Below are positions 1-64,000 of a stretch of 64,000 nucleotides of DNA, one piece after another. The stretch covers positions 409,159 through 473,158 of the forward strand of contig OW818634.1 in NCBI GenBank assembly GCA_942492765.1, given 5' to 3'. Numbering within the stretch: position 1 is the stretch's first letter; each line of letters begins with the position of its first letter. The stretch comes from an uncultured bacterium (GTDB lineage Bacteria > Patescibacteriota > Patescibacteriia > Patescibacteriales > UBA12465). The position numbers and the translations under genes were made by a program. Under the pieces are notes generated by a model that had not been told where the DNA came from, searched no databases, and saw only the letters and a program-made list of their open reading frames with translations.

Positions 1-1
1 C

Positions 2-1948
2 CATGACCTGCTTTTTTATTTTCCCTTCCGTTATGACGATTTTGCTAGCGTCGAAACTATCGCCGGATTAAAAGCGGGCGAGAGCGCCCAGGTCATCGGC
101 ACGATTGAGCTAATCCAGAATAAGAAAAGCTTCAAGCGGCGCATGTTCGTAACCGAAGCGCTCGTAACTGACGATAGCGGCTCTCTCAAAGTCATCTGGT
201 TCAATCAGCCCTTCTTGACCCGGACTTTCAAGCCTGGAGACAAGATTTCCCTGGCTGGAAAAGTGACTGAAGACTATAGCGGCTTATCTATGATAACTCC
301 GGTCGCAGAAAAGATATACTCCGAATCCCTTATCCATACTAAAGGCCTGATTCCTAATTATCATCTGACGGAAAACTTGACGCAGAAGCAGCTCCGCTAC
401 TTGGTCAAGGAGGCGATCGCTCTGGCTGACAAACTAGAAGACTGGATTCCTATAAATGTAAAAAAACGTCTTGAATTATTAGACTTAGGACCAGCCTTAC
501 ATCTGATTCATTTCCCCAAGAGCTATGAAGAAATTGAGGCGGCCCGGAAGCGCCTCGGCTTCGCGGAATTATTCCTGCGCCAGCTTAAATCAGCGATAAT
601 TAAGAGCGACTTGAAGAATCGCCGCGCTCTTTCTATCGATTTCAAAGAAAAAGAGACTAAAGAATTCGTCGCTTCCCTGCCTTTTAAATTGACCGGAGCC
701 CAAAAGAAGACCGCTTGGGAAATATTGCGCGATTTAGAAAAACCGATGCCGATGAGCCGGCTCCTTGAAGGCGATGTCGGCAGCGGCAAGACTTTAGTCG
801 TGGCCTTAGCTCTTCTCAATGTCGCTCTGAACCGTAAAAGATCGGTCTTGATGGTTCCAACCGAAATCCTAGCGTCCCAGCATTTTAATTACCTGAATAA
901 GCTATTTAAAGGTTACGGTTTCAAGATCGCGCTCTTAACTCATAGCCATAAAGAAGCCGGGGCTGATGAGGCCGATATCATTATCGGCACGCACGCGCTT
1001 ATCCAGAAAAACGTCAGGTTTAAAGATTTAGCCTTAGCTATCGTCGATGAACAGCATCGTTTCGGCGTCGGTCAGCGCCGGAAAATATTGGATTTCAATA
1101 GCGCGCCCGGAGAAACGCCGCATTTCCTATCGCTCACGGCGACTCCTATCCCCCGCTCTTTAGCCCTGGCTATCTATGGCGACTTGGACCTATCGATCAT
1201 TAACGAAATGCCTAGCGGCCGCAAACCAGTCATGACCAAAATAGTGACCGAGGCTAACCGTTCGAAAGCCTATGACTTCATCCGCGAACAGATAAGCTCC
1301 GGCCGTCAGGCCTTCGTGGTTTGCCCGCTCATTGATGAATCCGATAGCCTCGGGATAAGATCGGTCAAAGCCGAACATGAACGACTGGATAGGGAGATAT
1401 TTCCTGAACTTAAAGTCGGACTGCTCCATGGGAAACTTAAAGCTAAAGAAAAAGAAGAGATCATGGCCGATTTCTTAAATAATAAGATTCAAATATTAGT
1501 CGCGACAGCCGTCATCGAGGTCGGCGTCGATGTTCCGAATGCAACAATGATGATTATCGAAGGCGCGGAACGCTTCGGCTTAGCTCAGCTCCACCAATTC
1601 CGTGGCCGCGTCGGGCGCAGCGAAGCGCAATCTTATTGCCTGCTTTTCCCGTCTTCGGAGGAGATTACAAACCTTAAGACGATCACTCGCCTAAATGCTA
1701 TGGCTAGCCATAACGACGGCTTGACGCTAGCGAAGATAGACTTAAAACTGCGCGGCGCTGGCGAATTATACGGCCTCAGCCAGAGCGGCTTTCCGGAATT
1801 CCAGATTGCCACCTTGTTCGATTATGAGAACATAAAAAAAGCGCAGGCAGAAGCCCGCGCCCTGATAGCTGCAGATCCGGAACTGAAAAAATATCCGCTT
1901 CTGAAAGAAAAACTCGGAAGATGGGAAGATGATGCGCATCTGGAATAA
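2..1948 (+). CDS. recG: ATP-dependent DNA helicase RecG (5' end truncated by window edge)
   Basis: Frame is open from nt 2 (HDLLFYFPFRYDD...). The track start at 143 is an internal Met. Walker A GDVGSGKT, DEQH box and QLHQFRGRVGR motif are present. Confidence 0.9.
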   Translation, partial: HDLLFYFPFRYDDFASVETIAGLKAGESAQVIGTIELIQNKKSFKRRMFVTEALVTDDSGSLKVIWFNQPFLTRTFKPGDKISLAGKVTEDYSGLSMITPVAEKIYSESLIHTKGLIPNYHLTENLTQKQLRYLVKEAIALADKLEDWIPINVKKRLELLDLGPALHLIHFPKSYEEIEAARKRLGFAELFLRQLKSAIIKSDLKNRRALSIDFKEKETKEFVASLPFKLTGAQKKTAWEILRDLEKPMPMSRLLEGDVGSGKTLVVALALLNVALNRKRSVLMVPTEILASQHFNYLNKLFKGYGFKIALLTHSHKEAGADEADIIIGTHALIQKNVRFKDLALAIVDEQHRFGVGQRRKILDFNSAPGETPHFLSLTATPIPRSLALAIYGDLDLSIINEMPSGRKPVMTKIVTEANRSKAYDFIREQISSGRQAFVVCPLIDESDSLGIRSVKAEHERLDREIFPELKVGLLHGKLKAKEKEEIMADFLNNKIQILVATAVIEVGVDVPNATMMIIEGAERFGLAQLHQFRGRVGRSEAQSYCLLFPSSEEITNLKTITRLNAMASHNDGLTLAKIDLKLRGAGELYGLSQSGFPEFQIATLFDYENIKKAQAEARALIAADPELKKYPLLKEKLGRWEDDAHLE

Positions 1949-1982
1949 ATGGAGGGCACCAACAAAAATATTTTATATAAAG

Positions 1983-2015
1983 AAAAAAGAGGTTCTGTCA
2001 GAGAGCCTCTTTTTT
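1983..2015. terminator. Bidirectional rho-independent terminator between convergent recG and the 101-aa gene
   Basis: AGAGG (1988-1992) pairs with CCTCT (2006-2010). An A-run lies upstream and TTTTT downstream. Confidence 0.55.
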
Positions 2016-2027
2016 ATCAGTCAGCTT

Positions 2028-2333
2028 TTAGCCGAACGATAATTTCTGCGCTTTCTTCTTTTTATCAATCTTGAGCCAGACGGTAAAGCAAAGAAGACAC
2101 ATTGTCAGGATTATTATCGTTGTAATAATCCAATTAGTATTAAAAGCGAAATTCGGATACCAATGAACGAATTTATCAACATCTGAGTTGCTTACTTCGT
2201 ATTCTAGAAATAGAGCCAAACGAAGCAGCACCCAAAACAATGGGAGAGCGAGGAAACAGACAACATTAACGGCTCCGATTATCACTAAAATTATTAAAAA
2301 ACCAATGACGAAAGAACTTACGATCTTTTTCAT
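2028..2333 (-). CDS. Small multi-pass membrane protein, function unknown
   Basis: 101-aa ORF with several hydrophobic segments. A consensus promoter sits upstream on the same strand. Confidence 0.6.
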   Translation of the reverse strand: MKKIVSSFVIGFLIILVIIGAVNVVCFLALPLFWVLLRLALFLEYEVSNSDVDKFVHWYPNFAFNTNWIITTIIILTMCLLCFTVWLKIDKKKKAQKLSFG

Positions 2334-2377
2334 ACTAACGATTTTTTGGTGAATTTTAACGAATTTTACTTAGTTAA

Positions 2378-2406
2378 ATTATATCACTTTTATTAAAAGA
2401 TGTCAA
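2378..2406 (-). promoter_or_regulatory. Sigma70-type promoter TTGACA-N17-TATAAT
   Basis: Minus strand reads TTGACA (2406-2401), a 17-nt spacer, then TATAAT (2383-2378). It lies upstream of the 2028..2333 gene. Confidence 0.6.
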
Positions 2407-2447
2407 TAGCATCACGTGGGAAGCTAGGATTATCATTTTCTGCACTC

Positions 2448-2476
2448 TTGACTTTATTTTGATATTATAGTAATAT
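2448..2476 (+). promoter_or_regulatory. Sigma70-type promoter TTGACT-N17-TAATAT
   Basis: TTGACT at 2448-2453, a 17-nt spacer, TAATAT at 2471-2476. It is divergent from the 2378-2406 promoter. Confidence 0.55.
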
Positions 2477-2525
2477 AAAGCAATAAAATAAGTGTGTTCT
2501 TTTCTAATGTCAAACCAAACAAATA

Positions 2526-2873
2526 GTGATTATGTCGAAAAGCAGAAATCCTTTAACGAAAGACACCGATGTTCTCGGAGTTTTTAATAATCTTAGTTTT
2601 TCTTTCAAGCTCGGCTCCTGCGAAATGATCCCGGCTCAAGGAGTCAGGGCTCGCGATGTAGTGAAAATCGATAAGCGCGAGGGCGACATTCCCAAGGATC
2701 TCTTCCTCAATGACGGCCGCATCATGTGTCTGACAGTTTCTAAGGAAAAGATTTCTAATCATCTAAACAACCTCAAAGCTAATCCATCGATTGAGAAAAC
2801 ATCTAATCCTTGCCCACCCCATGATCGTGGTCCAAGGGAAAAGACAGTTAAAGTCGATCACAGACGACATTAA
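2526..2873 (+). CDS. Hypothetical protein (orphan). The transcription unit is supported but the coding status is uncertain.
   Basis: 115-aa ORF (GTG 2526 or ATG 2532) between a good promoter and a terminator hairpin. No SD and no recognisable motif. Confidence 0.35.
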   Translation: MIMSKSRNPLTKDTDVLGVFNNLSFSFKLGSCEMIPAQGVRARDVVKIDKREGDIPKDLFLNDGRIMCLTVSKEKISNHLNNLKANPSIEKTSNPCPPHDRGPREKTVKVDHRRH

Positions 2874-2892
2874 GATCACAAAAAAACACAAA

Positions 2893-2929
2893 CAAAAAGG
2901 CCAATCTCACGATTGGTCTTCTTTTTTTA
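2893..2929. terminator. Bidirectional rho-independent terminator (orphan ORF / radA)
   Basis: AGGCCAATC (2898-2906) pairs with GATTGGTCT (2911-2919), including one G-U pair. The loop is TCAC, with a T-run downstream and an A-rich stretch upstream. Confidence 0.6.
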
Positions 2930-2941
2930 TGAAAATAAATT

Positions 2942-4291
2942 CTATTTTATAATTTCTACCAGCTCATCTAGATTCTTGATCTTGCTGAGCTTGAGCTTTC
3001 CGCCTTTGACATCGACATTAGGGATAATCGCGCTCAAGAAGCCTAACCGCTCCGCCTCCTGCAAGCGCGCTTCCAGCTTAAAGACATTGCGCACTTCTCC
3101 GCCCAAGCCCACTTCCCCGAGAACTATGGTCCGGCGATCAAAATCTTTATTGAGGTGCGAAGAAATTATAGCCGTACAAGCCGCCAGATCTAAAGCTGGA
3201 TCGCTAATTTTCAAACCGCCGATGACATTCAGGATTATATCTTGCGCTGTCAGGTTTATCTTGGTGCGTTTCGTAATGACCGCGCTAAGCACTTGCAAAC
3301 GATTGAGATCGAAACCGCTCGTCTTTCTCTGCGGATAGCCGAAAACCGTCTTGGTCGCCAGGGCTTGGAGGTCAGCCAAGAATGGGCGCGTGCCCTCGAT
3401 GACGCAGCCGATGGCCGAACCGGAAACCCTGCCCGCGCTATTCTCGACAAATATCAGACTAGGATTCTTAACTTCCTTGAAGCCGGTTCCGGTCATCTCA
3501 AGTACACCGAGTTCGTTGACTGAGCCGAAACGATTCTTAGCTGCCCGCAACAAGCAATAATTATTATTTGTCTCATTCTCCAAATACAAGACCGTATCGA
3601 CGATGTGCTCTAGTGATTTCGGACCAGCCACAGTTCCGTCTTTAGTGATATGGCCGATCAGGAAGACGGCGATATTATTTTCTTTGGCTAATTCCAAGAA
3701 TTTGATGGCGGCCGCCCGGATCTGAGAGATACCGCCGGCTTCTGCCGGAATCAGACTGGAATAGACCGTCTGGATAGAATCGACAATGAGTATTCCCGGG
3801 GCTAATTTCAAGACCGAAGAACAAATCTTCTCGACATTAGTCTCGGAGATGAATTTAAGATTCTCGATATTGCAATTCAGGCGGTCGAGGCGGGATTTGA
3901 CCTGCGCGGCTGATTCTTCGCCGCTGACATAGATGGCTGCCTGTTTTTTTCCGAGCGCGCTGGCAATCTGGGCGACTAAGGTCGATTTACCGATACCCGG
4001 CTCGCCACTCAGTAATATGAGCGAACCCGGCACGACGCCGCCGCCTAAGACGCGGTCGATCTCGCTGATTTCCGTCTTAAAACGCTCCAGGGATGAAGCC
4101 TTAATTGAGGCTAAGTCGATCACTTCGGCGCCACCGAGCTTCTTAATCGCCTCTTTCTTCTCGGCTTTAGAATCAGTCACCTGCTCGCCGAGCGTGCCCC
4201 AAGAGCCGCATTCTGAACAACGCCCACTCCATTTCGGGAATTGGGCGTCGCAATTAGAGCAGACGAAGATTGTTTTGATATTTCCAGGCAT
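2942..4291 (-). CDS. radA: DNA repair protein RadA/Sms
   Basis: N-terminal Zn finger CSNCDAQFPKWSGRCSECGSW, Walker A GEPGIGKST, KNRFG motif and a Lon-like C-terminal domain. Confidence 0.95.
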   Translation of the reverse strand: MPGNIKTIFVCSNCDAQFPKWSGRCSECGSWGTLGEQVTDSKAEKKEAIKKLGGAEVIDLASIKASSLERFKTEISEIDRVLGGGVVPGSLILLSGEPGIGKSTLVAQIASALGKKQAAIYVSGEESAAQVKSRLDRLNCNIENLKFISETNVEKICSSVLKLAPGILIVDSIQTVYSSLIPAEAGGISQIRAAAIKFLELAKENNIAVFLIGHITKDGTVAGPKSLEHIVDTVLYLENETNNNYCLLRAAKNRFGSVNELGVLEMTGTGFKEVKNPSLIFVENSAGRVSGSAIGCVIEGTRPFLADLQALATKTVFGYPQRKTSGFDLNRLQVLSAVITKRTKINLTAQDIILNVIGGLKISDPALDLAACTAIISSHLNKDFDRRTIVLGEVGLGGEVRNVFKLEARLQEAERLGFLSAIIPNVDVKGGKLKLSKIKNLDELVEIIK

Positions 4292-4324
4292 ATGCTGAAA
4301 GGCTCCGCTAAACGAAGCTGAATT

Positions 4325-4942
4325 TTACTTTTCCCAATAGGCTTTATCCATCAGCCATTCGCCATTAACTTTCAAGAAGCTGAGGTCTAACTTCTGGATA
4401 AAAGGTTCGCCGCCGCCGATCTTTTCCGTGCTTTCGCGGCGCTCGGTAGTCACTATTATCTCGGCGGTCCCGGCAGAATCATCGAAGCTCTTTATTTCCG
4501 TCATCAGAGCCTTGGCGGTAATGCCATAATAAGAATCTGATTTGGCGCTAGCTTTCTGTTCGGCGACGTATTTATCGGCCCAGGTCTGCAGGCTAGCCGT
4601 CATATAGATCTTTAGGTCGGTAAAATTGCCGTAATCAGACTGAGTCGAATAAGAACCGAGGCGCTCCGCATAAGATTTAGAACGCTGCGCCAAATCCGCG
4701 GCATTAATTGAATGCGTCGGTTCTTTGGTCAGGTCATATTCCGTGCGGCGCGGCTTATCACTCGGAGTCGTCGTGCCCTTCTCTTCTCCGGCCGGCAATT
4801 GGCTGATAGGATTATCAACTCCTGGAGTCAGAGGTTCTTCGGTCGCCGCTTTCTTCATGAAGACGAAATAAATGATGGCCGCGATGACTAATAGTCCGAG
4901 AAGGACGAATAGGAGGCCGATAGTTTTACGATTGGTTTGCAT
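4325..4942 (-). CDS. Membrane-anchored hypothetical protein, last gene of the T4SS-like cluster
   Basis: 205-aa ORF with an N-terminal TM helix (IGLLFVLLGLLVIAAIIYFVF). It lies 22 nt downstream of the VirB4-like gene. Confidence 0.6.
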   Translation of the reverse strand: MQTNRKTIGLLFVLLGLLVIAAIIYFVFMKKAATEEPLTPGVDNPISQLPAGEEKGTTTPSDKPRRTEYDLTKEPTHSINAADLAQRSKSYAERLGSYSTQSDYGNFTDLKIYMTASLQTWADKYVAEQKASAKSDSYYGITAKALMTEIKSFDDSAGTAEIIVTTERRESTEKIGGGEPFIQKLDLSFLKVNGEWLMDKAYWEK

Positions 4943-4963
4943 ATTTATTTTAAATATTTATTT

Positions 4964-6862
4964 TTACATGCCTGCTTCTTCTTGGCGGCTTTCATCGAAT
5001 TCCTTCTTAGCTTCTTCTAATTCGAGCAGCTGGCGCGGATCAGAGGTAATTAACTGATCTTCGGTATAAGAGGCGACCGCTTTCATGGCGACGTGCTTAT
5101 TGCCAGCGAAGAAGATGCCTTCGCCGACGCCGCATTCTAACAACAGATATTTCTCGCCCTCAGTCAGCATGAAAGTCTTCTGAATCAGGTCGATGGCGGC
5201 CGGCGACTGCTTGAATAATAGCTGCAAAGAAGAATTATTAACAATGGCCTGGCCATAGGGAGAGGTTAAGAAATCATTAACATCTTGCGTAATGGTCGTG
5301 ACGCCCAGATAATACTTACGGCAGCGCTTGACGAGGGCGAAGATGAATTTAGCTGAATCTTCATGCTGCATCATCCACCAGGCTTCATCGATGACTAGGA
5401 TGCGCTTCTTCATCTCGCTGCGGACGACATTCCAGATATAATTGACGATGGTATAAATAGCGATCGGACGGAGCTCATCTTCCAGATCGCGGACCGAGAA
5501 GCAGACGAGCTGATTGCTCATCTCGACGTTAGTCTGATTATTGAGCAAGCCGGCAAAAGTTCCCTCGGTAAATTTGCGCAGACGCAACGCTAAATCCGTA
5601 CCGCCTTCCATGCCGTCAAGAATCTGCTCGAAATCAGCCATGATTGGCGCTTCAATCTTGGATAAATCGGAATCCGGAGTAATATCCTTCTTAGCATAAG
5701 TTTCTAATAAGGCGCGGTCAACGATAGAATCCTCATCATAGCTCAGATTGCCTAACATCAGGCGCACTAAGCCTTTAAGCGTAATGACAGCGCTGCGGAT
5801 GATGTCTTTCGGTTTCGCTTCCCCGCCGATAGAACGCGGGAGATCGAACGGATTAATCTTATTCTCGGAAGACAAGGAAATGTTTATATAGGTGCCGCCG
5901 ACGGCTTCAGCCAGATGCTTGTATTCATATTCCGGATCAATAACAATGACGTCGGTGCCGAGCATCAAAGAGCGCAGGATCTCTAATTTGATCGCATAAC
6001 TCTTGCCGGCGCCGGAGGTAGCGAAGACCACGGAGTTGGCATTCTGAAGAGTGAAGCGGTCAAACAGGATCAAGCTGTTATTATGGCGGTTGATGCCATA
6101 TAAGATACCTTGATCGCTTGTGAGCTCGCTAGAAATGAAGGGGAAAGACGAGGCGATCGGCGAAGAATTCATGTTGAAGGTGATATATAATTCATCGTCG
6201 CCCAAAGGCAGAGTCGAATTGAATCCCTGTTCTGACTGATAATAGACGCGGCGGGAATAGACTAGGCGTGAACCAAAGACATCCTCGACCTGATCGCTCA
6301 GGCGATCCAGATCTTCGAGCTTGTCAGCGTATAAGGTGACATACAAGGCGAACTGGAAGAATTTTTCCGTTCCCTGGGTGAGCGCATCGCGCAGGTATTC
6401 GATATCGCGCAAAGCGGTTTCTCGCAACGGATCACGAGCAGCGCCCTTCTCCGCGTCAGAAACTATCTGCGCTTCCAAAGCGCCGACCTTATTCTTTAGT
6501 TGCTTCAAGATAATCGCGCTCTTGACCTGATAGAAGAACATCGAGACGTCGAAGGTCACGTTCAGATTGATTATCGGCGCGAACCAGCCGACAGAGATAT
6601 AGCGCGGATAAGAAACGATGAAAATAGTGCGCAAGAACTTATTGCCCAAAGCGAGGTGATTGGCTTCGACTTTAAGGCTAGCCGGAGCGATGATATCGCG
6701 GACGGATAAGACGCCGCGGCGGAAAGCCTTCTCTTCCTCGATGATCTCCCGAGTCAATTCCGGATTCTCCTCAATCGGATGCGCCACGGGCTTAACCCCG
6801 ATAGTAATCGGGGTATTAAGGCCTATCTTATTCTTTTCTTCTTTCTTGCTGAAATCGATCAT
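4964..6862 (-). CDS. VirB4/TrbE/TraC-type type IV secretion ATPase
   Basis: Walker A ATSGAGKSY and Walker B ILVIDEAWWMM. The N-terminal domain pattern (IAPASL...RTIFIVSYP) is typical of VirB4-like proteins. Confidence 0.85.
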   Translation of the reverse strand: MIDFSKKEEKNKIGLNTPITIGVKPVAHPIEENPELTREIIEEEKAFRRGVLSVRDIIAPASLKVEANHLALGNKFLRTIFIVSYPRYISVGWFAPIINLNVTFDVSMFFYQVKSAIILKQLKNKVGALEAQIVSDAEKGAARDPLRETALRDIEYLRDALTQGTEKFFQFALYVTLYADKLEDLDRLSDQVEDVFGSRLVYSRRVYYQSEQGFNSTLPLGDDELYITFNMNSSPIASSFPFISSELTSDQGILYGINRHNNSLILFDRFTLQNANSVVFATSGAGKSYAIKLEILRSLMLGTDVIVIDPEYEYKHLAEAVGGTYINISLSSENKINPFDLPRSIGGEAKPKDIIRSAVITLKGLVRLMLGNLSYDEDSIVDRALLETYAKKDITPDSDLSKIEAPIMADFEQILDGMEGGTDLALRLRKFTEGTFAGLLNNQTNVEMSNQLVCFSVRDLEDELRPIAIYTIVNYIWNVVRSEMKKRILVIDEAWWMMQHEDSAKFIFALVKRCRKYYLGVTTITQDVNDFLTSPYGQAIVNNSSLQLLFKQSPAAIDLIQKTFMLTEGEKYLLLECGVGEGIFFAGNKHVAMKAVASYTEDQLITSDPRQLLELEEAKKEFDESRQEEAGM

Positions 6863-6868
6863 ATTAGT

Positions 6869-7549
6869 TTATTTCTCTACCCTGAGCTTGTCTAAATCGA
6901 CTAATTCCTGGTTCTGAGAGGTTTCCGGGTTATAGGTCTTATAATAAAGCTCAATCAGGCTCTGGGTATCTAAGCGGGCGACGGCGACGCCGAGCGATTC
7001 TAGGCCGCCGGTGACGCTGTCGATGCGGCGATCAAGCATCTCCTGATAATTCTTAAAGGTTTTTTCCTTAAGCTTGATGACAGTCGCCGGCTTAAGCGCT
7101 TCGCTCAATAGGCTCATGAAACCTTTATGCTTATCAGTCAGCGGGTCATAAGGAACAATCACGTAAAAACGCTTATTCATGATCTTGCCCAAGGAGGTCA
7201 GCTCTTTGATATATTCGATATAGTCGGCGGTCTGAACTTTCAATAATTTATTCATCTGCTCCTTCTCTTTATTCTTCAAGTATTCCAGATAATTATTGAT
7301 GTCTAATTCGCGGGACTGGATGACGATCTGGAGCGTGAAGGTCAGATTATTCAAGAAGCGGACATAAGAATCAATAACCGCATTCTGTTCGTCTTCGCTC
7401 TTGAGCGCGAAATTTATACTGGAAACGAGAAGCACGGCGCGCAAAGTGCCATCCTTCATCACGACGGTGTTATCCTTAATCTCAGCAATATTCAGATATT
7501 GCTGGGTAGAAGAGCTTATTTTATTCTTAGCCAATCCTTTTTCCGGCAT
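6869..7549 (-). CDS. Hypothetical T4SS-associated protein resembling the non-ATPase N-terminal domain of VirB4-type proteins
   Basis: 226-aa ORF packed tightly between the PrgI-like and VirB4-like genes. Contains YLNIAEIKDNTVVMKDGTLRAVLLVSSINFALKSEDEQ and no Walker motifs. Confidence 0.5.
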   Translation of the reverse strand: MPEKGLAKNKISSSTQQYLNIAEIKDNTVVMKDGTLRAVLLVSSINFALKSEDEQNAVIDSYVRFLNNLTFTLQIVIQSRELDINNYLEYLKNKEKEQMNKLLKVQTADYIEYIKELTSLGKIMNKRFYVIVPYDPLTDKHKGFMSLLSEALKPATVIKLKEKTFKNYQEMLDRRIDSVTGGLESLGVAVARLDTQSLIELYYKTYNPETSQNQELVDLDKLRVEK

Positions 7550-7567
7550 AATTTAAATTTATCCTTT

Positions 7568-7987
7568 TTATTCTCCTTTATAGCGTCCTTTGGTATCGAC
7601 GACGAGCGCCAGTTCGGCCAAGCGCGACTTCTTATACATTTTCGGACCGACGGCTGGCGTCTCCGGCTTGATCTCGATATTCGGTTCTCCGACTTCGGCG
7701 GCCATCATGCGATTATTCCAAACCCTTATTCCCGGACGGCGTAAAGTCTGAAAGGCATTGAGCATGAACAGATGAAAGGGGCGGCCGTTTATCTTGACGA
7801 AGGCGAATAGGGCGGCAAAGATGAGCGTCACGATGCCGACGGTCAGGAAGAGAGTAAAATCGAACAGCTTATAGCTGATGCCGATAATGACGGCGGCGCC
7901 AAGAATAATCATGAATTGGCGCACAGTCAGAGGGCCGATAATCTTATTCTCGACATCGATGAATTGAGGAACGGTGAACTGCTGCAT
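7568..7987 (-). CDS. PrgI-family (VirB3-like) small membrane protein
   Basis: 139 aa. N-terminus is QFTVPQFIDVENKIIGPLTVRQF, followed by two TM helices. Confidence 0.6.
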   Translation of the reverse strand: MQQFTVPQFIDVENKIIGPLTVRQFMIILGAAVIIGISYKLFDFTLFLTVGIVTLIFAALFAFVKINGRPFHLFMLNAFQTLRRPGIRVWNNRMMAAEVGEPNIEIKPETPAVGPKMYKKSRLAELALVVDTKGRYKGE

Positions 7988-7992
7988 ATATC

Positions 7993-9375
7993 TTAAAAAA
8001 CTAACTTGCTATTCAAGCTGACAATCGCCTCAATCTCTTCCATGTTCAGATATTCCTGGTTGGCGGTCTTGCGCGCTTCGGCTACCTGCTTCATGGGCTG
8101 GCCTTTAGCGATCGCTTCTTGGCCTAAGCGCAGATACAGGCGGCTGACCGGACTCTGGCGCCAAGCGCGGACGCCGGCGACCATCTTATCATAACCATCC
8201 TTCTCTAATAATTTTATCTTGGAAAAAACTTTAGAGGTTATCTCAGCTGGAGTCGCGCCTAAGCGGCGGAAATTTACCACATCCAAGAATTGCAATTCTT
8301 CAATCGGACCCATGACTTTGGGCATCGGCTTGATATCATGCATCTGCGGGCGGGCGGCTGAAGGAGCGGGTGCCTGTTTGCCAGCTAAAGTACGCGCGGC
8401 GGCCATAGAAATCGGAGGCGTCGGAACGGCTTTAACGGCGGCGGGAGTTGCAGCTGATTTAGGCGCGATAGCGGCGGCCGGAGCAACTTTGAGAGCAGAA
8501 GCGGGAATAATGATCTTCGGGGCGATTGGAGCAGCGGCGACGGCCGGGGCTTTGGGAGCTGCTACCGTAGCCGCAGCGGCTATCGGCTTCTCTTCAACTT
8601 TCGGCTTAATATCTAATTTAGGCTTAGGCAGGTCTAATTGTTCTTCCGGTTCAGGCAGTTCATGCTTCGTATCTAGAGCCTGAGGAATGATGGATTTAGT
8701 TTCTCCCTTAGCTAAAGCTTGTTTAAGATTATACTCTGAACTTATCGGAGCGGATGCTTTATCGGCGCTGCCGATAATCTTATCTAGGCGCGTCACTGGC
8801 GGCATGGCGACTGGGGCGGATTGAGTGGAAACAGCTGGAGTGATCAGGCCTTTAGAAATCCGAGTGTCGCAGATCTTCAAGACGCGATCAATCTCTTCCG
8901 GACTTAGATTAAGGCCTCCAATCTTAACGTCTTTAGATAAAGTATTACGCGTATCTATCTTGCTCCTGATGCCGCGCGCATAAGTAGAAACGATATTCTT
9001 AAAACGGCTGATAGCGACGGCGCTCGGCAAAACTAAACCCGCTTCCTTAATCACCACTTCAATATCCTTATCAAGATCTAGGGCGCGTATTTCCGAAACC
9101 AGTCCTAAATAGTCGGCCATGGACGCGAATATTTTCTCTTTCAATTCTTTAACGAGCTGAGCCGCCATTTCCGGAGTCAATAATAATTCTCCGGTCAGGT
9201 AAGCCGGCAAATCTGAGAATTTTAAACTTTTGACCATCAACTTCATGACGACGATGGCCAAGTCAACCTTATATTTAGCCTCTAGCTCGGAAATTTTGGC
9301 CATGGCTGACGGCGAAGAAACCTGATCGCGCAGGTTTTTAGGAAGATTATTGAATTGTTGTAAATAGTCGAACAT
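7993..9375 (-). CDS. Hypothetical protein with a long central Ala/Pro/Lys-rich linker, first gene of the T4SS-like cluster
   Basis: 460-aa ORF with a low-complexity AP-rich middle (PKAPAVAAAPIAPK...). Antisense ORFs in this region are GC/Ala-repeat shadows. Confidence 0.6.
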   Translation of the reverse strand: MFDYLQQFNNLPKNLRDQVSSPSAMAKISELEAKYKVDLAIVVMKLMVKSLKFSDLPAYLTGELLLTPEMAAQLVKELKEKIFASMADYLGLVSEIRALDLDKDIEVVIKEAGLVLPSAVAISRFKNIVSTYARGIRSKIDTRNTLSKDVKIGGLNLSPEEIDRVLKICDTRISKGLITPAVSTQSAPVAMPPVTRLDKIIGSADKASAPISSEYNLKQALAKGETKSIIPQALDTKHELPEPEEQLDLPKPKLDIKPKVEEKPIAAAATVAAPKAPAVAAAPIAPKIIIPASALKVAPAAAIAPKSAATPAAVKAVPTPPISMAAARTLAGKQAPAPSAARPQMHDIKPMPKVMGPIEELQFLDVVNFRRLGATPAEITSKVFSKIKLLEKDGYDKMVAGVRAWRQSPVSRLYLRLGQEAIAKGQPMKQVAEARKTANQEYLNMEEIEAIVSLNSKLVF

Positions 9376-9425
9376 CTTTTTCTATTTTAACATATTATGC
9401 CAAAAAGAGAAAGGAAAATAAGCGG

Positions 9426-10364
9426 CTAGAGAGTCGTTATCGGGCGGCTCTGAGTTATATAGAATTTGCCCTGTTTATAGGCCCATTCGATATCGCAGGG
9501 AAACTTATAATGCTTCTCAATGCCGACACATATCCTAGCCAACTCCACTATTCTTGGGCCATTCAATTTCTGCTTAGCCTGTCCCGATTTAGCAATCGGA
9601 ACCCATTTGGTTCCGCCGGCAGAGCCCTTGATAATCTGCCTGGCCTGAGAGGCTACGTTTATATCAATAAGCGAATAGTCGCGCTTATCCAGCACATAAG
9701 AATCCGGGGTTATCGACCCGGAAACAATCGCTTCTCCTAGGCCGTATCCGGCTTCGATGATCATCTGATTCTTATCTTTGGTCACGGGGTGGACAGTAAA
9801 GGCGATGCCGGAAATCTCTGAATCGATCATAACTTGGACTACGACCGCAACGCCGACTTTTGTCTTCAATAATTTTTTCTCGTGGCGATAAAAGATGGCG
9901 CGCGGCGTGAATAATGAGGACCAGCATTTCTTGACGTTAGCCAGTAAAGTCTTGTTTGTCGTGTTCAGGTATGTTTCCAGTTCCCCGGCCCAAGAGGCTG
10001 ACGACGAATCTTCGGCCGTAGCGCTAGAACGGACCGCGACAAACTTGGCCTTCAGCTTCTTAAAATCACTGACAATATCTTTTTCCAAGTCGACAGGCAT
10101 CTTGGCAGCGGCGACCAGGTTGCGAATTTTTGCGGAAGCGCCATCGACGGAATTTATATCTTTATAATTCACTTTCTTCAAGATCGCTTCTAATTCTTGG
10201 GTCAGATCAGTTTCAGCGAGAAAACGATTAAAAGCCGAGGCTAAAATAACGAAACCCGAAGGAACCGGAATCTTAGCTTTAGTCATTTCTCCAAGAGAGG
10301 CTCCCTTGCCGCCAGCTTCGGCAACAGAATTTTTAGTAATCCGACTAAATGGCTTAATATACAT
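9426..10364 (-). CDS. Stand-alone PEP/pyruvate-binding ATP-grasp domain protein (PPDK_N, N-terminal domain of PEP synthase / rifampin-phosphotransferase-type enzymes)
   Basis: Contains GGKGASLGEM and VAVRSSATAEDS, and ends at ...YITQSRPITTL. No swivel-His or TIM-barrel domain in this ORF. Confidence 0.8.
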   Translation of the reverse strand: MYIKPFSRITKNSVAEAGGKGASLGEMTKAKIPVPSGFVILASAFNRFLAETDLTQELEAILKKVNYKDINSVDGASAKIRNLVAAAKMPVDLEKDIVSDFKKLKAKFVAVRSSATAEDSSSASWAGELETYLNTTNKTLLANVKKCWSSLFTPRAIFYRHEKKLLKTKVGVAVVVQVMIDSEISGIAFTVHPVTKDKNQMIIEAGYGLGEAIVSGSITPDSYVLDKRDYSLIDINVASQARQIIKGSAGGTKWVPIAKSGQAKQKLNGPRIVELARICVGIEKHYKFPCDIEWAYKQGKFYITQSRPITTL

Positions 10365-10435
10365 ATCATTATTATTTACTTATATTAATATTAGCATAAA
10401 ATAACCAAAAAATGTAATTAATCAGACTTAAATTA

Positions 10436-10464
10436 TTGACAAGATTACAATAATATTATAAAAT
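10436..10464 (+). promoter_or_regulatory. Sigma70-type promoter TTGACA-N17-TAAAAT
   Basis: TTGACA at 10436-10441, a 17-nt spacer, TAAAAT at 10459-10464. It lies about 80 nt upstream of the phosphatase gene. Confidence 0.55.
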
Positions 10465-10544
10465 ATTAGGAATATTTAGAACTTTAATAACAAACAAATC
10501 ACCTCATAAACCTCTGGTCCCGTAGTTAACGGGTCTATTACTTG

Positions 10545-11144
10545 ATGAAAACTTTAGCAATAATTCGTCACGGACGGAAAGACAAAGATGGAACTTTGGT
10601 CGATAAGGATCAGCTCGCTGAGATTGAAAACATCGGAATTGCCAGCTTAAATGGTTTAGTCAAGAAACACAAAGGCTTAGTTGTATTCCATCTGGGAACA
10701 GCCCTCGAAAGGACAGGACAAACCATAAAGGCTTACGAAAGACATCTCGATATATCTAACGCGATTAATTCTTTCGGCGGCTACTTACCGGCTGATGCCC
10801 GCTTAGGAAGCAATAAGATTTTTAAAGAATTCAGCGAGAATCCCGAAATCGTCAAAGAAGCGGAAAGGACTACTTGGTTCAATGCTTTTAGGAGACATAA
10901 TCCGAAATTCATCGAGAAGATACAAATTAACATGCTCGATGCGATTACAGACATATTCTCGCGTGTCGATGACGGCAGCTTAGTTATTAGCTCCAGCCAT
11001 ACGCCCATGATCGAATGGCTCGCCCTTGGCATTGACGAGAACGACCATAAAATTTCTTGCAAAATTCAACTTAAGGAATTGACCGGCTTCATCTTTACTG
11101 AAGACAAGGGGCGCATCCAGGTTGCAGGAACTATCGGATTTTAA
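10545..11144 (+). CDS. Histidine phosphatase superfamily protein (phosphoglycerate-mutase-like)
   Basis: RHG catalytic motif (LAIIRHGRKD) near the N-terminus and a second His in SSSHTPMIEW. ATG at 10545; the track uses TTG at 10542. Confidence 0.75.
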   Translation: MKTLAIIRHGRKDKDGTLVDKDQLAEIENIGIASLNGLVKKHKGLVVFHLGTALERTGQTIKAYERHLDISNAINSFGGYLPADARLGSNKIFKEFSENPEIVKEAERTTWFNAFRRHNPKFIEKIQINMLDAITDIFSRVDDGSLVISSSHTPMIEWLALGIDENDHKISCKIQLKELTGFIFTEDKGRIQVAGTIGF

Positions 11145-11170
11145 ATGGCCCAAAGAAAAATGATGACAAA

Positions 11171-11196
11171 ACCGACACCAAAAGTGCCGGTTTTTT
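11171..11196 (+). terminator. Putative rho-independent terminator after the phosphatase gene
   Basis: Imperfect hairpin ACCGACAC...GTGCCGGT followed by TTTTTTATTTT. Confidence 0.4.
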
Positions 11197-11199
11197 ATT

Positions 11200-13074
11200 T
11201 TATTTTATTATCCTCACTATTCCTTTATCCGCATCGACTTCGACGAGGTCGCCATCTTTCAGGACTTTAGTCGCGATCCTGGTGGCGATGACGCAGGGCA
11301 CGTTCATTTCGCGGGCGACGATGGCCGCATGCGAAGTTACTCCGCCTTGATCGGTCACGAAAGCTCCAGCTTTTTTCATGGCCGGCAATAAATCCGGTTG
11401 CGTCGAGATGGAAACGAGAATATCTCCTTTCTTCATCTTTTCCATATCGCGGATAACATTAACGATCCGAACGATCCCCTTGGCTTGTCCGCGGCAACCG
11501 CATTGCCCTTTCAGCTCTGAAACATCCCTGCTCTCATCTTTCTGGATATATTTCTTAATTATCTGCTCGGCTGCACGGCCGCTATAATAAACTTCGGTGT
11601 CTTTGGCCGTATAATACAAGCTGAGCTTAGCGCGAGATTTTATCTCTTCCTTGTCCAATTGATGATCGAACAGAGCCGCTTTTATCTCCTTCGAGGTCAT
11701 GAATCTCGTTTCTTTCAGGCTCAAACCGATACGCCTAGCTATCTCCTCCAAGAAGAAAGTCGTCTTATAAAGAGCGAAGAGCTGGGCATAGCGGCGATAT
11801 ATCTTCGTCACCATGAAATCGCCCCAGGCGCCGAAGAAACGAGTCGTCTTTTTTGATAGGCTCATTTTTTTGATGAGAGCCTGTTTGTCTGCCAGTACCA
11901 TCTTTATCTTTTTCTCTTGGTCTCCATAGGTTTTCTTGAGGTTATTGTCTCCATTAACTAAGCGGACTAACTCTTTCAGATAATGCTCAAAATTATAGAC
12001 GCCCTGCTCTTCAGTATAGATGAACTTGGTATAGAAATACTTGGCATAATGCTTCTGCAAATCATCTAATACCTTCCTATCGATCCGATTCTTGAGAGTC
12101 CGGACGACCTCCTCGAATTTATCCTCATACTCCTCGCTGTGGGTATATAGGCCGAAGAATTTAACATCTTCTTCTTTGAACTTCCTGAATAATTCCTTGA
12201 AAATGGAAAATTGCTTGGGATCAGACTGGACAGCAATACCGATCTTAATCAGAGCATCTTGCTCTTCTTTCAAGAGCGAATCCTGTTCCGGCTGAGTAAG
12301 CAGGGCGAGATATTCCTCAATTTTCGCAACCGGAGCCTTCAGTTCTCTTAGCATCTGCTTGCCGCGATTAGTCAGATTATCGCCGAACATATCGGCGGCT
12401 ACCGGAATCCAACCCCATTGATAATATGCCTGATGCACTTCTTCATGCTCCTTATAGTAGCGCCACAGCTTCTCTGAAGATACCTTATCCAGACCGCTTT
12501 CAGGAATCTTAGCGACCGTAGCGACTAGCTTATCGGCGAAAAGTCTTATCTGAGAATTAACCTCTTCCATGAAATCGACGTCGCTCTCGAACTTGTCGAC
12601 TAAATGGTCGCCTACGGCCTGCGCGTCCTGCTTATCAAAATAGAACCAGAGATGATAGCCCCGATAAACGCAAGCTTGATGCTGATAGGCTTTCCCGCCT
12701 GGCTGAGCGAATTGATTCGTAAAGCAATAAAAAGGGATGGCCATGAACCAGGGGTTAGCGTTGATGATCTCTTCGGCTAACAGCCATTCACGATTAAATA
12801 TCTTCTCGACTTCTGCGCCTTTATTCTTCTGGAAAAGATTGATAAGCTCCGGCCCGATCGCATAATCGGTATTGAAGGAATAGCTTTTCTTCCTATTTTT
12901 AAGTTCTTGCGCGATTATGCCTTCCTTAATCAGCTTATCCAGTTCGCGGGTGATATTGGCCGCATCTTTCTTGACAGCCTCTCTTATTTCTAAAAAATAA
13001 AAAGACCGCTTCGGGCTGGCGGTCAGAAGCATCAATATCTCATAAGCGGTCTGCGATTTGAATAGATTCTTCAT
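11200..13074 (-). CDS. Winged-helix (ArsR/MarR-like) domain, helical central domain and PEP-utilizer phosphohistidine swivel domain fusion protein
   Basis: N-terminus has YEILMLLTASPKRSFYFLEIREAVKKDAANITRELDKLIKEGII. C-terminus has GGVTSHAAIVAREMNVPCV, matching the PEP-enzyme phosphorylation-site pattern. ATG at 13074 is preferred over TTG at 13095. Confidence 0.8.
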   Translation of the reverse strand: MKNLFKSQTAYEILMLLTASPKRSFYFLEIREAVKKDAANITRELDKLIKEGIIAQELKNRKKSYSFNTDYAIGPELINLFQKNKGAEVEKIFNREWLLAEEIINANPWFMAIPFYCFTNQFAQPGGKAYQHQACVYRGYHLWFYFDKQDAQAVGDHLVDKFESDVDFMEEVNSQIRLFADKLVATVAKIPESGLDKVSSEKLWRYYKEHEEVHQAYYQWGWIPVAADMFGDNLTNRGKQMLRELKAPVAKIEEYLALLTQPEQDSLLKEEQDALIKIGIAVQSDPKQFSIFKELFRKFKEEDVKFFGLYTHSEEYEDKFEEVVRTLKNRIDRKVLDDLQKHYAKYFYTKFIYTEEQGVYNFEHYLKELVRLVNGDNNLKKTYGDQEKKIKMVLADKQALIKKMSLSKKTTRFFGAWGDFMVTKIYRRYAQLFALYKTTFFLEEIARRIGLSLKETRFMTSKEIKAALFDHQLDKEEIKSRAKLSLYYTAKDTEVYYSGRAAEQIIKKYIQKDESRDVSELKGQCGCRGQAKGIVRIVNVIRDMEKMKKGDILVSISTQPDLLPAMKKAGAFVTDQGGVTSHAAIVAREMNVPCVIATRIATKVLKDGDLVEVDADKGIVRIIK

Positions 13075-13082
13075 ATATATAT

Positions 13083-13117
13083 GTCTTGAAGACAATAATT
13101 ATTGTCTATAAGACAAT
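13083..13117. promoter_or_regulatory. Two inverted repeats sharing TGTCT-N3-AGACA, a candidate operator
   Basis: TGTCTtgaAGACA at 13083-13095 and ATTGTCTataAGACAAT at 13101-13117. The centres are 20 bp apart, immediately upstream of the wHTH-fusion gene. Confidence 0.4.
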
Positions 13118-13139
13118 ATTATCACGGAAAATAATCCTG

Positions 13140-14726
13140 TCAACCTTTTTTCTTCTTCATTAAACGCACTATTCCCTGCTCCGCGTCCATCTCTACCGAA
13201 TCGCCATCGCGGAGAACTTTAGTCGCCACCTTAGTGCCGACGATACACGGAATCCTTAATTCTCTGGAAACGATAGCAGCATGGCAGGTAATGCCGCCAG
13301 CGTCGGTAATGATTGCCGCCGCCCTCTTCATAGCCGGAACCAAATCCGGCGTAGTTGCTATCGAGACCAAGATATCGCCCTTCTTCATCTTAGGAATATC
13401 GCTAGGAATATTAATGACTTTGATCGCGCCCCTAGCCTTGCCCGGAAAAGCGCAGTCACCCGACAGTGAATTGACATTCTTGATATTCTCTCTGATGATA
13501 TTCAGGCGGGCCGATATCTTTCTCGCTTCTGCTCCGCTCACATTCAGATCATCCTTGAAATCCCCGACAGAATAATACAGATTGAACTTATATCTTTCAT
13601 TCAAGATAGCAACATCAAAATTATTGCCCAAGAGGAGCTCCTTGAACTCATGCGGATAAAGATAGCGGACTTGGCGGATAGCTAGGTAGCGGCGGCGGCC
13701 GATTTCCTTGAATAATCTCTCGACTATCGACCAGCTATGGAACATGGAATCCTTTCTAGTCCCCTTGGTAAACACGAGATTCCTAGCAAAAGCTAATATC
13801 TCTTCGTGCTTCTTATCTATCTTGAGGTCGCGGACTAATTTCTTCTGCCTATTCAATATTTCTTGCCGACCAGCTTTCACGCCTTGCAGGGCCTTCTGGG
13901 GATTCACACCCTGCCTAGCCAGGCTTGATAGGATATCGATAAAATACTCTCTTCCCCAAGACGGCCCGACCATGCCATAACCAAGCCAGCCGAAAGATTC
14001 GGCATGCCGGCTAATCATCGAATCTAATCTCTTATCTAATTTTAACAATTTCCTGTCGATATCTTCTACGCCATGCTTGGCAAAGATTTTCTTCAAAGCC
14101 GGCTTACTAATGATGTGTCCCAATATCGACAGAAGTTGTTTATATTCTTCAGAGGCCTTAGCGTCCCTAGTCGGCGTCGTGAGAGTAGAGAAAGCTTCAC
14201 CCAAAGAATAATCTTGACCGGCAATCCTATCTTTAAGGTAATTCCTCAGATATTTAGAGAGGATACTCTCCCCAAAATCAGCCGCCGTCTGCATCCAATG
14301 AAGGACATGCAGGCGGCTATAGATAGCATAGTATTTATCATAAACCTTGAATAATCCCTTGTCGGAGAGCTTGGTTAAATTTATCTTATTCAAGCTGTCA
14401 GAGGAGCGATACAGCTCATCTTCTGCTTTTTCAAGATCTTTAAGATAACGATTGCCCCATTTCGGGTTCTTCTTAATATTCTCCAATAGCTCTAAACCGA
14501 TCTCTTTGAATTCCTGCCGAGCCACTAGCAACTGGCAGATATTATCCTGGAAGATCATTGCTAAGCAGGACATCTTTCTTCTAAAGCCATAACTTTTAAG
14601 AAACCTGTTCGCCCGGGCCGTGTTCCAAGCAATACCAGCCATCATTGGATAATAATTCGGCATTTCCTCCATACAGAAGAGTTCTTGGCGGCTGACGGAA
14701 ATATTTTTACGCTTACGGCTGTTCAT
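13140..14726 (-). CDS. PEP-utilizer swivel-domain protein, paralog 2 (helical N-terminal region plus phosphohistidine domain)
   Basis: C-terminus has KGDILVSIATTPDLVPAM...GGITCHAAIVSRELRIPCIVGT. No ATP-grasp or TIM-barrel domain. Confidence 0.8.
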   Translation of the reverse strand: MNSRKRKNISVSRQELFCMEEMPNYYPMMAGIAWNTARANRFLKSYGFRRKMSCLAMIFQDNICQLLVARQEFKEIGLELLENIKKNPKWGNRYLKDLEKAEDELYRSSDSLNKINLTKLSDKGLFKVYDKYYAIYSRLHVLHWMQTAADFGESILSKYLRNYLKDRIAGQDYSLGEAFSTLTTPTRDAKASEEYKQLLSILGHIISKPALKKIFAKHGVEDIDRKLLKLDKRLDSMISRHAESFGWLGYGMVGPSWGREYFIDILSSLARQGVNPQKALQGVKAGRQEILNRQKKLVRDLKIDKKHEEILAFARNLVFTKGTRKDSMFHSWSIVERLFKEIGRRRYLAIRQVRYLYPHEFKELLLGNNFDVAILNERYKFNLYYSVGDFKDDLNVSGAEARKISARLNIIRENIKNVNSLSGDCAFPGKARGAIKVINIPSDIPKMKKGDILVSIATTPDLVPAMKRAAAIITDAGGITCHAAIVSRELRIPCIVGTKVATKVLRDGDSVEMDAEQGIVRLMKKKKG

Positions 14727-14739
14727 ATGTTTAGCAAAA

Positions 14740-16251
14740 TTATCTTATCCTCTTTATCACTTTTACTATTCCTTTTCTGGCGTCGACTTCTACTATATCG
14801 CCGTCTTTCAAAATTCGCGTAGCGATTTTTGTGCCGATAATGCAGGGAATCTTCATCTCCCTAGAGACGATAGCGGCATGGCAGGTGACTCCGCCGGCAT
14901 CAGTAATGATAGCGCTAGCGCGATTCATGGCCGGCACCAATGACGGATTAGTAGAAAAACTGACTAGAATATCACCTTTGTTAAATTTCTTAATATCGGC
15001 AACAGCATTGATAATCTTGACTGCGCCCCGCACGCGACCAGGAAAAGATACTTGGCCGGTAAAAATATCCACATTAGTCTTGATGAGTTTCGGCATCTGT
15101 ATATATCTAACCATACTTTCAGCTTCTTTCCCTACCAAGACACGGCTTTTACCCTTAATAGTTACGAAAGCGGAAAGATGGAATCTCTCGGGCAATTCTT
15201 CAGCTCTCGGCCGGCGCCCAGAACGCAAGAATCCTCTAATTTCTTCTGGGGTAAAATATTTCGCTTGTGTCTGAGAACAGAAAAGACGGCGCCCTAATTC
15301 TGTAAACCATGAGCTCATCGCATAATTCAGATAATATATCTGCATCTCTTTGCGCAATTCCTTGATAAAAGAAAATTCGCGTAATAGGCGGATGTCATGA
15401 CGGGCGGAAACCGATAACGAACTTTCAATCCTCTTCTGCCAAGCGCCTAATTTTTCCCTCTCTCGCTTATTAGCCGACAGGATCTTTCCCGCTTTATCTC
15501 CTGCCCTGCCTTTCAATAATTCGAAATAATACTCTGGTCCGGCAGCCTGGCCGTCATAATAATATTGCAACCAGCCGAAGCGCCTAGACAATGATTGCAA
15601 CTGGCGGCGCTGAGAAATATTATCCAGGTTAGCAAGCTTCGAAGCTCTTTTAAAGACGCGCCATAGCTTCGGCTGTCTCTGCCAGCGCGCTAATAATCCT
15701 AAAGCTGCCTCAGCTTCGCGACGGACATAGGTGGCTTTGAGAGGAGTTAATAAGCGGCTAAAAATTACGCCAGGATCGCCAAAAGCAGATAGCGAGCCGC
15801 GAATATTTTTCTCTACGAACACAGAATATTTATTATCGCCCATGTCCACATATTGCGGGATAGCAGACCAATCAGCTATCTCCAGCCAGATGCGACAAAA
15901 ATCGTCATAAATCTTGCTTAATCCACGCGGTGACATCTTTTTTAAGTCTTTGTGCTTGAGGCTAGAGACAAATCTTGTGATTTTAGCAAAACCAATATAA
16001 TGCTGCCGCACGATTTCTTCCGCCAAAGTTGAGTCAGCCTGCAAGCGCGGCAAAAAATAAGCGCCGGCGGCGGAAAATTGGCTAACATCCGGAGCCCAGA
16101 GCGCCTTACCTTCCTGAAAAATGAATATGGAATCGATAAATATCTTCCCTTTGGTCTTCAAACGCAGATCATAAAAAGTCTTATTCCAAAGGAGCCAAGG
16201 ATGCGGCGGCACGTTATAATCTTCCGTAAAGAGAGTAAATTTTTTGGACAT
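14740..16251 (-). CDS. PEP-utilizer swivel-domain protein, paralog 3
   Basis: C-terminus has KGDILVSFSTNPSLVPAM...GGVTCHAAIVSREMKIPCIIGT. It lies 13 nt upstream of paralog 2. Confidence 0.8.
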   Translation of the reverse strand: MSKKFTLFTEDYNVPPHPWLLWNKTFYDLRLKTKGKIFIDSIFIFQEGKALWAPDVSQFSAAGAYFLPRLQADSTLAEEIVRQHYIGFAKITRFVSSLKHKDLKKMSPRGLSKIYDDFCRIWLEIADWSAIPQYVDMGDNKYSVFVEKNIRGSLSAFGDPGVIFSRLLTPLKATYVRREAEAALGLLARWQRQPKLWRVFKRASKLANLDNISQRRQLQSLSRRFGWLQYYYDGQAAGPEYYFELLKGRAGDKAGKILSANKREREKLGAWQKRIESSLSVSARHDIRLLREFSFIKELRKEMQIYYLNYAMSSWFTELGRRLFCSQTQAKYFTPEEIRGFLRSGRRPRAEELPERFHLSAFVTIKGKSRVLVGKEAESMVRYIQMPKLIKTNVDIFTGQVSFPGRVRGAVKIINAVADIKKFNKGDILVSFSTNPSLVPAMNRASAIITDAGGVTCHAAIVSREMKIPCIIGTKIATRILKDGDIVEVDARKGIVKVIKRIR

Positions 16252-16263
16252 ATTTTAATATTC

Positions 16264-16674
16264 CTAGACTCGACAAAAACTCGACTTATACTTTTCCGGA
16301 TGATGAGCCTTTAGTCTTTTTATCTTACAGGAAAAGCGAAATCCGGCGATTTCGCTTTTTAATTGCGGCAAATCAACTTGCTGATCATAGCCTAAGCAGA
16401 TTATCTCCGGACGATATTTTTTCAGGATAAGCCAGCGGTTCTTAAGATTTCCTAAAACAGCCCTCCCTGTTATACCTAGCTCTTTGAGGGCGCGTCTAAC
16501 CTTACGCTGGCGAGTCTTCTCGTCATCTTGCGGCGCACGTTTCTTAATCACCAAGACATTCTTGTCGCGGGCAATTATGACTATCAGCTCATCGCCAAAA
16601 AGGCGAGCCTGTTTGAAATAATCCAAGTGCCCAGGATGAAGATTGTCGAATGTTCCGAAAGTCATGACGCGCAT
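16264..16674 (-). CDS. Cytidylyltransferase-fold nucleotidyltransferase (RibL/TagD-like)
   Basis: N-terminus is TFGTFDNLHPGHLDYF (the HxGH motif). 136 aa. Confidence 0.7.
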   Translation of the reverse strand: MRVMTFGTFDNLHPGHLDYFKQARLFGDELIVIIARDKNVLVIKKRAPQDDEKTRQRKVRRALKELGITGRAVLGNLKNRWLILKKYRPEIICLGYDQQVDLPQLKSEIAGFRFSCKIKRLKAHHPEKYKSSFCRV

Positions 16675-16680
16675 AATAGA

Positions 16681-16716
16681 GACAAAACACCACTCTTCAC
16701 AGAGCGGTGTTTTTAT
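16681..16716 (-). terminator. Hairpin terminator/attenuator downstream of metK
   Basis: 10-bp stem, 16687-16696 paired with 16701-16710 (one G-U pair), with a tetraloop and flanking U-rich sequence. Confidence 0.5.
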
Positions 16717-16722
16717 TGTTCT

Positions 16723-17874
16723 TTATTTTATCGCCTTTTTCAATTCTGCGACCTTATCGGTCTTTTCCCATCTGAATTCTCCTCGGCCGAAATGGCCGTA
16801 AGCCGCGGTCTTCAAGAAGACCGGCTTTCTTAGCTCCAGATGATCAATAATCGCTTTCGGGCGGAAATCAAAAACTTTATTAATTGCTTTTAGGATATCT
16901 TCTTCCGCATATTTATTCGTGCCAAAAGTATCGATATAGATACCGACCGGCTTAGCGACGCCGATAGCATAAGCGACCTGGACCTCGCATTTATCGGCTA
17001 ATCCAGCCGCAACGACGTTCTTAGCCGCATAGCGAGCCATATAAGCGCCGGAGCGGTCGACTTTGGACGAATCCTTGCCCGAGAAGCAGCCGCCGCCATG
17101 ACGCGCGACGCCGCCATAGGTATCGACGATAATCTTGCGGCCAGTCAGACCGGTATCGGCCGCCGGACCGCCGAAAGTAAAGGCGCCAGTAGAATTGATA
17201 TAGACTTTAGTCTTCTTGTCCATTAATTTGCCTAAAACCGGCTTAATGACTTTCGCTAAAATATCGGCACGGACCTTAGAAAGCTTAGCCTTCTCGCTAT
17301 GGCAAGCGGCGATAACGACAGTTTCGACACGCTTAGCAATGCCGTCATGATATTCGACGGTCACCTGGCTTTTTCCATCCGGTCTTAAATAAGGCAGGGT
17401 TTTATTCTTACGGACTTCAGCTAATCTAAAAGTTAATTTATGAGCTAAGGTTATCGGCAAGGGCATGAGCTCCTTAGTCTCGTTAGTCGCGAAGCCGTAC
17501 ATCAAGCCCTGATCGCCGGCTCCCTGCTCCTTGAATTCGCCCGCGCCCTCATCAACGCCTTGAGCGATTTCCGCGCTCTGCGCATGGAGAGATGACATGA
17601 TACCAACGCTATCGCAATCAAAGCCGGATTCAGCGCCGTTATAGCCGATGCTCTTTAAAACCTTCCGGACAATATCGTCAACTTGGATATATTCTTTAGT
17701 TCTAACTTCCCCGCCGACGACAATCATACCGTTAGTAGCGAATGATTCCACGGCCGCATGGCTAGCCGGATCTCTCTTTAACATCTCGTCCAGGATACCA
17801 TCTGAAATTTGATCGCAGACCTTGTCCGGATGTCCTTCGGTAACAGATTCCGAAGTGATTAATTTTATGTTCAT
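16723..17874 (-). CDS. metK: S-adenosylmethionine synthetase
   Basis: Contains TSESVTEGHPDKVCDQISD, GAGDQG and GGGCFSGKD motifs. Confidence 0.95.
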   Translation of the reverse strand: MNIKLITSESVTEGHPDKVCDQISDGILDEMLKRDPASHAAVESFATNGMIVVGGEVRTKEYIQVDDIVRKVLKSIGYNGAESGFDCDSVGIMSSLHAQSAEIAQGVDEGAGEFKEQGAGDQGLMYGFATNETKELMPLPITLAHKLTFRLAEVRKNKTLPYLRPDGKSQVTVEYHDGIAKRVETVVIAACHSEKAKLSKVRADILAKVIKPVLGKLMDKKTKVYINSTGAFTFGGPAADTGLTGRKIIVDTYGGVARHGGGCFSGKDSSKVDRSGAYMARYAAKNVVAAGLADKCEVQVAYAIGVAKPVGIYIDTFGTNKYAEEDILKAINKVFDFRPKAIIDHLELRKPVFLKTAAYGHFGRGEFRWEKTDKVAELKKAIK

Positions 17875-17931
17875 ATTTTTTGTTCCGCTGTGGTAACGGA
17901 GATAATTAAGTTATGTCCTGCTATCGAATCT

Positions 17932-19188
17932 TTAAGTCCCTGATTCCCAAGAAGACAGATAAGCGGCTTGTTCCGCGGTCAATTTATCTATCTTGATGCC
18001 TAATGACTTCAACTTCATCATAGCTACCTTCTTTTCTATTTTCTCAGAAACATTATGAACCTTGACTTCTAATTTTCCAGCGCTCTTAGCGACGTACTCA
18101 GCCGCTAAGGCCTGGGTAGAAAAACTCATATCCATAACGCTAGACGGATGACCTTCGGCAGCCGCTAAATTAATGAGGCGGCCCTGACCGAGAACATAGA
18201 CGCGTCTCTTCCCTAAGATATACTCATCAACATTATTATTGACGTTATAATTTACCTTATTAGCCAATTTTTTCAAAGCCGGAATATTTATTTCCACGTC
18301 GAAATGGCCGGAATTACAGACCATGGCTCCGTCTTTCATAACCTTGAAGTGTTCCTTGTCGACAACCTTGAGGTCGCCAGTGATAGTGCAGAAGACGTCG
18401 CCGACTTTAGCCGCTTCTTTCATCGGCAGTACTCCGAATCCGTCCATCGCTGCTTCTAAAGCTTTAATCTCGTCGACTTCAGTCACGATAACTTGAGCGC
18501 CCATACCTCTGGCGCGCATTGCAAAGCCGCGGCCGCACCAGCCGTAACCGGCTACCACGAAGACTTTACCAGCGACCAATAAGCCAGTCGCACGGATGAT
18601 GCCGTCGAGAGTCGATTGTCCGGTGCCATAGCGGTTATCGAACATGTTCTTGGTCTTAGCGTCATTAACGGCGATGACCGGCAATAATAATTTCTTATCA
18701 GCGGCCAAAGCGCGCAAGCGAATAACTCCGGTCGTCGTTTCTTCCATGCTGCCCAAGATATCCTTAACCTGATGCTTATATTTATTATGCAAGAGAGAGA
18801 TCAGATCGGCGCCATCATCCATCGTGATATTCGGGCGATTCTGCAGAGCCTGATTCAAATGAGAATAATAAGTCTTAGTGTCTTCGCCATGGATAGCTAA
18901 GACCTTGATGCCATGGTTCTTCACTAAAGCCGCGGCGATATCGTCTTGCGTCGATAGCGGATTAGAGGCTACTAAAGTAATATCCGCTCCGCCAGCTTGG
19001 AGAGCCAGCATTAAGTTAGCTGTTTCCGCGGTTACATGCATGCAAGCCGAAACCCGCTTGCCCTTGAATGGCTTAGTTTTCTTAAAATCGGCCTTAATGA
19101 TTTCTAAAACCGGCATATCGCGACTAGCCCAAGCCAAACGCTTTTCGCCGCTAGCGGCTAGATTCATGTCCTTTACGTGGTGAGTCAT
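17932..19188 (-). CDS. ahcY: Adenosylhomocysteinase
   Basis: Contains DDGADL and the NAD-binding GYGWCGRG. Overall SAH-hydrolase pattern. Confidence 0.95.
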
Positions 19189-19217
19189 ATTTATTTAAAA
19201 TATTTTTAAGCTCTTAT

Positions 19218-20174
19218 TTATATCTTCAGACTTTCCTTATAATTCTCCTGATACCTTTTCTTAAGTTCCGCCAGACTGAAGCGATGCGTCTGGGTGCCAT
19301 ATTTCTCAACCGTATAAACCGCCACTAACCCGGCTAATTGGCCGCAAGCCTTTAGATTATAGCCCTTTATCAGGCCTTTGATAAGGCCGGCGCGATAGGC
19401 GTCGCCGGCGCCGGTCGGGTCCGAGGTATTCTTCGGTTTTGCCGGTTTAATCACTACCTTCTCCTGGCCTTGATATATTTCCGATCCCTTGCCACCCTTA
19501 GTTATTACTAATATCTCGACTAGTTTTACCAGCTGCGCCAAAGTTATCTTCATCTTATCGGCCATCAGTTTTATTTCATAATCATTGCCGATAAGCACCT
19601 TCGCACCACTGACAGCTTTCTTAAGTTCCGCGTCCGAAAAGGCAATTAAGGCTTGGCCCGGATCAAAGATATACGGGACATGATGCTTCTGATAGGCGAA
19701 CGCATAGTCTAACATCCGCTGCTTATCATCAGCGGCAATGATAGCCAGATCAATCTCCTTAAAATTACAGGCGCGGCGCGCATAATCTTTCGGTCGCGCT
19801 CCAGGATAAAACGCAGCGATCTGATTGTCAGCTTGATCGGTAATGATATAAGCCGTTGCCGTCCTGTCGGTCGAAACGGTCCTGACCCGGCTGATATCAG
19901 CTCCGCCCTTTTCTAGCCATTTACGATAATCGCCAAAATCAAAACCGGCTACCCCTAGGATAATCGGTTTCTCTTTCAGAAGAGCCAGGCTATAAGCGAT
20001 ATTTCCGGCCGTGCCACCGAAGCTGCGGCGCAAGCCGCTGAGGAAGAAGCTTAAATTCAAATTGTGGATTTCTTTAGGCAGGATATGGTCTGAGAAACGT
20101 CCGGGAAAATCCATGATCTGGTCGTAAGCGAGCGATCCGGAAACAGCTATTTTTAATCTTTTATTTTTTAACAT
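19218..20174 (-). CDS. PfkB-family sugar/nucleoside kinase, plausibly adenosine kinase given the metK-ahcY context
   Basis: DPTGAGDAYRAG signature near the C-terminus and GGTAGN near the N-terminus. Confidence 0.8.
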   Translation of the reverse strand: MLKNKRLKIAVSGSLAYDQIMDFPGRFSDHILPKEIHNLNLSFFLSGLRRSFGGTAGNIAYSLALLKEKPIILGVAGFDFGDYRKWLEKGGADISRVRTVSTDRTATAYIITDQADNQIAAFYPGARPKDYARRACNFKEIDLAIIAADDKQRMLDYAFAYQKHHVPYIFDPGQALIAFSDAELKKAVSGAKVLIGNDYEIKLMADKMKITLAQLVKLVEILVITKGGKGSEIYQGQEKVVIKPAKPKNTSDPTGAGDAYRAGLIKGLIKGYNLKACGQLAGLVAVYTVEKYGTQTHRFSLAELKKRYQENYKESLKI

Positions 20175-21126
20175 CTGCTTTCTGGGATTTTTTAAGTTCT
20201 GATCTCTTGAAACGGCTGATCTCTTGCGATATTGCCTTATGTTCTAAACTGGATTCGGAATAATTTTTCAGAATGCTTTCTAGTTCTGCTAAAGTTGTAG
20301 AAGGCGGCGTTACTAGAACGGGTTGAGGAATGACTGCAGAGGGCTGAGCCGGAGCAGGCGCGATTGAAGTCTTGTCTTCTATAACCGGCTCTTCTCCCAC
20401 CAGCTGCATCGCTGCTGCGATATTCTGATTTTCTGGGACTTCCTCCATGATGCCTTTACGGAAGATATAAAGCTTCCCTTTTATCAGTATTGGCGGCTCT
20501 TCCTCAAATCCTTCCGGAGTATCAGAGGCAAGGTTCAAACGATCATAGAAATTAAACAAGGCTAGGAGGTTATTGTATTCAGCTGGACTGACCTGTTTAT
20601 CGTTCTTTAGGGCGACTAGATATTGCGTCTTGGCCAGCTTATCAGAACTGTCCAGACCGACTTTAGCGACATAATTTTTCAGCCAATCCTTAATCAGCTT
20701 AGTATCATGATTAGCAACTATCTTTTCGCTATTCTCGACCAGGACGCGGCGCAGATCTTCTTTCAGCTTATTCCTTTCCTCAACGACTATGATATTTAAG
20801 AGTTTTGCCTCGATCTTCTGCAATAGGTCATAATTATCTATCTTGAATTGGAAGCAGAAATTATTCTTGATTAAGTCGACGACCTCATTATTTTCTAAAA
20901 GCGGCAAACCGATGAACTTCAGCTTCCGCATTGTCTCTTCGTAAAAAGACAATAGCTGCGGCTTTAATTTCAACTCCGCCATATTATCGCTAGCGGCCTT
21001 AAAAAGCACCGAAGTCAATTCCTTGGCCTTAGCATATTCATCATGCAAGACGATATAATCGACGACTTCTCTCAGGGAGTCGGCATAACTATTGTCTAAT
21101 ATTCTTTTGGATTCTTCATTAGCCAT
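20161..21126 (-). CDS. Hypothetical protein
   Basis: 321-aa ORF overlapping the PfkB gene start by 14 nt. No recognisable motif. Confidence 0.6.
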   Translation of the reverse strand: MANEESKRILDNSYADSLREVVDYIVLHDEYAKAKELTSVLFKAASDNMAELKLKPQLLSFYEETMRKLKFIGLPLLENNEVVDLIKNNFCFQFKIDNYDLLQKIEAKLLNIIVVEERNKLKEDLRRVLVENSEKIVANHDTKLIKDWLKNYVAKVGLDSSDKLAKTQYLVALKNDKQVSPAEYNNLLALFNFYDRLNLASDTPEGFEEEPPILIKGKLYIFRKGIMEEVPENQNIAAAMQLVGEEPVIEDKTSIAPAPAQPSAVIPQPVLVTPPSTTLAELESILKNYSESSLEHKAISQEISRFKRSELKKSQKADVKK

Positions 21127-21152
21127 ATATCAATGAAACGGGAATAATAAAA

Positions 21153-23777
21153 TTAAGGCATCTTTTTTCCTATGCTGGTCGCCTGCGCGTATTTTTCTTC
21201 AAAGTTTTTTGAATCTTTTAATTGGCCGAGGCGCCATTCCAATTTCTCAAACAAAGTTAGCTGGTCTTTGCCTATCTTATTAGTATCAAATAATTTCTTC
21301 AAATCAGGGTTATCTTTGATTGCATCATAAACATATTTAGCGGCGCTCTCATTCATGGTTTCTATATTCTTATGGCCCGCTTCGTTATCAATACTCTTTA
21401 ATTTAATGACGCCGCCTGCGTCAAGATTAAATTTCCCTGTCTTATCATGATATCCATAAGACAGGCGATTATTATTTCTAATGAAGGCCTGAAGCTGCTG
21501 CTTGCCGGTTTCAATATCACGAATTTCATGATGTTCTTTGTCCGAAGTTTCTTTCCATTGTCCATCCACCATCTTATAAGCCGCGGTTGCGCCCCAATGA
21601 TTAGTATTCTTATTCAATTCCGCAATCTGGCTGCCTAAGCCGAAAGCTTCCTGCTGATTAAAGCCGGCGTAATTCTCAGAATTCTTGTCAGAGAGATCGC
21701 GCATCATCTTCTTCAAGCCGACATGATCAGTCCGGCCGCTGAAACGCTTCAAAAATTCATTATCATTAGCTTCTTTCGTCATCTTCAAAGCGATAGCCTT
21801 GACCATGGTCTTATCTTTCGCCTTGATAGCGTCATCCATGATGCGCAATAATTCAGAAACATCAGTAACATCCTTAATCTTAGATGCCTCGGAAGAAACG
21901 GCTTTCTGTTCGGCCGCACGGGCTTCAAAACTATATTCAGGAATATTGCTTTCGATCTTATGTTCCGCTCTTTTCTGAGCCATCTCGGCTTCTTTGGCCG
22001 CCACTTCCTTATCTGTCAGATCCTTCTTAGAGAAAGCCTTGCCATAATTCTGATTCATAAAGGCTTGCTGTGCCTGAATGTCCTTGCCTTTCGCCTGAGC
22101 TACTTTAATTTCAGCTTGACTCGTCTGCTTCTGCTTCTCCCACTCCGCTATCTTCTTCTCATCGACTAAACGAGGATCGCGGCTACGCTCGCTCTTGATA
22201 TTCTGATCAATATTCTTTATCTTATCATTTTCAGCCTTGATAGTATCAAATACGACCGTCTTCTCATTCTGCGCTTTTATTCTCATATCATCACGCTTCG
22301 AAGGATCAGCGCTCATGTATGCTAATTCGTCTTGACGCATCCTAGCCTCCTTTTCAGCCTGCACTTTCTCCTGTTCGCCTTCTCCTTGCAAGCGCGACAT
22401 CATCCGCCCGCCCTTAAGCCTCTTGCCGACGCCTTTCCAGGAAGTCATCTGCTCCCAAGCATCGGCAGAATTTCCGGTCATGGCTAAAATGCCATGAACT
22501 CGGCCGCCAGTTTCCATTGCTTCTCTAGCTGCTAATTGGCCGGTAGTATAGCGCTTCTCTTCGAGTTCTTTGCGTTTTTCTTGAACACCCTTCCAGGCTC
22601 TCTTAAGATTCAGATCGACGCCGGTTTTCTCATGGAGCTTGCTGACTCCATATTCCATCGCGGTTCCTGCTCCGGCCTTAAGGCCCTTAAGGGGCAAAAG
22701 CGCTGCTCCAGTAACTGCTCCGGTCGCGAAACCGGCTCCTTTTTGTATGGCCGCCATTCCCTTCCCAGCCATACTGCCAGCCGCTCCACCGATACTCTGA
22801 GAGACTTTCAATCCGCCCAAAAGCATGCCAATGGCAATAACGAACTGGATAAGGGACGCGGGCGTAGAGGCCTTAGTGGCGGCTACGGCAGCCGCTCCAG
22901 AACCATTGGTCACCGGTCCGGTATTCGAAATCTCCTCCGCCGCCGAAGTGTTAGCGGAGTCCATCTGCTTATAAGTTTGAAGAGAAGCGAATGAAAGCCA
23001 GATGAAAAAAGCTAAAACCGGACCGACAATAAGATTTTTCGTAAATTCGCTCCACCACTCTGAAGAATATTTTTGTCCACCCGGGAAAGCCGATAATAAA
23101 TAGGCGGCCGGCGATAAGACGACATAGATCCAGATCATAACTAGGCGCATCACAAGCATCATCATCATCGTCACGATGACGACGACAGCGACTAGAAGAT
23201 ATATGATGCCTAAAACATAGGCGCCGACGACTGTCCATAGGCTCATGGTACTGTCTTCCTTGGCCAGGGTCACGATATTACTCAGCCCTAAGATGTCGGT
23301 CAAATTCGCGCCGCCGACGTCTTTAAAGGCGTTGACAAAAGTCAGCATGACAACCTGCGCGGCATCAATCATCAGACCGCAGATAGTCTTAGAGAAATTA
23401 ATAAGCACCGCCATCAATATCAATTTAGGCAGCCATTTCTTATAACTATAATTCTCTAAATGCAGAATAGTCCCGAAGGCTATGATGAGCAGGATAACTA
23501 CGAAGAACATATTGCAGATATCGCGCACTATCACCCAGCCGAGCCTGACAGCATCGGAACCGATGAAATTCTGATATCCGGCGATAAGGATCAAGCCCTT
23601 GATCACTAAAACTAAAATAACTCCTAACGCCCAGATGAATACTCCGAGAATGCCGCTAACGACACTGACCGCCCAATCCGGAGCCGCAAAGACGTTATGA
23701 CCGAATAAAAAAATTCCGATTACGGCTATAAGCGGCAGAATGACTGATAAAGTTTTTTTACTATTAATTGATTTCAT
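21153..23777 (-). CDS. Large polytopic membrane protein with a Lys/Glu-rich coiled-coil C-terminal half. It may be a VirB6/TrbL-like channel component, but that function is weakly supported.
   Basis: 874 aa with a signal-like N-terminus, many TM segments over roughly the first 330 aa, a Gly/Ala-rich stretch and then a charged helical region. Confidence 0.7.
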   Translation of the reverse strand: MKSINSKKTLSVILPLIAVIGIFLFGHNVFAAPDWAVSVVSGILGVFIWALGVILVLVIKGLILIAGYQNFIGSDAVRLGWVIVRDICNMFFVVILLIIAFGTILHLENYSYKKWLPKLILMAVLINFSKTICGLMIDAAQVVMLTFVNAFKDVGGANLTDILGLSNIVTLAKEDSTMSLWTVVGAYVLGIIYLLVAVVVIVTMMMMLVMRLVMIWIYVVLSPAAYLLSAFPGGQKYSSEWWSEFTKNLIVGPVLAFFIWLSFASLQTYKQMDSANTSAAEEISNTGPVTNGSGAAAVAATKASTPASLIQFVIAIGMLLGGLKVSQSIGGAAGSMAGKGMAAIQKGAGFATGAVTGAALLPLKGLKAGAGTAMEYGVSKLHEKTGVDLNLKRAWKGVQEKRKELEEKRYTTGQLAAREAMETGGRVHGILAMTGNSADAWEQMTSWKGVGKRLKGGRMMSRLQGEGEQEKVQAEKEARMRQDELAYMSADPSKRDDMRIKAQNEKTVVFDTIKAENDKIKNIDQNIKSERSRDPRLVDEKKIAEWEKQKQTSQAEIKVAQAKGKDIQAQQAFMNQNYGKAFSKKDLTDKEVAAKEAEMAQKRAEHKIESNIPEYSFEARAAEQKAVSSEASKIKDVTDVSELLRIMDDAIKAKDKTMVKAIALKMTKEANDNEFLKRFSGRTDHVGLKKMMRDLSDKNSENYAGFNQQEAFGLGSQIAELNKNTNHWGATAAYKMVDGQWKETSDKEHHEIRDIETGKQQLQAFIRNNNRLSYGYHDKTGKFNLDAGGVIKLKSIDNEAGHKNIETMNESAAKYVYDAIKDNPDLKKLFDTNKIGKDQLTLFEKLEWRLGQLKDSKNFEEKYAQATSIGKKMP

Positions 23778-23778
23778 G

Positions 23779-24402
23779 TTAATTGCTAATACCTGCGATT
23801 GCGCCCCAGATAGCTCCCAACGAAGCTTTAAGAGCTTCGAGCGGACTGGTAATAGCTCCGACTATCATGGCAATAACGGAACCCACGGCTATGATTACAA
23901 AGAGGCATCCCAAATCGCAACCGGCCAAGAGACAGCATTCATTCGAAGCCTTGACTGGCGGCTTTGCTCCCGCAGCCGCTCCAGTTGCTCCGGCGGCGCT
24001 GCCAGGAATCATGCTCGCCCATTCTTCTCCTAATTTACAGAACAATCTTTCCCCTAAAACATAACTTAAAAAAACATGAATATTTACCCAAATCAGAGTA
24101 AGCCCCCAGCTAGGAATCAGATTCAGCCATGATTGCTGTAATAGTCTCGAAGTTCCGAGACTCAATGGCGAAGCGCCGGCCTCTCCGGCAGCTTCTTCTA
24201 CGCCAATGGATTTAGCCGCCTCCTTCTTCTTTTCGGCCAGAACCGCTTCGCGTAATGACATGGCGCTCTGACTGCCAGCCCCGTCTTGGGCGCCAGCTCG
24301 CTGTGCCTCTCTTAAGCCGCCGGCTCTATCGGATGCCCCGGATAATTCATCAGTTTCGGCCGCTTCTTGTTTTTTCGCTAATAACTGTTCATCAAGATTC
24401 AT
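23779..24402 (-). CDS. Hypothetical membrane protein (Ala/Glu-rich N-terminus, TM C-terminus with a Cys cluster)
   Basis: 207-aa ORF whose stop lies 1 nt from the start of the 874-aa gene. Contains CCLLAGCDLGC inside a hydrophobic segment. Confidence 0.55.
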   Translation of the reverse strand: MNLDEQLLAKKQEAAETDELSGASDRAGGLREAQRAGAQDGAGSQSAMSLREAVLAEKKKEAAKSIGVEEAAGEAGASPLSLGTSRLLQQSWLNLIPSWGLTLIWVNIHVFLSYVLGERLFCKLGEEWASMIPGSAAGATGAAAGAKPPVKASNECCLLAGCDLGCLFVIIAVGSVIAMIVGAITSPLEALKASLGAIWGAIAGISN

Positions 24403-24464
24403 AAGCCTGCCTTATATGCTTTATCTTTCCTTTAATTATATACCATTTGCAACGTTTTTGACAG

Positions 24465-24496
24465 CCTATTTTCGAGCCTATTTTTCACCCTATTTT
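24465..24496. repeat. Three direct CCTATTTT repeats with a 12-nt period in a promoter region
   Basis: CCTATTTT at 24465, 24477 and 24489, plus an inverted near-copy AAAATAGC at 24527-24534. Confidence 0.5.
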
Positions 24497-24543
24497 TAAG
24501 GTTGCCTAATGCTATTATTTTACTATAAAATAGCCGCAAAGGC

Positions 24544-24582
24544 AAAGAAAAAAGGCTTATCAATTTAGATAAGCCTTTTAAA
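24544..24582 (-). terminator. Rho-independent terminator of lipoprotein cassette A
   Basis: AAAGGCTTATC (24551-24561) pairs with GATAAGCCTTT (24568-24578). A U-run follows on the minus strand. Confidence 0.65.
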
Positions 24583-24617
24583 AGTACGGTACGGTTCTAA
24601 GAATCATGAGGGGAATG

Positions 24618-25046
24618 TTATCTTAGAGTCACATCAAAGTGATAAGTATAAGTCTTATTCTTCTCTATAACAATCCAATCTAGTCGTGGTGTCCACAAAA
24701 TGTCCATATTTCGACCATACGAGGTTTGAGTATCTGGAATATGAACTACCACCCAAGGACTCACCATCATCTTTGAGCCTATAATAGTTTTTGCAGCCTC
24801 TCCTCTAAATACTTTTCTCGAACCTGGCGTGAAATCGACTTGTTCTGCCCAGGCGAATGATACGAGCGTAATAAGATTTTTTTGTACTTCATACTCCGGT
24901 CTTATCGGAGTCACGATAGTACTAGTTACTATGAAAACCACACTATCTTCTTTAGAGTTCGGGGGCTCATTGAATGGATCATCATTCTTGCTGCAGCTTG
25001 CTATGACTATCATAGCAACGGCTAAAAGAAATAACATTTTCTTCAT
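24618..25046 (-). CDS. Lipoprotein, paralog A
   Basis: Signal peptide with lipobox (VIASC). Shares EDSVVFIVT and IEKNKTYTYHFDVT with paralog B. Confidence 0.7.
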   Translation of the reverse strand: MKKMLFLLAVAMIVIASCSKNDDPFNEPPNSKEDSVVFIVTSTIVTPIRPEYEVQKNLITLVSFAWAEQVDFTPGSRKVFRGEAAKTIIGSKMMVSPWVVVHIPDTQTSYGRNMDILWTPRLDWIVIEKNKTYTYHFDVTLR

Positions 25047-25103
25047 GATTTCTTATGTTTTTATTTTAAGGTTCTTTTTATCTTTAGCAATTTTATTATA
25101 AAT

Positions 25104-25132
25104 ATGATATAATATTATTAACATTTTGTCAA
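25104..25132 (-). promoter_or_regulatory. Sigma70-type promoter TTGACA-N17-TATCAT for lipoprotein A
   Basis: Minus strand reads TTGACA (25132-25127), a 17-nt spacer, then TATCAT (25109-25104). Confidence 0.55.
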
Positions 25133-25218
25133 CTAACTTACAACAATTTAACACTTTTTGATGTTGTGTCAAATACTGTATTTTTCGCCAACTATCTTCA
25201 ACCGCAAAATCCAAAGTA

Positions 25219-25256
25219 AAGAAAAAAGGCTTATCAATTTAAATAAGCCTTTTAAA
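25219..25256 (-). terminator. Rho-independent terminator of lipoprotein cassette B
   Basis: AAAGGCTTAT (25225-25234) pairs with ATAAGCCTTT (25243-25252). It is near-identical to the cassette A terminator. Confidence 0.65.
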
Positions 25257-25300
25257 AGTACGAGTCAGTTCTAATCATAAGAAGAATGTTTAGCGACATA

Positions 25301-25744
25301 CTACACTGGCACAAAAGTTACATCAAAGTGGTAGGTGTATGTCTTATTCTTCTCAATAACTACGGAAACTGGAGCGGGAGAATACGTGGTTTCGAACACG
25401 GGACTAGGCAAGGTCGATGACCACATCCGGTAAATATGTACCGAGGAGCAAACAATTACCTCTTTTCCTATGATGGCTCTAGCTTCCTCTCCTTTGAATA
25501 CCTTTCTAGTTCCTGGAGCAAACTCATATAATGCGCTTGACCAGGTATTTAACCAAATTCCGACGGAATTTTTTTCGGTTAAATACTCTGATTTCCAGGG
25601 AGTCAGAATACTAGTGGTGACGATGAAGACTACACTGTCTTCTTTGGGTGTGACGGGTTCTTCGTTAAAAGAATCCTCCGACTTGCTGCAGCTCGCCATG
25701 AATATCATCATGACAGTAGCTAAGAAAAATAACATCTTTCTCAT
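25301..25744 (-). CDS. Lipoprotein, paralog B
   Basis: Signal peptide with lipobox (FMASC). The N- and C-terminal segments are conserved with paralog A and the middle is divergent. Confidence 0.7.
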   Translation of the reverse strand: MRKMLFFLATVMMIFMASCSKSEDSFNEEPVTPKEDSVVFIVTTSILTPWKSEYLTEKNSVGIWLNTWSSALYEFAPGTRKVFKGEEARAIIGKEVIVCSSVHIYRMWSSTLPSPVFETTYSPAPVSVVIEKNKTYTYHFDVTFVPV

Positions 25745-25802
25745 GATTTTATGTTTTTAAGGTTCTTGTTGTCTTTTTTATCCTCTGTAATTAACTATAG
25801 AT

Positions 25803-25831
25803 AGTATATAACATTATCAAGGTTTTGTCAA
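25803..25831 (-). promoter_or_regulatory. Sigma70-type promoter TTGACA-N17-TATACT for lipoprotein B
   Basis: Minus strand reads TTGACA (25831-25826), a 17-nt spacer, then TATACT (25808-25803). Confidence 0.55.
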
Positions 25832-25858
25832 GCAAGTTATCAACAGGCTAGAATATGC

Positions 25859-28800
25859 CTAATAATTCCTAGCATAAGCCCCCCAGTTATCAGTAACCTG
25901 TATCTTCAGAGTCTTCGGGCCCTTAGAAGAATAATAATGATAGAAAACATGGGGATTAGTGGCTGTCGGGTGATGATCTTCGCCGGTGATAGTCTGGACG
26001 CTGCCATCGCCCCAGTCAAGAATGATTTCCTTAAGCGGCTGCTGTTCCTTGTCGACCTGACTATTAAATTCTAGGCGATAAACGCCTTTATTAAGGATAT
26101 CAAAAGTATTGCCGGAAGCGGAAATCGTAGTCCTGGTCCCGCCGGCATAAAGCCTGATATTACTGATAGTCGGATAAATCCAGCAGAAAGAACTCGTTCC
26201 CTCTCCAATGCGCGTATCATTAGCGCATTTATTCAGAGTCGAAGTAAAATCGGAATAGAAGCGTGTATCGGGTCCATAGACATTATCATTAAAATTATAA
26301 CTTCTATAAGATGTCATGAACAAGGTCTTTAGGATATTCCTATAATCGGGAGTACTTTGTTCACTAACAATGACTGGGGATAACTGTTGATTCCAAAGCG
26401 GAATACAGGTGCCTGACCCATCACAAGAGTTAATGCCGATGGCGGTATCGCCGGGAACTAGGCTGGCGGCGGTCAAGCAATAGGCATCTTTATTTTCGCT
26501 GCAATAACCAATAGAAGTACAGCCGCTCGCATTCCCTATTTGATTACAACCATAAGGCCGGCCAGCGGAGATAGTTTCTTTATTACTATCTGAATAAGTA
26601 TTGCGCAGAGTAACCGGCGCGCTCAGAGAGCTTAGGTCATTAGGCAGGGCGGCGGCACCATAAGGAATAAAAGATCGATTCCGGCCATACCCGGAGATAG
26701 CTTTAGGCGCAGCGCTATACTTATTATTCGAGCTGTCAACGAAGAACCCGGGCGTGGTATCAGGATAAGCTGGATCGCCGTTGATTCTGGCGGCCCAAGA
26801 CTTATTCTCGCCATTCTCATTGACAACCTGGATGAACCTATTGCAAGTGAAGCGAAAAATCTTAGTCGGATCGTCTCCGGAGTTATCTAGTAGCTTTAAA
26901 TCATTTTCCGTCGTCGGCGGAGTATTATAGTCATAAACCCGGACAATCGGATCAGCTAAGACCTGATTATCTGCGGCAGTCCCGTGGCCGCTATACCGAT
27001 ACCAGCCGTCAGTTGAGACAAAGAGCATAGCACGATAGGCACTTCCGCTACTCACAGTAGAACCGTTGACCCAAGAATCGGCATTCGCCAATAGTCTGGT
27101 ATAGGTATAGCCCGTGGTCGCGGTTGACCAGTCCTCGAGATATCTATGCTGGCTCGGGCTATTAAAACTGGTGTCGTCATCTCTCAATACTTTAAGAATG
27201 AATTTCTTGCTGGCATTGTTCTTCGGAACGCACCACCAATCGCCGTTACAGTTCCAGTGGTCGCCTCTCCACCAAGAATATTCGTAATAGAATCTTTCGT
27301 AGCCCGAGGCGCAAGAGCCAGCGCTAGTCTGAAAGCCGTCGTTAGAATCTCCACTATCACAATCGCCGTTAGTATTATCATGTCCTAGATAATAAGCCTT
27401 CCGATTTTCTACTAAATCAAAATTACCGTTCAATTCCGTACAATAATTAAGAGGATAAGTGCCTTTATAGGCATAGGCAGACTGCTGAGAAATCCTAGTG
27501 GTCGAAATCTTATCGACCGGATACCAGATCAAGCAGACGCTCGGATTGAAAGAATCATGCTCTAAACAATAGCCCTCTAGGCCGTTCTTAATCACATTGC
27601 TATTCTTAGTTTCGCAAGTCAGGCTGTCTTCAGTCGGATAGAGACGGCATTCGCGCGGCGCGTATTGGTTATTGCCGATTTCTAAGACCGGCTCGATACT
27701 GAGATTATCAAAATAAACAGCGTTCTTATCCTGAGGATCGCTCGTATCCGAGCTCAGATAAATCTTGATCTTATTCTTCCCTTCTCCGTAGCCGATATCG
27801 AACTTGGCAATCTTCGTTTCCCAGCCGGTAGGCGCGGCCGCGTAAAATATCATTGGCGCGTTGGTCACCGGATCATTCATGACCGTGCCATTTACGTCAG
27901 TAATCATCACTTTCGTGCGCAAGGTCGAGCCCTTGGTATTAATCATGTAGCTCAAATAATAGGTATTGGTTTTATTTGCTTCAGGCGAGGCTAATTCAGC
28001 AAAGCCAGTCGGCCCATCGCCTAAAGTAGAGACTTGATATGGAGCGACGACTTTCAGATAACCCTTGCCTTGGGCCGGATAATCAGTCGGGGCATTCTCC
28101 GGTTCTTTCACTACGGCGTAAGCGTCGTTAGGGCAGGCCGCGGGACCGGAAAAATTAATATTACCATGGCAGCTCAGCGAGGGGCTATCCTCAAAATCAG
28201 CATAGAAACCGGAGCTGAACCCAACCTCCTTGATCTGGCTGAAATGATATTTATTGAGCAAAGAATAGCCGGTCGCGTTCTTATCGTTATTAGCATCGAA
28301 GCTGCGGACCGCCGTCGGCATAGTGATAAAATTGGCGCATTCATTCTTATCATCCAGGCGGTTGCATTCGGCGACAGCATAACAAGTCTTCTTCTTCGTG
28401 GCCGGATCCTCAATATAAGTCACGCAGTCTAGCCATTTAGAGCAGACGCGGTCTGGGCGGACTTTGATAAGCTGATTAGAGGTGCATGACCCCTGAACGC
28501 TAGGCGAACAGGCGGTCGGCGTAGCGCCGGATACTGTCTTATAAGCATCCCAGCCTTTTTCTAAGCTGACTAGACCGGAAGCTCCGGCAACATTGCGTTC
28601 ATTGAAGAGAACGCAGCCGTCGTCGAAATTCACGAGCCCATTGCAGCTCGTCTTATCAATATTAGCTTTCAGCTGATAATCGACAACCAGTTCCCTGACT
28701 TCTATGGTCTTGCCCGTCGCGCCGCCGCTGACCAAGGCCGTGGAATTATTGATAGAATTAAATATTATCGGCTGATTGGCATTACTGGAAATAGTGAAGC

Positions 28801-31800
28801 TGTTAGTAGTCGTCCCGAAATTATTATTAACCAGCAGCGGCCTAGCGGGAGTTTCAAACGACAGAGCGACATTACCGGAAGCGCCGGTGTCGTATTTAAC
28901 CGTGAAGCTATATAATTTATTCGGCTCAAGCCGGATAATCTGCTGCGTAGCGGTCGGCTGCTGGCCATTAAAATTTTCACCGTCATAACCCCAGCCTTCT
29001 TTAACTCCTTCTATCGTCTGATAGCCGGAATTAAAGACCAGATTGACTGAGAATTGGCTGACGGGATCGATATATTCCGTGCAGCCCGATTCGTTGGCGC
29101 TACAGAGACCGGCGGCCGTATCCGGAATCCAGACCTGGTTGCCAGCCCCGCCTAAGCCGATAGTCTTATCATATGAAGTAGAGCAAGGATAATCATTATT
29201 ATCAATAATACATTTGTTTGCGCCGCAATCGTTATCGCTCGTACAGATAGCGCTGCCTTTTTCGACTCCGGCAATTGAGCCGTCCTTACTGGCATCACAG
29301 CGCTTGACCGCTATCTTATACCACGACTTGCCAAATATCTTAGGATCAGCGCTGGCTCTATATGAGCAGGCATTCGCTCCCGGATTCTTAAAGTAACTCA
29401 CAGCTCCGTCATCGCTATTACTCCATTCCTCGCAACCGACGTTGGGTTTCTGGCATAGAGACTGGGCATAAGTATCCGGATTGTTCTGCCTATAGGCGTC
29501 TACCCAGGAAGTAATGATAGCTCCGCCTTGGCCTTGACCTAAGCGGCTGCAGCCTTTGCTAGCCGCAGTGCATAATTTATTCGGATCATAGACCGCATAG
29601 AGGGCGCTGTCGGCATTTACTTTGACGCAGTCGACCTCGGTCGGATCGCAGGCATTATTGTTATTGGTGTCATTCCAGATACCCGGACCATAATCGGAAT
29701 AATTCTTAGTGTCTACCATCTGCTCGCAGCCAACAGCCGATTCCGAGCAGAGCTTAGAAAATTGGCGCAGGTTATGCATTAAGCCGCCGCGATCGGCATA
29801 TTGAGCGCAACCGAGATTATAATCGGCTCCCTGATATTGATCGAAGATATCATAGTAGCAGACGTTAGGAATCTGGCTAGAACCTTTGACTAGATAATAG
29901 CGGTCAGTAATCTCAGAGAGGACGAAGTCGTCGAATAAGAAATTAGCGTTAGCGCTGATGATCAGGCGTTCATTCGGACCGACGGCATGGTCGAGATTCT
30001 CCAGGTTCGCTTGATACAGATTCCATTCATTGCCGCCCTTGACGACTAAAGTGCTAGAAGCGTTGAAATATGACTTAGCTCCGGTATCGCGGTTCAAGAA
30101 ATATATTTTCAGGTTTACATTAGTCACGGCGCGCGCTAAGAATTTCACGGCATAGGCGCTATTCTGATTGACGGAATTACCGACAGCGAGCTGAGCGGCG
30201 ACATTATCGCTCGCGAGCAGCCTTTCTATCAAGCGAGTCTTAGCTATCGGCGCGCCGGCATCATTGCCGACCGGCTGACAGCCGCTCGCGCTATCTAAAT
30301 ATTGCAAAGAGTGCCCATCCTTACTGTTAGCTACGGTAGAAATACTAAGGCCGTTGGTACAATTAGAAGTCCAATAAGCAGCTGCGCCACTTTCGAAATC
30401 ATAAGACGTCACGAGACGGACATTATTGCCGCTATTGCCATTGTATTCGCGGCAGCCGTTCTCGTTAGCGGAACAAGTCTGGCCTTCGCCTGGAATCGCC
30501 TGATAGACGCAGCCGTTATTATTAGTATCCCAAGCGCCGCCGTTCGGACAGATATTACAGGTACTGTCTCCCGCGTTCCAGTGCTTATCAGAACCGGTGC
30601 ATTGCGCGGCCGTCATGTTATTGACGATATTCTTTTCGCTCAGCCTATAGGCATGGCAATCTTCAGAACAGGTTATAGTCCGAGAAGCAAGATGATAAGA
30701 GACTTGACCGGCAGCATTATAAAATTCGCGACAATCCGCATTATAGCCGGCATTAGTGATCGGCAGATTATAGATAGCGGCGTTGCATAAAGCGCTGTCA
30801 TTCGCGGTCACTTCCGGCAAACCGCCTTGGCTCTTGAGAGAGTAGGACTTAAGCTGATAGCCGGCGTCAGTTCCCTCCCAAGAATAGAAGGTGGCGCAGG
30901 TAGCGGCTGAAGGCTTAACGCATTGTTTTAGGGAAGTATAATATTCTTTCTGTTCGCCGCCAGCGGCCAACGCATCTAGATTAGTAAACTCATTGCAGCC
31001 AGCTGCGGCCGCGCTACAAGCCATTGCCTTTTCCGGAATGAGATTCTCGGAAACGGCCGGATTGAAGCGGCTAGCTTTGGCGACATAAACATCATAGCCT
31101 AAACATTGATCAGAACAATAATCGCTGCTCACGACCTTGGCCGGAACCGCGAAATTATCAGCAAGCGAAGAGTATAATTCACAGCCGGCTTCTTCCTTAT
31201 TGCATTTGCGGGCGAAATTGGAACAGACAGTCGGAGCGCCGCTCTTCAATTCATAATTCTTAGTAGCGCTGACCGCGTCGACATAGCATGATTTTTCTAA
31301 GTAAGCCGGCAATAATTTTTCATACACAGTGAAGCGTCCGTAATTGCTATAACCGGTATCCCAGCTGCTGATTTCGAACTTTAGATTCTTAAAATAGAAG
31401 GTAGCTTGACCATTGGCGCTATAACCGCTGACGAAGAAATCGGCGTTATTATAAGCGCTATCGGCCAGACGCGTAATGCTGACATGCTGCCAGACGTTCT
31501 TAGTGGTTATGGTTTTGGCAAAACCCTCAGAAACCGCTCCTAGACTGAGGCTAGCGCTATCGCCGCTAGCCAAATAGAGGTCAGCGCTGAGCGTATAGGA
31601 TTGTCCAGAAATAGTCTGAAAATTAGCCGGCAAAAGAGAGGCCGGAGGATTAGAATAGACGCCGCCGCCGGTTGCGCTAGTTTCCAGGCGCATAGCCTTG
31701 CCGCTAGAATCTCCCGGGGCGATAGATGAATCGACAATGGTCGCGCGAGCATTATTCAGAGGCCAATCATTGAGAGCCGGCTGAGTCGCCGTATTACCTA

Positions 31801-34012
31801 TTTCATCGTTGCCAAAATTAGAATTCATGACTAAATTACTACCCCAGGTCGGCTTTAGGCGCATCAGCTCGGTGCAGCCGTCGTCGGACTTCTCGCAAAC
31901 CTTGGCATTCTTATTAAGATAAATGCTCTGTCCGCCATCCCAAGAGACCGTATCAGTGGAACTATTATAAGCGCCGTTGAATGAATATTGGCGGCAGCCG
32001 GAATTTTCCGAAGTACAGCTGTCATAATCCAAGGTATTCTCCAGATAAGCGACCGAGGCGCCGCTTTCAGTATTAATAAAATCTTGGCAGGTATTATTTA
32101 TCGGCTGACAAGAGTCAGCGCCGAATACCCAGGTCCGTCTTTCCTCGTCGCAATAGCCGTAAGCATCGCAGCTGCCATCGCTCTTTTCCTTGATACAGGT
32201 CTGGCTATCAGCACAATAAGAATCGGCGCGGGCCACACTTAATTCGCTCGGAGTGGCCGGAGCGTCTCCGATAGCCTCAGTTCCCGGCATGACAGTCTTG
32301 CTCAATATCTGAGCGCTAAAACCCTCTTTGCTACAGGAATTCATCGGCGCTTTTAAGACCCAATTTGGATCAACCAAGCCTTGGCACCAGCCTTGGTCAT
32401 TGACATTGAAGTCTTTGCTGAAACTAGCATATTGATCATTGGGATCAAAGCAGGACATAAAGTCGCTCAGAGTGGCCTTCTTCTGGTTAGCATCGTTAGC
32501 ATAGGCCCTAGAAACTGCCTCTTCCCAGCCGACCGGCAAAATACGATATTTACGAAGTATAGAAATATTGCGCAGGCCATAAGACCCGGCGCGGCTATCT
32601 CTCGTTAACTGCCAGTCGCCATGCAGATAACCTTCTTTAACCGCTTCCGCAACAGTTTTCTTCTCGGTTATCCCTTGCATGAACTGATCGTCAATAACGC
32701 AGTCAGTCGGACCAGGATTCTTAGAATCAATGCAGATAGATAATTCGGATAAGATATCATAATCAGCTCGGACGCCGAAATTAGTCTGCAAGAGTTTGGT
32801 AGTGATTTCTTTCAGGGCGGTAGCGCCGCCATTAGCGTTCGGGTCGCTCTCATAATTACTAGAACCCGTGCTGGACTTATTACCCTTTTCACTCTTCTCT
32901 CCCAAAGTCTGAAGTAGATTATTAAAAGCTGAAAAATATAATTGATTTAAAAAGACATTGGCAGCATCGACTAAAATATCACCAGTCGTCTTTCCTAAAG
33001 CCTGCTGCCTGGCAGTCCTAGCTGATTCAGCGGCTGCCTGAGCTTCTCCGGGAACTCCCTTCAAAGTGCCGGCGATAGTGCGAACGTCAGTCCAGCCCTT
33101 ATTGGCAATGAAGCTGCTGCCGGCAGTCAGGTTCTTATTATAAACCTGGTTCGACAGATCCGTCTGTGCGAGCACGAAAATACCGACATCGTTAGTGCGC
33201 GGGTCAAAAATATTCACGAATTCATCCAAATAATTAGCGTCTCTGAGCGAGGCGAGCTTCTTCTCGACGCTATCGCCCCAGTCCTTAATCATTCTTGAAG
33301 CCGTACAATTAGGCGCGGCCGGACGAGTCTGCTCTACTAAACCGAGGCCAATCTTAATCTTGGCCTCTAAAGACGACGGGCTGCAGACATTGAAGGATGG
33401 GGTCACTTGATCAGCGGTTGTCTGGGTCTGAGCCGCGCATTTAGTGGCCGCTCGATCACAATCAGCCGTGCAAGTTGTTCTATTTTCAGCATAATTATTG
33501 TCAGTGCCGCCTTCGTTAGTCAAGAAACTCACGCAGAACTCACGGCATTTCTTAAGCTGATTAGCGCAAGTCTCATCAACGGTGGTATTTAAATTATTAA
33601 CGAAACTTTCGATAAATTGGCCAGCCGCTTCATCGCTAATCTGCTCCAGATAAGCGCCAAGGCTCTTGGTGATGAAAAGCGGTTTCTGTCCCTTTCCGCC
33701 GGAACCGATATAATTGGCTGTGTCATAAGCAATCTTGTTCAGGGCTGAACTCAGGACCCTCTGAAATGCCAATGATCCAGCTTTCTGTATCAATTTAGTC
33801 GTCCTCTTCCAAAAAGAATCCTTTACAGCCGCTGTTGCCTGCGGCACAGACGCCTGTTCTATAGTAGTGACTGGGCCGCCAGTAACGTAAAATTGCGCCG
33901 AAACATCTTTTATAGTAAAGACCGCCAAAACAGAAAAAACCAGCAAGAAAAGGACCAATTTCTTACCGGTCTTAAATTCGGTCTCCTGGTTAAAATTTAG
34001 GAAAGACTTCAT
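25859..34012 (-). CDS. Giant (2717 aa) secreted cysteine-rich surface protein with jelly-roll CBM-like modules and a C-terminal PKD-like domain; putative adhesin
   Basis: Uninterrupted 8.1-kb ORF with an N-terminal signal/anchor (LVLFLLVFSVLAVFTIKDVSAQ) and very many Cys residues. Several segments fit the N.xF..W...F.NL..E pattern. The C-terminus has LDWGDGS...HVFYHYY...LKIQVTDNWG. Confidence 0.85.
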   Translation of the reverse strand: MKSFLNFNQETEFKTGKKLVLFLLVFSVLAVFTIKDVSAQFYVTGGPVTTIEQASVPQATAAVKDSFWKRTTKLIQKAGSLAFQRVLSSALNKIAYDTANYIGSGGKGQKPLFITKSLGAYLEQISDEAAGQFIESFVNNLNTTVDETCANQLKKCREFCVSFLTNEGGTDNNYAENRTTCTADCDRAATKCAAQTQTTADQVTPSFNVCSPSSLEAKIKIGLGLVEQTRPAAPNCTASRMIKDWGDSVEKKLASLRDANYLDEFVNIFDPRTNDVGIFVLAQTDLSNQVYNKNLTAGSSFIANKGWTDVRTIAGTLKGVPGEAQAAAESARTARQQALGKTTGDILVDAANVFLNQLYFSAFNNLLQTLGEKSEKGNKSSTGSSNYESDPNANGGATALKEITTKLLQTNFGVRADYDILSELSICIDSKNPGPTDCVIDDQFMQGITEKKTVAEAVKEGYLHGDWQLTRDSRAGSYGLRNISILRKYRILPVGWEEAVSRAYANDANQKKATLSDFMSCFDPNDQYASFSKDFNVNDQGWCQGLVDPNWVLKAPMNSCSKEGFSAQILSKTVMPGTEAIGDAPATPSELSVARADSYCADSQTCIKEKSDGSCDAYGYCDEERRTWVFGADSCQPINNTCQDFINTESGASVAYLENTLDYDSCTSENSGCRQYSFNGAYNSSTDTVSWDGGQSIYLNKNAKVCEKSDDGCTELMRLKPTWGSNLVMNSNFGNDEIGNTATQPALNDWPLNNARATIVDSSIAPGDSSGKAMRLETSATGGGVYSNPPASLLPANFQTISGQSYTLSADLYLASGDSASLSLGAVSEGFAKTITTKNVWQHVSITRLADSAYNNADFFVSGYSANGQATFYFKNLKFEISSWDTGYSNYGRFTVYEKLLPAYLEKSCYVDAVSATKNYELKSGAPTVCSNFARKCNKEEAGCELYSSLADNFAVPAKVVSSDYCSDQCLGYDVYVAKASRFNPAVSENLIPEKAMACSAAAAGCNEFTNLDALAAGGEQKEYYTSLKQCVKPSAATCATFYSWEGTDAGYQLKSYSLKSQGGLPEVTANDSALCNAAIYNLPITNAGYNADCREFYNAAGQVSYHLASRTITCSEDCHAYRLSEKNIVNNMTAAQCTGSDKHWNAGDSTCNICPNGGAWDTNNNGCVYQAIPGEGQTCSANENGCREYNGNSGNNVRLVTSYDFESGAAAYWTSNCTNGLSISTVANSKDGHSLQYLDSASGCQPVGNDAGAPIAKTRLIERLLASDNVAAQLAVGNSVNQNSAYAVKFLARAVTNVNLKIYFLNRDTGAKSYFNASSTLVVKGGNEWNLYQANLENLDHAVGPNERLIISANANFLFDDFVLSEITDRYYLVKGSSQIPNVCYYDIFDQYQGADYNLGCAQYADRGGLMHNLRQFSKLCSESAVGCEQMVDTKNYSDYGPGIWNDTNNNNACDPTEVDCVKVNADSALYAVYDPNKLCTAASKGCSRLGQGQGGAIITSWVDAYRQNNPDTYAQSLCQKPNVGCEEWSNSDDGAVSYFKNPGANACSYRASADPKIFGKSWYKIAVKRCDASKDGSIAGVEKGSAICTSDNDCGANKCIIDNNDYPCSTSYDKTIGLGGAGNQVWIPDTAAGLCSANESGCTEYIDPVSQFSVNLVFNSGYQTIEGVKEGWGYDGENFNGQQPTATQQIIRLEPNKLYSFTVKYDTGASGNVALSFETPARPLLVNNNFGTTTNSFTISSNANQPIIFNSINNSTALVSGGATGKTIEVRELVVDYQLKANIDKTSCNGLVNFDDGCVLFNERNVAGASGLVSLEKGWDAYKTVSGATPTACSPSVQGSCTSNQLIKVRPDRVCSKWLDCVTYIEDPATKKKTCYAVAECNRLDDKNECANFITMPTAVRSFDANNDKNATGYSLLNKYHFSQIKEVGFSSGFYADFEDSPSLSCHGNINFSGPAACPNDAYAVVKEPENAPTDYPAQGKGYLKVVAPYQVSTLGDGPTGFAELASPEANKTNTYYLSYMINTKGSTLRTKVMITDVNGTVMNDPVTNAPMIFYAAAPTGWETKIAKFDIGYGEGKNKIKIYLSSDTSDPQDKNAVYFDNLSIEPVLEIGNNQYAPRECRLYPTEDSLTCETKNSNVIKNGLEGYCLEHDSFNPSVCLIWYPVDKISTTRISQQSAYAYKGTYPLNYCTELNGNFDLVENRKAYYLGHDNTNGDCDSGDSNDGFQTSAGSCASGYERFYYEYSWWRGDHWNCNGDWWCVPKNNASKKFILKVLRDDDTSFNSPSQHRYLEDWSTATTGYTYTRLLANADSWVNGSTVSSGSAYRAMLFVSTDGWYRYSGHGTAADNQVLADPIVRVYDYNTPPTTENDLKLLDNSGDDPTKIFRFTCNRFIQVVNENGENKSWAARINGDPAYPDTTPGFFVDSSNNKYSAAPKAISGYGRNRSFIPYGAAALPNDLSSLSAPVTLRNTYSDSNKETISAGRPYGCNQIGNASGCTSIGYCSENKDAYCLTAASLVPGDTAIGINSCDGSGTCIPLWNQQLSPVIVSEQSTPDYRNILKTLFMTSYRSYNFNDNVYGPDTRFYSDFTSTLNKCANDTRIGEGTSSFCWIYPTISNIRLYAGGTRTTISASGNTFDILNKGVYRLEFNSQVDKEQQPLKEIILDWGDGSVQTITGEDHHPTATNPHVFYHYYSSKGPKTLKIQVTDNWGAYARNY

Positions 34013-34038
34013 TTTATTAAGATAAATTATTTATTTTT

Positions 34039-34728
34039 TTATTGATTCAAGTTCGCGCTAGTACTCTGGGCATCAAGCGTCTCCTGATAACTCTTCATGA
34101 GATCTTCATCGCTGATCTGATCGAGGTCTGCCTTGGAGGCGCCGCCAGAAATCAGGAATTGGCGCAGGGTTGCGGCATCTCCTTGACCGTTTAAGACATT
34201 CTGAAGAATATTTTCATCAACACTGGTCGTATCAAGATCAGCGGAAGAACCGGTAGTATCAGAGACATCGGACGCCGTATTAGCGTCCCCAGAAATGTTC
34301 GAAGCGCTGGTCGTGGCGATCGCGCTCGTATCGACAGAAGCGTGACAATCCTTGCCTTTCGGACAAACCGGATCAGTCCCGTTATCTATTTCTTTCTTAT
34401 CGGACAAGCCGTCGCTATCGGTATCTTCAAGATACGGCGAAGTCTTATACGTATAGATTTCGGCATAATCAGATAAGCCATCCTTATCAGTATCTGCACT
34501 CTTCAAGAGATTATTATAATCTTCTTCGGAAGTATCGGTCGCCATCGAGGTCTGATAATCGAACGGACCCTTGATATGCGCTCCCATCTGCCAGATCCAG
34601 AAGACAATAATAAAAACCGCGAAAGCGGCTAAAATAATGACCGCATTTCTTTGCGGCTTAGGCAATCCTTTTGAGCTTGGATAAATCTCGTTCCCTCCCC
34701 AATTTTTTTGTATCGGCATAATAATCAA
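34039..34728 (-). CDS. Membrane-anchored protein with thrombospondin type-3-like Ca-binding repeats
   Basis: One TM helix, then DTDKDGLSDYAE and DTDSDGLSDKKEIDNGTDP (DxDxDG repeats), then a Ser/Asp/Thr-rich tail. Confidence 0.65.
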   Translation of the reverse strand: MIIMPIQKNWGGNEIYPSSKGLPKPQRNAVIILAAFAVFIIVFWIWQMGAHIKGPFDYQTSMATDTSEEDYNNLLKSADTDKDGLSDYAEIYTYKTSPYLEDTDSDGLSDKKEIDNGTDPVCPKGKDCHASVDTSAIATTSASNISGDANTASDVSDTTGSSADLDTTSVDENILQNVLNGQGDAATLRQFLISGGASKADLDQISDEDLMKSYQETLDAQSTSANLNQ

Positions 34729-34761
34729 ACTAAACCAAAAAATGGTTCTTGATTATTTTCA

Positions 34762-35616
34762 TTATACCATAAACGGTTTCAAAGCCGCAAATAATTTTTG
34801 CCAATCTTCAAGCAATAAATCTTCAGCGCGCGCGGCATTTTTTATTCCTGCCTTAGCCAAGGTATCTTCTAAGTCTTTCGGCTCTAATCTAAGGCCGGCC
34901 GCCAGGTTATTCTTAAGCATTTTTCGCTTAGAACTAAAACCGATCTTCACTATCCGAAAAAAATCCTTGTCAGTCTTCGCGTCGAAAGCCTGAGATTTCA
35001 GATCTATCCTGATAATGGCGCTATCGACCTTCGGTTCCGGCCAGAAATTACCAGCTTTGACTTCCCTGCTTATCTTCGGATTAGCGTAATATTGGACAGA
35101 AAGCGCCAAGACGCTCATATCTGGAGGGGTGGCCGCAATGCGCTCGGCCACTTCTTTCTGAAGCATTAAAACAAAAGATTCTGGCTTATGTTCAGAGGTC
35201 AAGAAACGGCGCAAGAAGATCGAAGTGATATTATAAGGCAGATTAGCGACAATCTTATATTTAAAAGGCAGGCTCAATTTCTTAAAATAAGCTTCCAGAT
35301 TAAAATCCAAGATGTTCTCATTGACTATAGCGACGTTTTCGATCCCCTGCGAATCAATGCCGGTCTGCAGATACTCAGCTAATTTATTATCCAGCTCGAC
35401 GGCGACTACTTGCTTAACTTTAGCCGCTAGCTTGGCGGTCAAGAATCCTAAGCCCGGGCCTATCTCGAGAACTATATCATCTGATTGCAAATCAGCCGCT
35501 TTGATGATGTCGTCATAGATCTTTTCATTGATCAAAAAATTCTGACCCTTGGAATGGGACGGCTTAATCTCGAAGATATGGCAGATTTCTCTGGTTTTCG
35601 CTAATAGGTCGGACAT
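34762..35616 (-). CDS. rsmA: 16S rRNA (adenine1518/1519-N6)-dimethyltransferase
   Basis: Contains KGQNFL, the SAM-binding EIGPGLGFLT and the NLPYNI motif. Confidence 0.9.
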   Translation of the reverse strand: MSDLLAKTREICHIFEIKPSHSKGQNFLINEKIYDDIIKAADLQSDDIVLEIGPGLGFLTAKLAAKVKQVVAVELDNKLAEYLQTGIDSQGIENVAIVNENILDFNLEAYFKKLSLPFKYKIVANLPYNITSIFLRRFLTSEHKPESFVLMLQKEVAERIAATPPDMSVLALSVQYYANPKISREVKAGNFWPEPKVDSAIIRIDLKSQAFDAKTDKDFFRIVKIGFSSKRKMLKNNLAAGLRLEPKDLEDTLAKAGIKNAARAEDLLLEDWQKLFAALKPFMV

Positions 35617-35624
35617 GTAGATTT

Positions 35625-38069
35625 TTATTTAACGACGATATTTAATAATTTCCCAGGCACGAAGATAGTTTTCACGATCTCCTTCCCTTCCAGCCATTTC
35701 TTCACGCTGATATTATCCTTTGCCAGGGCAACGGCTGCCGTTTCTTTCATATCAGCTTCGACCTCAATAGTCGCGCGCGCCTTGCCATTGATAGATATGA
35801 CTAGATTGACTGTCTTATCTTTAATCAGATCGGCGTCATATTCCGGCCAAGCTGCCTTGAAGACGCTGCTCTTGTGGCCGAACTTCTCCCAAATCTCTTC
35901 GGCCAAATGCGGCGCAAATGGAGACAATATCAGGATAAATTTCTCTAGGGACTCCCGTTTTAAGGGCCAGTTCCCGGTTTTCGCCTTGCCTTCGCCCAGG
36001 CTATTCATCAGGATCATTAAGGCAGAAATAGCCGTATTATAGCGGAAATTCTCAATATCTTCTCCGACCTTCTTAATAGTCTTATGAAGCAAAGACAGCG
36101 TTTTAGTTTCATCTTTACCATTATGGTCTTCCGCCAAAGCATAAGCTTTTTCTAAGAAACGACGAACGCCGATGATGCCTTGGCTATTCCAAGGCTTCAT
36201 ATCTTCCAAAGGGCCCAAGAACATCTCATAGACGCGCAAGGCGTCCGCTCCGTGTGATTCTATCAAGATATCAGGATTGACGACATTGCCTTTTGATTTA
36301 GACATCTTATTGCCGTCTTCGCCCAGAATGATGCCTTGATGCCGAAGTTTTAAGAATGGCTCGTTAAAATCCACATAGCCATATTTCTGCAGGACCTTAG
36401 TGAAGAAACGGGCATAGAGCAGATGCAGGACAGTGTGTTCGGTTCCGCCCATATACAGATCAACCGGCAACCAAGCCGCCAGCTTAGCTGCCGCCGCGAA
36501 TTCTCGGTCATTATGCGGATCGACATAGCGCAGATAATACCAAGAAGAACAGACAAAGGTATCCATGGTATCGCTTTCCCGTCTGGCTGGCTGGCCGCAA
36601 ATCGGACAATTAACTTTATTGAACGAAGCGGAATATTTCAGAGGAGATTCGCCAGTCGGACGAAAATCAACATCGGTCGGCAAGACCACCGGCAGGTCCT
36701 TGGCTGGAACAGGCACGGCGCCGCAATGGTCGCAATAGATAATCGGAATCGGCGCGCCCCAATAACGCTGGCGGGAAACCAGCCAATCGCGCAAGCGATA
36801 ATTTATCCGGCGGCTGCCTTTCTTTTCCATTTCTAAAAATTCTCCCATCTTTTCTCTCGCTTCTTCCGATTTAAAGCCGCTGAATTTTCCGGATTTTTCT
36901 AAGAGGCCGTCATCGGTATAGGCGATATTATCAAAAGATTCCCCATCATTGGGTTTAATGACGGACCTGATTTCTAACTCATACTTCTGAGCGAAATCCC
37001 AGTCTCTCTCATCATGCGCCGGAACAGCCATGACGGCGCCGGTGCCATACGATGCCAGGACATAATCAGCGACGAAGACGGCGACTTCTTCATTATTGAA
37101 AGGATTAACCGCCTTGACCCCTTCTAGGCGGACGCCAGTCTTATCTTTATTCAAATCTGTCCGTTGCAGATCGGTCTTAGTCTTGGCCGCCTTCAGATAT
37201 TCTTCGACGTCTGGCCAATTTTTTATATTGGTTTTCAATTCTTGAACCAGATTATTTTCCGGTGCGAGCACGACATAGGTGCAACCGAAGATCGTGTCTA
37301 GGCGCGTCGTGAATACCCTAATGGCCTTGTCTGTTCCCGCGATCTGAAAATCTACTTCCGCGCCTTCGCTGCGGCCAATCCAATTCTTCTGGCCGAGCTT
37401 AGTCGAAGTCGGCCAATCAATATCATCTAATCCGCTCAACAATCCTTTTATCTTCCGGCCTTCATGCTCCTGATCCTCTATGAAATCAGTGATCTTAAAA
37501 AACCATTGTTCTAGGTCTTTCTGGATTACCTGATTGCCGCAGCGCTCGCAAGCGCCATTTTCAACCTGTTCGTTAGCCAAAACCGTCTGGCAGCTATTGC
37601 ACCAATTGACCTTCGCCTTCTTCTTATAAGCCAAGCCTTTCTCATACATCAGCAAAAATAGCCATTGAGTCCATTTATAATATTCCGGATCAGCGGTAAC
37701 TACGGTCTTATCCCAATCATAAGAAAAACCGAGAGAGTTTATCTGATTGATAAAATTAGCAATTGCCTTCTTAGTCGTTTCCGTAGGATGAACCCCGGTC
37801 TTGATCGCATAGTTCTCGGCTGGCAAGCCGAAAGCGTCAAAGCCTTGCGGATGCAAGACATTAAAGCCTTTAGCCCGATAATATCGCGCGTAAATATCGG
37901 TCGCTGTATAAGATTCGACGTGGCCAGCGTGAAGGCCCGCCCCGGATGGATACGGAAACATGTCTAAGATATAGCGCTTCGGCTTTTTCTTGGCATCTCC
38001 AGTCTTATGCGCTCCGGTCTCCGCCCAGATCTTTTGCCATTTCTTTTCTATTTCTTGGTGATTATACAT
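35625..38069 (-). CDS. leuS: Leucyl-tRNA synthetase
   Basis: HIGH-type motif (PYPSGAGLHAGH), KMSKS motif, and a zinc/editing-domain pattern. Confidence 0.95.
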   Translation of the reverse strand: MYNHQEIEKKWQKIWAETGAHKTGDAKKKPKRYILDMFPYPSGAGLHAGHVESYTATDIYARYYRAKGFNVLHPQGFDAFGLPAENYAIKTGVHPTETTKKAIANFINQINSLGFSYDWDKTVVTADPEYYKWTQWLFLLMYEKGLAYKKKAKVNWCNSCQTVLANEQVENGACERCGNQVIQKDLEQWFFKITDFIEDQEHEGRKIKGLLSGLDDIDWPTSTKLGQKNWIGRSEGAEVDFQIAGTDKAIRVFTTRLDTIFGCTYVVLAPENNLVQELKTNIKNWPDVEEYLKAAKTKTDLQRTDLNKDKTGVRLEGVKAVNPFNNEEVAVFVADYVLASYGTGAVMAVPAHDERDWDFAQKYELEIRSVIKPNDGESFDNIAYTDDGLLEKSGKFSGFKSEEAREKMGEFLEMEKKGSRRINYRLRDWLVSRQRYWGAPIPIIYCDHCGAVPVPAKDLPVVLPTDVDFRPTGESPLKYSASFNKVNCPICGQPARRESDTMDTFVCSSWYYLRYVDPHNDREFAAAAKLAAWLPVDLYMGGTEHTVLHLLYARFFTKVLQKYGYVDFNEPFLKLRHQGIILGEDGNKMSKSKGNVVNPDILIESHGADALRVYEMFLGPLEDMKPWNSQGIIGVRRFLEKAYALAEDHNGKDETKTLSLLHKTIKKVGEDIENFRYNTAISALMILMNSLGEGKAKTGNWPLKRESLEKFILILSPFAPHLAEEIWEKFGHKSSVFKAAWPEYDADLIKDKTVNLVISINGKARATIEVEADMKETAAVALAKDNISVKKWLEGKEIVKTIFVPGKLLNIVVK

Positions 38070-38850
38070 ATATTTCTAGCCCGATAGGGGCATGGTCAGA
38101 ACCGGTTATTTTATCTAAAATATAAGCTTTTTTCAAGCTTCTTCTAAGTTTAGCGGACACGCAGAAATAGTCAATCCGCCAGCCGATATTCCGCGCCCGA
38201 GCGTTCATACGAAAGCTCCACCAGGAATACTGGACTTTCTGGCCATTCTTTTCTCGATAAGTATCAATAAAGCCGGTTTTCAAAAATTTAGTCATCCAGG
38301 CGCGTTCTTCTGGAGTAAAGCCAGCGTTTCCGATATTATCTTTAGGGCGAGCCAAGTCGATCTCTTCATGAGCGACATTAAAATCGCCGGTGATAATGAC
38401 TGGTTTAGACTTTTCTAATTTTTTAATATATTTCAGCAAGACTTCATTGAATTCCAGCTTATAGCCTAAGCGCGATAATTCATGATTAGAATTAGGAAAA
38501 TAAACGTTTAATAAGAAAAACTTGTCGCCTTCCAGAGCCTGAACGCGCCCCTCTTTATCAAATTTAGCCAGGCCTAAACCATTCTTAACGCTTTTGATAA
38601 CTTTCAAGCCCCTTGCCCCTCTTAAACCCTCGCGGACCAAGATAGCTGTACCGCTATAGCCAGGCCGTTCAGCGCTGTTCCAATATTCTGTATAGCCGGC
38701 AAAATCAAACTCCGTCAAAAGGCGCGCGGAATCGGAAATCTTGATCTCCTGCAAGCATAAGATATCCGGCTTTTCAGATAGCAAGAAATCCTTGAAGCCC
38801 TTCTTGGCGACCGCCCTGATTCCGTTAACATTCCAGGAGATTATTTTCAT
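38062..38850 (-). CDS. xth: Exodeoxyribonuclease III
   Basis: Contains MKIISWNVNGIRA, LCLQEIK, and GDFNVAH...SDHAP. Confidence 0.9.
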   Translation of the reverse strand: MKIISWNVNGIRAVAKKGFKDFLLSEKPDILCLQEIKISDSARLLTEFDFAGYTEYWNSAERPGYSGTAILVREGLRGARGLKVIKSVKNGLGLAKFDKEGRVQALEGDKFFLLNVYFPNSNHELSRLGYKLEFNEVLLKYIKKLEKSKPVIITGDFNVAHEEIDLARPKDNIGNAGFTPEERAWMTKFLKTGFIDTYREKNGQKVQYSWWSFRMNARARNIGWRIDYFCVSAKLRRSLKKAYILDKITGSDHAPIGLEIYV

Positions 38851-38868
38851 AAATTATGATATAATACA

Positions 38869-38897
38869 ATTATACTGGAAACAAAGCTTAATTTCAA
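38869..38897 (-). promoter_or_regulatory. Sigma70-type promoter TTGAAA-N17-TATAAT upstream of xth
   Basis: Minus strand reads TTGAAA (38897-38892), a 17-nt spacer, then TATAAT (38874-38869). Confidence 0.55.
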
Positions 38898-38914
38898 TTT
38901 TTTATAATAATCAT

Positions 38915-39664
38915 ATGGGTTTAGAAGAGAGAGTGAAATACGCAGCCATGAAGGCGCGCCACAAAAAAATCCTGCTCCCTTGGTACAAGAGATGGTGGGG
39001 GGTGGTAGTTTTAGCCTTAGCCGGATTACTGCTCATAGTCCTGACGATTTCCAGCCTTTACGTCGTCAATAAAGCGCAATCCATCATCGCTGAACAGAAC
39101 CAGGGAGTGACCCAGCAGGATTATGAGAAATATATCCAGGCTATCAAGGGCGATGGCAGTAATTTTTATATCGGTACGACGACGCCGCAGGCGACTATCG
39201 TAGAATTCGGCGATTTTGCCTGCCCCTACTCGAAAGAATCCTATCTGGTTGTCAAGCAGATCTTGGCTGATTATCCCGACAAGATCAAGATAGTCTGGAG
39301 AGATTATCTGCGCAACGAAGATTCCATTGATCTCGCGGTCGCGGCTCGCTGCGCCGGCGCTCAAGGAAAATTTTGGGAAATGCATGATAAGCTTTTCGAG
39401 GACCAGGATAACCTGACTACCGCCGATGAGGCCCGCCTCAATCGTTTGGTGGCGCTAGCCGTCAGCCTCGGGATGAATGATACGGAATTCGCCACCTGCC
39501 TAGCTAACCGCGACAACCTGACTAAGATCCAGAAAGATTACGAGGAAGGCAATGAGCTCGCTATCATCGGCACGCCGACCTGGTTCGTCAATAATTACCC
39601 GATTTCCGGATCTCTGACTCTTGATAAATTCAAAGAGCTCTTGAGCGGAATCATTAAAAAATAA
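38915..39664 (+). CDS. Membrane-anchored DsbA-like thioredoxin-fold protein with a CPYS (CxxS) active site
   Basis: ATG at 38915 avoids overlap with xth. There is a TM helix, then FGDFACPYSKE, AARCAGAQGKFWEMHD and GTPTWFVN, which are typical of DsbA-like Thioredoxin_4 proteins. Confidence 0.75.
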   Translation: MGLEERVKYAAMKARHKKILLPWYKRWWGVVVLALAGLLLIVLTISSLYVVNKAQSIIAEQNQGVTQQDYEKYIQAIKGDGSNFYIGTTTPQATIVEFGDFACPYSKESYLVVKQILADYPDKIKIVWRDYLRNEDSIDLAVAARCAGAQGKFWEMHDKLFEDQDNLTTADEARLNRLVALAVSLGMNDTEFATCLANRDNLTKIQKDYEEGNELAIIGTPTWFVNNYPISGSLTLDKFKELLSGIIKK

Positions 39665-39684
39665 TCAAAGAATCATCAAATAAT

Positions 39685-40230
39685 ATGGAACAGGTCCGCA
39701 TACATGGGCGCGGCGGGCAAGGCGTCGTCACTGCCGCCGAACTCATCGCTATCGCTGCTTTCTACGAAGGCAAGGAGGCACAGGCTTTCCCTAATTTCGG
39801 CGTGGAGCGTACGGGCGCGCCTATCCAATCTTACGCGCGCATCTCTGACTCACGCATCGTGACCCGCGAACAGATATCTGAACCGACCGTGCTGATAATC
39901 CAAGACGCGACCTTGCTAGACACGGTCGATGTCTTCTCTGGCAGCACGCCGGATACTGTCGTCATCATCAATTCCAACGAGAATAAATGGCCCGAACTCA
40001 ATAAAAGATTCAAGCATTTGTATTTCACGCCGGCTACGGAGATAGCCCTGAGAATCTTCGGAAAAAATATCGTCAACACGGTCATCCTCGGCGCTTTTGC
40101 CAAACACACGAAATTAGTCAGCCTTGATTCCTTAAAGAAAGCAATCGCGGAAAAGTTTTCTGATAAAGACAGCGCCTTGATCGACAAGAATATCCGGGCG
40201 GTTACCGAGGATTACGAGAGCGCTGAATAA
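39685..40230 (+). CDS. porG: Pyruvate:ferredoxin oxidoreductase, gamma subunit
   Basis: Contains IHGRGGQGVVTAAELIA. 181 aa, first gene of the por cluster. Confidence 0.85.
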   Translation: MEQVRIHGRGGQGVVTAAELIAIAAFYEGKEAQAFPNFGVERTGAPIQSYARISDSRIVTREQISEPTVLIIQDATLLDTVDVFSGSTPDTVVIINSNENKWPELNKRFKHLYFTPATEIALRIFGKNIVNTVILGAFAKHTKLVSLDSLKKAIAEKFSDKDSALIDKNIRAVTEDYESAE

Positions 40231-40237
40231 TAAAAAT

Positions 40238-40516
40238 ATGAAGAACAAAAAAATAAATCTTATCACTGAGCCGAATACTACTTTGACTAATAAGACCGGG
40301 CCTTGGCGCACGGAGAAACCGATAACCGACCTCGCGACTTGCATCGGCTGCTCCTTATGCGCGAAGATATGTCCGGAAGGCTGCATCGAAATGGAAAAGA
40401 ACGCCGCTTATGGCGATAAGCTGAAGCCGGAAACGGATTATGATTATTGCAAAGGCTGCGGCCTCTGCGCCCATGAATGCCCGGTCAAGGCGATTAGAAT
40501 GGTTAAAGATTACTAA
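40238..40516 (+). CDS. porD: Pyruvate:ferredoxin oxidoreductase, delta subunit (2x[4Fe-4S] ferredoxin)
   Basis: Contains CIGCSLCAKICP and CKGCGLCAHECP. Confidence 0.85.
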   Translation: MKNKKINLITEPNTTLTNKTGPWRTEKPITDLATCIGCSLCAKICPEGCIEMEKNAAYGDKLKPETDYDYCKGCGLCAHECPVKAIRMVKDY

Positions 40517-40517
40517 T

Positions 40518-41714
40518 ATGATGAACCAAGAACATAAACAGATACTGGAAGGGTCGCACGCCATCGCGCTCACGATCAAGAATATCGGTCCGGCGGTCGT
40601 ATCCGCTTATCCGATCACGCCGCAGACGCATATTGTCGAAGATCTCGCGAAGATAAAAGCCGACGGCCAAGCCGATTATGAATATGTCCGAGCGGAAAGC
40701 GAATTCGCGGCTGCTTCGATCATCTTAGGGGCGAGCGCCGCCGGTTCCCGCGTCTATAGCGCCACCAGTTCCCAGGGCCTGTTGCTCATGGCCGAAGTCG
40801 TCTACAACATCTCGGGCATGCGCTTGCCGATAGTTATGACTTGCGCCAATCGCGCTGTCTCCGCTCCGATAAATATCTGGAACGATCATAGCGACGTGAT
40901 GAGCGTCCGCGATGCCGGCTGGATCCAATTATTCGCCGCCAATCATCAGGAAGCGGTTAATGCCCATATCCTCGCCTATAAGCTGGCCGAGAATCTTAAG
41001 CTGCCGGTCATGGTTAACGTCGATGGCTTCATCCTGACTCATTCTTATGAATCTGTGATCATCCCTGAACCAGAAAAGATAAAACAATTCCTGCCAGCCT
41101 ATCAGCCGGAAAACGGGACTTATCTCGACCCTAAGAATCCAGTCACTCTCGGCGCCTTCTTCACTCCGGCTGATTATATGGAAACCCGCGAAGCCCTGCA
41201 TGAAGATTTATTAGCTAGCCTGAAAACGATCAAGCAAGAATACAAATTATTCCAGAGCATCTTTAAAGATGAGATTAAATTAGCAGAAGTGTCTGACAAA
41301 AAAGATATTTTTGACGATGGACTAGTAGAATACTACGGTCCGGCTAAGTCGGAGACCATCCTAGTTGCGCTCGGATCTCTCAACGGTACCATTCTCGAGA
41401 CTATCAAGGACATGAAGAGTGTCGGACTCTTGAAAATAAAAGTCTATCGCCCCTTCCCGGCCGAAACGATCAATAAGATCATTATTCGCGCCAAGAATGT
41501 CGCGGTTATCGAGAAAGCGATCAATTTCGGCCAAGCCGGCCCGCTCTATTCCGATATCAAAGCCGGATTGAGCGGCACAGAAGCCAAGAATTTGAATATT
41601 ACGAATTACGTCGTCGGCCTCGGCGGCCGTGATGTTACCAAAAAAATGATCCAGAAGATAATCAAGAAGGCTTCGCGCCGCGATCAGGCAGTAGAATTCA
41701 TCGGCCATAACTAA
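40518..41714 (+). CDS. porA: Pyruvate:ferredoxin oxidoreductase, alpha subunit
   Basis: Start taken at ATG 40518; the track start at 40440 overlaps porD. Contains GSHAIALTI...AYPITPQT. Confidence 0.9.
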   Translation: MMNQEHKQILEGSHAIALTIKNIGPAVVSAYPITPQTHIVEDLAKIKADGQADYEYVRAESEFAAASIILGASAAGSRVYSATSSQGLLLMAEVVYNISGMRLPIVMTCANRAVSAPINIWNDHSDVMSVRDAGWIQLFAANHQEAVNAHILAYKLAENLKLPVMVNVDGFILTHSYESVIIPEPEKIKQFLPAYQPENGTYLDPKNPVTLGAFFTPADYMETREALHEDLLASLKTIKQEYKLFQSIFKDEIKLAEVSDKKDIFDDGLVEYYGPAKSETILVALGSLNGTILETIKDMKSVGLLKIKVYRPFPAETINKIIIRAKNVAVIEKAINFGQAGPLYSDIKAGLSGTEAKNLNITNYVVGLGGRDVTKKMIQKIIKKASRRDQAVEFIGHN

Positions 41715-41724
41715 TAATTTTCAT

Positions 41725-42702
41725 ATGAAGATCAAAAGATCAAAAATATTGCAGGCTCTTAAGATATCTTTTTTTTCTGCCCTCTGCCTGCAACTGGCGA
41801 TGACTTTCGCCTTGGCGGCTTGGCCGGCAGGAGCCTCGGCCCAGACCGAAACGAAGTCCTTGCAATTTGAACCGCAGATACAGATTCCTAATTCAGCCTT
41901 CGACTCGGCTGCGATTAAGGTCTCGACTTACGACCCCAATACCGGAGAATTGCATAGTGACTTGCTCGCTAGATATATCCAGACTTTTTATAATTACGGA
42001 ATGGCCATCGTCGGAATCCTGGCGGCCATAGTATTGATGGGGGGCGGCGTCTTATGGCTCACTTCCGGCGGAGATTCCGGCAAAGTCGGCCAAGCTAAAG
42101 AACTCATCATCGGCAGCATTGTCGGCACTGGCATCCTTTTCAGCTCTTGGATAATACTTAATACCGTTAACCCGGAACTGCTTAATTTCAAGACGATTAA
42201 AGTCATGGGCATCGCGCCGGTAAGCTATGATGGCACGGACGGAATATTAGATAATGCCGATAGCATTCCAGCTGACGCGGAAATAAAATTTCTCTGCTTG
42301 CGCCCCGGCGATACTTGCGAGAATACTAATCCGCCTAGTATCAATATTAACGTCAGTCTCTGCTATGGAGAACTGAAAATCAGCCCGATAGAATGTACTG
42401 ATGCGAACTATCCGACGAAATGGTGCTGCGCGAAGAGCGATTCAAGCATCAACACGGCCGATGCTTATTGCCAGGGCAAGACTACCGGCACGGCCTGCAA
42501 GCTCAATGAAACCGCTTTGATGGGCTCTGGGTACTGTGAAAATAATAAATGCGTCGGCTGCAAGAAATTCGAAGAAGCTTGCTCCGGAGCATTCAATGAT
42601 TACGAATGCGTCGGGTATGATCAATATTCATGCGGCGTTCCGAATAACGGCGACTGCAATTGCAATATATTGCTCTCTAACTGCACCTGTAAAAAATATT
42701 AA
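41725..42702 (+). CDS. Secreted cysteine-rich protein with a VirB2/TrbC-like (T4SS pilin-type) two-helix membrane hairpin
   Basis: Has a signal peptide, then the hairpin YNYGMAIVGILAAIVLMGGGVLWLTSGGDSGKVGQAKELIIGSIVGTGILFSSWIILNTVNPEL. The C-terminal ~130 aa contain more than 20 Cys. Confidence 0.7.
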   Translation: MKIKRSKILQALKISFFSALCLQLAMTFALAAWPAGASAQTETKSLQFEPQIQIPNSAFDSAAIKVSTYDPNTGELHSDLLARYIQTFYNYGMAIVGILAAIVLMGGGVLWLTSGGDSGKVGQAKELIIGSIVGTGILFSSWIILNTVNPELLNFKTIKVMGIAPVSYDGTDGILDNADSIPADAEIKFLCLRPGDTCENTNPPSININVSLCYGELKISPIECTDANYPTKWCCAKSDSSINTADAYCQGKTTGTACKLNETALMGSGYCENNKCVGCKKFEEACSGAFNDYECVGYDQYSCGVPNNGDCNCNILLSNCTCKKY

Positions 42703-42706
42703 TCCT

Positions 42707-43573
42707 ATGAAAAATAAAAAAATCCTCTCTCCTGGACATAACGCCTGCGCCGGCTGCGGCCAATTATCAGCAGCTCAATCGGTGATGAGAGGATTGAACG
42801 AAAATGTCATCATCGCTAACGCGACCGGCTGCCTGGAGGTGACGACGACTGCCTATCCGCAAAGCTCTTGGGGCTTACCGTGGATACATTCCCTTTTCGA
42901 GAATGCCGCAGCGGTAGCTTCGGGAATTTCTGCCTCCTTGAGACAGAAAGGCGATACCAAGACGAAAGTAGTAGTTCAAGCCGGAGACGGCGGGACCTTC
43001 GATATCGGTATCGGTCTGGTCAGCGGCATGTGGGAACGCGGCGAGAATATCTTATATATCTGCTATGATACGGAAGCCTATTCTAATACTGGCTACCAAG
43101 CTTCCGGCAGTACTCCTTACGGCGCTAATACAACGACGACTCCGAGCGGACTTGCTTCTATCGGCTCGGCGCAGCGCAAGAAAGACATGATCGGCATCGC
43201 TCTAGCGCACGGCTTGAAGTATGTCGCGCAAACGACTGCCGGCTTTCCTGATGATATCACTAACAAGGTAAAAAAGGCTCTGACTGTCGAAGGCCCGAGT
43301 TATATCCAGATCCTCTGCCCTTGCATACCTTATTGGAAAATAAATAACGATATGGCGGTAACTATGGGAAAACTGGCCGCCCAGACGGCTTTATATCCGC
43401 TCCTAGAATACGTCGACGGACGCTTAGTCTCTTCCAGCATCAAAGAAGGCTTCCAAGCTAAACCAGCCGCAGAATACCTGAAAGGACAAGGACGCTTCAA
43501 GCATCTTAAAGATGAAGATATCACCTTGATTGAAGAGATCGGGCGAGACAATAGCGCTAAATATAAAATATGA
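42707..43573 (+). CDS. porB: Pyruvate:ferredoxin oxidoreductase, beta subunit (TPP-binding)
   Basis: Start taken at ATG 42707; the track start at 42536 overlaps the upstream gene. Contains GHNACAGCG and the TPP motif GDGGTFDIG. Confidence 0.9.
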   Translation: MKNKKILSPGHNACAGCGQLSAAQSVMRGLNENVIIANATGCLEVTTTAYPQSSWGLPWIHSLFENAAAVASGISASLRQKGDTKTKVVVQAGDGGTFDIGIGLVSGMWERGENILYICYDTEAYSNTGYQASGSTPYGANTTTTPSGLASIGSAQRKKDMIGIALAHGLKYVAQTTAGFPDDITNKVKKALTVEGPSYIQILCPCIPYWKINNDMAVTMGKLAAQTALYPLLEYVDGRLVSSSIKEGFQAKPAAEYLKGQGRFKHLKDEDITLIEEIGRDNSAKYKI

Positions 43574-44946
43574 AAAAAGGATTCTTGATAACCGGTCTTC
43601 TCGGCATAATCCTGACGTCCTTTTTGCCGTTAACGGCTCACGCTGCGGGAACTTGCACCTGGCGCATGAAGGTAAAGAGCATCGGCACGGCGGATAATCC
43701 GATTGGAGCGACTACTGGCGGCTGTCTGAATGGAGAAATAAAGGACTCCGAAACGAGTTGTGACGCCGCCACTAATCCTGGACCTAAAACTTATATAGAC
43801 AGCACCGGCACTCCGGAGTGCTGCTGCTCCGGCCAGAATCCTACTCAGGATAATTGTTATTGGCAAAAAGACATCGACCGCCCGCTCGTCGGTCCGGTCC
43901 GCAATTTCATCTGCGGCGCTGGTTACGAGATACAATATGTCGGAACGGACCCGCTCGCTCTGAATAATAAATGCCGCGCAATTACTAAGCCGACCGACTC
44001 TAGTTTCGATTATGCCTGTTGCTGTGCGGTTACTCAGACCCCGACGATCTCTGACACCACGGCTCCTAAGTTCACCATGCCAGAATTACAAATAAAGTTG
44101 CCGACCCTCAAACTGACCGAACCGGAATGCACCCTCAATAACGACGGTTCATATCATTGCGAGATTCCCTGGCTCGGACAATATATCGTCGCGGTCTATA
44201 ATTACGGCTTGAGCGTCGCCGGTATCTTAGCAGCAATAATCCTGATGGCTGGCGGCGTCTTATGGCTCATTTCCGGCGGCGACGCCGGCAAAGTCGGCCA
44301 AGCGAAAGAGCTTATCATGGGCAGCATAGTCGGCCTCGTCATCTTAGCCGGATCTTATATAATACTGACGCAGATAAATCCTGATTTGGTAAAATTCAAG
44401 GCTATCAGCATCGGCACGATCAAGGGCAAACAGCTAGCTTTGGCCGGCGCTCGCTACAGCTCTAAAGCGGAAGACTATAAGAATGCTCCTTGCGCGACTG
44501 AAGCGGAATTAGAAAAAGGCATAGATTTCTATGCGACCGGATATTATAAGCCTATTTGGGAAGATACGGATAATTTTCGCTGCGTCATCGCGATGCAATG
44601 CAGCTGTCCTCTGGGTATCGATACTACTAAGAATTGCGATCAGCTCTACGGCCAGACTTTTCCGGGCTATCATCCTTGCAAGGCCTTTACTCAAGATACT
44701 CTTTATTGCAATATGACGGCTACTGGCGGCGCGCCGCAAGATGGCGACATTGCCGGACCTAATAATTGCCGAGCGGAATTGCCTTACGGCACTCAAGTCT
44801 GTTTCCGCGGCCAAACTTATACGATCAGAGACACTGGCGGAGGCATCATGGGCAAGAGAATCGATGTCTGGAGCGGCGATAACTTGGATAAAGCCATGAG
44901 TGTTACCGGAGTCGGCACCCTGACCAAAGGCGCATGTAAACAATAG
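43570..44946 (+). CDS. Secreted Cys-rich protein with a VirB2/TrbC-like pilin hairpin and a C-terminal 3D (MltA/RlpA-type, peptidoglycan-lytic-like) domain
   Basis: The start overlaps the porB stop (ATGA). The hairpin YNYGLSVAGILAAIILMAGGVLWLISGGDAGKVGQAKELIMGSIVGLVILAGSYIILTQINPDL is paralogous to the one in 41725..42702. The C-terminus has GQTYTIRDTGGGIMGKRIDVWSGD. Confidence 0.7.
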   Translation: MKKGFLITGLLGIILTSFLPLTAHAAGTCTWRMKVKSIGTADNPIGATTGGCLNGEIKDSETSCDAATNPGPKTYIDSTGTPECCCSGQNPTQDNCYWQKDIDRPLVGPVRNFICGAGYEIQYVGTDPLALNNKCRAITKPTDSSFDYACCCAVTQTPTISDTTAPKFTMPELQIKLPTLKLTEPECTLNNDGSYHCEIPWLGQYIVAVYNYGLSVAGILAAIILMAGGVLWLISGGDAGKVGQAKELIMGSIVGLVILAGSYIILTQINPDLVKFKAISIGTIKGKQLALAGARYSSKAEDYKNAPCATEAELEKGIDFYATGYYKPIWEDTDNFRCVIAMQCSCPLGIDTTKNCDQLYGQTFPGYHPCKAFTQDTLYCNMTATGGAPQDGDIAGPNNCRAELPYGTQVCFRGQTYTIRDTGGGIMGKRIDVWSGDNLDKAMSVTGVGTLTKGACKQ

Positions 44947-44961
44947 CTGCTTCTTAATACC

Positions 44962-44990
44962 AAAAATCCGCCGTTCGGCGGATTTTTTTT
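44962..44990. terminator. Bidirectional rho-independent terminator (por/pilin operon vs rnhA)
   Basis: ATCCGCC (44966-44972) pairs with GGCGGAT (44977-44983). The loop is GTTC, with an A-run upstream and a T-run of at least 7 downstream. Confidence 0.7.
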
Positions 44991-45396
44991 ATTTCGTTCC
45001 TCTGTCCATCGCCTCGTTAGCTAAGCGATCGGCTTCTTTATTCCTCTCGCGAGGAATATGGGTATAAGAAATCTTCTTAAAGCTTAAGGATAGGTTATGA
45101 ATATCAAGAAAGAGCTTCGCCAAATCCTTGTCCTTGACTCGATATTCTCCTTTCAATTGCTTGACCACTAATTCGCTGTCGAGATAACATTCTAATTCTT
45201 TCGCTCCCAGGTCGGCCGCTTTCCTAAAAGCGGCAACAAGCGCCTTATACTCAGCCTGATTATTGGTCGCTATTCCCAGATATTCGGAAACCTCGGTAAT
45301 CAGCTTCTTGTGTTCATCATAGAGCGCTGCGCCGATCCCGGCCGGGCCAGGGTTGCCGCGCGCGCCGCCGTCGGTATAGATGATTAATTTATCCAT
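44989..45396 (-). CDS. rnhA: Ribonuclease HI
   Basis: Contains TDGGARGNPGPAG, NNQAEYKAL and the C-terminal catalytic NKEADRLAN. Confidence 0.9.
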   Translation of the reverse strand: MDKLIIYTDGGARGNPGPAGIGAALYDEHKKLITEVSEYLGIATNNQAEYKALVAAFRKAADLGAKELECYLDSELVVKQLKGEYRVKDKDLAKLFLDIHNLSLSFKKISYTHIPRERNKEADRLANEAMDRGTK

Positions 45397-45397
45397 A

Positions 45398-47230
45398 TTA
45401 TTTATTTTCAGTTAATCTTATATCGACTATCTTCAGTTGCGCTTCTTTCCGTCCGTTGAAACCGTTGACTTCCAGATAATAGACTAGATCGACAGCGTCG
45501 CCGACTTTAAAATCCTTATACTCCTGAGCCGCGCCGAAAGCCAGAGCCCAGAAGGAATTAGCCCTGCCTGATTCTTGATTGACGGCGGAGAAACGAAACT
45601 TGATATGCTGGTTATCGAAACCCATGGTCGTAATATCGTCCAAGCGGAGGCCATAGGAAACGAAGCGCGGCTGCTGATTATTTTGGCCATAGGGAGCAAA
45701 AACTCCAACCTTCTCGGCCAAATCAAGGTTAATTTCGTTGAATTTCATTTCCGCTTCGATCTTAAGCTTAGGCGTCAGCATTTCCGCCGTTAACTTTTCC
45801 GCGGCGAGAGCCAGGATCTGTTTCTTAAATTCCGCCAGCTTCCCTTCCTCCTTAATCGAGAAACCGCAAGCCATCGGGTGGCCGCCATACTTATCTAAAT
45901 TTTCCGCGCAATCTTCGATCGCGGCGATAAGATTGAATTCTTCAACCGAACGCCCGGAGCCTTTGAAAGATATCTTCTTAGGAACGAGCTTCTTGGTCGC
46001 CGCATCAAATTCCGCTTCTTCGATCAAACGGGTGATTATCAGGGTCGGACGATAATATTTTTCCGCGATGCGCCCCGCAACTAAGCCGATGACGCCCTCA
46101 TTCCAAATCTGATCTTCCTGCGCGACTCCGATAATGACGAGGGGGATATTATCTTTATCTATCTGCGCTTCGACTTGAGCGGTAATCTCCTCAGTAATCT
46201 GCTGACGGCTGATATTGCGCTGATTCAGTTCCGAAGCTAGGCTAGCCGCTTCCTCTCCATCGGTCGTTGTCAAAAGAGCGAAAGCGCTGTTAGCGTGCGC
46301 CAGCCGGCTAGCCGCATTCAAACGCGGACCGATCTGCCAGCCGATATTCCAAGCCTCCAACTGCCGCCCCGCGTTGACTTTGGCGACTTTTACCAGTTCG
46401 TTCACGCCTAAGCGCTTATTCTCATTCAAAATTTTCAAACCCTCCTTGACTAACAGCCTATTCTCTCCCAAAAGACTGACCATATCCGCGACTGTCCCGA
46501 TAGCGACCAAATCCAAACATTTCTCACTGATCAGCCGCTTCTGCTTGTCAGGCAGAGACGCCTTGGTGAGCAGGGCGCTAACTAGCTTGAAGGCCACTCC
46601 GACGCCAGCCAGATAGGGCCAAGGATAGCCGGAATCTCGGTCAGAGGGATTTATCAATAAACAATCCGGCAAATCGCTCGGATCTTCAGGGAGGATATGG
46701 TGGTCGGTGATGATGATGTCCAGTCCCTTCTGTTTCGCATAGGCGACTTCGGCCTTATTCCTCGTACCGTTGTCGACCGTTATGACTAACTTAAATCCCT
46801 GTTCCGCAATAGAATTTATCGCCATCTTATTTAAACCGTATCCTTCAGTAACGCGATCGGGCAGATAAACCTCTACTTCCGCGTGAAGGATATGCAGGGT
46901 TTCTAAGAGTATGACGGAAGAGGTGACGCCGTCGGCATCATAATCGCCATAGACGACGATACGATTTCCGGCCTTAATATGAGAGATAATGAGATCAACG
47001 GCCGCATTCATGTTCTTGAACAGGAAGGGATCATAGAAGGCCGGAGATTCTTCGCCATATGAACGAGTCTTCTCCGGCTCTAATTCCCCCTTGAGGAACA
47101 TATTGATAGAGAAATCCTCCCTCAAGCCCCTATTATACAGCAATTGCAAAATGACCGGATCAATTTCCGGATGGACGGCCGTGAATTCGGCCGGCATTGT
47201 CTTAAGCAATTCCCATCTTTTAGTTTTCAT
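45398..47230 (-). CDS. recJ: Single-stranded-DNA-specific exonuclease RecJ
   Basis: DHH-family motifs: GDYDADGVTS, ITVDNG and ITDHH. A DHHA1-like GGHPMACG is also present. Confidence 0.9.
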   Translation of the reverse strand: MKTKRWELLKTMPAEFTAVHPEIDPVILQLLYNRGLREDFSINMFLKGELEPEKTRSYGEESPAFYDPFLFKNMNAAVDLIISHIKAGNRIVVYGDYDADGVTSSVILLETLHILHAEVEVYLPDRVTEGYGLNKMAINSIAEQGFKLVITVDNGTRNKAEVAYAKQKGLDIIITDHHILPEDPSDLPDCLLINPSDRDSGYPWPYLAGVGVAFKLVSALLTKASLPDKQKRLISEKCLDLVAIGTVADMVSLLGENRLLVKEGLKILNENKRLGVNELVKVAKVNAGRQLEAWNIGWQIGPRLNAASRLAHANSAFALLTTTDGEEAASLASELNQRNISRQQITEEITAQVEAQIDKDNIPLVIIGVAQEDQIWNEGVIGLVAGRIAEKYYRPTLIITRLIEEAEFDAATKKLVPKKISFKGSGRSVEEFNLIAAIEDCAENLDKYGGHPMACGFSIKEEGKLAEFKKQILALAAEKLTAEMLTPKLKIEAEMKFNEINLDLAEKVGVFAPYGQNNQQPRFVSYGLRLDDITTMGFDNQHIKFRFSAVNQESGRANSFWALAFGAAQEYKDFKVGDAVDLVYYLEVNGFNGRKEAQLKIVDIRLTENK

Positions 47231-47237
47231 CGGCGTT

Positions 47238-47342
47238 TTAGTAAAGGCCGGCCATGACTGTCCAGGAAACCATAGACAGAACGACGATGAAAGACAGGAT
47301 TATCCAGAGGACCTTGATGACTTTGCGACGTTTGAATTTCAT
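47238..47342 (-). CDS. Possible 34-aa single-pass membrane peptide, not in the ORF track
   Basis: By hand translation it reads MKFKRRKVIKVLWIILSFIVVLSMVSWTVMAGLY, a basic N-terminus followed by one TM helix. The stop lies 7 nt upstream of the recJ ATG. No SD. Confidence 0.35.
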   Translation of the reverse strand: MKFKRRKVIKVLWIILSFIVVLSMVSWTVMAGLY

Positions 47343-47383
47343 ATTTTATATTATAATGTTAAATCTGCCTTTTTTAAATCTCC

Positions 47384-49210
47384 CTATCTCTTAAGAATCT
47401 TAACAAAAGTATCCGGAGGGATTTCTACGCTGCCCTTACCCGCGGCCATCATCTTCTTCTTGCCTTTCTTCTGCTTCTCTAAGAGCTTGCGCTTGCGGGT
47501 CACATCCCCTCCATAAAGCTTAGCCGTAACATCCTTGCGCATCGCTGATAATTTTTCAGCGGCGATGACCTTGCCGTGGATCGCAGCCTGGATCTTGATA
47601 GCAAACATCTGCTTAGACAGGTTGTCTTTCAAGATATCTACTATCTCCCGGCCTTGGCGATTAGCGTCTTCGCGATAGACGATGGTTGAGAGCGCCTCGA
47701 TCGGCTCTTCGGCGACTAAAATATCCATCTTAACGACATCGGCGGGGCGATAATCTAAATATTCATAATTAATAGAAGCGTAGCCGGCCGAAACGCTTTT
47801 TATCTTATCATAAAAATCAGTCAGGATCGCCGCCAAAGGAATCTCATAGTGAAGCAGGACGCGGCTATCGTCGCCTTCGGAAGAGATATATTCGGTGTTC
47901 TTATAGATTCCCTTCTTGTCTTGAGCTAATTTTATGACATTGCCAAGATATGTCTTCGGAGTGATGATATCCAGCTTGACCCAAGGCTCTTCGATATGCT
48001 CGATCTGGGTCGGATCAGGCAGGCGTTGCGGCGAGCGGATGATTATCTCTTCCCCGCTAGACCTGAAGACTTTATAGGCGACACTCGGCATAGTGACGAT
48101 AAGATCCAGATCATATTCGCGCCGTAATCTTTCCTGGAAGACTTCTAAGTGCAATAGCCCCAAGAAGCCGCAACGGAACCCGAAGCCTAGAGCGTCGGAG
48201 CGCTCCGGTTCATATGATAAAGCGGCATCATTCAATTTCAGCTTATCCATAGCTTCGCGCAATTCCTTAAAATCGTTGCCCTCGCGCGGGAAAATACTGG
48301 CAAAAACCATCGGTCTGACTTCCTTATAACCGGCTAGAGGTTCTATGGCCGCGCCCATTTCCATGTTCTTGACGAAAGTGACCGTGTCGCCGACGCGACA
48401 ATCCGCCACTTGCTTGAAACCAGTAACGACATAGCCGATCTCTCCGGCTTGAAGATGCCCGGTCGAGACATAATCCGGCTTGAAGATGCCGCAATCGAGA
48501 ACTTCACTCTCGGCCTTAGTAGCTATCAATCTGATCTTATCGCCTTTTTTCAGAGCGCCGTTAAAAACGCGGATATAAGCGACGACGCCGCGATAAATAT
48601 CATATTTAGAATCGAAAATCAGGGCGCGCAGAACATCAGACCCCTGATCCGCTAGCTGCGGCTCGCTCGGCGCCGGACCGAGATTGATGACGGCGTCGAG
48701 AACTTCAATCACGCCCGCACCGGTCTTGCCGGAGGCGCAGATAATCTCTTCTTCGCGGCAGCCGAGCAAATCAATAATTTCTCTCTTGGTCTTATCAATA
48801 TCCGCGGCCGGGAGATCGATCTTATTAACTACCGGAATAATCGTTAAATTCTGATCAAGCGCTAAATATAAATTAGCCAGAGTCTGCGCCTGGATGCCCT
48901 GAGTGCAGTCGACAAGAAGAACGGCGGTTTCGACGGCCGCCAGAGAACGCGAGACTTCATAGGAAAAATCAACGTGCCCTGGGGTATCGATGAGATTGAG
49001 GAGATGGCCGCGATAATTCATAGTTACCGGCTGCAGCTTGATGGTTATTCCTCTCTCGCGCTCAATGTCCATGCCGTCTAAAATCTGGTCCTTCATCTTG
49101 CGCTTTTCGACCGTGCCGGTCAGCTCTAACATGCGGTCAGCCAAAGTCGACTTGCCGTGATCGATATGCGCGATTATACAAAAATTTCTGATTTTACTGA
49201 TTTCTGACAT
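47384..49210 (-). CDS. lepA: Elongation factor 4 (LepA)
   Basis: Start taken at MSEISKIRNFCIIAHIDHGKST (ATG 49210), which avoids overlap with murJ. DTPGH and NKID G-motifs are present, plus the LepA C-terminal region. Confidence 0.95.
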   Translation of the reverse strand: MSEISKIRNFCIIAHIDHGKSTLADRMLELTGTVEKRKMKDQILDGMDIERERGITIKLQPVTMNYRGHLLNLIDTPGHVDFSYEVSRSLAAVETAVLLVDCTQGIQAQTLANLYLALDQNLTIIPVVNKIDLPAADIDKTKREIIDLLGCREEEIICASGKTGAGVIEVLDAVINLGPAPSEPQLADQGSDVLRALIFDSKYDIYRGVVAYIRVFNGALKKGDKIRLIATKAESEVLDCGIFKPDYVSTGHLQAGEIGYVVTGFKQVADCRVGDTVTFVKNMEMGAAIEPLAGYKEVRPMVFASIFPREGNDFKELREAMDKLKLNDAALSYEPERSDALGFGFRCGFLGLLHLEVFQERLRREYDLDLIVTMPSVAYKVFRSSGEEIIIRSPQRLPDPTQIEHIEEPWVKLDIITPKTYLGNVIKLAQDKKGIYKNTEYISSEGDDSRVLLHYEIPLAAILTDFYDKIKSVSAGYASINYEYLDYRPADVVKMDILVAEEPIEALSTIVYREDANRQGREIVDILKDNLSKQMFAIKIQAAIHGKVIAAEKLSAMRKDVTAKLYGGDVTRKRKLLEKQKKGKKKMMAAGKGSVEIPPDTFVKILKR

Positions 49211-49223
49211 ATACAAAATTCTC

Positions 49224-50867
49224 TTAATTATTACTCGACAACTGGTCATCTATCTTAACCTTATTGAAAGGCAGGCGATGCTTCAAAGAGGCGATGAATC
49301 CGAAGAGCTCTTCGCTCTTGAATAAATAGCAGAACAGCAGATAGATCAAGAGCCCGAAGCCTCCGGCAGCGACTAATTGTATAAATACTCCGCTGAACTT
49401 AGTCATATCTATGAAGGGCCAGACCAAGACTTTCATGACCTGAGCCGCCCCTCCGGCGGCGATCGCGCTAGTCGTAAACTTTAACACAGCTATAAGAATA
49501 TTGCCAATATCCAGAACTCCGACCTTCAAATACAGCCATATCCATAATAATAAGAAATTCAGGATATTGGCGGCGGAAAAAGCTAGCGCCAGCCCGGCTA
49601 CTCCCATTCTTGGAGCTAATATTAAAGATAAAATAACATTAACGGCTGCGGAAACCAAGCTTAAATAAAAAGGAGTGGCGGAATTATGGCGCGCGTAAAA
49701 CACTCTGATTAATAAAGGGATAGTAGCTTGAGCAAATAAGCTGACTGCGAACAATCCTAGAGTATTCATGGTCAGGATAGTATCCTGCCAGTCAAAATTT
49801 CCAGTACCGAGCACGACGCGGATTATCTGCGCTCTCAAGGCGATGATCAGGAAGGTCGCCGGGATGACGAAGAAAAGAATCTGCCGCATGGTCGAAGAGA
49901 AGCTGATGGCCAGCTTATCCTTATCAAAGGCCGCTTCAGCCAGACTAGGAAAAGCGGCGATAGCGAAAGAGACGCCAAAGATGCCGATCGGGAAAGATTG
50001 AAGATTATTAGCCAAATTGAAAATAGATAAAGAGCCGGATGATAGATTAGAAGCAAGCACGGTAATCACAACCAAATTGATTTGTGAAATCGCTAGACTC
50101 AAAGTCCGCGGCACCATCATCTTCCCCATTTTCCAGGTATTAGCATCGCGCCAATCTATCTTCAGTCTGAAACGGAAGCCAAGATGGTAGGCTGTCGGAA
50201 TCTGGATGGCCATATGCAAGAAAGCGCCGATGATGACACCCCAGGCTAATCCATATACGCCCCAGAGCGGCACGAGGTAGACAGCGCCGATGATAATGCC
50301 GACATTATAGAAGACCGGCGCTAATGAATAAACTAAAAATCTCTTGAACGACTGCAAGATGCTACCGATAATGCCGGACACTCCGAGGAACAACGGCGAC
50401 AGGAACATAACGCGCGTCAGGGCGGCCGTCAGAGCCTGCTCTTCCCGACCGAAACCAGGCGCGATCAAGCGGGTCAGGGCCGGCGCGAAGATTATGCCGA
50501 TAACAGATAGGGCGATCAGGCCGAGCAACAGAATATTTAGGATATTGTTAGCCAGACCCCAAGCATCCTTATTATGCTGGCGCGGATCGCACTCTGGGGT
50601 CTTCGTGCACTTGAAGTCTTTGATAAGAGACGTGAATATTGGGATGAATCCGGCTGATAGCGCGCCCAAGACGATCAGATTATAAATCAGGTCGGGAATG
50701 CGAAAAGCAGCATAATATATATCCAAGGTAGTGCCTGCGCCGAAATGACCGGCGAGAATGCGATCACGAAAGATTCCTAAGATTCGCGACGCCAAGCTCG
50801 ACAAGGCGACGAGGGCGGCGGCCACGGTGATGCTATTGATCTGTCTCTTAAAAATATCCTTGAACAT
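49224..50867 (-). CDS. murJ: Lipid II flippase MurJ (MviN family)
   Basis: 547 aa, about 14 TM segments, N-terminus SRILGIFRDRILAGHFGAG. Confidence 0.85.
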   Translation of the reverse strand: MFKDIFKRQINSITVAAALVALSSLASRILGIFRDRILAGHFGAGTTLDIYYAAFRIPDLIYNLIVLGALSAGFIPIFTSLIKDFKCTKTPECDPRQHNKDAWGLANNILNILLLGLIALSVIGIIFAPALTRLIAPGFGREEQALTAALTRVMFLSPLFLGVSGIIGSILQSFKRFLVYSLAPVFYNVGIIIGAVYLVPLWGVYGLAWGVIIGAFLHMAIQIPTAYHLGFRFRLKIDWRDANTWKMGKMMVPRTLSLAISQINLVVITVLASNLSSGSLSIFNLANNLQSFPIGIFGVSFAIAAFPSLAEAAFDKDKLAISFSSTMRQILFFVIPATFLIIALRAQIIRVVLGTGNFDWQDTILTMNTLGLFAVSLFAQATIPLLIRVFYARHNSATPFYLSLVSAAVNVILSLILAPRMGVAGLALAFSAANILNFLLLWIWLYLKVGVLDIGNILIAVLKFTTSAIAAGGAAQVMKVLVWPFIDMTKFSGVFIQLVAAGGFGLLIYLLFCYLFKSEELFGFIASLKHRLPFNKVKIDDQLSSNN

Positions 50868-50884
50868 ATAGAGCTGTCTTTAAA

Positions 50885-52876
50885 TTAAGCGCCTAAAATT
50901 ATACGGACGTCTCCGGCAGATACGCCCTTCTCGAAGACGAAGAGCGGGTTAATATCAAATTCGGAAATCTCCGGATGCTCGTTAGCGAGCTTGGCCAATT
51001 TGACGATGACCTGAGCTAAAGCATTGATATCATATTTCTTCTGACCGCGCGCTCCGTTCAAAATCGGATATAGTTTCAGACTCGATACGAGCTTGAGCGC
51101 TCCGGCCATATCGATATCGCTGATAGCCAATTTAAAATCCTTCATCACTTCCGTGTAGATTCCGCCCCAGCCGACCATAAGCAGCGGCCCGAAGACCGCA
51201 TCACGCTTAAAGCCTAAGATTATCTCCTGAAATCTGTTCGCTTGTTCCTGGACAACTAGATAATTCGCCGGGTTCTTGAACGACCAGGCGTTTTTCTTAG
51301 CTAAAGAGTCGGCCGTCGCTTTCAATTGCGTCTCATCTTTCAGATTGACGACGACGCCGCCGGAGTCGGTCTTATGTAAAAAATCGGGACCAACTGTCTT
51401 CAAGACTGCCGGGTATCTATAATTTTTCAATTCTGCTTCAGTATAACGCAAACTCTTCACGGTCGGAATGCCATAGCCCTTCAACAGAGAGAAAGCCTGG
51501 AGATAATCGCCGCTCTTAACCGGCTTCTTAGCGCTCGTGCTGGCAGATTTAAAAGGCTTGAGGTCTTTAGCTAAAGAGCGATAGGCGATAAGATGCCTGA
51601 AGCTGCGCACCGCCTCCTCTGGATAATCAAAAGATGGGATCTGATTCTCCGATAATAATTTACGAGGAGCGGCGACGGCTTCTCCGCCGACAAAGCTCGC
51701 CATGATCAATTTATTGGGATATTTCTTCTTGACCGCGATAATGGCCTGAGCGGTTTTCATCGGCTCAGTCGAGGTCTGCGGGGTCAGAAGAACCAAAAGA
51801 TTATTTATTTTCTTATCCGCCAGCGTCTTATTCAGGGCAGCTTCATAACGGGCAGCATCAGCGTCGCCCAACAGATCCTGGCTAGTGCCGACCGGTATGC
51901 CTTGGCGGCTGATCTCATCAGCGGTTAAGACAGCTACGCCGCCGGCGTTAGTGATAACATGAAGCTCGGGTGAGCCGGCATTGAACCAAGACTTCTTATC
52001 AAAGATCATCAATAGGTTGAACATATCCTCGAGATTATCCAGCCAGATAGCGCCCGCTCTTTCTACGCCCGCCCTGACAGCGGCGGCTGAACCGGCTAAT
52101 GACCCAGTATGCGACATGGCTAATTTTCCTCCAGCCGCGCTCGTCCCCGCTTTCAGGATCGCTACCGGCTTGCGCTTGGCTAAACGCGAGACTATCTCCA
52201 TAAAATGACCGCCATCCTTCATCTCTTCCAAATAGGCGATGATGAGATCGATTTTCTTATCGGCCGCCAGATATTCAATAATCTCATTCTCGTCCAAGAC
52301 AGCCTTATTGCCAAGGCTAATAAAATATCCGAAATTGAAATCCTTAACTTTGAGCCAATCAAGAGCGCCCGCGCCGATGGCGCCGGACTGCGATAATAAG
52401 GCGCAATTGCCAGACTCGGTATCGGCAGCCGCGAAAGTCGCATTCAATTTATGCCAAGTATTGATAAGTCCCAAGCAATTGGGACCGAGGATATTCAAAC
52501 GATGGCGAGAAGCGATCTCTTTTATCTCCGCCTCCAGCTTCTTTCCTTCTTCCCCGGCTTCCTTGAAGCCAGCAGTAATGATGACGATATTCTTGATGCC
52601 CAAAGTCGCGCATTTCTGCACTTCTGCCACCACATAAGGCGCCGGAATCGAGATGACGACGAGCAAGCCCGCCATTTCCGCGCGCGGCAAAGCCTCTAAA
52701 TTCGGGTAAGCTTTAAGCTTAGCGATCTTTTTCTCTTTCAGATTGATCGGATAGACGTGGCCCTTGAATCCGCCCTTGATGATATTATCGAGAATCTGAC
52801 GGCCCAGCTTCTCCGGACTATTGGAGGCGCCGACGACCGCGACCGAACGCGGATTGAAAAAATTATTTAGAGACAT
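50885..52876 (-). CDS. Acetate--CoA ligase (ADP-forming), fused alpha/beta domains
   Basis: CoA-binding N-terminus (PRSVAVVGASNSPEKLG), a succinyl-CoA-synthetase-like middle with a phospho-His region (MSHTGSLAG) and a C-terminal ATP-grasp domain. Confidence 0.85.
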   Translation of the reverse strand: MSLNNFFNPRSVAVVGASNSPEKLGRQILDNIIKGGFKGHVYPINLKEKKIAKLKAYPNLEALPRAEMAGLLVVISIPAPYVVAEVQKCATLGIKNIVIITAGFKEAGEEGKKLEAEIKEIASRHRLNILGPNCLGLINTWHKLNATFAAADTESGNCALLSQSGAIGAGALDWLKVKDFNFGYFISLGNKAVLDENEIIEYLAADKKIDLIIAYLEEMKDGGHFMEIVSRLAKRKPVAILKAGTSAAGGKLAMSHTGSLAGSAAAVRAGVERAGAIWLDNLEDMFNLLMIFDKKSWFNAGSPELHVITNAGGVAVLTADEISRQGIPVGTSQDLLGDADAARYEAALNKTLADKKINNLLVLLTPQTSTEPMKTAQAIIAVKKKYPNKLIMASFVGGEAVAAPRKLLSENQIPSFDYPEEAVRSFRHLIAYRSLAKDLKPFKSASTSAKKPVKSGDYLQAFSLLKGYGIPTVKSLRYTEAELKNYRYPAVLKTVGPDFLHKTDSGGVVVNLKDETQLKATADSLAKKNAWSFKNPANYLVVQEQANRFQEIILGFKRDAVFGPLLMVGWGGIYTEVMKDFKLAISDIDMAGALKLVSSLKLYPILNGARGQKKYDINALAQVIVKLAKLANEHPEISEFDINPLFVFEKGVSAGDVRIILGA

Positions 52877-52913
52877 AGGATACGATTGATATATATATTA
52901 TTTATTAACCAGG

Positions 52914-53108
52914 TTATTTCTTCCTGAACAACATGACTAAGCCAAAAATGAGCCAAAGAAGCAAAAGATAATTCAAGTTAAAGTAGGCCAAGACAATATT
53001 CGGCCAGATGATTTCCAGGGCGATGAAGACAAGCCCCAAAGCGGTCAGAAAATAAAAGATTTCTCTGACCAGCAAGCTTCTATTGGTTATAATTTCTAGC
53101 TTACTCAT
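52914..53108 (-). CDS. Small two-TM membrane protein
   Basis: ATG at 53108 lies 1 nt after the upstream stop, and hydrophobic segments are present. The track start at 53141 overlaps the upstream gene. Confidence 0.45.
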   Translation of the reverse strand: MSKLEIITNRSLLVREIFYFLTALGLVFIALEIIWPNIVLAYFNLNYLLLLWLIFGLVMLFRKK

Positions 53109-53109
53109 A

Positions 53110-54600
53110 TTATTTTCTGAGGATTTCCTTAATCTTTTCAAAAACAGTCTTCCCCGTCAGTCTTATCTTGATCTCCTGGATATCCAAATAATTGGCTGCC
53201 CCAGCCGCGCCGTCCAAACCGGGGATGGAGATTAAAAAAACATACTTATTCTTCTCATTAACAGATTCCTTCAGATTCAGAGTCGCGCGCGCCGTCTTAA
53301 TTCTATCTTCCTCTAAGGGACGCTCGTAATCAGCGATGATATATTTGATATTGTCCGCTGGAAAAAAATAGCGATCAACCTTCTGTGCTCCGGGATTGAC
53401 TAGGCTAGTGGAAGAAAAAGCGAAGACGCCGTTATTTTCCAAGACTAGATCATCCTTGTCAAGAATAATCTTATTAATTCCGCTTCCGGCCTGAAAAGAA
53501 AATTGTTTATAGGTCTTATCGAGAGCAAATCTATCGCCGCCGAAACTGACTTTACCGAGAGAAGCCGGATTTACAGTTGAAATGCCGAGATAAGAAGCAT
53601 CGGTAAATAAAATTAGACTACCCTTCCCCGATACCGGCCAAATCTTATTAATGAAAGAGATCTTATCAGATGAACTATTAAGCTTTGACATCACGATATC
53701 ATCGCTGACTTTGATTTCGACGCGATATAGCCCCGCAGCTTTCTGCCCGCTTAAAGTCAGGCTCTTATTTTCACTCTGGCCATTATCAGGCGTCGGGTTA
53801 TTATCAATTAGGGTCTTAGTGGCGATGACATTATCCCCCGCATAAACATTGACTGTAATTGGATCCTGTTCTTTGTCCAAATTCAAATCGACGAAATCAA
53901 AAGCCAGGCGCCAAGAAGAGGCTTGAAAGTAGACATAAAATTGGTGCGCACCCCTCAAGGGCTGACTGATGACTGTTGGATCAGGCGAAACATAGCCGGG
54001 CAAACGGAACTCAGAATTAAACTGATAATTATAAGTCGCGACGCAAGCCGTCGGACCGTTCGGGCATGCCTGCAAATTTCCGTCTTCCAAATCTTTTTCA
54101 AATTCGGCCGGATTATCATAGTATTTTTCTGTCTGCAAAACTAGGTGGCCGTCCTCATCTGCTAAGCGCGGCCATGAGAAACGATAGCGATCGATGATAT
54201 TATTCTGAAGAGGCTGAAGCTCATATTGCCCAGTCAGCTTATCCCTTAAGACACCAATCTCGATTATTGGCGTCGCTGTCGCCAGCTGATCACGATACCT
54301 GACAGTTATTTCCGCCTGATCAAATAGGCGCGGCGCATACAGGCTAAAATATAACGGCTCGGCCACCAGCCTTAATGACGAAGAACTGGCGTCTAGCCGT
54401 TCAGCTGGCTTAAAATCATAAATGAATCCTTTACCAGAAGCTAATCCCCGCGGCCAAGTCCGGCTATAGGTAATATGGCCGAAAGGGACAATTTTCAGGC
54501 ACACAAAAAGAAGCACTAAAATCAGGGTAATTAACCCTAAAATAAGGCGTATTTTAAACAAAAATGACCTTTTTTCCCAAAAGGATCTTAATTTCTTCAT
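53110..54600 (-). CDS. Membrane-anchored hypothetical protein (beta-rich extracytoplasmic domain)
   Basis: 496-aa ORF with an N-terminal TM helix and no motif I can name. Confidence 0.6.
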   Translation of the reverse strand: MKKLRSFWEKRSFLFKIRLILGLITLILVLLFVCLKIVPFGHITYSRTWPRGLASGKGFIYDFKPAERLDASSSSLRLVAEPLYFSLYAPRLFDQAEITVRYRDQLATATPIIEIGVLRDKLTGQYELQPLQNNIIDRYRFSWPRLADEDGHLVLQTEKYYDNPAEFEKDLEDGNLQACPNGPTACVATYNYQFNSEFRLPGYVSPDPTVISQPLRGAHQFYVYFQASSWRLAFDFVDLNLDKEQDPITVNVYAGDNVIATKTLIDNNPTPDNGQSENKSLTLSGQKAAGLYRVEIKVSDDIVMSKLNSSSDKISFINKIWPVSGKGSLILFTDASYLGISTVNPASLGKVSFGGDRFALDKTYKQFSFQAGSGINKIILDKDDLVLENNGVFAFSSTSLVNPGAQKVDRYFFPADNIKYIIADYERPLEEDRIKTARATLNLKESVNEKNKYVFLISIPGLDGAAGAANYLDIQEIKIRLTGKTVFEKIKEILRK

Positions 54601-54628
54601 ATCTCTATTTTACTTTATTTTTAGTAAT

Positions 54629-54651
54629 AAAAAAAGGGCGAATAAAGCCCC
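54629..54651 (-). terminator. Second (tandem) terminator downstream of the rSAM gene
   Basis: Minus-strand GGGC...GCCC stem (54047-type numbering not used; plus-strand 54036-style positions are 54636-54639 and 54647-54650), followed by a run of 7 U. Confidence 0.4.
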
Positions 54652-54664
54652 AGATATTCAACTT

Positions 54665-54704
54665 ATAAAAAGAGCCATTAGGGGATAAAATCCGATAATG
54701 GCTC
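54665..54704 (-). terminator. Rho-independent terminator closing the RiPP-like cassette
   Basis: 9-bp stem, GAGCCATTA (54672-54680) paired with TAATGGCTC (54696-54704). The loop is 15 nt and a U-run follows on the minus strand. Confidence 0.6.
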
Positions 54705-54715
54705 GCAAATACTTA

Positions 54716-56014
54716 CTATGGGTTAATAAGATACGCAAATTCTTTCCTTATTAGAAGCCCGATAATTTTAATAAAGGCTTCTCGCGTCGAATTTTCAGCT
54801 CCATTTTTTAACAATTCCGAAACTGATAATGGCGAGGACTCTGCTAGCCAGCAGACAAAATGAAACATTTCTTCATTAACAACAATAAGATTTCCACCAC
54901 CATTTTTAGAAGAAATGGAGTAATTTTTATCTTCTCGCCGCCAGCGAAGCTTTCCATTAAAATGCACGACTGAATAATCGTTAATGTCCGTTTTGACTTC
55001 CCTCTTGGGGGGTAGACTAATCGGCCCGATGGTTAAACGATCTTGTTTATTTAACAGGCCAAACGATGCCAAAGAATTTGTCCGGCAAGCCCCATTGCAA
55101 GACGATACCGTCGAACAACATTTACAAATATCTGGAACGACATCATTTCTATAAGAAACCATCTTGCCCCAAATTCCACTTAATGTTTCATGAAAAATAT
55201 TTCCATAAACATTCGGGTTGTGCGAACAGGGGCGAACATCTCCGACGTTAGAGATGCTGACAGACATTCGACCAGCCTGGCACGATCGCTTCGTAAAAGA
55301 ATAGTCTTTTTCCCAACACCAGCTTGGCAAAAAACATTTTGGCAGCGGCTCCAATATATCAACCTCTAGCTTGAGATTATCGGCGCACCATCTTAAATCA
55401 TCTAATAAAGAAATGGTCTGATGACCGCTAAGCAATTCCTCAAGATTGGGATGTTCGACATTAAGTCCGGCTGGAGTTGCAGCGAATCTTTTGACTCCTA
55501 AATCACGCATATCAGATGCTGTAGTCTTAATAAATTCACGATTAACTGGAGTAACTACCATATTAATCATGCAGGAGATACCAACTTCTGATAGCAACTT
55601 AATTTTTTCACGCAACCGATTATAGTCGCCGCAACGAGTGATATGCCTATAAACATCGGGGTCGCTTGCCGGACATGACACCAAGAAACTATCAATCCCG
55701 GACTCTTTAAAATCAAGAGCTAATTCTGGAGTGAGTAGCAAAAGATTTGTGTTGATAGAAACAAACATGCCGGCATTTTTTGCAGCTTTTACGGCGTTAA
55801 CGGCTAAATTAGGACGAGCCAAAGGCTCGCCACCGGTAATTACTAAGGAATAAATTTTAGCGTCTACCATCTTTTGAACCAGCAACATAACATCCTCATC
55901 TTCCAAATCATTAGATTTTGGCATACTGCTGGTATCAAAGCGGTAACAGTGCTTACAGCGCAAATTACAGATATCTGTAATTTCCAACTGGACATGCGTT
56001 GGCAATCTTAACAT
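54716..56014 (-). CDS. Radical SAM enzyme with a SPASM auxiliary-cluster domain and a PqqD/RRE-like C-terminal extension (peptide maturase)
   Basis: CNLRCKHC (Cx3Cx2C, aa 16-23), GGEPL (aa 61-65), and the SPASM pattern C245-x12-G-x4-C263 ... C297-x2-C300-x5-C306-x3-C310. A perfect SD, AAGGAGGT, lies 6 nt upstream of the ATG. Confidence 0.9.
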   Translation of the reverse strand: MLRLPTHVQLEITDICNLRCKHCYRFDTSSMPKSNDLEDEDVMLLVQKMVDAKIYSLVITGGEPLARPNLAVNAVKAAKNAGMFVSINTNLLLLTPELALDFKESGIDSFLVSCPASDPDVYRHITRCGDYNRLREKIKLLSEVGISCMINMVVTPVNREFIKTTASDMRDLGVKRFAATPAGLNVEHPNLEELLSGHQTISLLDDLRWCADNLKLEVDILEPLPKCFLPSWCWEKDYSFTKRSCQAGRMSVSISNVGDVRPCSHNPNVYGNIFHETLSGIWGKMVSYRNDVVPDICKCCSTVSSCNGACRTNSLASFGLLNKQDRLTIGPISLPPKREVKTDINDYSVVHFNGKLRWRREDKNYSISSKNGGGNLIVVNEEMFHFVCWLAESSPLSVSELLKNGAENSTREAFIKIIGLLIRKEFAYLINP

Positions 56015-56056
56015 GACTTACCTCCTTTTTTTTTCAAATTATTAAAGATCGGTTAA

Positions 56057-56638
56057 TTATTTAAATTGATTTAAAATTTTTGAAAAATAATCCTTGGTAA
56101 AATTAAAATTAAAAATCTTATAAAAATTAATAGCAAACCGTCTACGATTAACCGCGGGGTTAAAGCTATTTATTAATTTCAAAAATTTTATTTTACCGTA
56201 TTTTTTTATAAAATATTCTACCCAAAATTGCCCCACCATATAAGCATCTTTGTCTGCCTTGTCAAAATAATCAAAGATATTTAAAAGCTTATCTTTATAT
56301 CCATCTTTCAAAATTAATTTTTTTCCGGAAACAAAAGATGCCAGGCCTTCATTCAGCCAAATTGGATAGTGACTTTGGGTTATCTGGGTATAATAATAAT
56401 GACAATACTCATGTTTTAGCGTTTCCCAAAACTCTCTTTTCTTATGGCTAGATTCTTTAGCATATACTGCGGGATTCAGAATATAAATACTATTATTCTT
56501 AAAGGCGCCAACAAACCAACGTTCCGTTTTCTTGCCCCAAATAATATCCAGGTCCTCCCTACAATCCAATAAAAACAATAGTGGTTCACGAGCTTCAAAA
56601 TCAAAAAAATCATCCAATTCTTTTTTTGTTTTTTCCAA
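56057..56638 (-). CDS. Putative gluzincin (peptidase MA-like) metalloprotease, a candidate leader peptidase
   Basis: Contains HEYCH...WLNEGLA (HExxH-x16-E with an NEG context like the M1 / Peptidase_MA_2 families). Very AT-rich. The start is uncertain (TTG 56638, no SD). Confidence 0.6.
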   Translation of the reverse strand: MEKTKKELDDFFDFEAREPLLFLLDCREDLDIIWGKKTERWFVGAFKNNSIYILNPAVYAKESSHKKREFWETLKHEYCHYYYTQITQSHYPIWLNEGLASFVSGKKLILKDGYKDKLLNIFDYFDKADKDAYMVGQFWVEYFIKKYGKIKFLKLINSFNPAVNRRRFAINFYKIFNFNFTKDYFSKILNQFK

Positions 56639-56714
56639 GAATTGAACTAACTTTTTGTTAGCTTTTACTGATTTTATAGATAAATATTTTTTTATATATT
56701 TATACGCCTATTTT

Positions 56715-56754
56715 TTAAAAAAAGTCGCCACGACTCTATTGCTATCATGGCGAC
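56715..56754 (-). terminator. Intra-operon terminator/attenuator right after the precursor ORF
   Basis: On the minus strand GUCGCCA (56754-56748) pairs with UGGCGAC (56730-56724). The loop is 17 nt and 7 U follow (56723-56717). Confidence 0.5.
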
Positions 56755-56776
56755 ATAATTGACTCCTCTGCTGCTC

Positions 56777-56902
56777 TTAATTTGGGCTGTCACAATCACA
56801 GCCAGAGCCTTCACCGCCGCTAGCATCGCAATTACTTTCGCCATTAGGAGCTTCTGATAAGGCGATAATTTGCATGCTGTCAAATTTGAATTCCTTTTTC
56901 AT
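56777..56902 (-). CDS. 41-aa Cys/Asp-rich candidate RiPP precursor peptide, not in the ORF track
   Basis: By hand translation it reads MKKEFKFDSMQIIALSEAPNGESNCDASGGEGSGCDCDSPN. An SD-like AAAGGAAAGGA ends 7 nt before the ATG. It lies between a consensus promoter and a terminator, upstream of the peptidase and rSAM/SPASM genes. Confidence 0.6.
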   Translation of the reverse strand: MKKEFKFDSMQIIALSEAPNGESNCDASGGEGSGCDCDSPN

Positions 56903-57013
56903 GATCAAATCCTTTCCTTTTCTTTATTAACGTTATTTGACTCTTCGGGTCGAAACTCTTTTAAGCTTCGCTTAGCAATATGCCCCTTAAATATCTAAAA
57001 AGAACTTATCCAC

Positions 57014-57042
57014 ATAATATCCATTAAAGATGTTTTTGTCAA
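57014..57042 (-). promoter_or_regulatory. Sigma70-type promoter TTGACA-N17-TATTAT driving the precursor/RiPP cassette
   Basis: Minus strand reads TTGACA (57042-57037), a 17-nt spacer, then TATTAT (57019-57014). It lies about 110 nt upstream of the precursor ATG. Confidence 0.6.
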
Positions 57043-57060
57043 TAGAGAGCATATAGGGCC

Positions 57061-57089
57061 AAAAAAAAGAAACCCCAGTCAGGGGCTTC
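57061..57089 (-). terminator. Rho-independent terminator of rpoC
   Basis: On the minus strand GAAGCCCC pairs with GGGGUUUC (8 bp, one G-U pair). The loop is UGACU and 8 U follow (57068-57061). Confidence 0.7.
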
Positions 57090-57116
57090 TTTTTATATTA
57101 AAACTCTTAATTTCCT

Positions 57117-60100
57117 TTATTTCCCGTAGTCCATTCTCGCCTTCTTGCCCTTATAGCCGGTTCCGGCCGGGATTAGGCAGCCGATAATGACATTCTCTTT
57201 CAAGCCCTCGAGATAATCGATCTTGCCGTTAACCGCGGCATCGATCAAAACACGGGAAGTCTCTTGGAAAGAGGCGGCTGATAAGAAGCTATCGGTCGTC
57301 AAAGATGCTTTAGTGATACCCATGAGCAAGCGATCGGCCTTAGCCGGATTCTTCAAGCCCTTATTAGCCTGTTCGAGCACCTCTTCTTCGACAGTTTCGC
57401 CGGACAAGACCATAGCGTCGCCGGCATCGGTAATCAGATAGCGAGAGAACATCTGGCGGGCGATGATCTCAACGTGCTTATCGTTCAAAGGCTGGCCTTG
57501 AGAACCATAGACGTATTGGATTTCCTTGATGATGTATTTCTGAGTCTCTAGACGTCCTTTCAACTTGTATAATTCGCGCAGATCAAGACTGCCTTCAGTC
57601 AGCTGCGTGCCTCTCTCGATCGCCTCGCCATCCTTGACCATCATCATAGTTCCCTTCAAAATCGGATATTCTTTGACTTTTTCGACTTCTTTGGCAATAG
57701 AAATATATTTTTCCGTAACCGCGGCTATGCCATTAGTCTTAGCCTTGACGATTTCGGCTCCAACCTTGAACAGCTCGGTATTCTTAGAGACATTCTCGCC
57801 ATCCTTGACCAGCACCTTGACCTCTAATTTCTTAGTGTCCTTGGCGCTTAGGCCTCCAGCCAGCTTAAGCTCGTTGACCTTCTCGGAAAAATAATATTTA
57901 TCATGATCCTTGCCTTTATAATAGATGCTCAAGATCTTGGTCTGCGGATTGTTGACGGAAATCTCTTTGCCGTCCTTATCCTTGATAATCTTCTGAGCAA
58001 ATTCGATCTTAACCTTGCCGGTAACGTCGGAAATAAGCGCTTTCTTCTTCGGGCTGCGCGCTTCAAAGATTTCTTCGACGCGAGGCAGACCCTGGGTGAT
58101 ATCATCTTGGCCGGCGACGCCTCCCGTATGGAAGGTTCTCATCGTCAGCTGCGTGCCTGGTTCGCCGATAGACTGCGCCGCAATCGTGCCGACAGTCGAG
58201 CCCATCTTAACCTCCTTATTGTAAGCCAGATCCCAACCATAGCACTTCGCGCAGATGCCCTTATGCATCTTGCAGCTAAGCACCGATCGGACGCAAGCCT
58301 GTTCGATATCCTTAGTCTTTGCTAATTTGATATTTTCTTCATTTAAGAGTTCTCCGGTCTTCAAGACAACTTTGCCCTTATTATCTAAGAGGTCCTTGGC
58401 TAAGAAACGGCCGGTCAGGCGCTTGAAGAAATCTTCGCCATTCTTCTCTATTTCCGCGCGGCTCAGATCGAGACCGACGGTATCGCCGCAATCGTCATCG
58501 GAAATGATGATATCTTGAGCGACATCGACTAAGCGGCGAGTCAGATAACCGGCGTTAGCGGTTCTAAGAGCGGTATCAGACAAACCTTTGCGGACGCCGT
58601 GAGTGGAAATGAAATATTCGAGAACGCCGAAGCCTTCTTTGAAGTTTCCTTTGACTGGAAGTTCGAAAATAGCGCCGGAAGGAGAGGTAACCAAGCCCTT
58701 CATGCCCAAGATCTGAACCGGCTGAGCCCAAGAACCGCGGGCTCCAGATTCGATCATGGAATAAACCGGCAAGATATTGATCAAGCCTTTCTTACAGATA
58801 GTCGCGATCTTATCTTTGGTTCCGGTCCATTCTTCGATGACTTTGGCGTAGCGTTCGCTCTCGGTCAATAAGCCTTCGTTATACTGCTCCTGAATAAGCT
58901 CTACCTTCTTATTCGCCTCTTCAATCAGTAAATCCTTCTCTGGCAAGCTCGGCAAGTCGCCGAAGCCCCAAGACAAGCCGGACTTAGTGATGAAGGCGAA
59001 GCTGCGATTCTTCAAGCCGTCGATGAACTTGACGGTCTCTTCTTCGCCATATATTCTCAGACATTCACGGATCAAATCTTTTAATTTGCCCTTACCGACG
59101 ACTTCGTTAAGATAACGGAGCTTCTCCGGCAATAAGGAGTTGAAGATCAGGCGGCCGACGGTAGTCTTCAGCATCTCGCCGTCATATTTGACGTTGATAG
59201 CCTCATGCAAGCCGATGCCATTGCTTTCGTAAGCTAAATAAGCCTCGTCTTCATTATAGAAATAATGCATGTCTTCCTTCTTCTTGTCGGCGTAGTCGGC
59301 TTCCACTAAAGTAATATAATAAGTTCCCCAGACGATGTCCTGGGCTGGAGTGACGATCGGATCGCCAGTAGCCGGTTTCAATAAGTTATGGGAAGACAGC
59401 ATCAAGGTTTCCGCCTCGTGTTTAGCTTCCTTAGTCAAAGGCACATGAACGGCCATCTGGTCGCCATCGAAGTCGGCATTGAAAGCCGTACAAACGAGCG
59501 GATGAATCTGGATAGCCTTGCCTTCGATCAGGATCGGGCGGAAAGCTTGGATACCTAAGCGATGCAGGGTCGGAGCGCGATTCAACAATACAAAGGCGCC
59601 TTTGATAATCTCTTCTAAGATATCCCAAACCTCGTCATGCCCAGCTTCCATATAACGGGAAGCGCTGCGCACGTTATGAACGATCTCGCGCTTAATGAGC
59701 TGAGAAATGACGAACGGCTTGAATAGCTCTAAAGCCATGATCTTCGGCAAACCGCATTGATCGAGATTCAAGCGCGGATTGACGACGATGACGGAGCGGC
59801 CGGAATAGTCGACGCGCTTGCCTAATAGATTCTGGCGGAAGCGGCCCTGTTTGCCTTTCAAAGTATCAGCTAAGGATTTCAATTGGCGCTTCTGGCCAGT
59901 CGAAGCCGTAACCGTCTTGGTGTGGCGGGCGGAATTGTCAATCAAAGCATCGACCGCTTCCTGAAGCATGCGCTTCTCGTTGCGGCAGATGACTTCCGGA
60001 GCATTAAGGTCCATGAGCTGCTTTAAGCGATTATTGCGGTTGATGATGCGGCGATAAAGATCATTAAGATCAGAGGCCGCGAAACGGCCGCCGTCTAAAG

Positions 60101-61049
60101 CGACCATCGGGCGCAGATCCGGAGGCACTACGGGCATGACGGTCATAATCATCCATTCCGGACGGATATTATTATTGCGAAGGCCTTTCAATAATTTCAG
60201 GCGCTTCACTAATTTTTCTTTCTTAGAATCAACCGCGCCGGTCAATTTCTCTTCCAAAGATTTAATGCTCTTATCTAGATCGATCTGAACCAGCAGCTTG
60301 CGGATAGCTTCGGCGCCGATAGAGGCCTCGAAGATATGGCCGAATTTCTGGCTCAATTCTTGGTATTGCTGTTCGCTCATGATTAGAAGCGGCTTCAACT
60401 CCTTCAGTTCTTTCTGAACCTGGCCGAAATCCTCTTCTAAGCGAGCCAAGCGCTCAGCCTTGGCTTTGATAGCTTCTTTTATTTCCTTATTATTGTCGTC
60501 GGCCTTATCATTCTCTTCCTTGATTTTCTTGACCTGGACATTGAATTCATTATCAATGCTCTTTAATTTGGATTTATATTCGGCCTTGATCTGATCAATT
60601 GTGGATTCTTTCAAAGCTTCGTCGACTTCAGTGACGATAAAGCTGGCATAGTAGATGACTTTTTCCAAAGACTGGATGCCTAAACCTAAGAGCAGGCCGA
60701 TCTTAGAAGACAAGCCTCTTAAGAACCAGATATGAGAAACCGGGACCTGCAAAGTAATGTGTCCCAGGCGTTCGCGGCGGACGATGCTGCGAGTAACTTC
60801 CACGCCGCACTTGTCGCAGACAATCCCCTTATAGCGGATCTTTTTATATTTGCCGCAAGCGCATTCCCAGTCCTTGGTCGGACCAAAGATCTTCTCGCAG
60901 AATAAGCCGTCCTTTTCCGGCTTCTGCGTGCGGTAATTAATGGTTTCCGGCCGCGTTATCTCGCCGTGCGACCAATCGAGGATTTCCTCGGGGCTGGCCA
61001 ACTTGAGACGGATGGCTGCGAAATCGCTGGTTTTTATCGGATTTAACAT
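57117..61049 (-). CDS. rpoC: DNA-directed RNA polymerase subunit beta'
   Basis: Start taken at MLNPIK (ATG 61049), 25 nt after the rpoB stop. Contains the NADFDGD catalytic motif and a Zn-binding CxC...CxxC region. Confidence 0.95.
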
Positions 61050-61074
61050 ATGTATATTGATTACGAATTTATTA

Positions 61075-64000
61075 TTATTCGTTCGCGATGTCGCTGACAT
61101 TGATATCCGCGACTATCTCCGGCTTGTCATAAGCAAATTTTTCATCCAGCTTGATCTCTTCATCAATATCGGTGACGACTTCCGAGGCTGGATTTCCGCC
61201 AGCGCTATCCAATAATTGGACGTTGAGGCCTAAGCCCTTCAGTTCACGAATCAGGACGTTGAAAGATTCCGGAACGTTCAGCTTCTCTATTTCCTCGCCC
61301 TTGATGATGGCTTCGTAAGCCTTGCTGCGTCCAGGAACGTCATCGGACTTGATCGTCAGCATCTCTTGCAGAGTATGGGCAGCGCCGTAACCTTCGAGAG
61401 CCCAGACTTCCATTTCTCCGAATCTCTGGCCGCCGAACTGGGCTTTACCGCCTAAAGGCTGCTGCGTGATCAAGGAGTAAGGACCGATAGAGCGTTGGTG
61501 AATCTTGTCTTCAACCATGTGGTTGAGTTTAAGCACATATTTATAACCAACCGTAATCTTATTATCATAAGGATCACCGGTCTTACCGTCATAAAGATAG
61601 ATCTTTCCGTCTTCAGGCAAGCCAGCGGCTTTCAATTCGCCTTTGATTTGCGCTTCGGAAATTCCATTCAAAGCCGGAGTCATAACGCGATAGCCTAATT
61701 TCTGAGCGGCAAAACCCATATGAGTTTCCAATAACTGACCGAGGTTCATACGGGAAATGATGCCTAAAGGAGAAAGGATGACGTCAATCGGAGTACCGTC
61801 GGCCATGAAAGGCATGTCTTCAATCGGAACGACGCGGGAAATAACGCCTTTATTGCCGTGGCGTCCAGACATCTTGTCGCCGACCTGGATCTTTCTCAAG
61901 TTAGCAACCGCAACTTGAATAGACTTCAAGACGCCAGCTGATAATTTATCGCCTTCCTCACGAGAGAATATCTTGATATCGACGACTTTGCCGTGCTCGC
62001 CGTGCTCTAAATACATAGAAGAATCGCGAACATCCTTGGCTTTCTCGCCGAAGATCGCGCGCAATAGCTTCTCTTCAGCCGAAAGGGTGGTTTCGCCCTT
62101 CGGAGTAATCTTGCCGACTAAGATGTCGCCGGAAGATACCTTGGCGCCGATGCGGATGATACCCTCTTCGTCGAGATTCTTTAATTTCTCTTCGCTGATA
62201 TTCGGGATGTCGTTAGTGATGACCTCCGGACCGAGCTTGGTATCGCGGACATCGATGGTGTAATTCTCAATATGAATGGAGGAATAGATATCTTCTTTGA
62301 CCAAGCGTTCAGAAATAATGACCGCGTCTTCATAATTGAAGCCTTCCCAGGTCATGAAAGCAACTAGGACATTGCGGCCCAAGGATAATTCACCGTTATC
62401 AATCGCCGGACCGTCGGAAAGGATATCTCCTTTCTTGACCTTCTGGTCGACATCGACGACTGGATGCTGATTGATACAGGTCGAGGAATTAGAACGCAAG
62501 AATTTATTCAAATGATAAGTAATGACCCGGCCTTTCTTATCGGTCAATTCGATGGTACCGGCATCAGTCTTAGTGATTACGCCGTCTTCATCGGCAATGA
62601 TAACGTGGCCGCTATCGCGAGCCGCCCGCGCCTCGACGCCGGTGCCGACGATTGGCGCTTCCGCCTTAATCAACGGGACAGCCTGACGTTGCATGTTCGT
62701 ACCCATCAAAGATCTCTGTCCATCATTATGTTCCATGAACGGGATAAGACTGGTCGCGACGGAAATGATCTGATTGGCAGCGAGGCCGACAAAATCTATC
62801 TTAGAGACTTCGGACATGCCCGGCTGGCCATTCTTTCTGACCTCATGCTTAGACACGATGAAATAGCCATCCTTATCGGTCGGGATAGTCGCATCAACAG
62901 TAATATATTTTTCTTCTTCAAAAGCATCCAGATAGACAACCTCATCAGTCACCTTGGTTCCCTTCTTATCATGAGCGGTCTTTCTATAAGGCGTCTCTAA
63001 GAAACCGTAAGTATTCAAGCGCGCATAGCTGGCTAAATGGCCGACGAGACCGATGTTCGGACCTTCTGGAGTGGCGATCGGGCAGATACGGCCGTAGTGG
63101 GTAGTATGAACGTCGCGGACATCGAAGCCGGCGCGCTCGCGAGTCAAGCCGCCCGGACCCATCGCTGATAAGCGGCGCTTGTGCTCTAATTCGGCGAGCG
63201 GATTAGTCTGATCCATGAACTGCGACAACTGAGAAGACATAAAGAATTCGCGGACGACGCCGATGACTGGGCGAGCATTCACGAGCTTGGAAGGAGTAAG
63301 AGAAGCGACATCCGATGTGGACATGCGATCCTTGATGATACGCTCCATTCTCGCCAAACCGACGCGGAAACGATTCTGAATCAGGCCGCCGATAGCGCGG
63401 ATGCGGCGATTGCCGAGATGATCGATATCATCTTCCGGTTCTTTGACTATATTCAATCTAATAATTTCCTTAATGATCAAGACCAGGTCTTCTTTGCGCA
63501 AAATCCGGTTCTCTTTCTTATTAGCCGGCAAATCAAGCGTAAAGCGGCGATTCAATTTATAGCGTCCGACGCGGCCGAAATCATAGCGGTCAAAGCGGAA
63601 GAACATGGAGTGGATGAGCTGGCGGGCATTATCGACAGAGGCCAGGTCGCCCGGACGGATGCGGCGATAAACTTCCTGAAGGCCTTCCGCCTCATTCTTG
63701 GCAGCGTCCTTCTCGATCGTCGCTTCGATATAGCCCTTCTCATCCTTGCTCTTAACCAGATCGACATCAGCGAAAAGCTTTACCAGCTCTTCATCGGTTT
63801 CATAGCCAAAAGCCCGAAGCAATGAAGTGACGGCGACTTTTCTCTTGCGATCGATGCGGACCCAGAGGACCTTATTAGCATCGGTCTCGATTTCCAGCCA
63901 AGCGCCGCGATTCGGGATGACTTTCGCGCCATAGCATTTCTTTCCCTTGATGAATTCAGCGGTGAACATGACGCCGGCGGACCTGATCAGCTGAGAGACG
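61075..64000 (-). CDS. rpoB: DNA-directed RNA polymerase subunit beta (5' end outside the window)
   Basis: The frame stays open to the window edge (..[16 protein letters not shown]..). Contains GRHGNKGV and the typical RpoB C-terminal motifs. Confidence 0.95.

Follow-up and report, generated by a model that had tools for sequence, protein, structure and literature searches.

Biochemical work has established PpsAB, CreHI and HpeHI as two-component dikinases; they share the architecture of the locus described here (PMC12167813). As in this locus, PpsAB, CreHI and HpeHI/AcvAB have a separate ATP-grasp subunit of about 35–40 kDa, and a second subunit combines a helical domain, similar to the RIF-binding domain of rifampin phosphotransferase (RPH), with a C-terminal swivel histidine. 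The two subunits of HpeHI, like those of PpsAB, form a transient and not a stable complex, in which the ATP-grasp subunit offers ATP to the separate His subunit (PMC12167813). The Hpe/Acv pathway also includes a phosphatase, at a later step (PMC12624787). The split architecture has already been described in the form of 1:1 pairs, and these pairs are encoded in aromatic-catabolism operons with carboxylases.

We analyzed a 64-kb stretch of Patescibacteria DNA (the window), in which a PPDK_N ATP-grasp gene is followed by an opposite-strand His-phosphatase gene and three swivel-His paralogs. Unlike the PpsAB-type systems, this locus combines one ATP-grasp with three modules (0–9 or more in relatives) and occurs in small genomes with no carboxylase genes. 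The NCBIfam PRK08296 models, which we take to be of the PpsA/HpeH type, match the modules only at the swivel part. Moreover, some modules carry a winged helix, and the swivel motif has the PEP-synthase form GGxT[SC]HAAI. We consider it fairly probable that the gene products form a split RPH-type dikinase, arranged as hub and spokes, with putative acceptors.

ATP-grasp subunit, phosphatase and swivel-His modules

The stand-alone ATP-grasp (nucleotide-binding) subunit, the proposed shared ATP-loader, is encoded at 9426..10364 on the minus strand. As an earlier note on this DNA had read it, the 312-aa protein contains PPDK_N (PF01326, residues 16–311, E 3e-95) as its sole Pfam domain and ends in QSRPITTL. 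[quoted passage not shown] In sequence comparison, the protein is about as close to RPH as to PEP synthase. The closest match by single domain is PEP synthase/PPDK (8a8e), with E 1e-65 for the ATP-grasp domain and 8e-28 for the swivel domain. The 120 best database homologs all consist of 312–328 residues with PF01326 only, and the dN/dS of the gene is 0.03–0.04.

The gene at 10545..11144 (plus strand, ATG at 10545) is oriented away from the ATP-grasp gene and towards the 631-aa gene. A promoter-like site lies near it at 10436–10464. The 199-aa product has no Pfam match of its own; R8-H9-G10, R56 and H152 are conserved in its orthologs. Its AlphaFold2 model (pLDDT 92.1) has a helical cap insert (about residues 90–139), and the top Foldseek matches in the PDB are small-molecule His-phosphatases (HFP 9mmh, PhoE 1h2e, PSP 4ij6 and RosC; E about 1e-6, TM about 0.6). 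Judged from this model, the protein has the histidine-phosphatase fold, in agreement with the earlier assignment of an RHG phosphatase between the ATP-grasp gene and the paralogs. Orthologs are located on the opposite strand in 19 related loci, with L003 and L012, which share one contig, both counted. Other phosphatase genes are embedded in the related arrays: HAD in 17 loci, at least four His_Phos_1-like families, and HD.

A bidirectional terminator-like hairpin (11168..11194, both strands) separates the convergent phosphatase and 631-aa genes. On the plus strand it folds at −11.7 kcal/mol (z −4.0), on the minus strand at −15.7 kcal/mol (z −4.9), and both strands have U-runs. The ATP-grasp and swivel-His genes belong to separate transcription units in the window, parted by this hairpin and the opposite-strand gene, which counts against a hub-and-spoke dikinase.

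The three modules (S proteins) are all encoded on the minus strand. S631 (11200..13095) contains PF00391 at residues 555–625 (E 2e-25) with the motif GGVTSHAAIVARE and His589 (codon 11329–11331). S528 (13140..14726) contains PF00391 at residues 448–518 with GGITCHAAIVSRE and His482 (codon 13281–13283), and S503 (14740..16251) at residues 423–494 with GGVTCHAAIVSRE and His458 (codon 14878–14880). All five genes lie where they had been placed before, except that the 5′ end of the S631 gene, given as 13074, has two possible starts: the ATG at 13074 (624 aa) and a TTG at 13095 (631 aa). The paralogs share 28–30% identity over their full lengths, with 58–65% in the swivel domain and only 20–24% in the helical domain, as expected from their description as divergent helical regions followed by a conserved swivel. 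PPDK_N has no match in S631, S528 or S503; therefore, they do not contain the cryptic ATP-grasp domains that the earlier note had considered.

S631 is composed of an N-terminal winged helix (about residues 8–94), a RIF-binding-domain-like helical domain and the C-terminal phosphohistidine swivel. Residues 395–629 are covered by NCBIfam RPH models, although the module scores (55–63 bits) are far below the cut-off of 999. S528 comprises the helical and swivel domains without a winged helix. The AlphaFold2 model of S528 (pLDDT 92.3) was compared with the PDB using Foldseek. The top six matches are RPH (5fbu/5hv1; E about 1e-12, TMq 0.55–0.58) and extend over the whole length (about 580 aligned columns), whereas PEP synthase and PPDK match at the swivel domain only. 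The modeled structure thus favors the RPH-like reading over a PEP-synthase-like one, as had been suggested. A profile search of the PDB with the helical domain gave no RPH match by sequence (E > 1). The case for a homologous acceptor site is thus made by the predicted structure and partial NCBIfam alignments, and the missing sequence match speaks against the RPH-type reading.

The catalytic His is found in 172 of the 175 full-length S proteins of related loci (none detected in three), and 141 have the strict GGxTxHA motif. In a very divergent set of 164 modules, the helical-domain residues R324, E341, R345, E360 and R378 (S528 numbering) are conserved in at least 80%. These few charged residues fit a common phosphotransfer site with variable pockets. 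The dN/dS values are 0.06 for S631, 0.15 for S528 and 0.09 for S503, and the range over all five locus genes (0.03–0.15) indicates purifying selection on each of them.

No PEP/pyruvate TIM barrel was detected, consistent with the earlier observation for the window. A tblastn search with the PpsA C-terminus gave no significant match in the window and the related loci except L004/L005, and Pfam gave none in 39 of the window ORFs of at least 150 aa and the 136-aa gene at 16264–16674.

Module arrays across Patescibacteria

Exactly one stand-alone ATP-grasp gene is present per locus in 80 of 80 Patescibacteria species, accompanied by 0–6 S genes within 10 kb (nine in L003; 0–9 or more overall); these counts refer to loci and not to whole genomes. 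The S genes, 223 in total, are without exception encoded on the strand of the ATP-grasp gene. In 6 of the 37 fully flanked loci, the ATP-grasp gene has no S gene within 10 kb, and L004 contains an orphan S gene with no ATP-grasp nearby. A locus can therefore have one gene type without the other, which is a point against the hub-and-spoke dikinase. The close relative L007, whose ATP-grasp is 94% identical in amino acid sequence, aligns to positions 8621–11211 and 16270–24578 of the window with about 6 bp between the blocks. It lacks exactly the three modules, the whole array forming a presence/absence segment (11212..16269); thus, modules come and go.

The paralogs are ancient, because the best helical-domain match lies in another genome for 163 of the 164 S proteins, which form 44–72 helical-domain clusters. 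S631 and S528 belong to the core types cluster 1 (19 loci) and cluster 0 (29 loci), respectively, and S503 belongs to cluster 3 (6 loci), one of the short, variable types. Within loci, identity is about 54% for the swivel and about 24% for the helical domain. The swivel identity within a genome (53.6%) is only marginally higher than that between genomes (52.4%). This small difference is no strong sign that swivel domains have co-adapted to the ATP-grasp of their own genome, and it counts against a hub-and-spoke arrangement.

Natural fusions tie the parts of the system together. ATP-grasp (A) and S domains are joined as A-S in P0083 and P0153 and as A-S-S in P0266, whose ORF was verified to be uninterrupted; S-S-S-A-S, S-S-S and S-HAD fusions also exist. 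Together with the single ATP-grasp per locus, the A-S-S fusion supports, on comparative genomic grounds, the earlier suggestion that one ATP-grasp may serve several modules.

Proposed mechanism and competing explanations

In the proposed dikinase, the 312-aa protein would bind ATP and make it available to the mobile swivel domain in each S protein. The swivel His (589, 482 or 458) would attack the β-phosphate, and the γ-phosphate would leave as Pi. The swivel domain would then swing back to its own helical domain, the putative RIF-binding-domain homolog, and hand the phosphate to the bound acceptor, giving the net reaction ATP + X → AMP + Pi + X-P. A like mechanism, with AMP, Pi and a phospho-product formed in a transient complex, is expected from PpsAB, CreHI and HpeHI, and this analogy supports the trans-acting parts envisaged in the earlier note (PMC12167813). 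A transient complex is compatible with one loader and many partners. Since the ATP-grasp proteins and swivel domains have stayed alike, any module could dock on the single loader, and we infer both charging in trans and the dikinase stoichiometry. Each module most likely recognizes a different acceptor, probably a small molecule, because the helical domains are only 20–24% identical and have their closest relatives in other genomes. The His-phosphatase, and the HAD, HD and further His-phosphatases of related arrays, may remove the phosphate at a later step, for which the Hpe/Acv phosphatase is a precedent.

The acceptors of a hub-and-spoke system could instead be macromolecules (nucleic-acid ends, proteins or glycans), the HAD, HD and His-phosphatases serving end-healing or reversal. 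We regard this as unlikely. The pairing of a kinase with a phosphatase is likened to polynucleotide kinase-phosphatases, which the S-HAD fusion also recalls, and the core modules carry winged-helix domains. Members of the dikinase superfamily can also act on polymers, as glucan water dikinases do (PMC13553574). However, the at least 44 helical types among 164 proteins suggest many ligands and not a generic polymer end, the closest relative in structure has a small-molecule ligand, and the arrays yielded no carbohydrate-binding or nuclease/ligase domains.

The winged helix, usual in the two most widespread and conserved module types (clusters 0 and 1), is not needed by small-molecule kinases and counts against the hub-and-spoke reading. 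It is of the ArsR/MarR type and N-terminal: P0011 and P0102 score above the Pfam cut-offs for HTH_5 and HTH_20, and the S631 N-terminus has weak MarR/HTH_34 matches and a PADLOC wHTH match (PDC-M05A, E 1.9e-13). The S proteins might therefore be phosphorylation-controlled regulators, either winged-helix transcription factors or phosphorelay proteins, whose swivel His, charged by the ATP-grasp, reports on energy or ligand state; PTS-controlled regulators act comparably. We find this rather improbable. Most module types (about 480–510 aa) lack the winged helix, and the cluster-0 copy in the window has lost it (S528 orthologs are mostly 604 aa and retain it), yet purifying selection continues. 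In the fused P0083, the ATP-grasp domain takes the winged-helix position. All types keep the RIF-binding-domain-like fold, a large one in which a few Arg/Glu residues are conserved, and the array phosphatases include small-molecule-type enzymes with cap domains.

It is very unlikely that the ATP-grasp and the S proteins are functionally independent neighbors, with S proteins charged by another donor and the ATP-grasp working with another partner, such as the conserved 460-aa protein encoded downstream and type-IV-secretion-like genes. In the syntenic group, a 450–570 aa ORF and PrgI/TraC/VirB4 genes invariably come after the ATP-grasp gene, and the ATP-grasp gene persists without S genes in L007, L021, L028 and L058; the orphan S genes and separate transcription units point the same way. 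Against independence, A-S, A-S-S and S-S-S-A-S fusions occur, neither a PEP-binding TIM barrel nor another donor domain was found near S genes, and in more distant loci without secretion genes the ATP-grasp still sits among S genes. Moreover, ATP-grasp proteins of this family are not known to be active unless paired with a swivel His (PMC4844700, PMC12167813).

Despite the rare full-length fused relatives P0083 and P0153, the remaining reading, that the genes are decayed fragments of one long PEP-synthase/RPH gene or assembly or frameshift artefacts, which the earlier note had itself raised, is effectively refuted: orthologs show no frameshifts or premature stops, the split form and 312-aa length recur in 80 species and the 120 best homologs, dN/dS is low, the catalytic His is retained in 172 of 175 full-length modules, and the three modules are distinct ancient paralogs and not parts of a single gene.

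The proposed hub-and-spoke dikinase resembles RPH in the best structural match of the whole S protein, the swivel His within 50 residues of the C-terminus and the conserved ATP-site residues. RPH, however, is one polypeptide, no similarity between its RIF-binding domain and the helical domain is detectable by sequence, and rifamycins as substrates have no support here. PEP synthase and PPDK have homologous ATP-grasp and swivel domains but differ in the TIM barrel, which was not detected in the window and the related loci other than L004/L005; in its place, the acceptor domain there is of the RPH helical type. By analogy, and not by membership, the system also recalls the bacterial PTS, which couples a general component to many substrate-specific modules through phosphate on His and whose EI His domain is homologous to the swivel domain. 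In contrast to the PTS, the donor would be ATP and not PEP, HPr, EII and membrane components are lacking, and the specificity module bears its own phosphohistidine.

The split form of an RPH-type dikinase is known; what is unusual is one ATP-grasp gene with many modules per locus. This one-to-many layout with swappable modules, in an ultra-small CPR/Patescibacteria bacterium, appears not to have been described before.

Gene composition of the locus

Four minus-strand genes and one plus-strand gene lying between them occupy positions 9426-16251 of the window. The ATP-grasp gene (9426-10364, minus strand) encodes a 312-aa protein that matches PF01326 alone (E 3e-95, residues 16-311) and terminates with QSRPITTL, the usual domain boundary. 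[quoted passage not shown] Mutagenesis of RPH-Lm showed that Lys22, Arg117, and Thr136 position ATP (PMC4844700). K20, R112, and T131 of the 312-aa protein align with these residues (RPH K22, R117, and T136), and the ATP site is intact.

The three swivel-His proteins, each with a helical domain and a swivel domain, are S631 (11200-13095, minus strand; 631 aa from a TTG codon, with the ATG at 13074 proposed in the earlier note as the alternative start), S528 (13140-14726, minus strand; 528 aa), and S503 (14740-16251, minus strand; 503 aa). PF00391 matched each of them (E ~1e-25), and all three contain the T/SxxGGxxxH motif, as GGVTSHAAIVARE (His589 of S631), GGITCHAAIVSRE (His482 of S528), and GGVTCHAAIVSRE (His458 of S503). 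They can be aligned over their full length, with identities of 58-65% in the swivel domain versus 20-24% in the preceding ~400 aa. The ORFs and Pfam domains thus confirmed the split between one ATP-grasp gene and three swivel-His paralogs that the earlier note had observed. Its concern that the paralogs might hide ATP-grasp domains of their own proved groundless, because Pfam and NCBIfam scans gave no PPDK_N signal in any of the three S proteins. PEP synthase and PPDK have a C-terminal TIM barrel (PF02896), whereas a tblastn search with the PpsA C-terminus, which covered the window and all related loci but L004 and L005, found none. Pfam also found none in 39 of the window ORFs of at least 150 aa and in the 136-aa gene at 16264-16674; the reported absence of this barrel from the window was borne out by both searches.

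The S genes are closely packed behind the genes for AdoHcyase, MetK, and a cytidylyltransferase-like protein, with successive spacers of 12, 13, and 44 bp, and end at a strong bidirectional terminator-like hairpin (11168-11194, both strands). The plus-strand phosphatase gene (10545-11144) converges on the same hairpin, and a good candidate promoter for it lies at 10436-10464. The ATP-grasp gene opens a separate unit, in which it is followed by a conserved 460-aa ORF and then by the PrgI, TraC-like, and VirB4-like genes. The 460-aa ORF (7993-9375, minus strand) has a low-complexity centre rich in Ala and Pro and no Pfam match; in syntenic relatives it measures 423-633 aa and always has the ATP-grasp gene on one side and the PrgI/TraC-like/VirB4-like genes on the other. 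The adjoining VirB4-like (632 aa), TraC-like (226 aa), and PrgI-like (139 aa) genes lie at 4964-7987 on the minus strand, and their names were taken from precomputed Pfam families of syntenic orthologs. A T4SS_pilin match was found in a separate ORF (41725-42702, plus strand). The 136-aa cytidylyltransferase-like protein (PF01467; 16264-16674, minus strand) always flanks the S arrays and is retained where the array is missing. Its sequence pattern may resemble that of archaeal RibL-type FMN adenylyltransferases.

The neighbours of the locus comprise the type-IV-secretion-like genes, AdoHcyase, MetK, the cytidylyltransferase-like gene, and a PfkB kinase. Among them we found neither a carboxylase nor any other sign of phenolic catabolism. 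Elsewhere the window has an ordinary chromosomal content, including rpoB/rpoC, LeuRS, LepA, RecJ, MurJ, pyruvate:ferredoxin oxidoreductase, RadA, and RecG. Two ORFs of 2717 aa (25859-34012, minus strand) and 874 aa (21153-23777, minus strand) had no Pfam match. By eye, the 874-aa translation has a very hydrophobic N-terminal part, so that it may be a membrane protein.

The possibility that the ATP-grasp and S genes are pseudogene fragments is effectively excluded: dN/dS was 0.03-0.15 for all five genes against the two closest relatives, and a catalytic His could be assigned in 172 of the 175 S proteins of full length, with the strict GGxTxHA motif in 141 cases.

Fold of the S proteins and comparison with known dikinases

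A model of S528 was predicted by AlphaFold2 using 60 homologs (pLDDT 92.3, pTM 0.88). It begins with a few strands, followed by a long domain made entirely of helices and then by the swivel domain. The best six matches of a Foldseek search against the PDB were Listeria RPH (E 8.5e-13 to 2.3e-11, TMq up to 0.58, ~580 aligned columns), while PEP synthase, PPDK, pyruvate kinase, and Enzyme I matched S528 in the swivel domain only. NCBIfam RPH-family models reach 70-130 residues upstream of the swivel domain. A profile of 44 helical-domain sequences found nothing relevant in the PDB and did not match RPH. Therefore, the helical domain is too divergent by sequence to find RPH, and it is from the predicted fold that the acceptor domain is taken to be homologous.

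Only a few residues (R324, E341, R345, E360, and R378 in S528 numbering) are conserved in at least 80% of 164 helical domains. A shared phosphotransfer site combined with variable pockets would produce such sparse conservation. The approximate position of R324 suggests that it may be the counterpart of the catalytic Arg666 block in RPH. A phmmer search with the C-terminal 300 aa of S631 stopped short of the RPH Arg666/Glu667 block; therefore, the equivalence of R324 and Arg666 is one that we infer. S631 has an additional N-terminal winged helix of ~90 aa. PADLOC matched this part (12856-13095, minus strand) to the candidate-defence model PDC-M05A (E 1.9e-13, profile positions 7-92 of 201) and gave no other match in the locus. 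A reading of the locus as a defence system is unsupported, since the S631 winged helix is all that PADLOC matches.

RPH is a single chain with the order ATP-grasp, RIF-binding, and swivel domains, whereas the corresponding parts are encoded here by separate genes and are fused in rare relatives only. With the RPH model NF041857 (cut-off 999), the S proteins reached 55-63 bits and the ATP-grasp protein 274 bits, and the RIF-binding sequence blocks of RPH were not found in the window proteins. Split RPH-like dikinases have already been characterised, namely phenylphosphate synthase PpsAB, CreHI, and HpeHI/AcvAB (PMC12167813). The crystal structure of HpeI revealed a 40-kDa ATP-grasp protein, and the 71-kDa HpeH was modelled as RIF-binding-like and swivel domains; the two form a transient complex only (PMC12167813). 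In HpeHI, the His attacks the β-phosphate of ATP presented by the ATP-grasp subunit, and the γ-phosphate leaves as Pi (PMC12167813). Mutation of the conserved His abolished the activity, and HpeH by itself moves phosphate between substrates (PMC12167813). The idea in the earlier note of trans-acting parts therefore has a mechanistic precedent, and phosphotransfer in this locus is proposed by analogy with it. By the same analogy, dikinase chemistry of the HpeHI type (ATP → AMP + Pi, with phospho-His) is most likely here.

PpsAB, CreHI, and HpeHI share with the present locus a stand-alone PPDK_N ATP-grasp subunit with an intact ATP site, and a separate subunit that has a helical domain resembling the RIF-binding domain and a C-terminal swivel His. 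However, they are 1:1 gene pairs, in contrast to ratios of 1:3 in this locus and of 1:0 to 1:9 across the 80 related species. They sit in phenolic catabolism with a carboxylase and act on phenol-type substrates, whereas no such genes were found in this locus, and across the related loci one conserved ATP-grasp protein is associated with at least 44 acceptor-domain types. PpsA, CreH, and HpeH are ~45% identical among themselves. NCBIfam PRK08296 models match the S proteins of the window in the swivel part only. MarK, considered as a shared kinase subunit, belongs to an unrelated family (UPF0261) and was set aside. Our literature search found no published description of these Patescibacteria arrays, and a survey of the CPR resistome merely counts "rph"-like matches (PMC8651080). 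The enzyme type is already known; what appears to be new is the one-to-many layout of exchangeable modules in Patescibacteria, with winged-helix fusions and embedded phosphatases.

One ATP-grasp gene and a variable set of modules

A scan of one genome per species, with the ATP-grasp protein as the query, yielded 80 loci. By their labels they belong to Patescibacteria (Falkow-, Magasanik-, Kerfeld-, Buchanan-, and Doudnabacteria), apart from labels that seem to reflect mistakes in binning or naming. Identities of the ATP-grasp protein among the loci are 59-95%, and every one of the 80 has exactly one stand-alone gene for it (~312-335 aa). The number of S genes within 10 kb of this gene varies from 0 to 6 or more. 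The 37 fully flanked loci have none (six loci), one (five), two (three), three (ten), four (nine), five (three), or six (one), and a metagenomic locus (L003) has nine in ~14 kb. All 223 S genes have the same orientation as the ATP-grasp gene.

When 164 full-length S proteins were grouped by the sequence of their helical domains, 44-72 clusters resulted. In all but one of the 164 (163 proteins), the closest helical domain is found in another genome; therefore, the paralogs are old and distinct, and recent tandem duplication was rejected as the origin of the three genes. Two types are widespread and single-copy: cluster 0, which includes S528 (29 loci), and cluster 1, which includes S631 (19 loci); a winged helix is usual in both. 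The other types form a long tail of rare kinds of ~480-510 aa, and that of S503 occurs in six loci. A profile of the three helical domains retrieved 2,768 representatives (at 50% identity) from 1.84 billion proteins, with 1,407 at E ≤ 1e-10. The identity of the swivel domain exceeds that of the helical domain both within genomes (54% versus 24%) and between orthologs (67% versus 35%). The conservation of the swivel and ATP-grasp sequences suggests a conserved docking pair with freely exchangeable specificity modules. Within-genome co-adaptation or concerted evolution of the swivel domains had a tiny effect (53.6% within genomes versus 52.4% between genomes) and was not used as evidence.

Natural fusions join the parts. 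P0083 (859 aa, nested among the cluster-0 orthologs) and P0153 combine the ATP-grasp part (A) and a swivel module (S) in the order of RPH. P0266 (1306 aa) has the order A-S-S in an uninterrupted ORF, verified in L086, and is a direct precedent for one ATP-grasp domain with two modules. S-S-S-A-S (P0138), S-S-S (P0134), and a fusion of S with a HAD phosphatase (P0196) were also found. The fold match, the one-to-many layout, and these fusions support the earlier interpretation of an RPH-like system in which one ATP-grasp protein serves several modules. The gene for P0266 (L086:3366-7286) lies on a contig of 34% GC beside genes for a large serine recombinase, an XRE-type HTH protein, and an HD-domain protein; this setting hints at the spread of some versions of the system by mobile elements.

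The S array also appears to differ from its surroundings in its recent history. L007, whose ATP-grasp protein is 94% identical, is missing exactly the segment corresponding to 11212-16269, i.e. the three S genes, with ~6 bp between the flanking alignments. Compared with the closest relative (L006), dS is 0.05-0.12 for the S genes and the cytidylyltransferase-like gene (11200-16674) and 0.30-1.17 for the flanking genes (ATP-grasp 0.74, 460-aa ORF 1.17, AdoHcyase 0.47, MetK 0.30). The dS of the array is well below that of its flanks, so the array looks recently shared, and these sequences suggest recent recombination or transfer.

The arrays of other genomes are interspersed with phosphohydrolase genes, encoding HAD proteins (17 loci), at least four families with a His_Phos_1 signal, HD proteins, and a metallo-beta-lactamase-fold protein. 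Genes recurring within the arrays of relatives include those for an HD-domain protein, for several separate families resembling His_Phos_1 (200-345 aa), and for an M29-peptidase-like family. Array-internal genes in relatives are located at L003:3408-4019, L003:12502-13395, L013:3750-4703, L039:3828-4478, and L059:8618-9919.

The phosphatase and the proposed phosphorylation system

The plus-strand gene encodes a 199-aa protein whose orthologs conserve R8-H9-G10, R56, H152, and E157. Pfam gave no match to this protein (the PF00300 score is under the cut-off) and was weak for its orthologs, and a profile of the family gave a marginal match to PGAM in the PDB (E 0.13). The identity was settled by a fold search. 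The AlphaFold2 model (pLDDT 92.1), which contains a helical cap insert, matched the histidine phosphatase superfamily in Foldseek (probability 1.0, TM ~0.6), with HFP, PhoE, phosphoserine phosphatase (PSP), and RosC as the best matches. The RHG His, second Arg, second His, and PGAM-like fold are features of branch 1 of this superfamily. The conserved catalytic residues, the model, and its fold matches thus show that the gene was rightly called an RHG histidine phosphatase. One JGI ortholog has been automatically named SixA. Phosphatases of the SixA type are small and cap-less and act on protein phospho-His, whereas the model has a helical cap, and its best fold matches are small-molecule phosphatases. 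From these features of the model, we favour a metabolite rather than the phospho-His of the modules as the probable substrate. An 896-kb contig encodes a protein with 100% identity to the window phosphatase; an exact-sequence look-up with the window ATP-grasp and phosphatase proteins returned no record.

In the proposed mechanism, a single ATP-dependent loader would charge the swivel His in several S proteins, which act as carriers and confer specificity, each charged S protein would phosphorylate its own acceptor, and the phosphatases would act downstream of the phosphorylation by the modules. Charging of the S proteins in trans by one ATP-grasp protein, taken alone, is very probable, and distinct acceptors for the individual modules are probable. 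This hub-and-spoke model is the best supported as a whole, and we lean towards it. However, strict coupling between the loader and its modules is opposed by the loci whose ATP-grasp gene lacks any S gene within 10 kb, by the orphan S gene in L004, and by the separate transcription, from predicted units, of the ATP-grasp and S genes in the window. The orphan is a cluster-0 module (P0087, 607 aa) found at L004:10001-11824 and L005:6049-7872, with no ATP-grasp gene within 10 kb. The contigs are large (599 kb for the L004 record and 1.5 Mb for the longest that carries P0087), and in L004 a full-length PpsA (PPDK_N, swivel, and TIM barrel) is encoded 9 kb upstream of P0087. Module diversity and the small-molecule nature of the substrates of all characterised relatives lead us to favour small molecules as the likely acceptors of the hub-and-spoke system, although small-molecule kinases would not need the winged helix of the core modules.

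The best 120 database homologs of the 312-aa protein are all 312-328 aa long with PF01326 only, and they are automatically annotated as "pyruvate, water dikinase" or "PEP/pyruvate-binding domain-containing protein". The former label would wrongly credit these organisms with PEP synthase; therefore, such stand-alone ATP-grasp proteins without a PEP-binding domain could cause false PEP-synthase calls in metabolic reconstructions of CPR bacteria. Experimental entry is tractable, with soluble proteins and a clear His-labelling assay.

The three modules occupy ~5 kb in the window, and the nine in L003 occupy ~14 kb. In genomes of the size indicated by the 896-kb contig, this is a sizeable share, which suggests that the system is important for the episymbiotic lifestyle. 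One loader for at least 44 module types would be an ATP-driven counterpart of the division between general and specific components in the PTS. A far-reaching version, which we consider doubtful, is that ultra-small, host-dependent Patescibacteria use PTS-like hub-and-spoke phosphorylation powered by ATP, with a universal loader and a horizontally exchangeable repertoire of dozens of modules. If this is true, the modules would convert membrane-permeant metabolites of the host into phosphate esters and thereby trap them, or would neutralise toxins of hosts or competitors, and dedicated phosphatases would release or process the products. The system would then be a plug-in replacement for many of the canonical kinases and transporters that these organisms are missing.

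Follow-up and report, generated by a model that had tools for sequence, protein, structure and literature searches.

Genes of the locus

The window analyzed here, a stretch of 64,000 nucleotides, carries on its minus strand a single uninterrupted 8.1-kb open reading frame, as the initial annotation had described. This giant gene and its flanking genes are laid out as follows.

25859..34012, minus strand: giant gene, 2,717 amino acids plus stop, intact open reading frame
34039..34728, minus strand: TSP3 partner gene, 229 amino acids (PF18884, E 1.3e-8), its stop 26 nt before the giant gene start
34761..34790, minus strand: putative promoter for the TSP3 and giant genes, a conserved sequence
34762-35616, minus strand: rsmA, co-directional with the giant gene
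35625-38069, minus strand: leuS, co-directional with the giant gene
38062-38850, minus strand: xth, co-directional with the giant gene
38912..39664, plus strand: membrane-anchored DsbA-type thiol-disulfide oxidoreductase (PF13462, PF01323), divergent from xth
41725..44946, plus strand: two genes (41725-42702 and 43570-44946) for type IV secretion system (T4SS)-pilin-like, VirB2-type proteins with Cys-rich extensions (PF18895)

The co-directional placement of the giant gene, with short gaps, behind xth, leuS, rsmA, and the gene with Ca-binding repeats is likewise as first reported. The proposal that went with it, a housekeeping operon dependent on the xth promoter, gives way to a different picture: such dependence is not needed, because a conserved promoter in the end of rsmA precedes the TSP3-giant pair. 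The element is of the sigma70 type, with a -35 box TTGCGG (34790-34785), an 18-nt spacer, and an extended -10 box TGgTATAAT (34769-34761), and the rsmA stop codon TAA (34764-34762) lies inside the -10 box. Among 73 orthologous loci, the TG is kept in all 73, the TATAAT positions in 72-73, and the TTGC of the -35 box in 71-73, and the non-coding T that follows the rsmA stop is kept as well. Because this near-invariant sequence overlaps the rsmA stop, the TSP3 and giant genes would share a promoter of their own, provided that the conserved element functions as one.

In 77 of 83 loci the TSP3 gene is the immediate 5' neighbor of the giant gene. Its product has an N-terminal transmembrane segment (amino acids 30-48), a pair of TSP3 Ca-binding repeats, and a tail that is acidic and rich in Ser/Thr. 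The DsbA gene is conserved in 63 loci; in L087 its place is instead the distal end of the T4SS cluster. The pilin-like genes, conserved in 57 loci and interleaved with pyruvate:ferredoxin oxidoreductase genes, encode proteins with Cys contents of 5.85% and 5.24%.

Family and architecture of the giant protein

Orthologues of the giant protein are full-length and of near-constant length (≈2,400-3,000 amino acids): there are more than 120 full-length orthologue clusters, 461 species-representative genomes carry relatives, and clustering at 50% identity leaves 1,402 representatives. The gene is single copy and present in essentially all sampled genomes of the clade. Matches that carry a taxon name come from Falkowbacteria or generic Patescibacteria only, and the protein is called hypothetical in every source; searches of the literature on cysteine-rich or giant proteins of Falkowbacteria turned up no account of it. 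As far as named sources show, then, this is an unnamed and strongly conserved family restricted to Falkowbacteria, which are ultra-small Patescibacteria. Against a 94%-identical relative (L085), dN/dS is 0.044 across the full length, and there is no sign of positive selection in this comparison, in which the highest value, 0.143, falls at amino acids 2480-2640. No tandem repeats occur in the gene at the DNA level. An assembly artefact or decaying pseudogene, the outcome that stops or frameshifts would have indicated, can be dismissed with near certainty on the evidence in hand: the frame is uninterrupted, independent full-length orthologues number in the hundreds and come from different assemblies and sources, dN/dS is low, no tandem repeats could have caused a mis-assembly, and we found nothing in support of either explanation.

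The domain composition, which the initial annotation could not name, proves equally refractory to searches. Pfam (including matches at E<=1), NCBIfam, and PADLOC assign the window protein to no family, the only traces in domain and profile searches being insignificant ones to PamR (NCBIfam, E 0.34) and SseC (E 0.045-0.08), and domain searches place it in no characterized adhesin family. Sequence-profile searches of the PDB, made with an N-terminal tile and with the full-length profile, return nothing better than E 0.06-0.7. When 18 internal segments were compared by hhalign, a short Cys-hairpin motif alone recurred, and the jelly-roll segments showed no detectable match to each other. The regions that we distinguish along the protein are listed below, from the N-terminus and all on the minus strand.

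33896..34012, minus strand: predicted signal peptide, amino acids 1-39, cleavage at VSA|Q (family consensus A-x-A-Q)
32813..33895, minus strand: N-terminal region, amino acids 40-400, mostly long helices predicted at low confidence (pLDDT mostly <50)
33437-33568, minus strand: mirrored Cys motif CX6CX3C...CX3CX6C, amino acids 149-192, Cys conservation 0.91-0.95
32348..32710, minus strand: compact alpha/beta domain, amino acids ≈435-555, pLDDT 82-90, column identity 0.64-0.70
31847..32245, minus strand: first Cys-hairpin linker, amino acids 590-722, five C-x5-6-C motifs with invariant Cys
31313..31849, minus strand: jelly-roll segment 1, amino acids 722-900, CBM_4_9-like (PF02018 in orthologues)
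29888..30415, minus strand: jelly-roll segment 2, amino acids 1200-1375 (PF02018 stretch in orthologue P0119, 1325-1391)
28658..29059, minus strand: putative beta segment 3, amino acids 1652-1785, a pattern noted in the initial annotation, conservation lower (0.36-0.56)
27668..28315, minus strand: jelly-roll segment 4, amino acids 1900-2115, CBM4-like (PF22637, 1gui_A)
26093..27679, minus strand: compact beta-rich C-terminal head, amino acids 2112-2640 (AlphaFold2 model, pTM 0.75)
26963-27415, minus strand: indel-rich variable insert in the head, amino acids ≈2200-2350, occupancy 0.49-0.64, identity 0.12-0.19
25862..26095, minus strand: PKD-like beta-sandwich, amino acids ≈2640-2717 (Foldseek matches, pLDDT about 90)

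The protein had been described as signal-anchored. An N-terminal signal is indeed present, but the hydrophobic core is followed at residues 37-40 by V-S-A|Q, so that a cleaved Sec signal peptide appears more likely than a retained anchor. The description of its Cys content as very high also needs qualification: at 92 residues (3.39%, against 1.08% for the window's 37 other genes) the absolute content is moderate, and it is the conservation of these residues that is remarkable. Mean conservation of Cys in the family alignment is 0.97 vs 0.49 over all positions, 83 of the 92 are conserved at >=0.90, 54 are fully invariant, and 66-76 can still be aligned in relatives of 34-38% identity. The C-x6-C motif occurs 14 times, where 2.5 would be expected. 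From this pattern we infer ≈45 conserved disulfides.

The N-terminal ≈700 amino acids are new at the level of sequence: no Pfam or PDB match was found for amino acids 40-400, and Pfam gave no consistent match across 28 N-terminal tiles. An AlphaFold2 model of amino acids 36-722 has a mean pLDDT of only 50.7 and is confident for amino acids ≈435-555 only, where the compact alpha/beta domain has neither a fold match in the PDB (Foldseek) nor a sequence match. Cys-hairpin linkers similar to the first recur at amino acids 900-1200, 1375-1652, and 1785-1900, and the internal profile similarity between them is weak.

Of the four jelly-roll or CBM-like segments proposed at the outset, segments 1, 2, and 4 gain support from orthologue or profile matches and segment 3 does not, the window protein itself having no Pfam match. 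PF02018 (CBM_4_9) scores above the gathering cutoff at segment 1 in orthologues P0005 (726-864) and P0008 (714-850); the stretch at 1325-1391 of P0119 probably corresponds in position to segment 2, and PF22637 (CBM_4_9_1) is found in P0119 at approximately segment 4. The CBM_4_9 scores in these three orthologues are 26.8-29.4 bits against a cutoff of 25.9, and a precomputed PF02018 match exists for about half of the orthologues. The full-length profile weakly matches the CBM4 structure 1gui_A in the PDB (E 0.064, profile positions 1970-2081). The beta-sandwich of CBM family 4/9 (PF02018, PF22637; Thermotoga maritima Lam16A CBM4-2, PDB 1GUI) spans ≈130-150 amino acids, as do the modules here, but the similarity is marginal and, unlike in CBM 4/9 enzymes, the modules are joined to no catalytic domain.

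The C-terminal head is the fastest-evolving part of the protein. An AlphaFold2 model of amino acids 2112-2717 (pLDDT 76.7, pTM 0.75) gave no PDB match for the head in Foldseek beyond PKD-sized matches that we assign to the terminal domain, namely PKD1 of the Vibrio protease Epp (6aem_A, probability 1.00, TM 0.69) and PKD1 of PrtV (4l9d_A, probability 0.99, TM 0.60), both at E about 1e-2. Because the aligned query range is not reported for these matches, their placement at the C-terminus is provisional; the alignments span ≈103-104 columns, the size of the confidently modeled terminal beta domain of ≈100 residues. With the Vibrio domains, the C-terminus would thus share a fold of ≈100 residues and a WGDG-type motif (LDWGDGS). 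Unlike the Vibrio protease PKDs, it is present in one copy only and packed against a larger novel head, and the PKD HMMs (PF00801, PF18911) have no match in the window protein at E<=1. The PKD-like end that was first noted is thus supported indirectly, by fold rather than by HMM. As a separate candidate, a phage receptor-binding protein was rejected, since the best Foldseek match of the C-terminal model among viral structures was unconvincing (rmsd ≈30, probability 0.41).

Type IV secretion genes beside the giant gene

Downstream of the giant gene lie genes for components of a type IV secretion system, a neighborhood that the initial annotation passed over.

23779..24402, minus strand: p207, small membrane protein, next after the giant gene in most loci
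21153..23777, minus strand: p874, VirB6/TrbL-like, 874 amino acids, with signal peptide, ≈7 transmembrane segments, and a long charged C-terminal domain
4325..9375, minus strand: rest of the T4SS core, ≈11 kb from p321, comprising the next five genes
7993-9375, minus strand: p460
7568-7987, minus strand: PrgI/VirB3-like (PF12666 PrgI, E 6.6e-9)
6869-7549, minus strand: TraC-like/TrsD-like p226
4964-6862, minus strand: VirB4 (PF19044 and AAA_10)
4325-4942, minus strand: bitopic p205

The VirB6-like assignment of p874 draws on PF04610 (TrbL/VirB6), found in 2 of 42 family members with a best E of 2e-4, and on a weak match to PF19590 (TrbL_3) in the L086 orthologue. In the window, a metabolic block (pfkB-ahcY-metK and others, including PEP-utilizer/PPDK-type genes) interrupts the locus, and two terminator-flanked lipoprotein genes stand between the giant gene and p207. 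In the closest relative the giant-T4SS locus is unbroken, and in L085, L086, L087, and ≈20 other loci the core adjoins the giant gene without interruption. Downstream of the giant gene, p207 and p874 are found in 51 of 56 loci, and the full core (p460, PrgI, TraC-like, and VirB4) lies <=10 kb from it in 23 of 51. This order is kept, and the locus is unbroken, in relatives of 34-36% identity, where different genes stand in place of the leuS/xth flank. Five loci (L057, L071, L072, L077, and L084), which belong to the most divergent clade sampled (35-38% identity), have no p874 or VirB4 within 10 kb downstream, and the TSP3-giant pair persists in them. Judged by gene content and order, the giant gene heads a type IV secretion locus that includes p207, p874, PrgI, TraC-like, VirB4, and p205. 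The giant protein itself has no similarity to any T4SS family (VirB2/5/6/8/9/10, PrgA-L) in sequence or profile searches.

Two further genes of the window, recG and radA (143-1948 and 2942-4291), are of a kind reported within the T4SS locus of class ABY1 in a recent survey (Quinonero-Coronel et al. 2025). The T4SS cluster of Southlakia epibionticum (SEML1_0006-0019; Wang et al. 2023) resembles the present one in its VirB4, TrsD/TraC-like, and PrgI proteins, extended VirB6-like proteins, and VirB2-like pilins. Its largest genes, however, encode 998-1,113 amino acids, whereas the window locus has a gene for ≈2,700.

Possible roles of the giant protein

The reading that we prefer, to which we give a little less than an even chance, is that the giant protein is exported by Sec, folded by DsbA, and serves the Patescibacteria T4SS as a surface tower or adhesin, with gene order as its sole link to that system. 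The giant gene would be transcribed together with the TSP3 gene from the putative promoter in the end of rsmA, and its product would be exported by Sec, cut at A-x-A|Q, and folded oxidatively, probably by the neighboring DsbA, into a rigid multi-domain molecule of ≈290 kDa. From its base, this molecule may begin with a helical N-terminus bearing a Cys-stapled helical hairpin, continue through the novel alpha/beta domain and four beta-sandwich modules (three of them CBM4/9-like) separated by Cys-hairpin linkers, and finish in the head with its PKD-like end, the variable head being presumed to be membrane-distal. Retention at the surface would most likely be by way of the TSP3 anchor and/or the VirB6-like protein encoded downstream. 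In that position the protein would make the contact with the host, binding glycans on its surface and setting a constant distance between the host and the secretion channel with its VirB2-like pilins. A more specific version, possible but somewhat unlikely, holds that the giant and TSP3 proteins form an obligatory extracellular module of the essential T4SS in Falkowbacteria, a disulfide-stapled docking tower of ≈290 kDa that would recognize glycans of the host surface and position the VirB2-like pilus and the channel.

Several observations weigh against a T4SS tower. Homology to T4SS components is lacking, synteny is generally high here (xth-leuS-rsmA is likewise kept in most loci), the five divergent loci have no p874 or VirB4 nearby, and the lipoprotein genes precede p207 in the window. 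The CBM assignments are weak and absent in the window protein, and the N-terminal model is of low confidence. In addition, an adhesin that sets host range would not usually be under very strong purifying selection, fixed in length, and single-copy. Other very large surface proteins implicated in attachment are the giant repeat adhesins of Gram-negative bacteria (LapA, SiiE, and MpIBP; RTX/BIg type) and the products of the giant genes of Omnitrophota. Such proteins consist of long series of tandem Ig-like repeats, differ in length, and leave the cell through a T1SS by way of a C-terminal signal, unlike the giant protein with its N-terminal Sec signal and disulfide-based architecture. With its near-fixed length, its lack of tandem repeats, and its dN/dS of 0.044, the giant protein departs from the usual picture of an adhesin that evolves fast and expands by repeats. 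Host attachment, as suggested at the outset, is still the best guess.

Another comparison is with PrgA, PrgB, and PrgC of Enterococcus pCF10, the surface adhesins that head Gram-positive (MPF_FATA) conjugative T4SS operons and of which the giant protein would be the functional equivalent. In both cases the gene for a Sec-exported surface protein lies 5' of VirB6-like, PrgI (VirB3), VirB4, and VirB8-like genes of a monoderm T4SS, and cell-cell contact is the presumed role. As in the PrgB type, the giant gene stands at the 5' end of a VirB6/VirB3/VirB4 operon, which in the window is split by the inserted genes. Compared with PrgA/B/C, the giant protein has roughly double the size, is rich in Cys (≈45 disulfides inferred), and shows no homology in sequence or domains: neither the GbpC/antigen I/II-type domains nor the Ig-like stalk of PrgB-type adhesins were matched by Pfam or NCBIfam at E<=1 or by PDB sequence searches, and at the C-terminus (...VTDNWGAYARNY), where an LPXTG motif, transmembrane segment, and charged tail were sought, there is no LPXTG and no hydrophobic tail. 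The giant gene is also chromosomal, single-copy, and conserved lineage-wide rather than plasmid-borne, and in a general domain scan of window genes no relaxase gene stood out.

The main rival, which we consider unlikely, is an S-layer-like envelope scaffold in which the giant protein, tethered by its TM-anchored TSP3 partner, forms a regular outer layer and the adjacency to T4SS genes is incidental or reflects shared envelope biogenesis. A single-copy gene of near-constant length in essentially all sampled genomes of the clade, under strong purifying selection along its whole extent and obligatorily paired with a membrane-anchored partner, is what such a scaffold would predict, and the near-consensus invariant promoter suggests constitutive high expression. 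The S-layer proteins SlaA and SlaB of Sulfolobales archaea offer a parallel, in that the gene for a large beta-rich outer protein adjoins that for a small membrane-anchored partner, as it does here. The present pair differs from SlaA/SlaB in having no homology to them and in its smaller member, a Ca-binding TSP3 protein anchored at the N-terminus, and its lattice is hypothetical. S-layers are reportedly prevalent in Patescibacteria (bioRxiv 10.1101/2024.05.28.596244), and the persistence of the TSP3-giant pair in five loci that have no adjacent T4SS genes is also easier to accommodate in this way. Pfam and NCBIfam, however, detect no SLH or other known S-layer domain, and the order with VirB6-like, PrgI, and VirB4 genes survives at 34-36% identity despite changes in the other flanks. 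CBM-like and PKD-like modules together with a variable, presumably distal head would also suit ligand binding better than lattice contacts.

The same T4SS locus evidence that points to a tower would serve equally for an extension of the channel itself, that is, a wall-spanning stalk or conduit that replaces the VirB7/9/10-type outer complex or a VirB5-like pilus tip or base. A protein so extremely conserved and so fixed in length suits the role of a machine part, a long helical N-terminal region is predicted next to the membrane end, and the Patescibacteria T4SS has VirB2-like pilins that other monoderm systems do not (PMC12102498; PMC12857230). We nevertheless regard this as quite unlikely, given that there is no similarity to VirB5, VirB9, VirB10, or another T4SS family and that the Southlakia cluster functions without a gene of such size. 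CBM_4_9-type modules, being typical of glycoside hydrolases, would fit a secreted protein that binds or scavenges polysaccharides, a scaffold rich in CBMs that captures nutrients and has no part in secretion. We hold this to be very unlikely, since scans of all 2,717 amino acids of the window protein and of orthologues detected no catalytic domain, and the pairing with a membrane anchor and T4SS genes is conserved.

A large part of bacterial diversity falls within the Patescibacteria (candidate phyla radiation). Those members that have been cultivated live attached to host cells, and in the one genetically tractable species the unusual T4SS is essential for this lifestyle. That system is MPF_FATA-like and essential for epibiotic growth in Southlakia (PMC12102498; PMC10633639), and a survey of Patescibacteria T4SS reported that "No adhesins, such as PrgB, were detected" (PMC12102498). 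Because it belongs to a conserved, lineage-limited family, appears to have its own promoter, and stands at the head of a T4SS cluster, the giant protein makes a good candidate for the missing element through which this system contacts the host, and a concrete, testable one where the phylum-wide survey found no adhesin. The analysis also defines a large unannotated family (>1,000 clusters at 50% identity) with an unusual combination of traits, namely a near-fixed length of ≈2,700 amino acids, ≈45 conserved inferred disulfides, and two domains that have no known relative. If the giant protein is instead part of an envelope lattice, the lineage would gain an envelope-layer protein identified at the molecular level; if the docking-tower reading holds, the giant protein and its TSP3 partner would fill the place of the 'missing adhesin' in these secretion systems and would set host range.

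An intact, strongly constrained gene family

The giant gene is a single unbroken ORF in the window (25859-34012, minus strand) that encodes 2,717 aa, just as the initial annotation had it. No tandem repeats were found in a repeat check of the gene, and its base composition is nothing unusual. That annotation had allowed for a pseudogene or assembly artefact; because dN/dS against the 94%-identical relative is 0.044 overall and at most 0.143 in any domain, both explanations are excluded. The protein had also been described as signal-anchored. Because its hydrophobic N-terminal segment precedes V-S-A|Q, and the family consensus at the predicted cleavage site is A-x-A-Q, a cleaved Sec signal is more likely than an anchor. 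On sequence inspection, the C-terminus has neither an LPXTG motif nor a TM segment.

Searching 5.8 billion proteins yielded full-length relatives in at least 120 clusters, nearly all of them 2,600-2,950 aa long (one truncated entry has 2,142 aa) and mostly 42-94% identical across all or most of their length. These are annotated as "hypothetical" throughout and originate exclusively from Patescibacteria or Candidatus Falkowbacteria MAGs. When each GTDB species is represented by one genome, a pattern scan detects relatives in 461 genomes, and an exhaustive HMM search using the N-terminal 690 aa as query matched 1,402 representatives at 50% identity, with E<=1e-30 for 1,085. Most of the listed matches are 2,400-3,000 aa and the shorter ones appear fragmentary; every one of those listed matches at its N-terminus. 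A second search, seeded with a distant family member, named only Falkowbacteria. Neither the window nor the complete 977-kb genome CP066698 showed a second copy. The giant protein is a secreted-type, strongly constrained protein with conserved cysteines, and essentially all sampled genomes of the lineage encode it. Many public MAG records that carry the locus (L005, L007, L012 and others) bear the title "uncultured Gammaproteobacteria bacterium" (TPA assemblies), and a single one bears "Bacillota bacterium"; these titles appear to be mislabelled taxonomy.

Domain content and cysteines

Searches with the window protein gave no Pfam-A match at E<=1, no PADLOC match at E<=0.01 and no significant NCBIfam match. 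Structure models and orthologue searches give the following regions.

Regions of the giant protein (residue numbers)
40-400: long helices, predicted with low confidence (model tile 36-722, mean pLDDT 50.7)
~435-555: compact alpha/beta domain (pLDDT 82-90) without fold or sequence relative
590-722, 900-1200, 1375-1652, 1785-1900: Cys-hairpin linkers, whose sole recurring feature is a short Cys motif
722-900: segment 1; orthologues P0005 and P0008 score above gathering for PF02018 CBM_4_9
1200-1375: segment 2; CBM_4_9 stretch in orthologue P0119
1652-1785: segment 3; unsupported
1900-2115: segment 4; PF22637 in P0119, weak PDB match to the laminarinase 16A CBM4 (1gui_A, E 0.064)
2112-2717: single compact beta-rich unit (pLDDT 76.7, pTM 0.75)
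~2200-2350: variable, indel-rich insert within that unit
~2640-2717: PKD-like fold by structure match, probable C-terminal placement

Of the jelly-roll/CBM-like segments proposed initially (at least four), segments 1, 2 and 4 gain support from CBM_4_9 or PF22637 in orthologues and segment 3 does not; they have no detectable mutual resemblance. Such CBM-like modules may bind glycans. The proposed PKD-like end is borne out as a fold: PKD domains are the only solved-structure matches of the C-terminal model (6aem_A, probability 1.00, TM 0.69; 4l9d_A, probability 0.99). Because the structure match reports no aligned query range, we infer its C-terminal placement; the aligned spans, about 103-104 columns, are close in size to the ~100-residue terminal beta domain of the model. 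The remainder of the C-terminal head has no match in PDB or viral models, and residues 2480-2640 within it are the fastest-evolving stretch of the whole protein.

The high cysteine content noted initially is real, with 92 Cys (3.39%) versus a mean of 1.08% for the other 37 window genes. In a 120-sequence alignment, mean conservation is 0.97 for these cysteines versus 0.49 across all residues; 83 of the 92 reach at least 0.90 and 54 are fully invariant. Even in relatives with 34-38% identity, 66-76 still align. The spacing C-x6-C occurs 14 times versus 2.5 expected under random placement, typically as C-x5-G-C-x-E-[YFW], and a mirrored motif, CX6CX3C...CX3CX6C, lies on two predicted helices at residues 149-192. 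The protein would therefore be extracytoplasmic, with about 45 structural disulfides. Among the conserved neighbours is a membrane-anchored DsbA gene (38912-39664, plus strand), located at the opposite end of the T4SS cluster in one distant genome (L087), and folding may be DsbA-dependent. Two nearby VirB2-type pilin-like proteins are likewise Cys-rich (5.2-5.9%), with long extracellular extensions. Their genes (PF18895) lie on the other side of the window, interleaved with pyruvate:ferredoxin oxidoreductase subunits in a cluster at 39685-44946 (plus strand), an odd arrangement kept in 57 related loci.

A calcium-binding partner and a T4SS locus

Genomic context was compared by tblastn of window gene products against 80-plus related loci.

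Genes upstream of the giant gene, co-directional with it
38062-38850: xth
35625-38069: leuS
34762-35616: rsmA
34039-34728: TSP3 Ca-binding-repeat gene, 229 aa

Genes downstream of the giant gene
23779-24402: p207
21153-23777: ~870-aa polytopic membrane protein (signal peptide, about 7 TM segments, long charged tail)
7993-9375, minus strand: p460, T4SS core
7568-7987: PrgI (PF12666, E 6.6e-9)
6869-7549: TraC-like protein, T4SS core
4964-6862: VirB4, T4SS core
4325-4942: p205, T4SS core

These coordinates agree with the co-directional upstream order first described. In 77 of 83 loci the TSP3 gene is the immediate 5' neighbour of the giant gene; in the window, 26 nt separate its stop from the giant gene's start. 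The initial annotation invoked the xth promoter (38897-38869), which is not needed, although it may add read-through: a predicted, conserved extended -10 promoter precedes the TSP3 gene at the rsmA end (TTGCGG, 18 nt, TGgTATAAT; 34790-34761, minus strand), its -10 hexamer enclosing the rsmA stop codon TAA. Over 73 orthologous loci, which span about 35-94% giant-protein identity, this element is almost invariant: the extended -10 TG is kept in all 73, every TATAAT position in 72-73 and the -35 TTGC in 71-73. The conserved positions include the non-coding T after the stop, which argues for a DNA-level signal, and the rsmA end is a neat example of the same bases used as coding end and promoter. 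The giant gene is paired with a TM-anchored Ca-binding protein gene behind a conserved promoter. Additional TSP3-repeat proteins occur near the locus in distant relatives (L084:4616-5200, L086:6480-7448, L087:6440-7408), among them a YkuD L,D-transpeptidase fusion and an oppositely oriented 322-aa protein, which hints at TSP3 Ca-binding proteins as a recurrent envelope theme around the locus.

Downstream, a monoderm-type T4SS locus follows, with the giant gene at its head. Both p207 and the ~870-aa protein follow in 51 of the 56 loci whose downstream sequence extends for at least 4 kb, the latter within 3 kb in 42 of those 51; p460, PrgI, the TraC-like protein and VirB4 come next in 23 of the 51 loci where it extends for about 10 kb. 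TrbL/VirB6 matches occur in 2 of 42 members of the ~870-aa family (best E 2e-4), with a weak TrbL_3 match in a distant orthologue. The T4SS core is contiguous with the giant gene in the closest relative (L085, 94% identity). The most telling context evidence comes from L086 and L087 (34-36% identity), in which the gene order is still rsmA, TSP3 gene, giant gene, ~170-aa gene, ~800-aa VirB6-like gene, two further genes, PrgI, TraC-like gene, VirB4 and ~215-aa gene; other genes replace the leuS/xth flank in L087, and in L086 leuS and rsmA are separated by inserted genes. At the left end of the window, recG and radA agree with the reported ABY1-class T4SS neighbourhood, which includes both (Quinonero-Coronel et al. 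2025, PMC12102498). A caveat is that in five loci from the most divergent clade sampled, which retain the TSP3 gene and promoter, neither a VirB6-like gene nor VirB4 lies in the 10 kb downstream.

In the window, the T4SS core is present yet displaced by ~11 kb by a metabolic block (9426-20174, minus strand) between p321 and the remaining core, with pfkB, ahcY, metK, a cytidylyltransferase-like gene and PEP-utilizer/PPDK-type genes. The block is missing at this position in relatives of 94%, 61% and 49% identity, and was therefore inserted or rearranged in some lineages only. Within it, three consecutive ORFs (13140-16251 and 11200-13095, minus strand; 503, 528 and 631 aa) and a separate PPDK_N gene (9426-10364) look like a pyruvate phosphate dikinase-like system that has been split or multiplied; the C-terminal segments of the 503- and 528-aa products closely resemble each other, and the 631-aa product has a PEP-utilizer mobile domain. 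The conserved, apparently cytoplasmic T4SS-locus proteins p321 (20161-21126, minus strand) and p460, the latter with a long Ala/Pro-rich linker, match no family. A second caveat is that, in the window, the path from the giant gene to p207 is interrupted (24550-25831, minus strand) by two paralogous small lipoprotein genes (25301-25744 and 24618-25046), each with its own near-consensus promoter (25831-25803; 25132-25104) and near-identical 12-bp-stem terminator (25253-25224; 24579-24550). Only the closest relatives (L004, L005, L053, L058, L085) have a homologue, and the pair looks like a recent duplicated insertion.

Possible roles of the giant protein

Our leading, still tentative reading is a host-contact tower or adhesin of the T4SS, which would be exported by Sec, cleaved and kept on the surface via the TSP3 anchor or the VirB6-like protein. 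In Gram-positive conjugative operons such as pCF10, surface adhesin genes precede channel genes, a layout that the giant gene parallels. The main rival, an S-layer-like envelope protein for which the TSP3 partner would serve as tether, is possible and less probable; it explains the universality, fixed length, strong purifying selection and strong promoter at least as well, but leaves unexplained why gene order with the T4SS is so deeply conserved. A channel-extension role, a variant of the host-contact reading, is rather unlikely. A scavenging CBM scaffold is improbable and an artefact extremely so.

A published survey of Patescibacteria T4SS loci found no adhesin (PMC12102498). The T4SS is essential in Southlakia (PMC10633639), whose cluster differs in having no gene of this size. 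We found no literature description of the family, and no source names it. Domain searches and structure models place it in no known adhesin family, as the initial annotation, unable to name its composition, had left open; it does not group with PrgB-type adhesins, RTX/BIg giant adhesins, S-layer domain families or any T4SS component family, and its recognisable modules are marginal CBM4/9 and PKD-like only. The giant protein is best described as a T4SS-locus surface protein with unusual properties: two domains without known relative, about 45 conserved inferred disulfides and a near-constant length of ~2,700 aa.

Follow-up and report, generated by a model that had tools for sequence, protein, structure and literature searches.

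A large part of bacterial diversity consists of Patescibacteria, which live attached to other microbes. For epibiotic growth, both their type IV secretion systems (T4SS) and the VirB2-like pilins are essential (PMC10633639; PMC12102498). [quoted passage not shown] A secreted MltA-like lytic transglycosylase is used by Bdellovibrio bacteriovorus in prey invasion (PMC10127604). No mention of enzyme fusions to PF18895 hairpins was found in the papers searched on Patescibacteria T4SS pilins (PMC10633639; PMC12102498), and no description of a hairpin-borne, polymorphic peptidoglycan hydrolase was found in the searchable literature.

The window, i.e., the whole stretch of 64,000 nucleotides that was analysed, carries a genuine ORF at 43570..44946 (+) encoding a protein of 458 aa, in which a signal peptide, two 6-Cys modules, a stalk, a PF18895 hairpin and a C-terminal 3D domain follow one another (Table 1). 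Databases contain 148 relatives with identities of 93% or less, every one of them from a metagenome-assembled genome of Patescibacteria/Falkowbacteria, and the features of the protein are well beyond chance because they are kept almost invariantly across the family. We conclude that the protein represents a single allele of a peptidoglycan hydrolase that is polymorphic and borne on a hairpin, a variant on known kinds.

Table 1. Coordinates of the features discussed in the text
Feature	Residues	Position in the window	Strand	Basis
T4SS cluster: virB4-like ATPase (4964..6862), PrgI/VirB3-like (7568..7987), three unassigned ORFs		4325..9375	-	
Operon: dsbA-like thioredoxin (38915..39664), porG (39685..40230), porD (40238..40516)		within 38915..43573	+	
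Operon: porA (~40518..41714), slot-1 hairpin gene, porB (42707..43573)		within 38915..43573	+	
Slot-1 paralog, encoded between porA and porB; has a signal peptide, a PF18895 hairpin and a Cys-rich tail	79-147 (hairpin)	41725..42702	+	
Signal peptide, MKKGFLITGLLGIILTSFLPLTAHA/A	1-25	43570..43644	+	hydropathy, start-codon sequence, model helix 4-17
Head module 1, 6-Cys 'CxW...C...C...CCC' (C29, C52, C64, C84-86)	24-87 (HMM)	43645..43833	+	HMM, i-E 2.3e-10
Head module 2, second 6-Cys copy (C96, C115, C135, C150-152)	92-153 (HMM)	43843..44028	+	HMM, i-E 1.7e-6
Stalk 'PKFxxPELQIxIP...C...C.IPWLGxYI', C187/C197 pair	166-204	44065..44181	+	alignments, model
PF18895 T4SS_pilin-type hairpin	TM1 ~205-234, loop 235-247, TM2 ~248-271	44182..44385	+	Pfam, AlphaFold2, hydropathy
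Linker, domain-swap junction ~286-289	273-304	44386..44481	+	BLASTP end-points vs 11 relatives
MltA/YuiC-type 3D (double-psi beta-barrel) lytic-transglycosylase domain, 10 Cys	~305-458	44482..44943	+	AlphaFold2, Foldseek, Pfam
ATGYYKP motif	322-328	44533..44553	+	T323, G324, Y325, K327 invariant
Cys-rich insert in the barrel (C338, C344, C346, C356, C370, C380)	~328-392	44551..44745	+	conserved Cys columns
IAGP; its Pro replaces the first 3D aspartate (MltA D261, YuiC D129)	394-397	44749..44760	+	family alignment
3D motif GQTYTIRDTGGGIMGKRIDVWSGD	414-437	44809..44880	+	hhalign vs E. coli MltA, E 3.7e-4

The N-Terminal Head and the Stalk

The signal peptide proposed in the initial annotation is borne out by its cleavage motif, AHA/A, and a hydrophobic peak at residues 3-24. 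The Cys-rich domain proposed to follow it was correctly recognised by its clusters (12 Cys, with CCC at 84-86 and 150-152), but the length of ~170 aa was too generous: the head comprises about 130-140 aa (residues 26-~155). According to an HMM trained on 145 homologs with a single module, it is a tandem pair of ~60-aa 6-Cys 'CxW...CCC' modules. In the family alignment C29, W31, and C52 of the first module are at least 90% conserved and CC150-151 of the second are invariant, while the number of module copies differs among relatives. The AlphaFold2 model is poor within the head (pLDDT 35-45, residues 61-126). The stalk, modelled as a beta-hairpin at residues 186-199, is conserved in three sets of aligned relatives (A1, A3, and A4) and aligns with the 41725..42702 paralog; judged by these alignments, it is part of the conserved chassis. 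The mature protein has 24 Cys, distributed as 12 in the head, two in the stalk, none in the hairpin, and 10 in the enzyme domain. An extracytoplasmic location is supported by this abundance of Cys outside the hairpin together with the presence of a DsbA-like gene in the operon.

The PF18895 Hairpin and Its Slot-1 Paralog

The layout of PF18895 proteins, a signal peptide and two hydrophobic helices separated by a short polar loop, is present in the 458-aa protein. Besides that of the signal peptide, hydropathy peaks lie at residues ~205-239 and ~247-271, and AlphaFold2 places the helices at residues 201-234 and 239-269 (pLDDT ~84). The loop between them, SGGDAGKVGQAKE (residues 235-247), is predicted to be cytoplasmic, and the second helix ends at the invariant N-P of 'INPxL'. 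Against PF18895 the full-length protein scores 20.1 bits (E 6.8e-4) and the excised hairpin 25.0 bits (E 2.1e-5), both below the curated cut-off of 26.6 bits; the family is nevertheless matched by 44 of the 45 orthologs, by 59/61 and 111/123 proteins in other sets of relatives, and by all 19 excised hairpins. On these profile matches, membership of the query hairpin in PF18895 holds through family-level homology, in agreement with the pilin-type hairpin first proposed. PF04956 (TrbC/VirB2) is matched by only one of the 19 hairpin segments (6.4e-4), and not by the query. Solved pilins are absent from the top 50 Foldseek matches of the full-length model, and the hairpin profile searched against PDB sequences retrieved no solved pilin, only FXYD noise.

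The hairpin had been described as common to the product of 41725..42702, where it was indeed found, in both genes at the nucleotide positions first indicated (~44167-44400 and ~41962-42192): the two are 49% identical over 129 aa (BLASTP, E 8e-34) and their hairpin DNA is 69% identical, with a run of ~60 nt at the loop in which they hardly differ. The slot-1 paralog itself matches PF18895 above the cut-off (37.1 bits, E 3.4e-9); its tail is conserved and Cys-rich, with no recognisable enzyme domain. This tail belongs to a single family that takes in 40 of 46 slot-1 tails, each of which has 12-24 Cys, always an even number.

A phmmer search with the hairpin returned 17,043 cluster representatives, and nearly all of the best 150 relatives are 250-680 aa long. 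With its head of ~140 aa and enzyme part of ~185 aa, the 458-aa protein is likewise not a small, stand-alone protein of pilin size. Between proteins with unrelated tails, hairpin and stalk are 50-73% identical, and such conservation of the hairpin, its cytoplasmic loop included, appears to be far more than a plain membrane anchor would need.

The C-Terminal Domain

The C-terminal 3D domain of the initial annotation stands as well. For the query alone the match to Pfam 3D (PF06725) is weak (14.5 bits, E 0.041; cut-off 23.8), but 19 of the 45 orthologs match at E ≤ 0.01 (best 2.2e-6) and a precomputed PF06725 assignment exists for four relatives. The AlphaFold2 model of the domain, a double-psi barrel, is confident (pLDDT 93.8, pTM 0.86), and its top Foldseek matches in the PDB are all MltA-family, YuiC, or RlpA-like proteins: MltA 2pic (8e-5, probability 1.0), 3czb, LtgG 6qk4, 7esj, and YuiC 4wjt. 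Against viral models 22 matches at E ≤ 1e-3 were obtained, named 3D or lytic transglycosylase (best 1.7e-7). The fold matches are partial, with 90-120 of 176 residues aligned and TM-scores of 0.3-0.45, because of the Cys-rich insert, which takes the position of the inserted domain of MltA and is unmatched in the Foldseek alignments. No PDB sequence is matched directly by the domain, the similarity being too low. Profiles and model taken together, the tail is an MltA/YuiC-type 3D domain, an assignment that is solid at the level of family and fold and weak for the query alone. With both the hairpin and the 3D domain upheld, the fusion of hairpin and enzyme in one polypeptide is real.

The agreement with MltA extends to the motifs. 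Where the query reads ATGYYKP, E. coli MltA reads FTGYYTP, and T323/Y325 correspond to MltA T99/Y101 and YuiC T91/Y93, as a match of motifs and not a residue-by-residue structural superposition. Residues D421, G423, G428, R430, and D432 are invariant in 45 sequences. In the hhalign alignment with the MltA sequence D421 equals MltA D297/YuiC D151 and D432, 11 residues further on, equals MltA D308/YuiC D162, D432 being aligned to D328 of the MltA precursor, i.e., D308 of the mature enzyme. Of the three aspartates that had been expected to be catalytic, the second and the truly catalytic one are therefore invariant, but the first is replaced by P397, at least 90% conserved (MltA VASD(281)RSIIPPGT, query IAGPNNCRAELPYGT); next to it A395 is invariant and G396 at least 90% conserved. 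One relative alone, P0064, keeps the aspartate (IAAD), with a YuiC-like spacing of 22 residues to the next one.

The proline at this position suits the view that the domain is a non-catalytic wall binder, a glycan-binding barrel of the expansin/RlpA or cerato-platanin type acting as an adhesin that binds the cell to peptidoglycan or a different polysaccharide. The fold matches include expansins and RlpA-like proteins, and both the head, rich in Cys, and the slot-1 paralog resemble binding modules. We regard this view as highly improbable, since D432, D421, T323, and Y325 are invariant across the 45 sequences, even where identity is only about 42%, and since genuine hydrolase families supply the alternative payloads of the slot. 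From its conserved residues, the C-terminal domain is predicted to have lytic transglycosylase activity.

Genomic Context and Exchange of the Enzyme Domains

The gene belongs to an operon whose por genes encode pyruvate:ferredoxin oxidoreductase, and it is translationally coupled to porB, its ATG overlapping the porB stop codon (ATGA). Genes were assigned from the ORFs, from Pfam for porB, and from the Pfam labels that syntenic genes have at loci L002-L013. The order dsbA-porGDA-[hairpin]-porB-[hairpin+enzyme] is conserved, and the por arrangement around the hairpin-enzyme gene is kept down to 42% identity. In all 12 genomes inspected the hairpin-enzyme gene lies within the por operon, with a DsbA-like gene at the operon head; a convergent rnhA directly follows it in all loci inspected, in none of which was an immunity-like gene found downstream. 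Also close to the gene is murJ, and the surrounding chromosomal context is stable. This interleaving of hairpin genes with the genes of oxidoreductase subunits is a conserved regularity that merits explanation.

The T4SS cluster of the window was recognised by matches to the TraG P-loop (3.3e-28), AAA_10, TraC_F_IV, and PrgI (6.6e-9). Its virB4-like gene is 37 kb from 43570..44946, which thus lies outside the cluster, and no hairpin ORF was found near the cluster. Though not adjacent, this T4SS is a candidate machine for handling the hairpin.

The slot directly after porB is occupied by different enzymes in different genomes. Among 52 species genomes the tails of the hairpin genes there are VanY/M15 (17), 3D (13), NlpC/P60 (8), SLT_3 (1), C39_2 (1), and unclassified (12); individual loci include L009 and L010 with VanY, L012 with Amidase_2, L013 with C39_2, and L011 with a three-gene array. 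Counted across species, at least six types of peptidoglycan hydrolase are joined to this head and hairpin at this one chromosomal position. In BLASTP comparisons with 11 relatives bearing different C-terminal domains, homology stops at about residue 286-289. The slot-1 tail does not co-vary with the class of enzyme in the post-porB slot. Some genomes (L011, L006, L022, and L040) have several hairpin-enzyme genes side by side, and in the proteins P0149 and P0161 three to four tandem hairpins precede a lysozyme-like domain.

The initial annotation regarded the fusion as a means of pushing a filament through the wall. The fusion was confirmed, while this use of it is supported only in part, the gene being outside the T4SS cluster and the enzyme one that can be swapped. 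In its full form the idea is that a true VirB2 pilin subunit is fused to a VirB1 surrogate, so that the subunits of the T4SS filament digest their path through the producer's wall. PF18895 membership, the VirB2-like topology, and the existence of tandem-hairpin proteins with a lysozyme-like domain speak for it, and it would fill a gap, as most Patescibacteria with VirB2-like genes have no recognisable VirB1 (PMC12102498). It is nonetheless unlikely: ~140 aa plus ~185 aa per subunit would be hard to pack into a filament of the VirB2/TraA type, neither the structure of the full-length model nor sequence searches of the PDB led to solved pilins, and where a glycan-cutter would be expected the payload can be a DD-peptidase, an amidase, or NlpC/P60. 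The swapped enzymes fit an exchangeable payload better than a VirB1 surrogate devoted to opening a channel for its own filament.

Proposed Role

The reading to which we give an even chance is that of a disulfide-rich surface enzyme on a hairpin chassis with an exchangeable payload, probably presented via a T4SS or a pilin-like assembly. Export would be through Sec, with cleavage of the signal peptide, and the protein would be held in the membrane by the PF18895 hairpin and its two hydrophobic helices, with the SGGDAxK...AKE loop toward the cytoplasm and both the head and the C-terminal domain facing outward. The trimmed MltA/YuiC-type domain would cut the glycan strands of peptidoglycan, with D432 as acid/base and with the substrate positioned by D421, T323, and Y325. 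The conserved chassis would run from the signal peptide through head and stalk to the hairpin, and the payload after residue ~287 may be a lytic transglycosylase, DD-peptidase, amidase, NlpC/P60, SLT, or C39-like enzyme, the 458-aa protein being the '3D allele'. The hairpin is probably a handle by which T4SS machinery or a pilin-like assembly positions or presents the enzyme at the surface or contact site, where the payload would probably open peptidoglycan locally, the wall of the host or partner being slightly favoured over that of the producer.

Several points count against this surface enzyme. With the first 3D aspartate lost (P397), activity is predicted from the remaining residues. The Pfam scores of the query itself are below the cut-offs for both domains, the fold matches are partial, and the searches described above led to no solved pilin. 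The operon around the gene has a housekeeping look, virB4 is 37 kb away, and no immunity-like gene follows; an ordinary autolysin would fit these facts equally well. The linker between the second helix and the enzyme is short (~30 residues), so a membrane-retained protein could reach only the producer's wall. The corresponding alternative, a distinct possibility although one we think less probable, is a housekeeping autolysin for which the hairpin is a two-pass anchor and which remodels the cell's own peptidoglycan for growth, division, or the insertion of envelope machines; the variety in the slot would then come from paralogs owned by every genome and shuffled by recombination through hairpin DNA. 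Its location among central-metabolism genes and near murJ, in a stable context, the absence of an immunity gene downstream in the inspected loci, and the short tether are all as expected of such an enzyme. Paralog sets do exist in the four genomes with adjacent hairpin-enzyme genes, the ~60 nt of near-identical DNA between the window paralogs is compatible with gene conversion, and the hydrolases PrgK and TraG of Gram-positive T4SSs are membrane-anchored and act on the producer's wall (PMC12102498). However, conservation of the hairpin, stalk, and cytoplasmic loop exceeds the needs of an anchor, the class of enzyme differs at one slot in otherwise collinear genomes, which is unusual for housekeeping wall enzymes, and the N-terminal head varies too, in copy number.

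A bolder version of the surface enzyme, which we hold only tentatively and consider rather doubtful, is that the PF18895 hairpin and the Cys-knot head form a carrier recognised by the T4SS, pulled from the membrane, and displayed or delivered, so that these proteins would be polymorphic pilin-borne wall-degrading effectors breaching host walls, each enzyme matched to the wall chemistry of the host. If true, this would explain the apparent absence of VirB1 in most Patescibacteria. More generally, if many 'pilins' carry hydrolases, PF18895 censuses over-count pilins and under-count wall hydrolases, a miscounting that may account for the reported lack of VirB1, and a concrete set of candidates for host-wall attack or wall opening at the contact site becomes available. 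The chassis/payload junction near residue 287 is also a natural design for enzyme display at the surface.

Comparison with Known Systems

With MltA and YuiC (Sps) the domain shares the double-psi beta-barrel fold, the TGYYxP motif, and DxGGxIxGxxxDxxxG with the sugar-binding and catalytic aspartates 11 residues apart, and it resembles YuiC in being a stripped-down, single-barrel version of MltA. It differs from both in having proline in place of the first conserved aspartate, as does at least 90% of its family, and from MltA in carrying an insert of ~65 residues with six Cys (10 Cys in all) where MltA has a whole inserted domain. The anchoring is also different: a pilin-like hairpin here, a lipobox in MltA, and free secretion in YuiC.

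The PF18895 pilins of Patescibacteria (PMC10633639; PMC12102498) have in common with the 458-aa protein the Pfam family, the signal peptide, the two helices with a polar loop, and the phylum, as well as the presence in one genome of several divergent paralogs, which may be arrayed. The described PF18895 proteins, however, are treated as pilins and often adjoin virB4, whereas here the gene is in a por operon 37 kb away. The VirB1-type hydrolases and those of Gram-positive T4SSs (PrgK of pCF10, TraG of pIP501, and CD419/TrsG) are likewise membrane-tethered and often multi-domain, and are tied to monoderm T4SSs and local opening of the wall; they consist of SLT and CHAP domains on a simple N-terminal anchor, and their genes belong to the T4SS operon and show no polymorphism at a fixed locus.

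Polymorphic toxins (CdiA-CT, Rhs/WapA, and MafB) provide the likeness in organisation: a conserved N-terminal region for delivery or presentation, a sharp junction, unrelated C-terminal enzymes, orthologous loci, and occasional tandem arrays. In contrast to those toxins, the payloads here, unclassified tails aside, are all cell-wall enzymes and not nucleases or deaminases, and the loci have no adjacent immunity gene, lie inside a metabolic operon, and use a small pilin-like chassis. The secreted MltA-like enzyme of Bdellovibrio is a soluble, non-polymorphic protein of a diderm predator and lacks a pilin-like carrier, yet as a weapon of a host-dependent bacterium against the wall of another cell it is a functional precedent for an action of the hairpin-borne enzymes on the host wall.

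A conserved chassis with exchangeable wall enzymes

The target gene, whose ATG overlaps the stop codon of porB (ATGA), closes a row of por genes and encodes a member of a protein family in which a conserved chassis, composed of a signal peptide, a Cys-knot head, a stalk and a pilin-type hairpin, bears an exchangeable payload for peptidoglycan cleavage at its C-terminal end. A database search returned 148 relatives, from 93% identity downwards, all of them from Patescibacteria/Falkowbacteria metagenome-assembled genomes; such conserved relatives indicate that the gene is real. Relatives matching the head, stalk and hairpin alone are 50–73% identical there and continue into other wall enzymes beyond a sharp junction at target residue ~286-289. 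The payloads of 61 relatives from this first search comprised VanY (11), Peptidase_M15 (8), Amidase_2 (5), SLT_3 (5), M15_4 (4), C39_2 (3), and NlpC/P60 (3). A filter-free search with the hairpin only returned 17,043 cluster representatives, 3,721 at E ≤ 1e-10, and nearly all of the best 150 were 250–680 aa long; among the 123 representatives scanned there were VanY and NlpC/P60 (15 each), M15 (9), C39_2 (6), SLT and 3D (5 each), M15_4, Amidase_2, SLT_3 and Amidase_5 (4 each), and M23 (2).

The exchange is seen within one chromosomal slot, between porB and rnhA, which holds VanY in loci L009 and L010 of other genomes, Amidase_2 in L012, C39_2 in L013, and a three-gene array of M15_4, VanY and 3D in L011. 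Species-representative genomes were scanned as well and yielded 77 loci; the classified subset, 52 hairpin genes located directly after porB, was divided into VanY/M15 (17), 3D (13), NlpC/P60 (8), SLT_3 (1), C39_2 (1), and unclassified (12).

Features of the target protein, its gene neighbours and the T4SS cluster (nucleotide positions in the window; residues where stated)
Feature	Position	Strand	Remarks
Target ORF	43570..44946	+	458 aa
Signal peptide	residues 1-25		cleavage motif AHA, then A
Head	residues 26-~155		12 Cys
Stalk	residues 166-204		conserved, PKFxxPELQIxIP...C...C.IPW; one Cys pair
Hairpin	residues 205-271		two long hydrophobic helices, loop SGGDAGKVGQAKE
C-terminal domain	residues ~305-458		compact, 10 Cys
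porB	42707..43573		upstream of target; pyruvate:ferredoxin oxidoreductase TPP-binding beta subunit; Pfam TPP_enzyme_C 4.8e-20
Tail of the slot-1 hairpin protein	41725..42702, residues ~165-325		Cys-rich
virB4-like ATPase gene	4964..6862	-	TraG P-loop 3.3e-28
PrgI/VirB3-like gene	7568..7987	-	
Three ORFs without Pfam matches	4325..4942, 6869..7549, 7993..9375	-	last with Ala/Pro-rich middle

An NCBIfam scan of the target gave nothing useful. The head is matched twice by a profile of 145 relatives with a single module (residues 24-87, 2.3e-10, and 92-153, 1.7e-6), which suggests a tandem pair of ~60-aa 'CxW...C...C...CCC' modules; the duplication is proposed from this profile test, the direct BLAST comparison of the two modules giving a non-significant E of 0.043, and AlphaFold2 is unsure over residues 61-126. 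The mature protein contains 24 Cys; they are absent from the hairpin and even in number in each segment outside the cytoplasm. Given the cleaved signal peptide, the sole consistent topology would be head out, loop in and enzyme out. A holin/endolysin-like reading was dropped because of this N-out/C-out topology, and the chassis, a chromosomal and widely conserved Patescibacteria family, also speaks against it.

The C-terminal domain

The payload of the target belongs to the MltA/YuiC-type glycan-cutters and retains an intact catalytic machinery. Modelled alone, the domain reached a pLDDT of 93.8 and a pTM of 0.86. The 3D domain (Pfam PF06725) proposed in the initial annotation was recovered in 19 of 45 orthologs (best 2.2e-6) and not in the target itself, which lies below threshold (E 0.041). 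In Foldseek searches with the full and the domain models the top matches were E. coli and A. baumannii MltA, a Caulobacter transglycosylase, Burkholderia LtgG, the RlpA-like PA4485 and B. subtilis YuiC (best E 8e-5, probability 1.0), with a partial overlap of folds (90–120 of 176 residues, TM-score 0.3–0.45); a six-Cys insert of ~65 residues (328-392) is located where MltA holds a whole extra domain. Among viral models there were 22 matches at E ≤ 1e-3, the best at 1.7e-7; those with a name are annotated as 'lytic transglycosylase', '3D domain-containing protein' or RlpA-like.

The hhalign alignment of the C-terminal family profile with E. coli MltA covers the catalytic motif alone, 23 residues (probability 36%, E 3.7e-4), and was used, alongside the real E. 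coli MltA sequence, for residue mapping only. ATGYYKP of the target aligns with FTGYYTP of MltA, so that T323 and Y325 correspond to MltA T99 and Y101; RD421TGGGIMGKRID432VW aligns with LD297VGGAIKGQHFD308IY, which makes D432 the putative catalytic Asp and D421 the putative Asp binding the sugar N-acetyl group, at the canonical spacing of 11 residues. The residue roles follow the paper on the structure of YuiC (PMC4499186). T323 and Y325 are invariant across 45 sequences. The expected conservation of three Asp residues held for two, D421 and D432, also invariant in the 45 sequences; the first, D261 in MltA, is replaced by Pro397 in the target, as in 90% or more of the family members. The first Asp is kept in one relative, P0064, with a YuiC-like spacing of 22 residues. 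It is thus very probable that the domain is an active lytic transglycosylase, representing a new '2D' subtype stapled by disulfides; that it serves as a non-catalytic binder is distinctly unlikely, since the catalytic residues are invariant.

The pilin-type hairpin

AlphaFold2 places helices 201-234 and 239-269 in a hairpin (pLDDT ~84). The target scores 20.1 bits as a whole protein and 25.0 bits as the excised hairpin against Pfam PF18895 'T4SS_pilin', the curated cut-off of which is 26.6, and its paralog in the window, the slot-1 hairpin gene located after porA, scores 37.1 bits, above the cut-off. The hairpin that the initial annotation had seen in both proteins (nt ~44167-44400 and ~41962-42192) is indeed common to them, with 49% identity over 129 aa (E 8e-34), and its pilin assignment was likewise upheld, PF18895 being matched by 44 of 45 orthologs, 59 of 61 distant relatives, 111 of 123 unbiased representatives and all 19 excised hairpins. 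At the family level the PF18895 assignment is not in doubt. The link to classical VirB2/TrbC appears thin: the corresponding model, PF04956, is matched by one of 19 hairpins (6.4e-4). No solved pilin was found among PDB sequences by the hairpin profile, which gave only FXYD transmembrane noise, or among the Foldseek matches, and the whole-family profile had no match to PDB sequences at E ≤ 10. Published studies regard PF18895 proteins as the VirB2-like pilins of the T4SS in Patescibacteria; a pilin array was shown to be essential in one cultivated species (PMC12102498; PMC10633639; PMC12857230).

Three relatives, P0161 (618 aa), P0149 (461 aa) and P0123 (678 aa), contain two to four tandem PF18895 hairpins followed by a lysozyme/SLT-like domain; they may be viewed as covalently concatenated 'pilins', which bears on side-by-side assembly of hairpins. 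P0239 (1674 aa), listed by phmmer with '13 hairpin stretches', was discarded as an unrelated repetitive Ig-like protein. Between the window paralogs the hairpin DNA is 69% identical overall, and ~60 nt at the end of TM1 and in the loop (approximately 44250..44310 and 42042..42102) are near-identical, which could reflect gene conversion or strong constraint.

A recognised enzyme domain was never present in the slot-1 gene in the genomes surveyed. Forty of 46 slot-1 tails belong to one Cys-rich family, with 12–24 Cys, always an even number, which follows porA in almost every genome surveyed and has no Pfam match. The slot-1 protein was considered as a cognate immunity or partner protein of the slot-2 enzyme, the one encoded after porB, and rejected, since the tails form one family whatever the enzyme class and do not co-vary with it; the tail may serve in binding.

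Genomic context

The genes in the window, among them rpoBC, leuS, lepA, recJ, murJ and acetyl-CoA synthetase, are those of an ordinary chromosome from Patescibacteria. The tightly packed row at 38915..44946 consists of a dsbA-like gene, porG, porD, porA, the slot-1 hairpin gene, porB and the target, and is followed by convergent rnhA, recJ, lepA and murJ. Two Cys-rich hairpin genes are thus interleaved with four por subunit genes, with gaps of 4–10 nt or overlaps, and the leading DsbA gene is in keeping with the row's two heavily disulfide-bonded products. The identical row is present in eleven distinct contigs of other genomes (loci L002-L013), where the identity of the target orthologs goes down to 42%. 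Among further records of this locus (L014-L090), many Patescibacteria-type contigs bear the title 'uncultured Gammaproteobacteria bacterium' (MAG TPA_asm) and one 'Bacillota bacterium'; these titles seem to be errors of taxonomic labelling in the source records.

Elsewhere in the window, a giant ORF of 2716 aa (25859..34012, minus strand), which has no Pfam match at all and probably encodes a very large surface protein, is followed by a bacterial TSP3-repeat protein of 228 aa (34039..34728, minus strand), and the pair recurs at the same place in L002 (2821 and 227 aa). On the minus strand at 9426..16251, three paralogs of 631, 528 and 503 aa, each ending in a PEP-utilizers mobile domain, come after a PPDK_N (ATP-binding) gene; the arrangement looks like a split, triplicated pyruvate-phosphate-dikinase-like system.

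A monoderm-type T4SS cluster is located at 4325..9375 (minus strand), 37 kb from the target. No hairpin ORFs were found near virB4 in the window, and neither a coupling protein nor a relaxase was seen beside the cluster. The initial annotation had seen in the fusion of a VirB2-like pilin hairpin and a 3D domain a compact means of pushing a filament through the wall; a polymerising pilin that drills through the cell's own wall is possible, at a low probability.

Proposed role and relation to known systems

The components are each known, namely PF18895 pilins, 3D lytic transglycosylases and membrane-anchored T4SS hydrolases, and the proteins already have public database entries, named '3D domain-containing protein', 'pilin' or 'hypothetical protein'. 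In the open-access literature searched, no account was found of fusions between pilin and hydrolase, of the payload polymorphism or of the por-operon locus; in the main survey every PF18895 match was counted as a pilin, and VirB1 was seemingly missing from most genomes (PMC12102498).

Both globular ends of the target would lie outside the membrane, and the enzyme would cleave glycan strands. Conservation of the hairpin, including the cytoplasmic loop, is much stronger than an anchor requires, which argues for a specific interaction, most plausibly with a T4SS handling VirB2-like proteins. That one enzyme class takes the place of another in genomes otherwise collinear is more reminiscent of polymorphic effector loci than of housekeeping autolysins; hence our slight preference for a role where the cell meets its host or partner cell. 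An autolysin acting on the cell's own wall is an alternative that keeps an appreciable probability, given the operon context, the short tether and the absence of an immunity gene.
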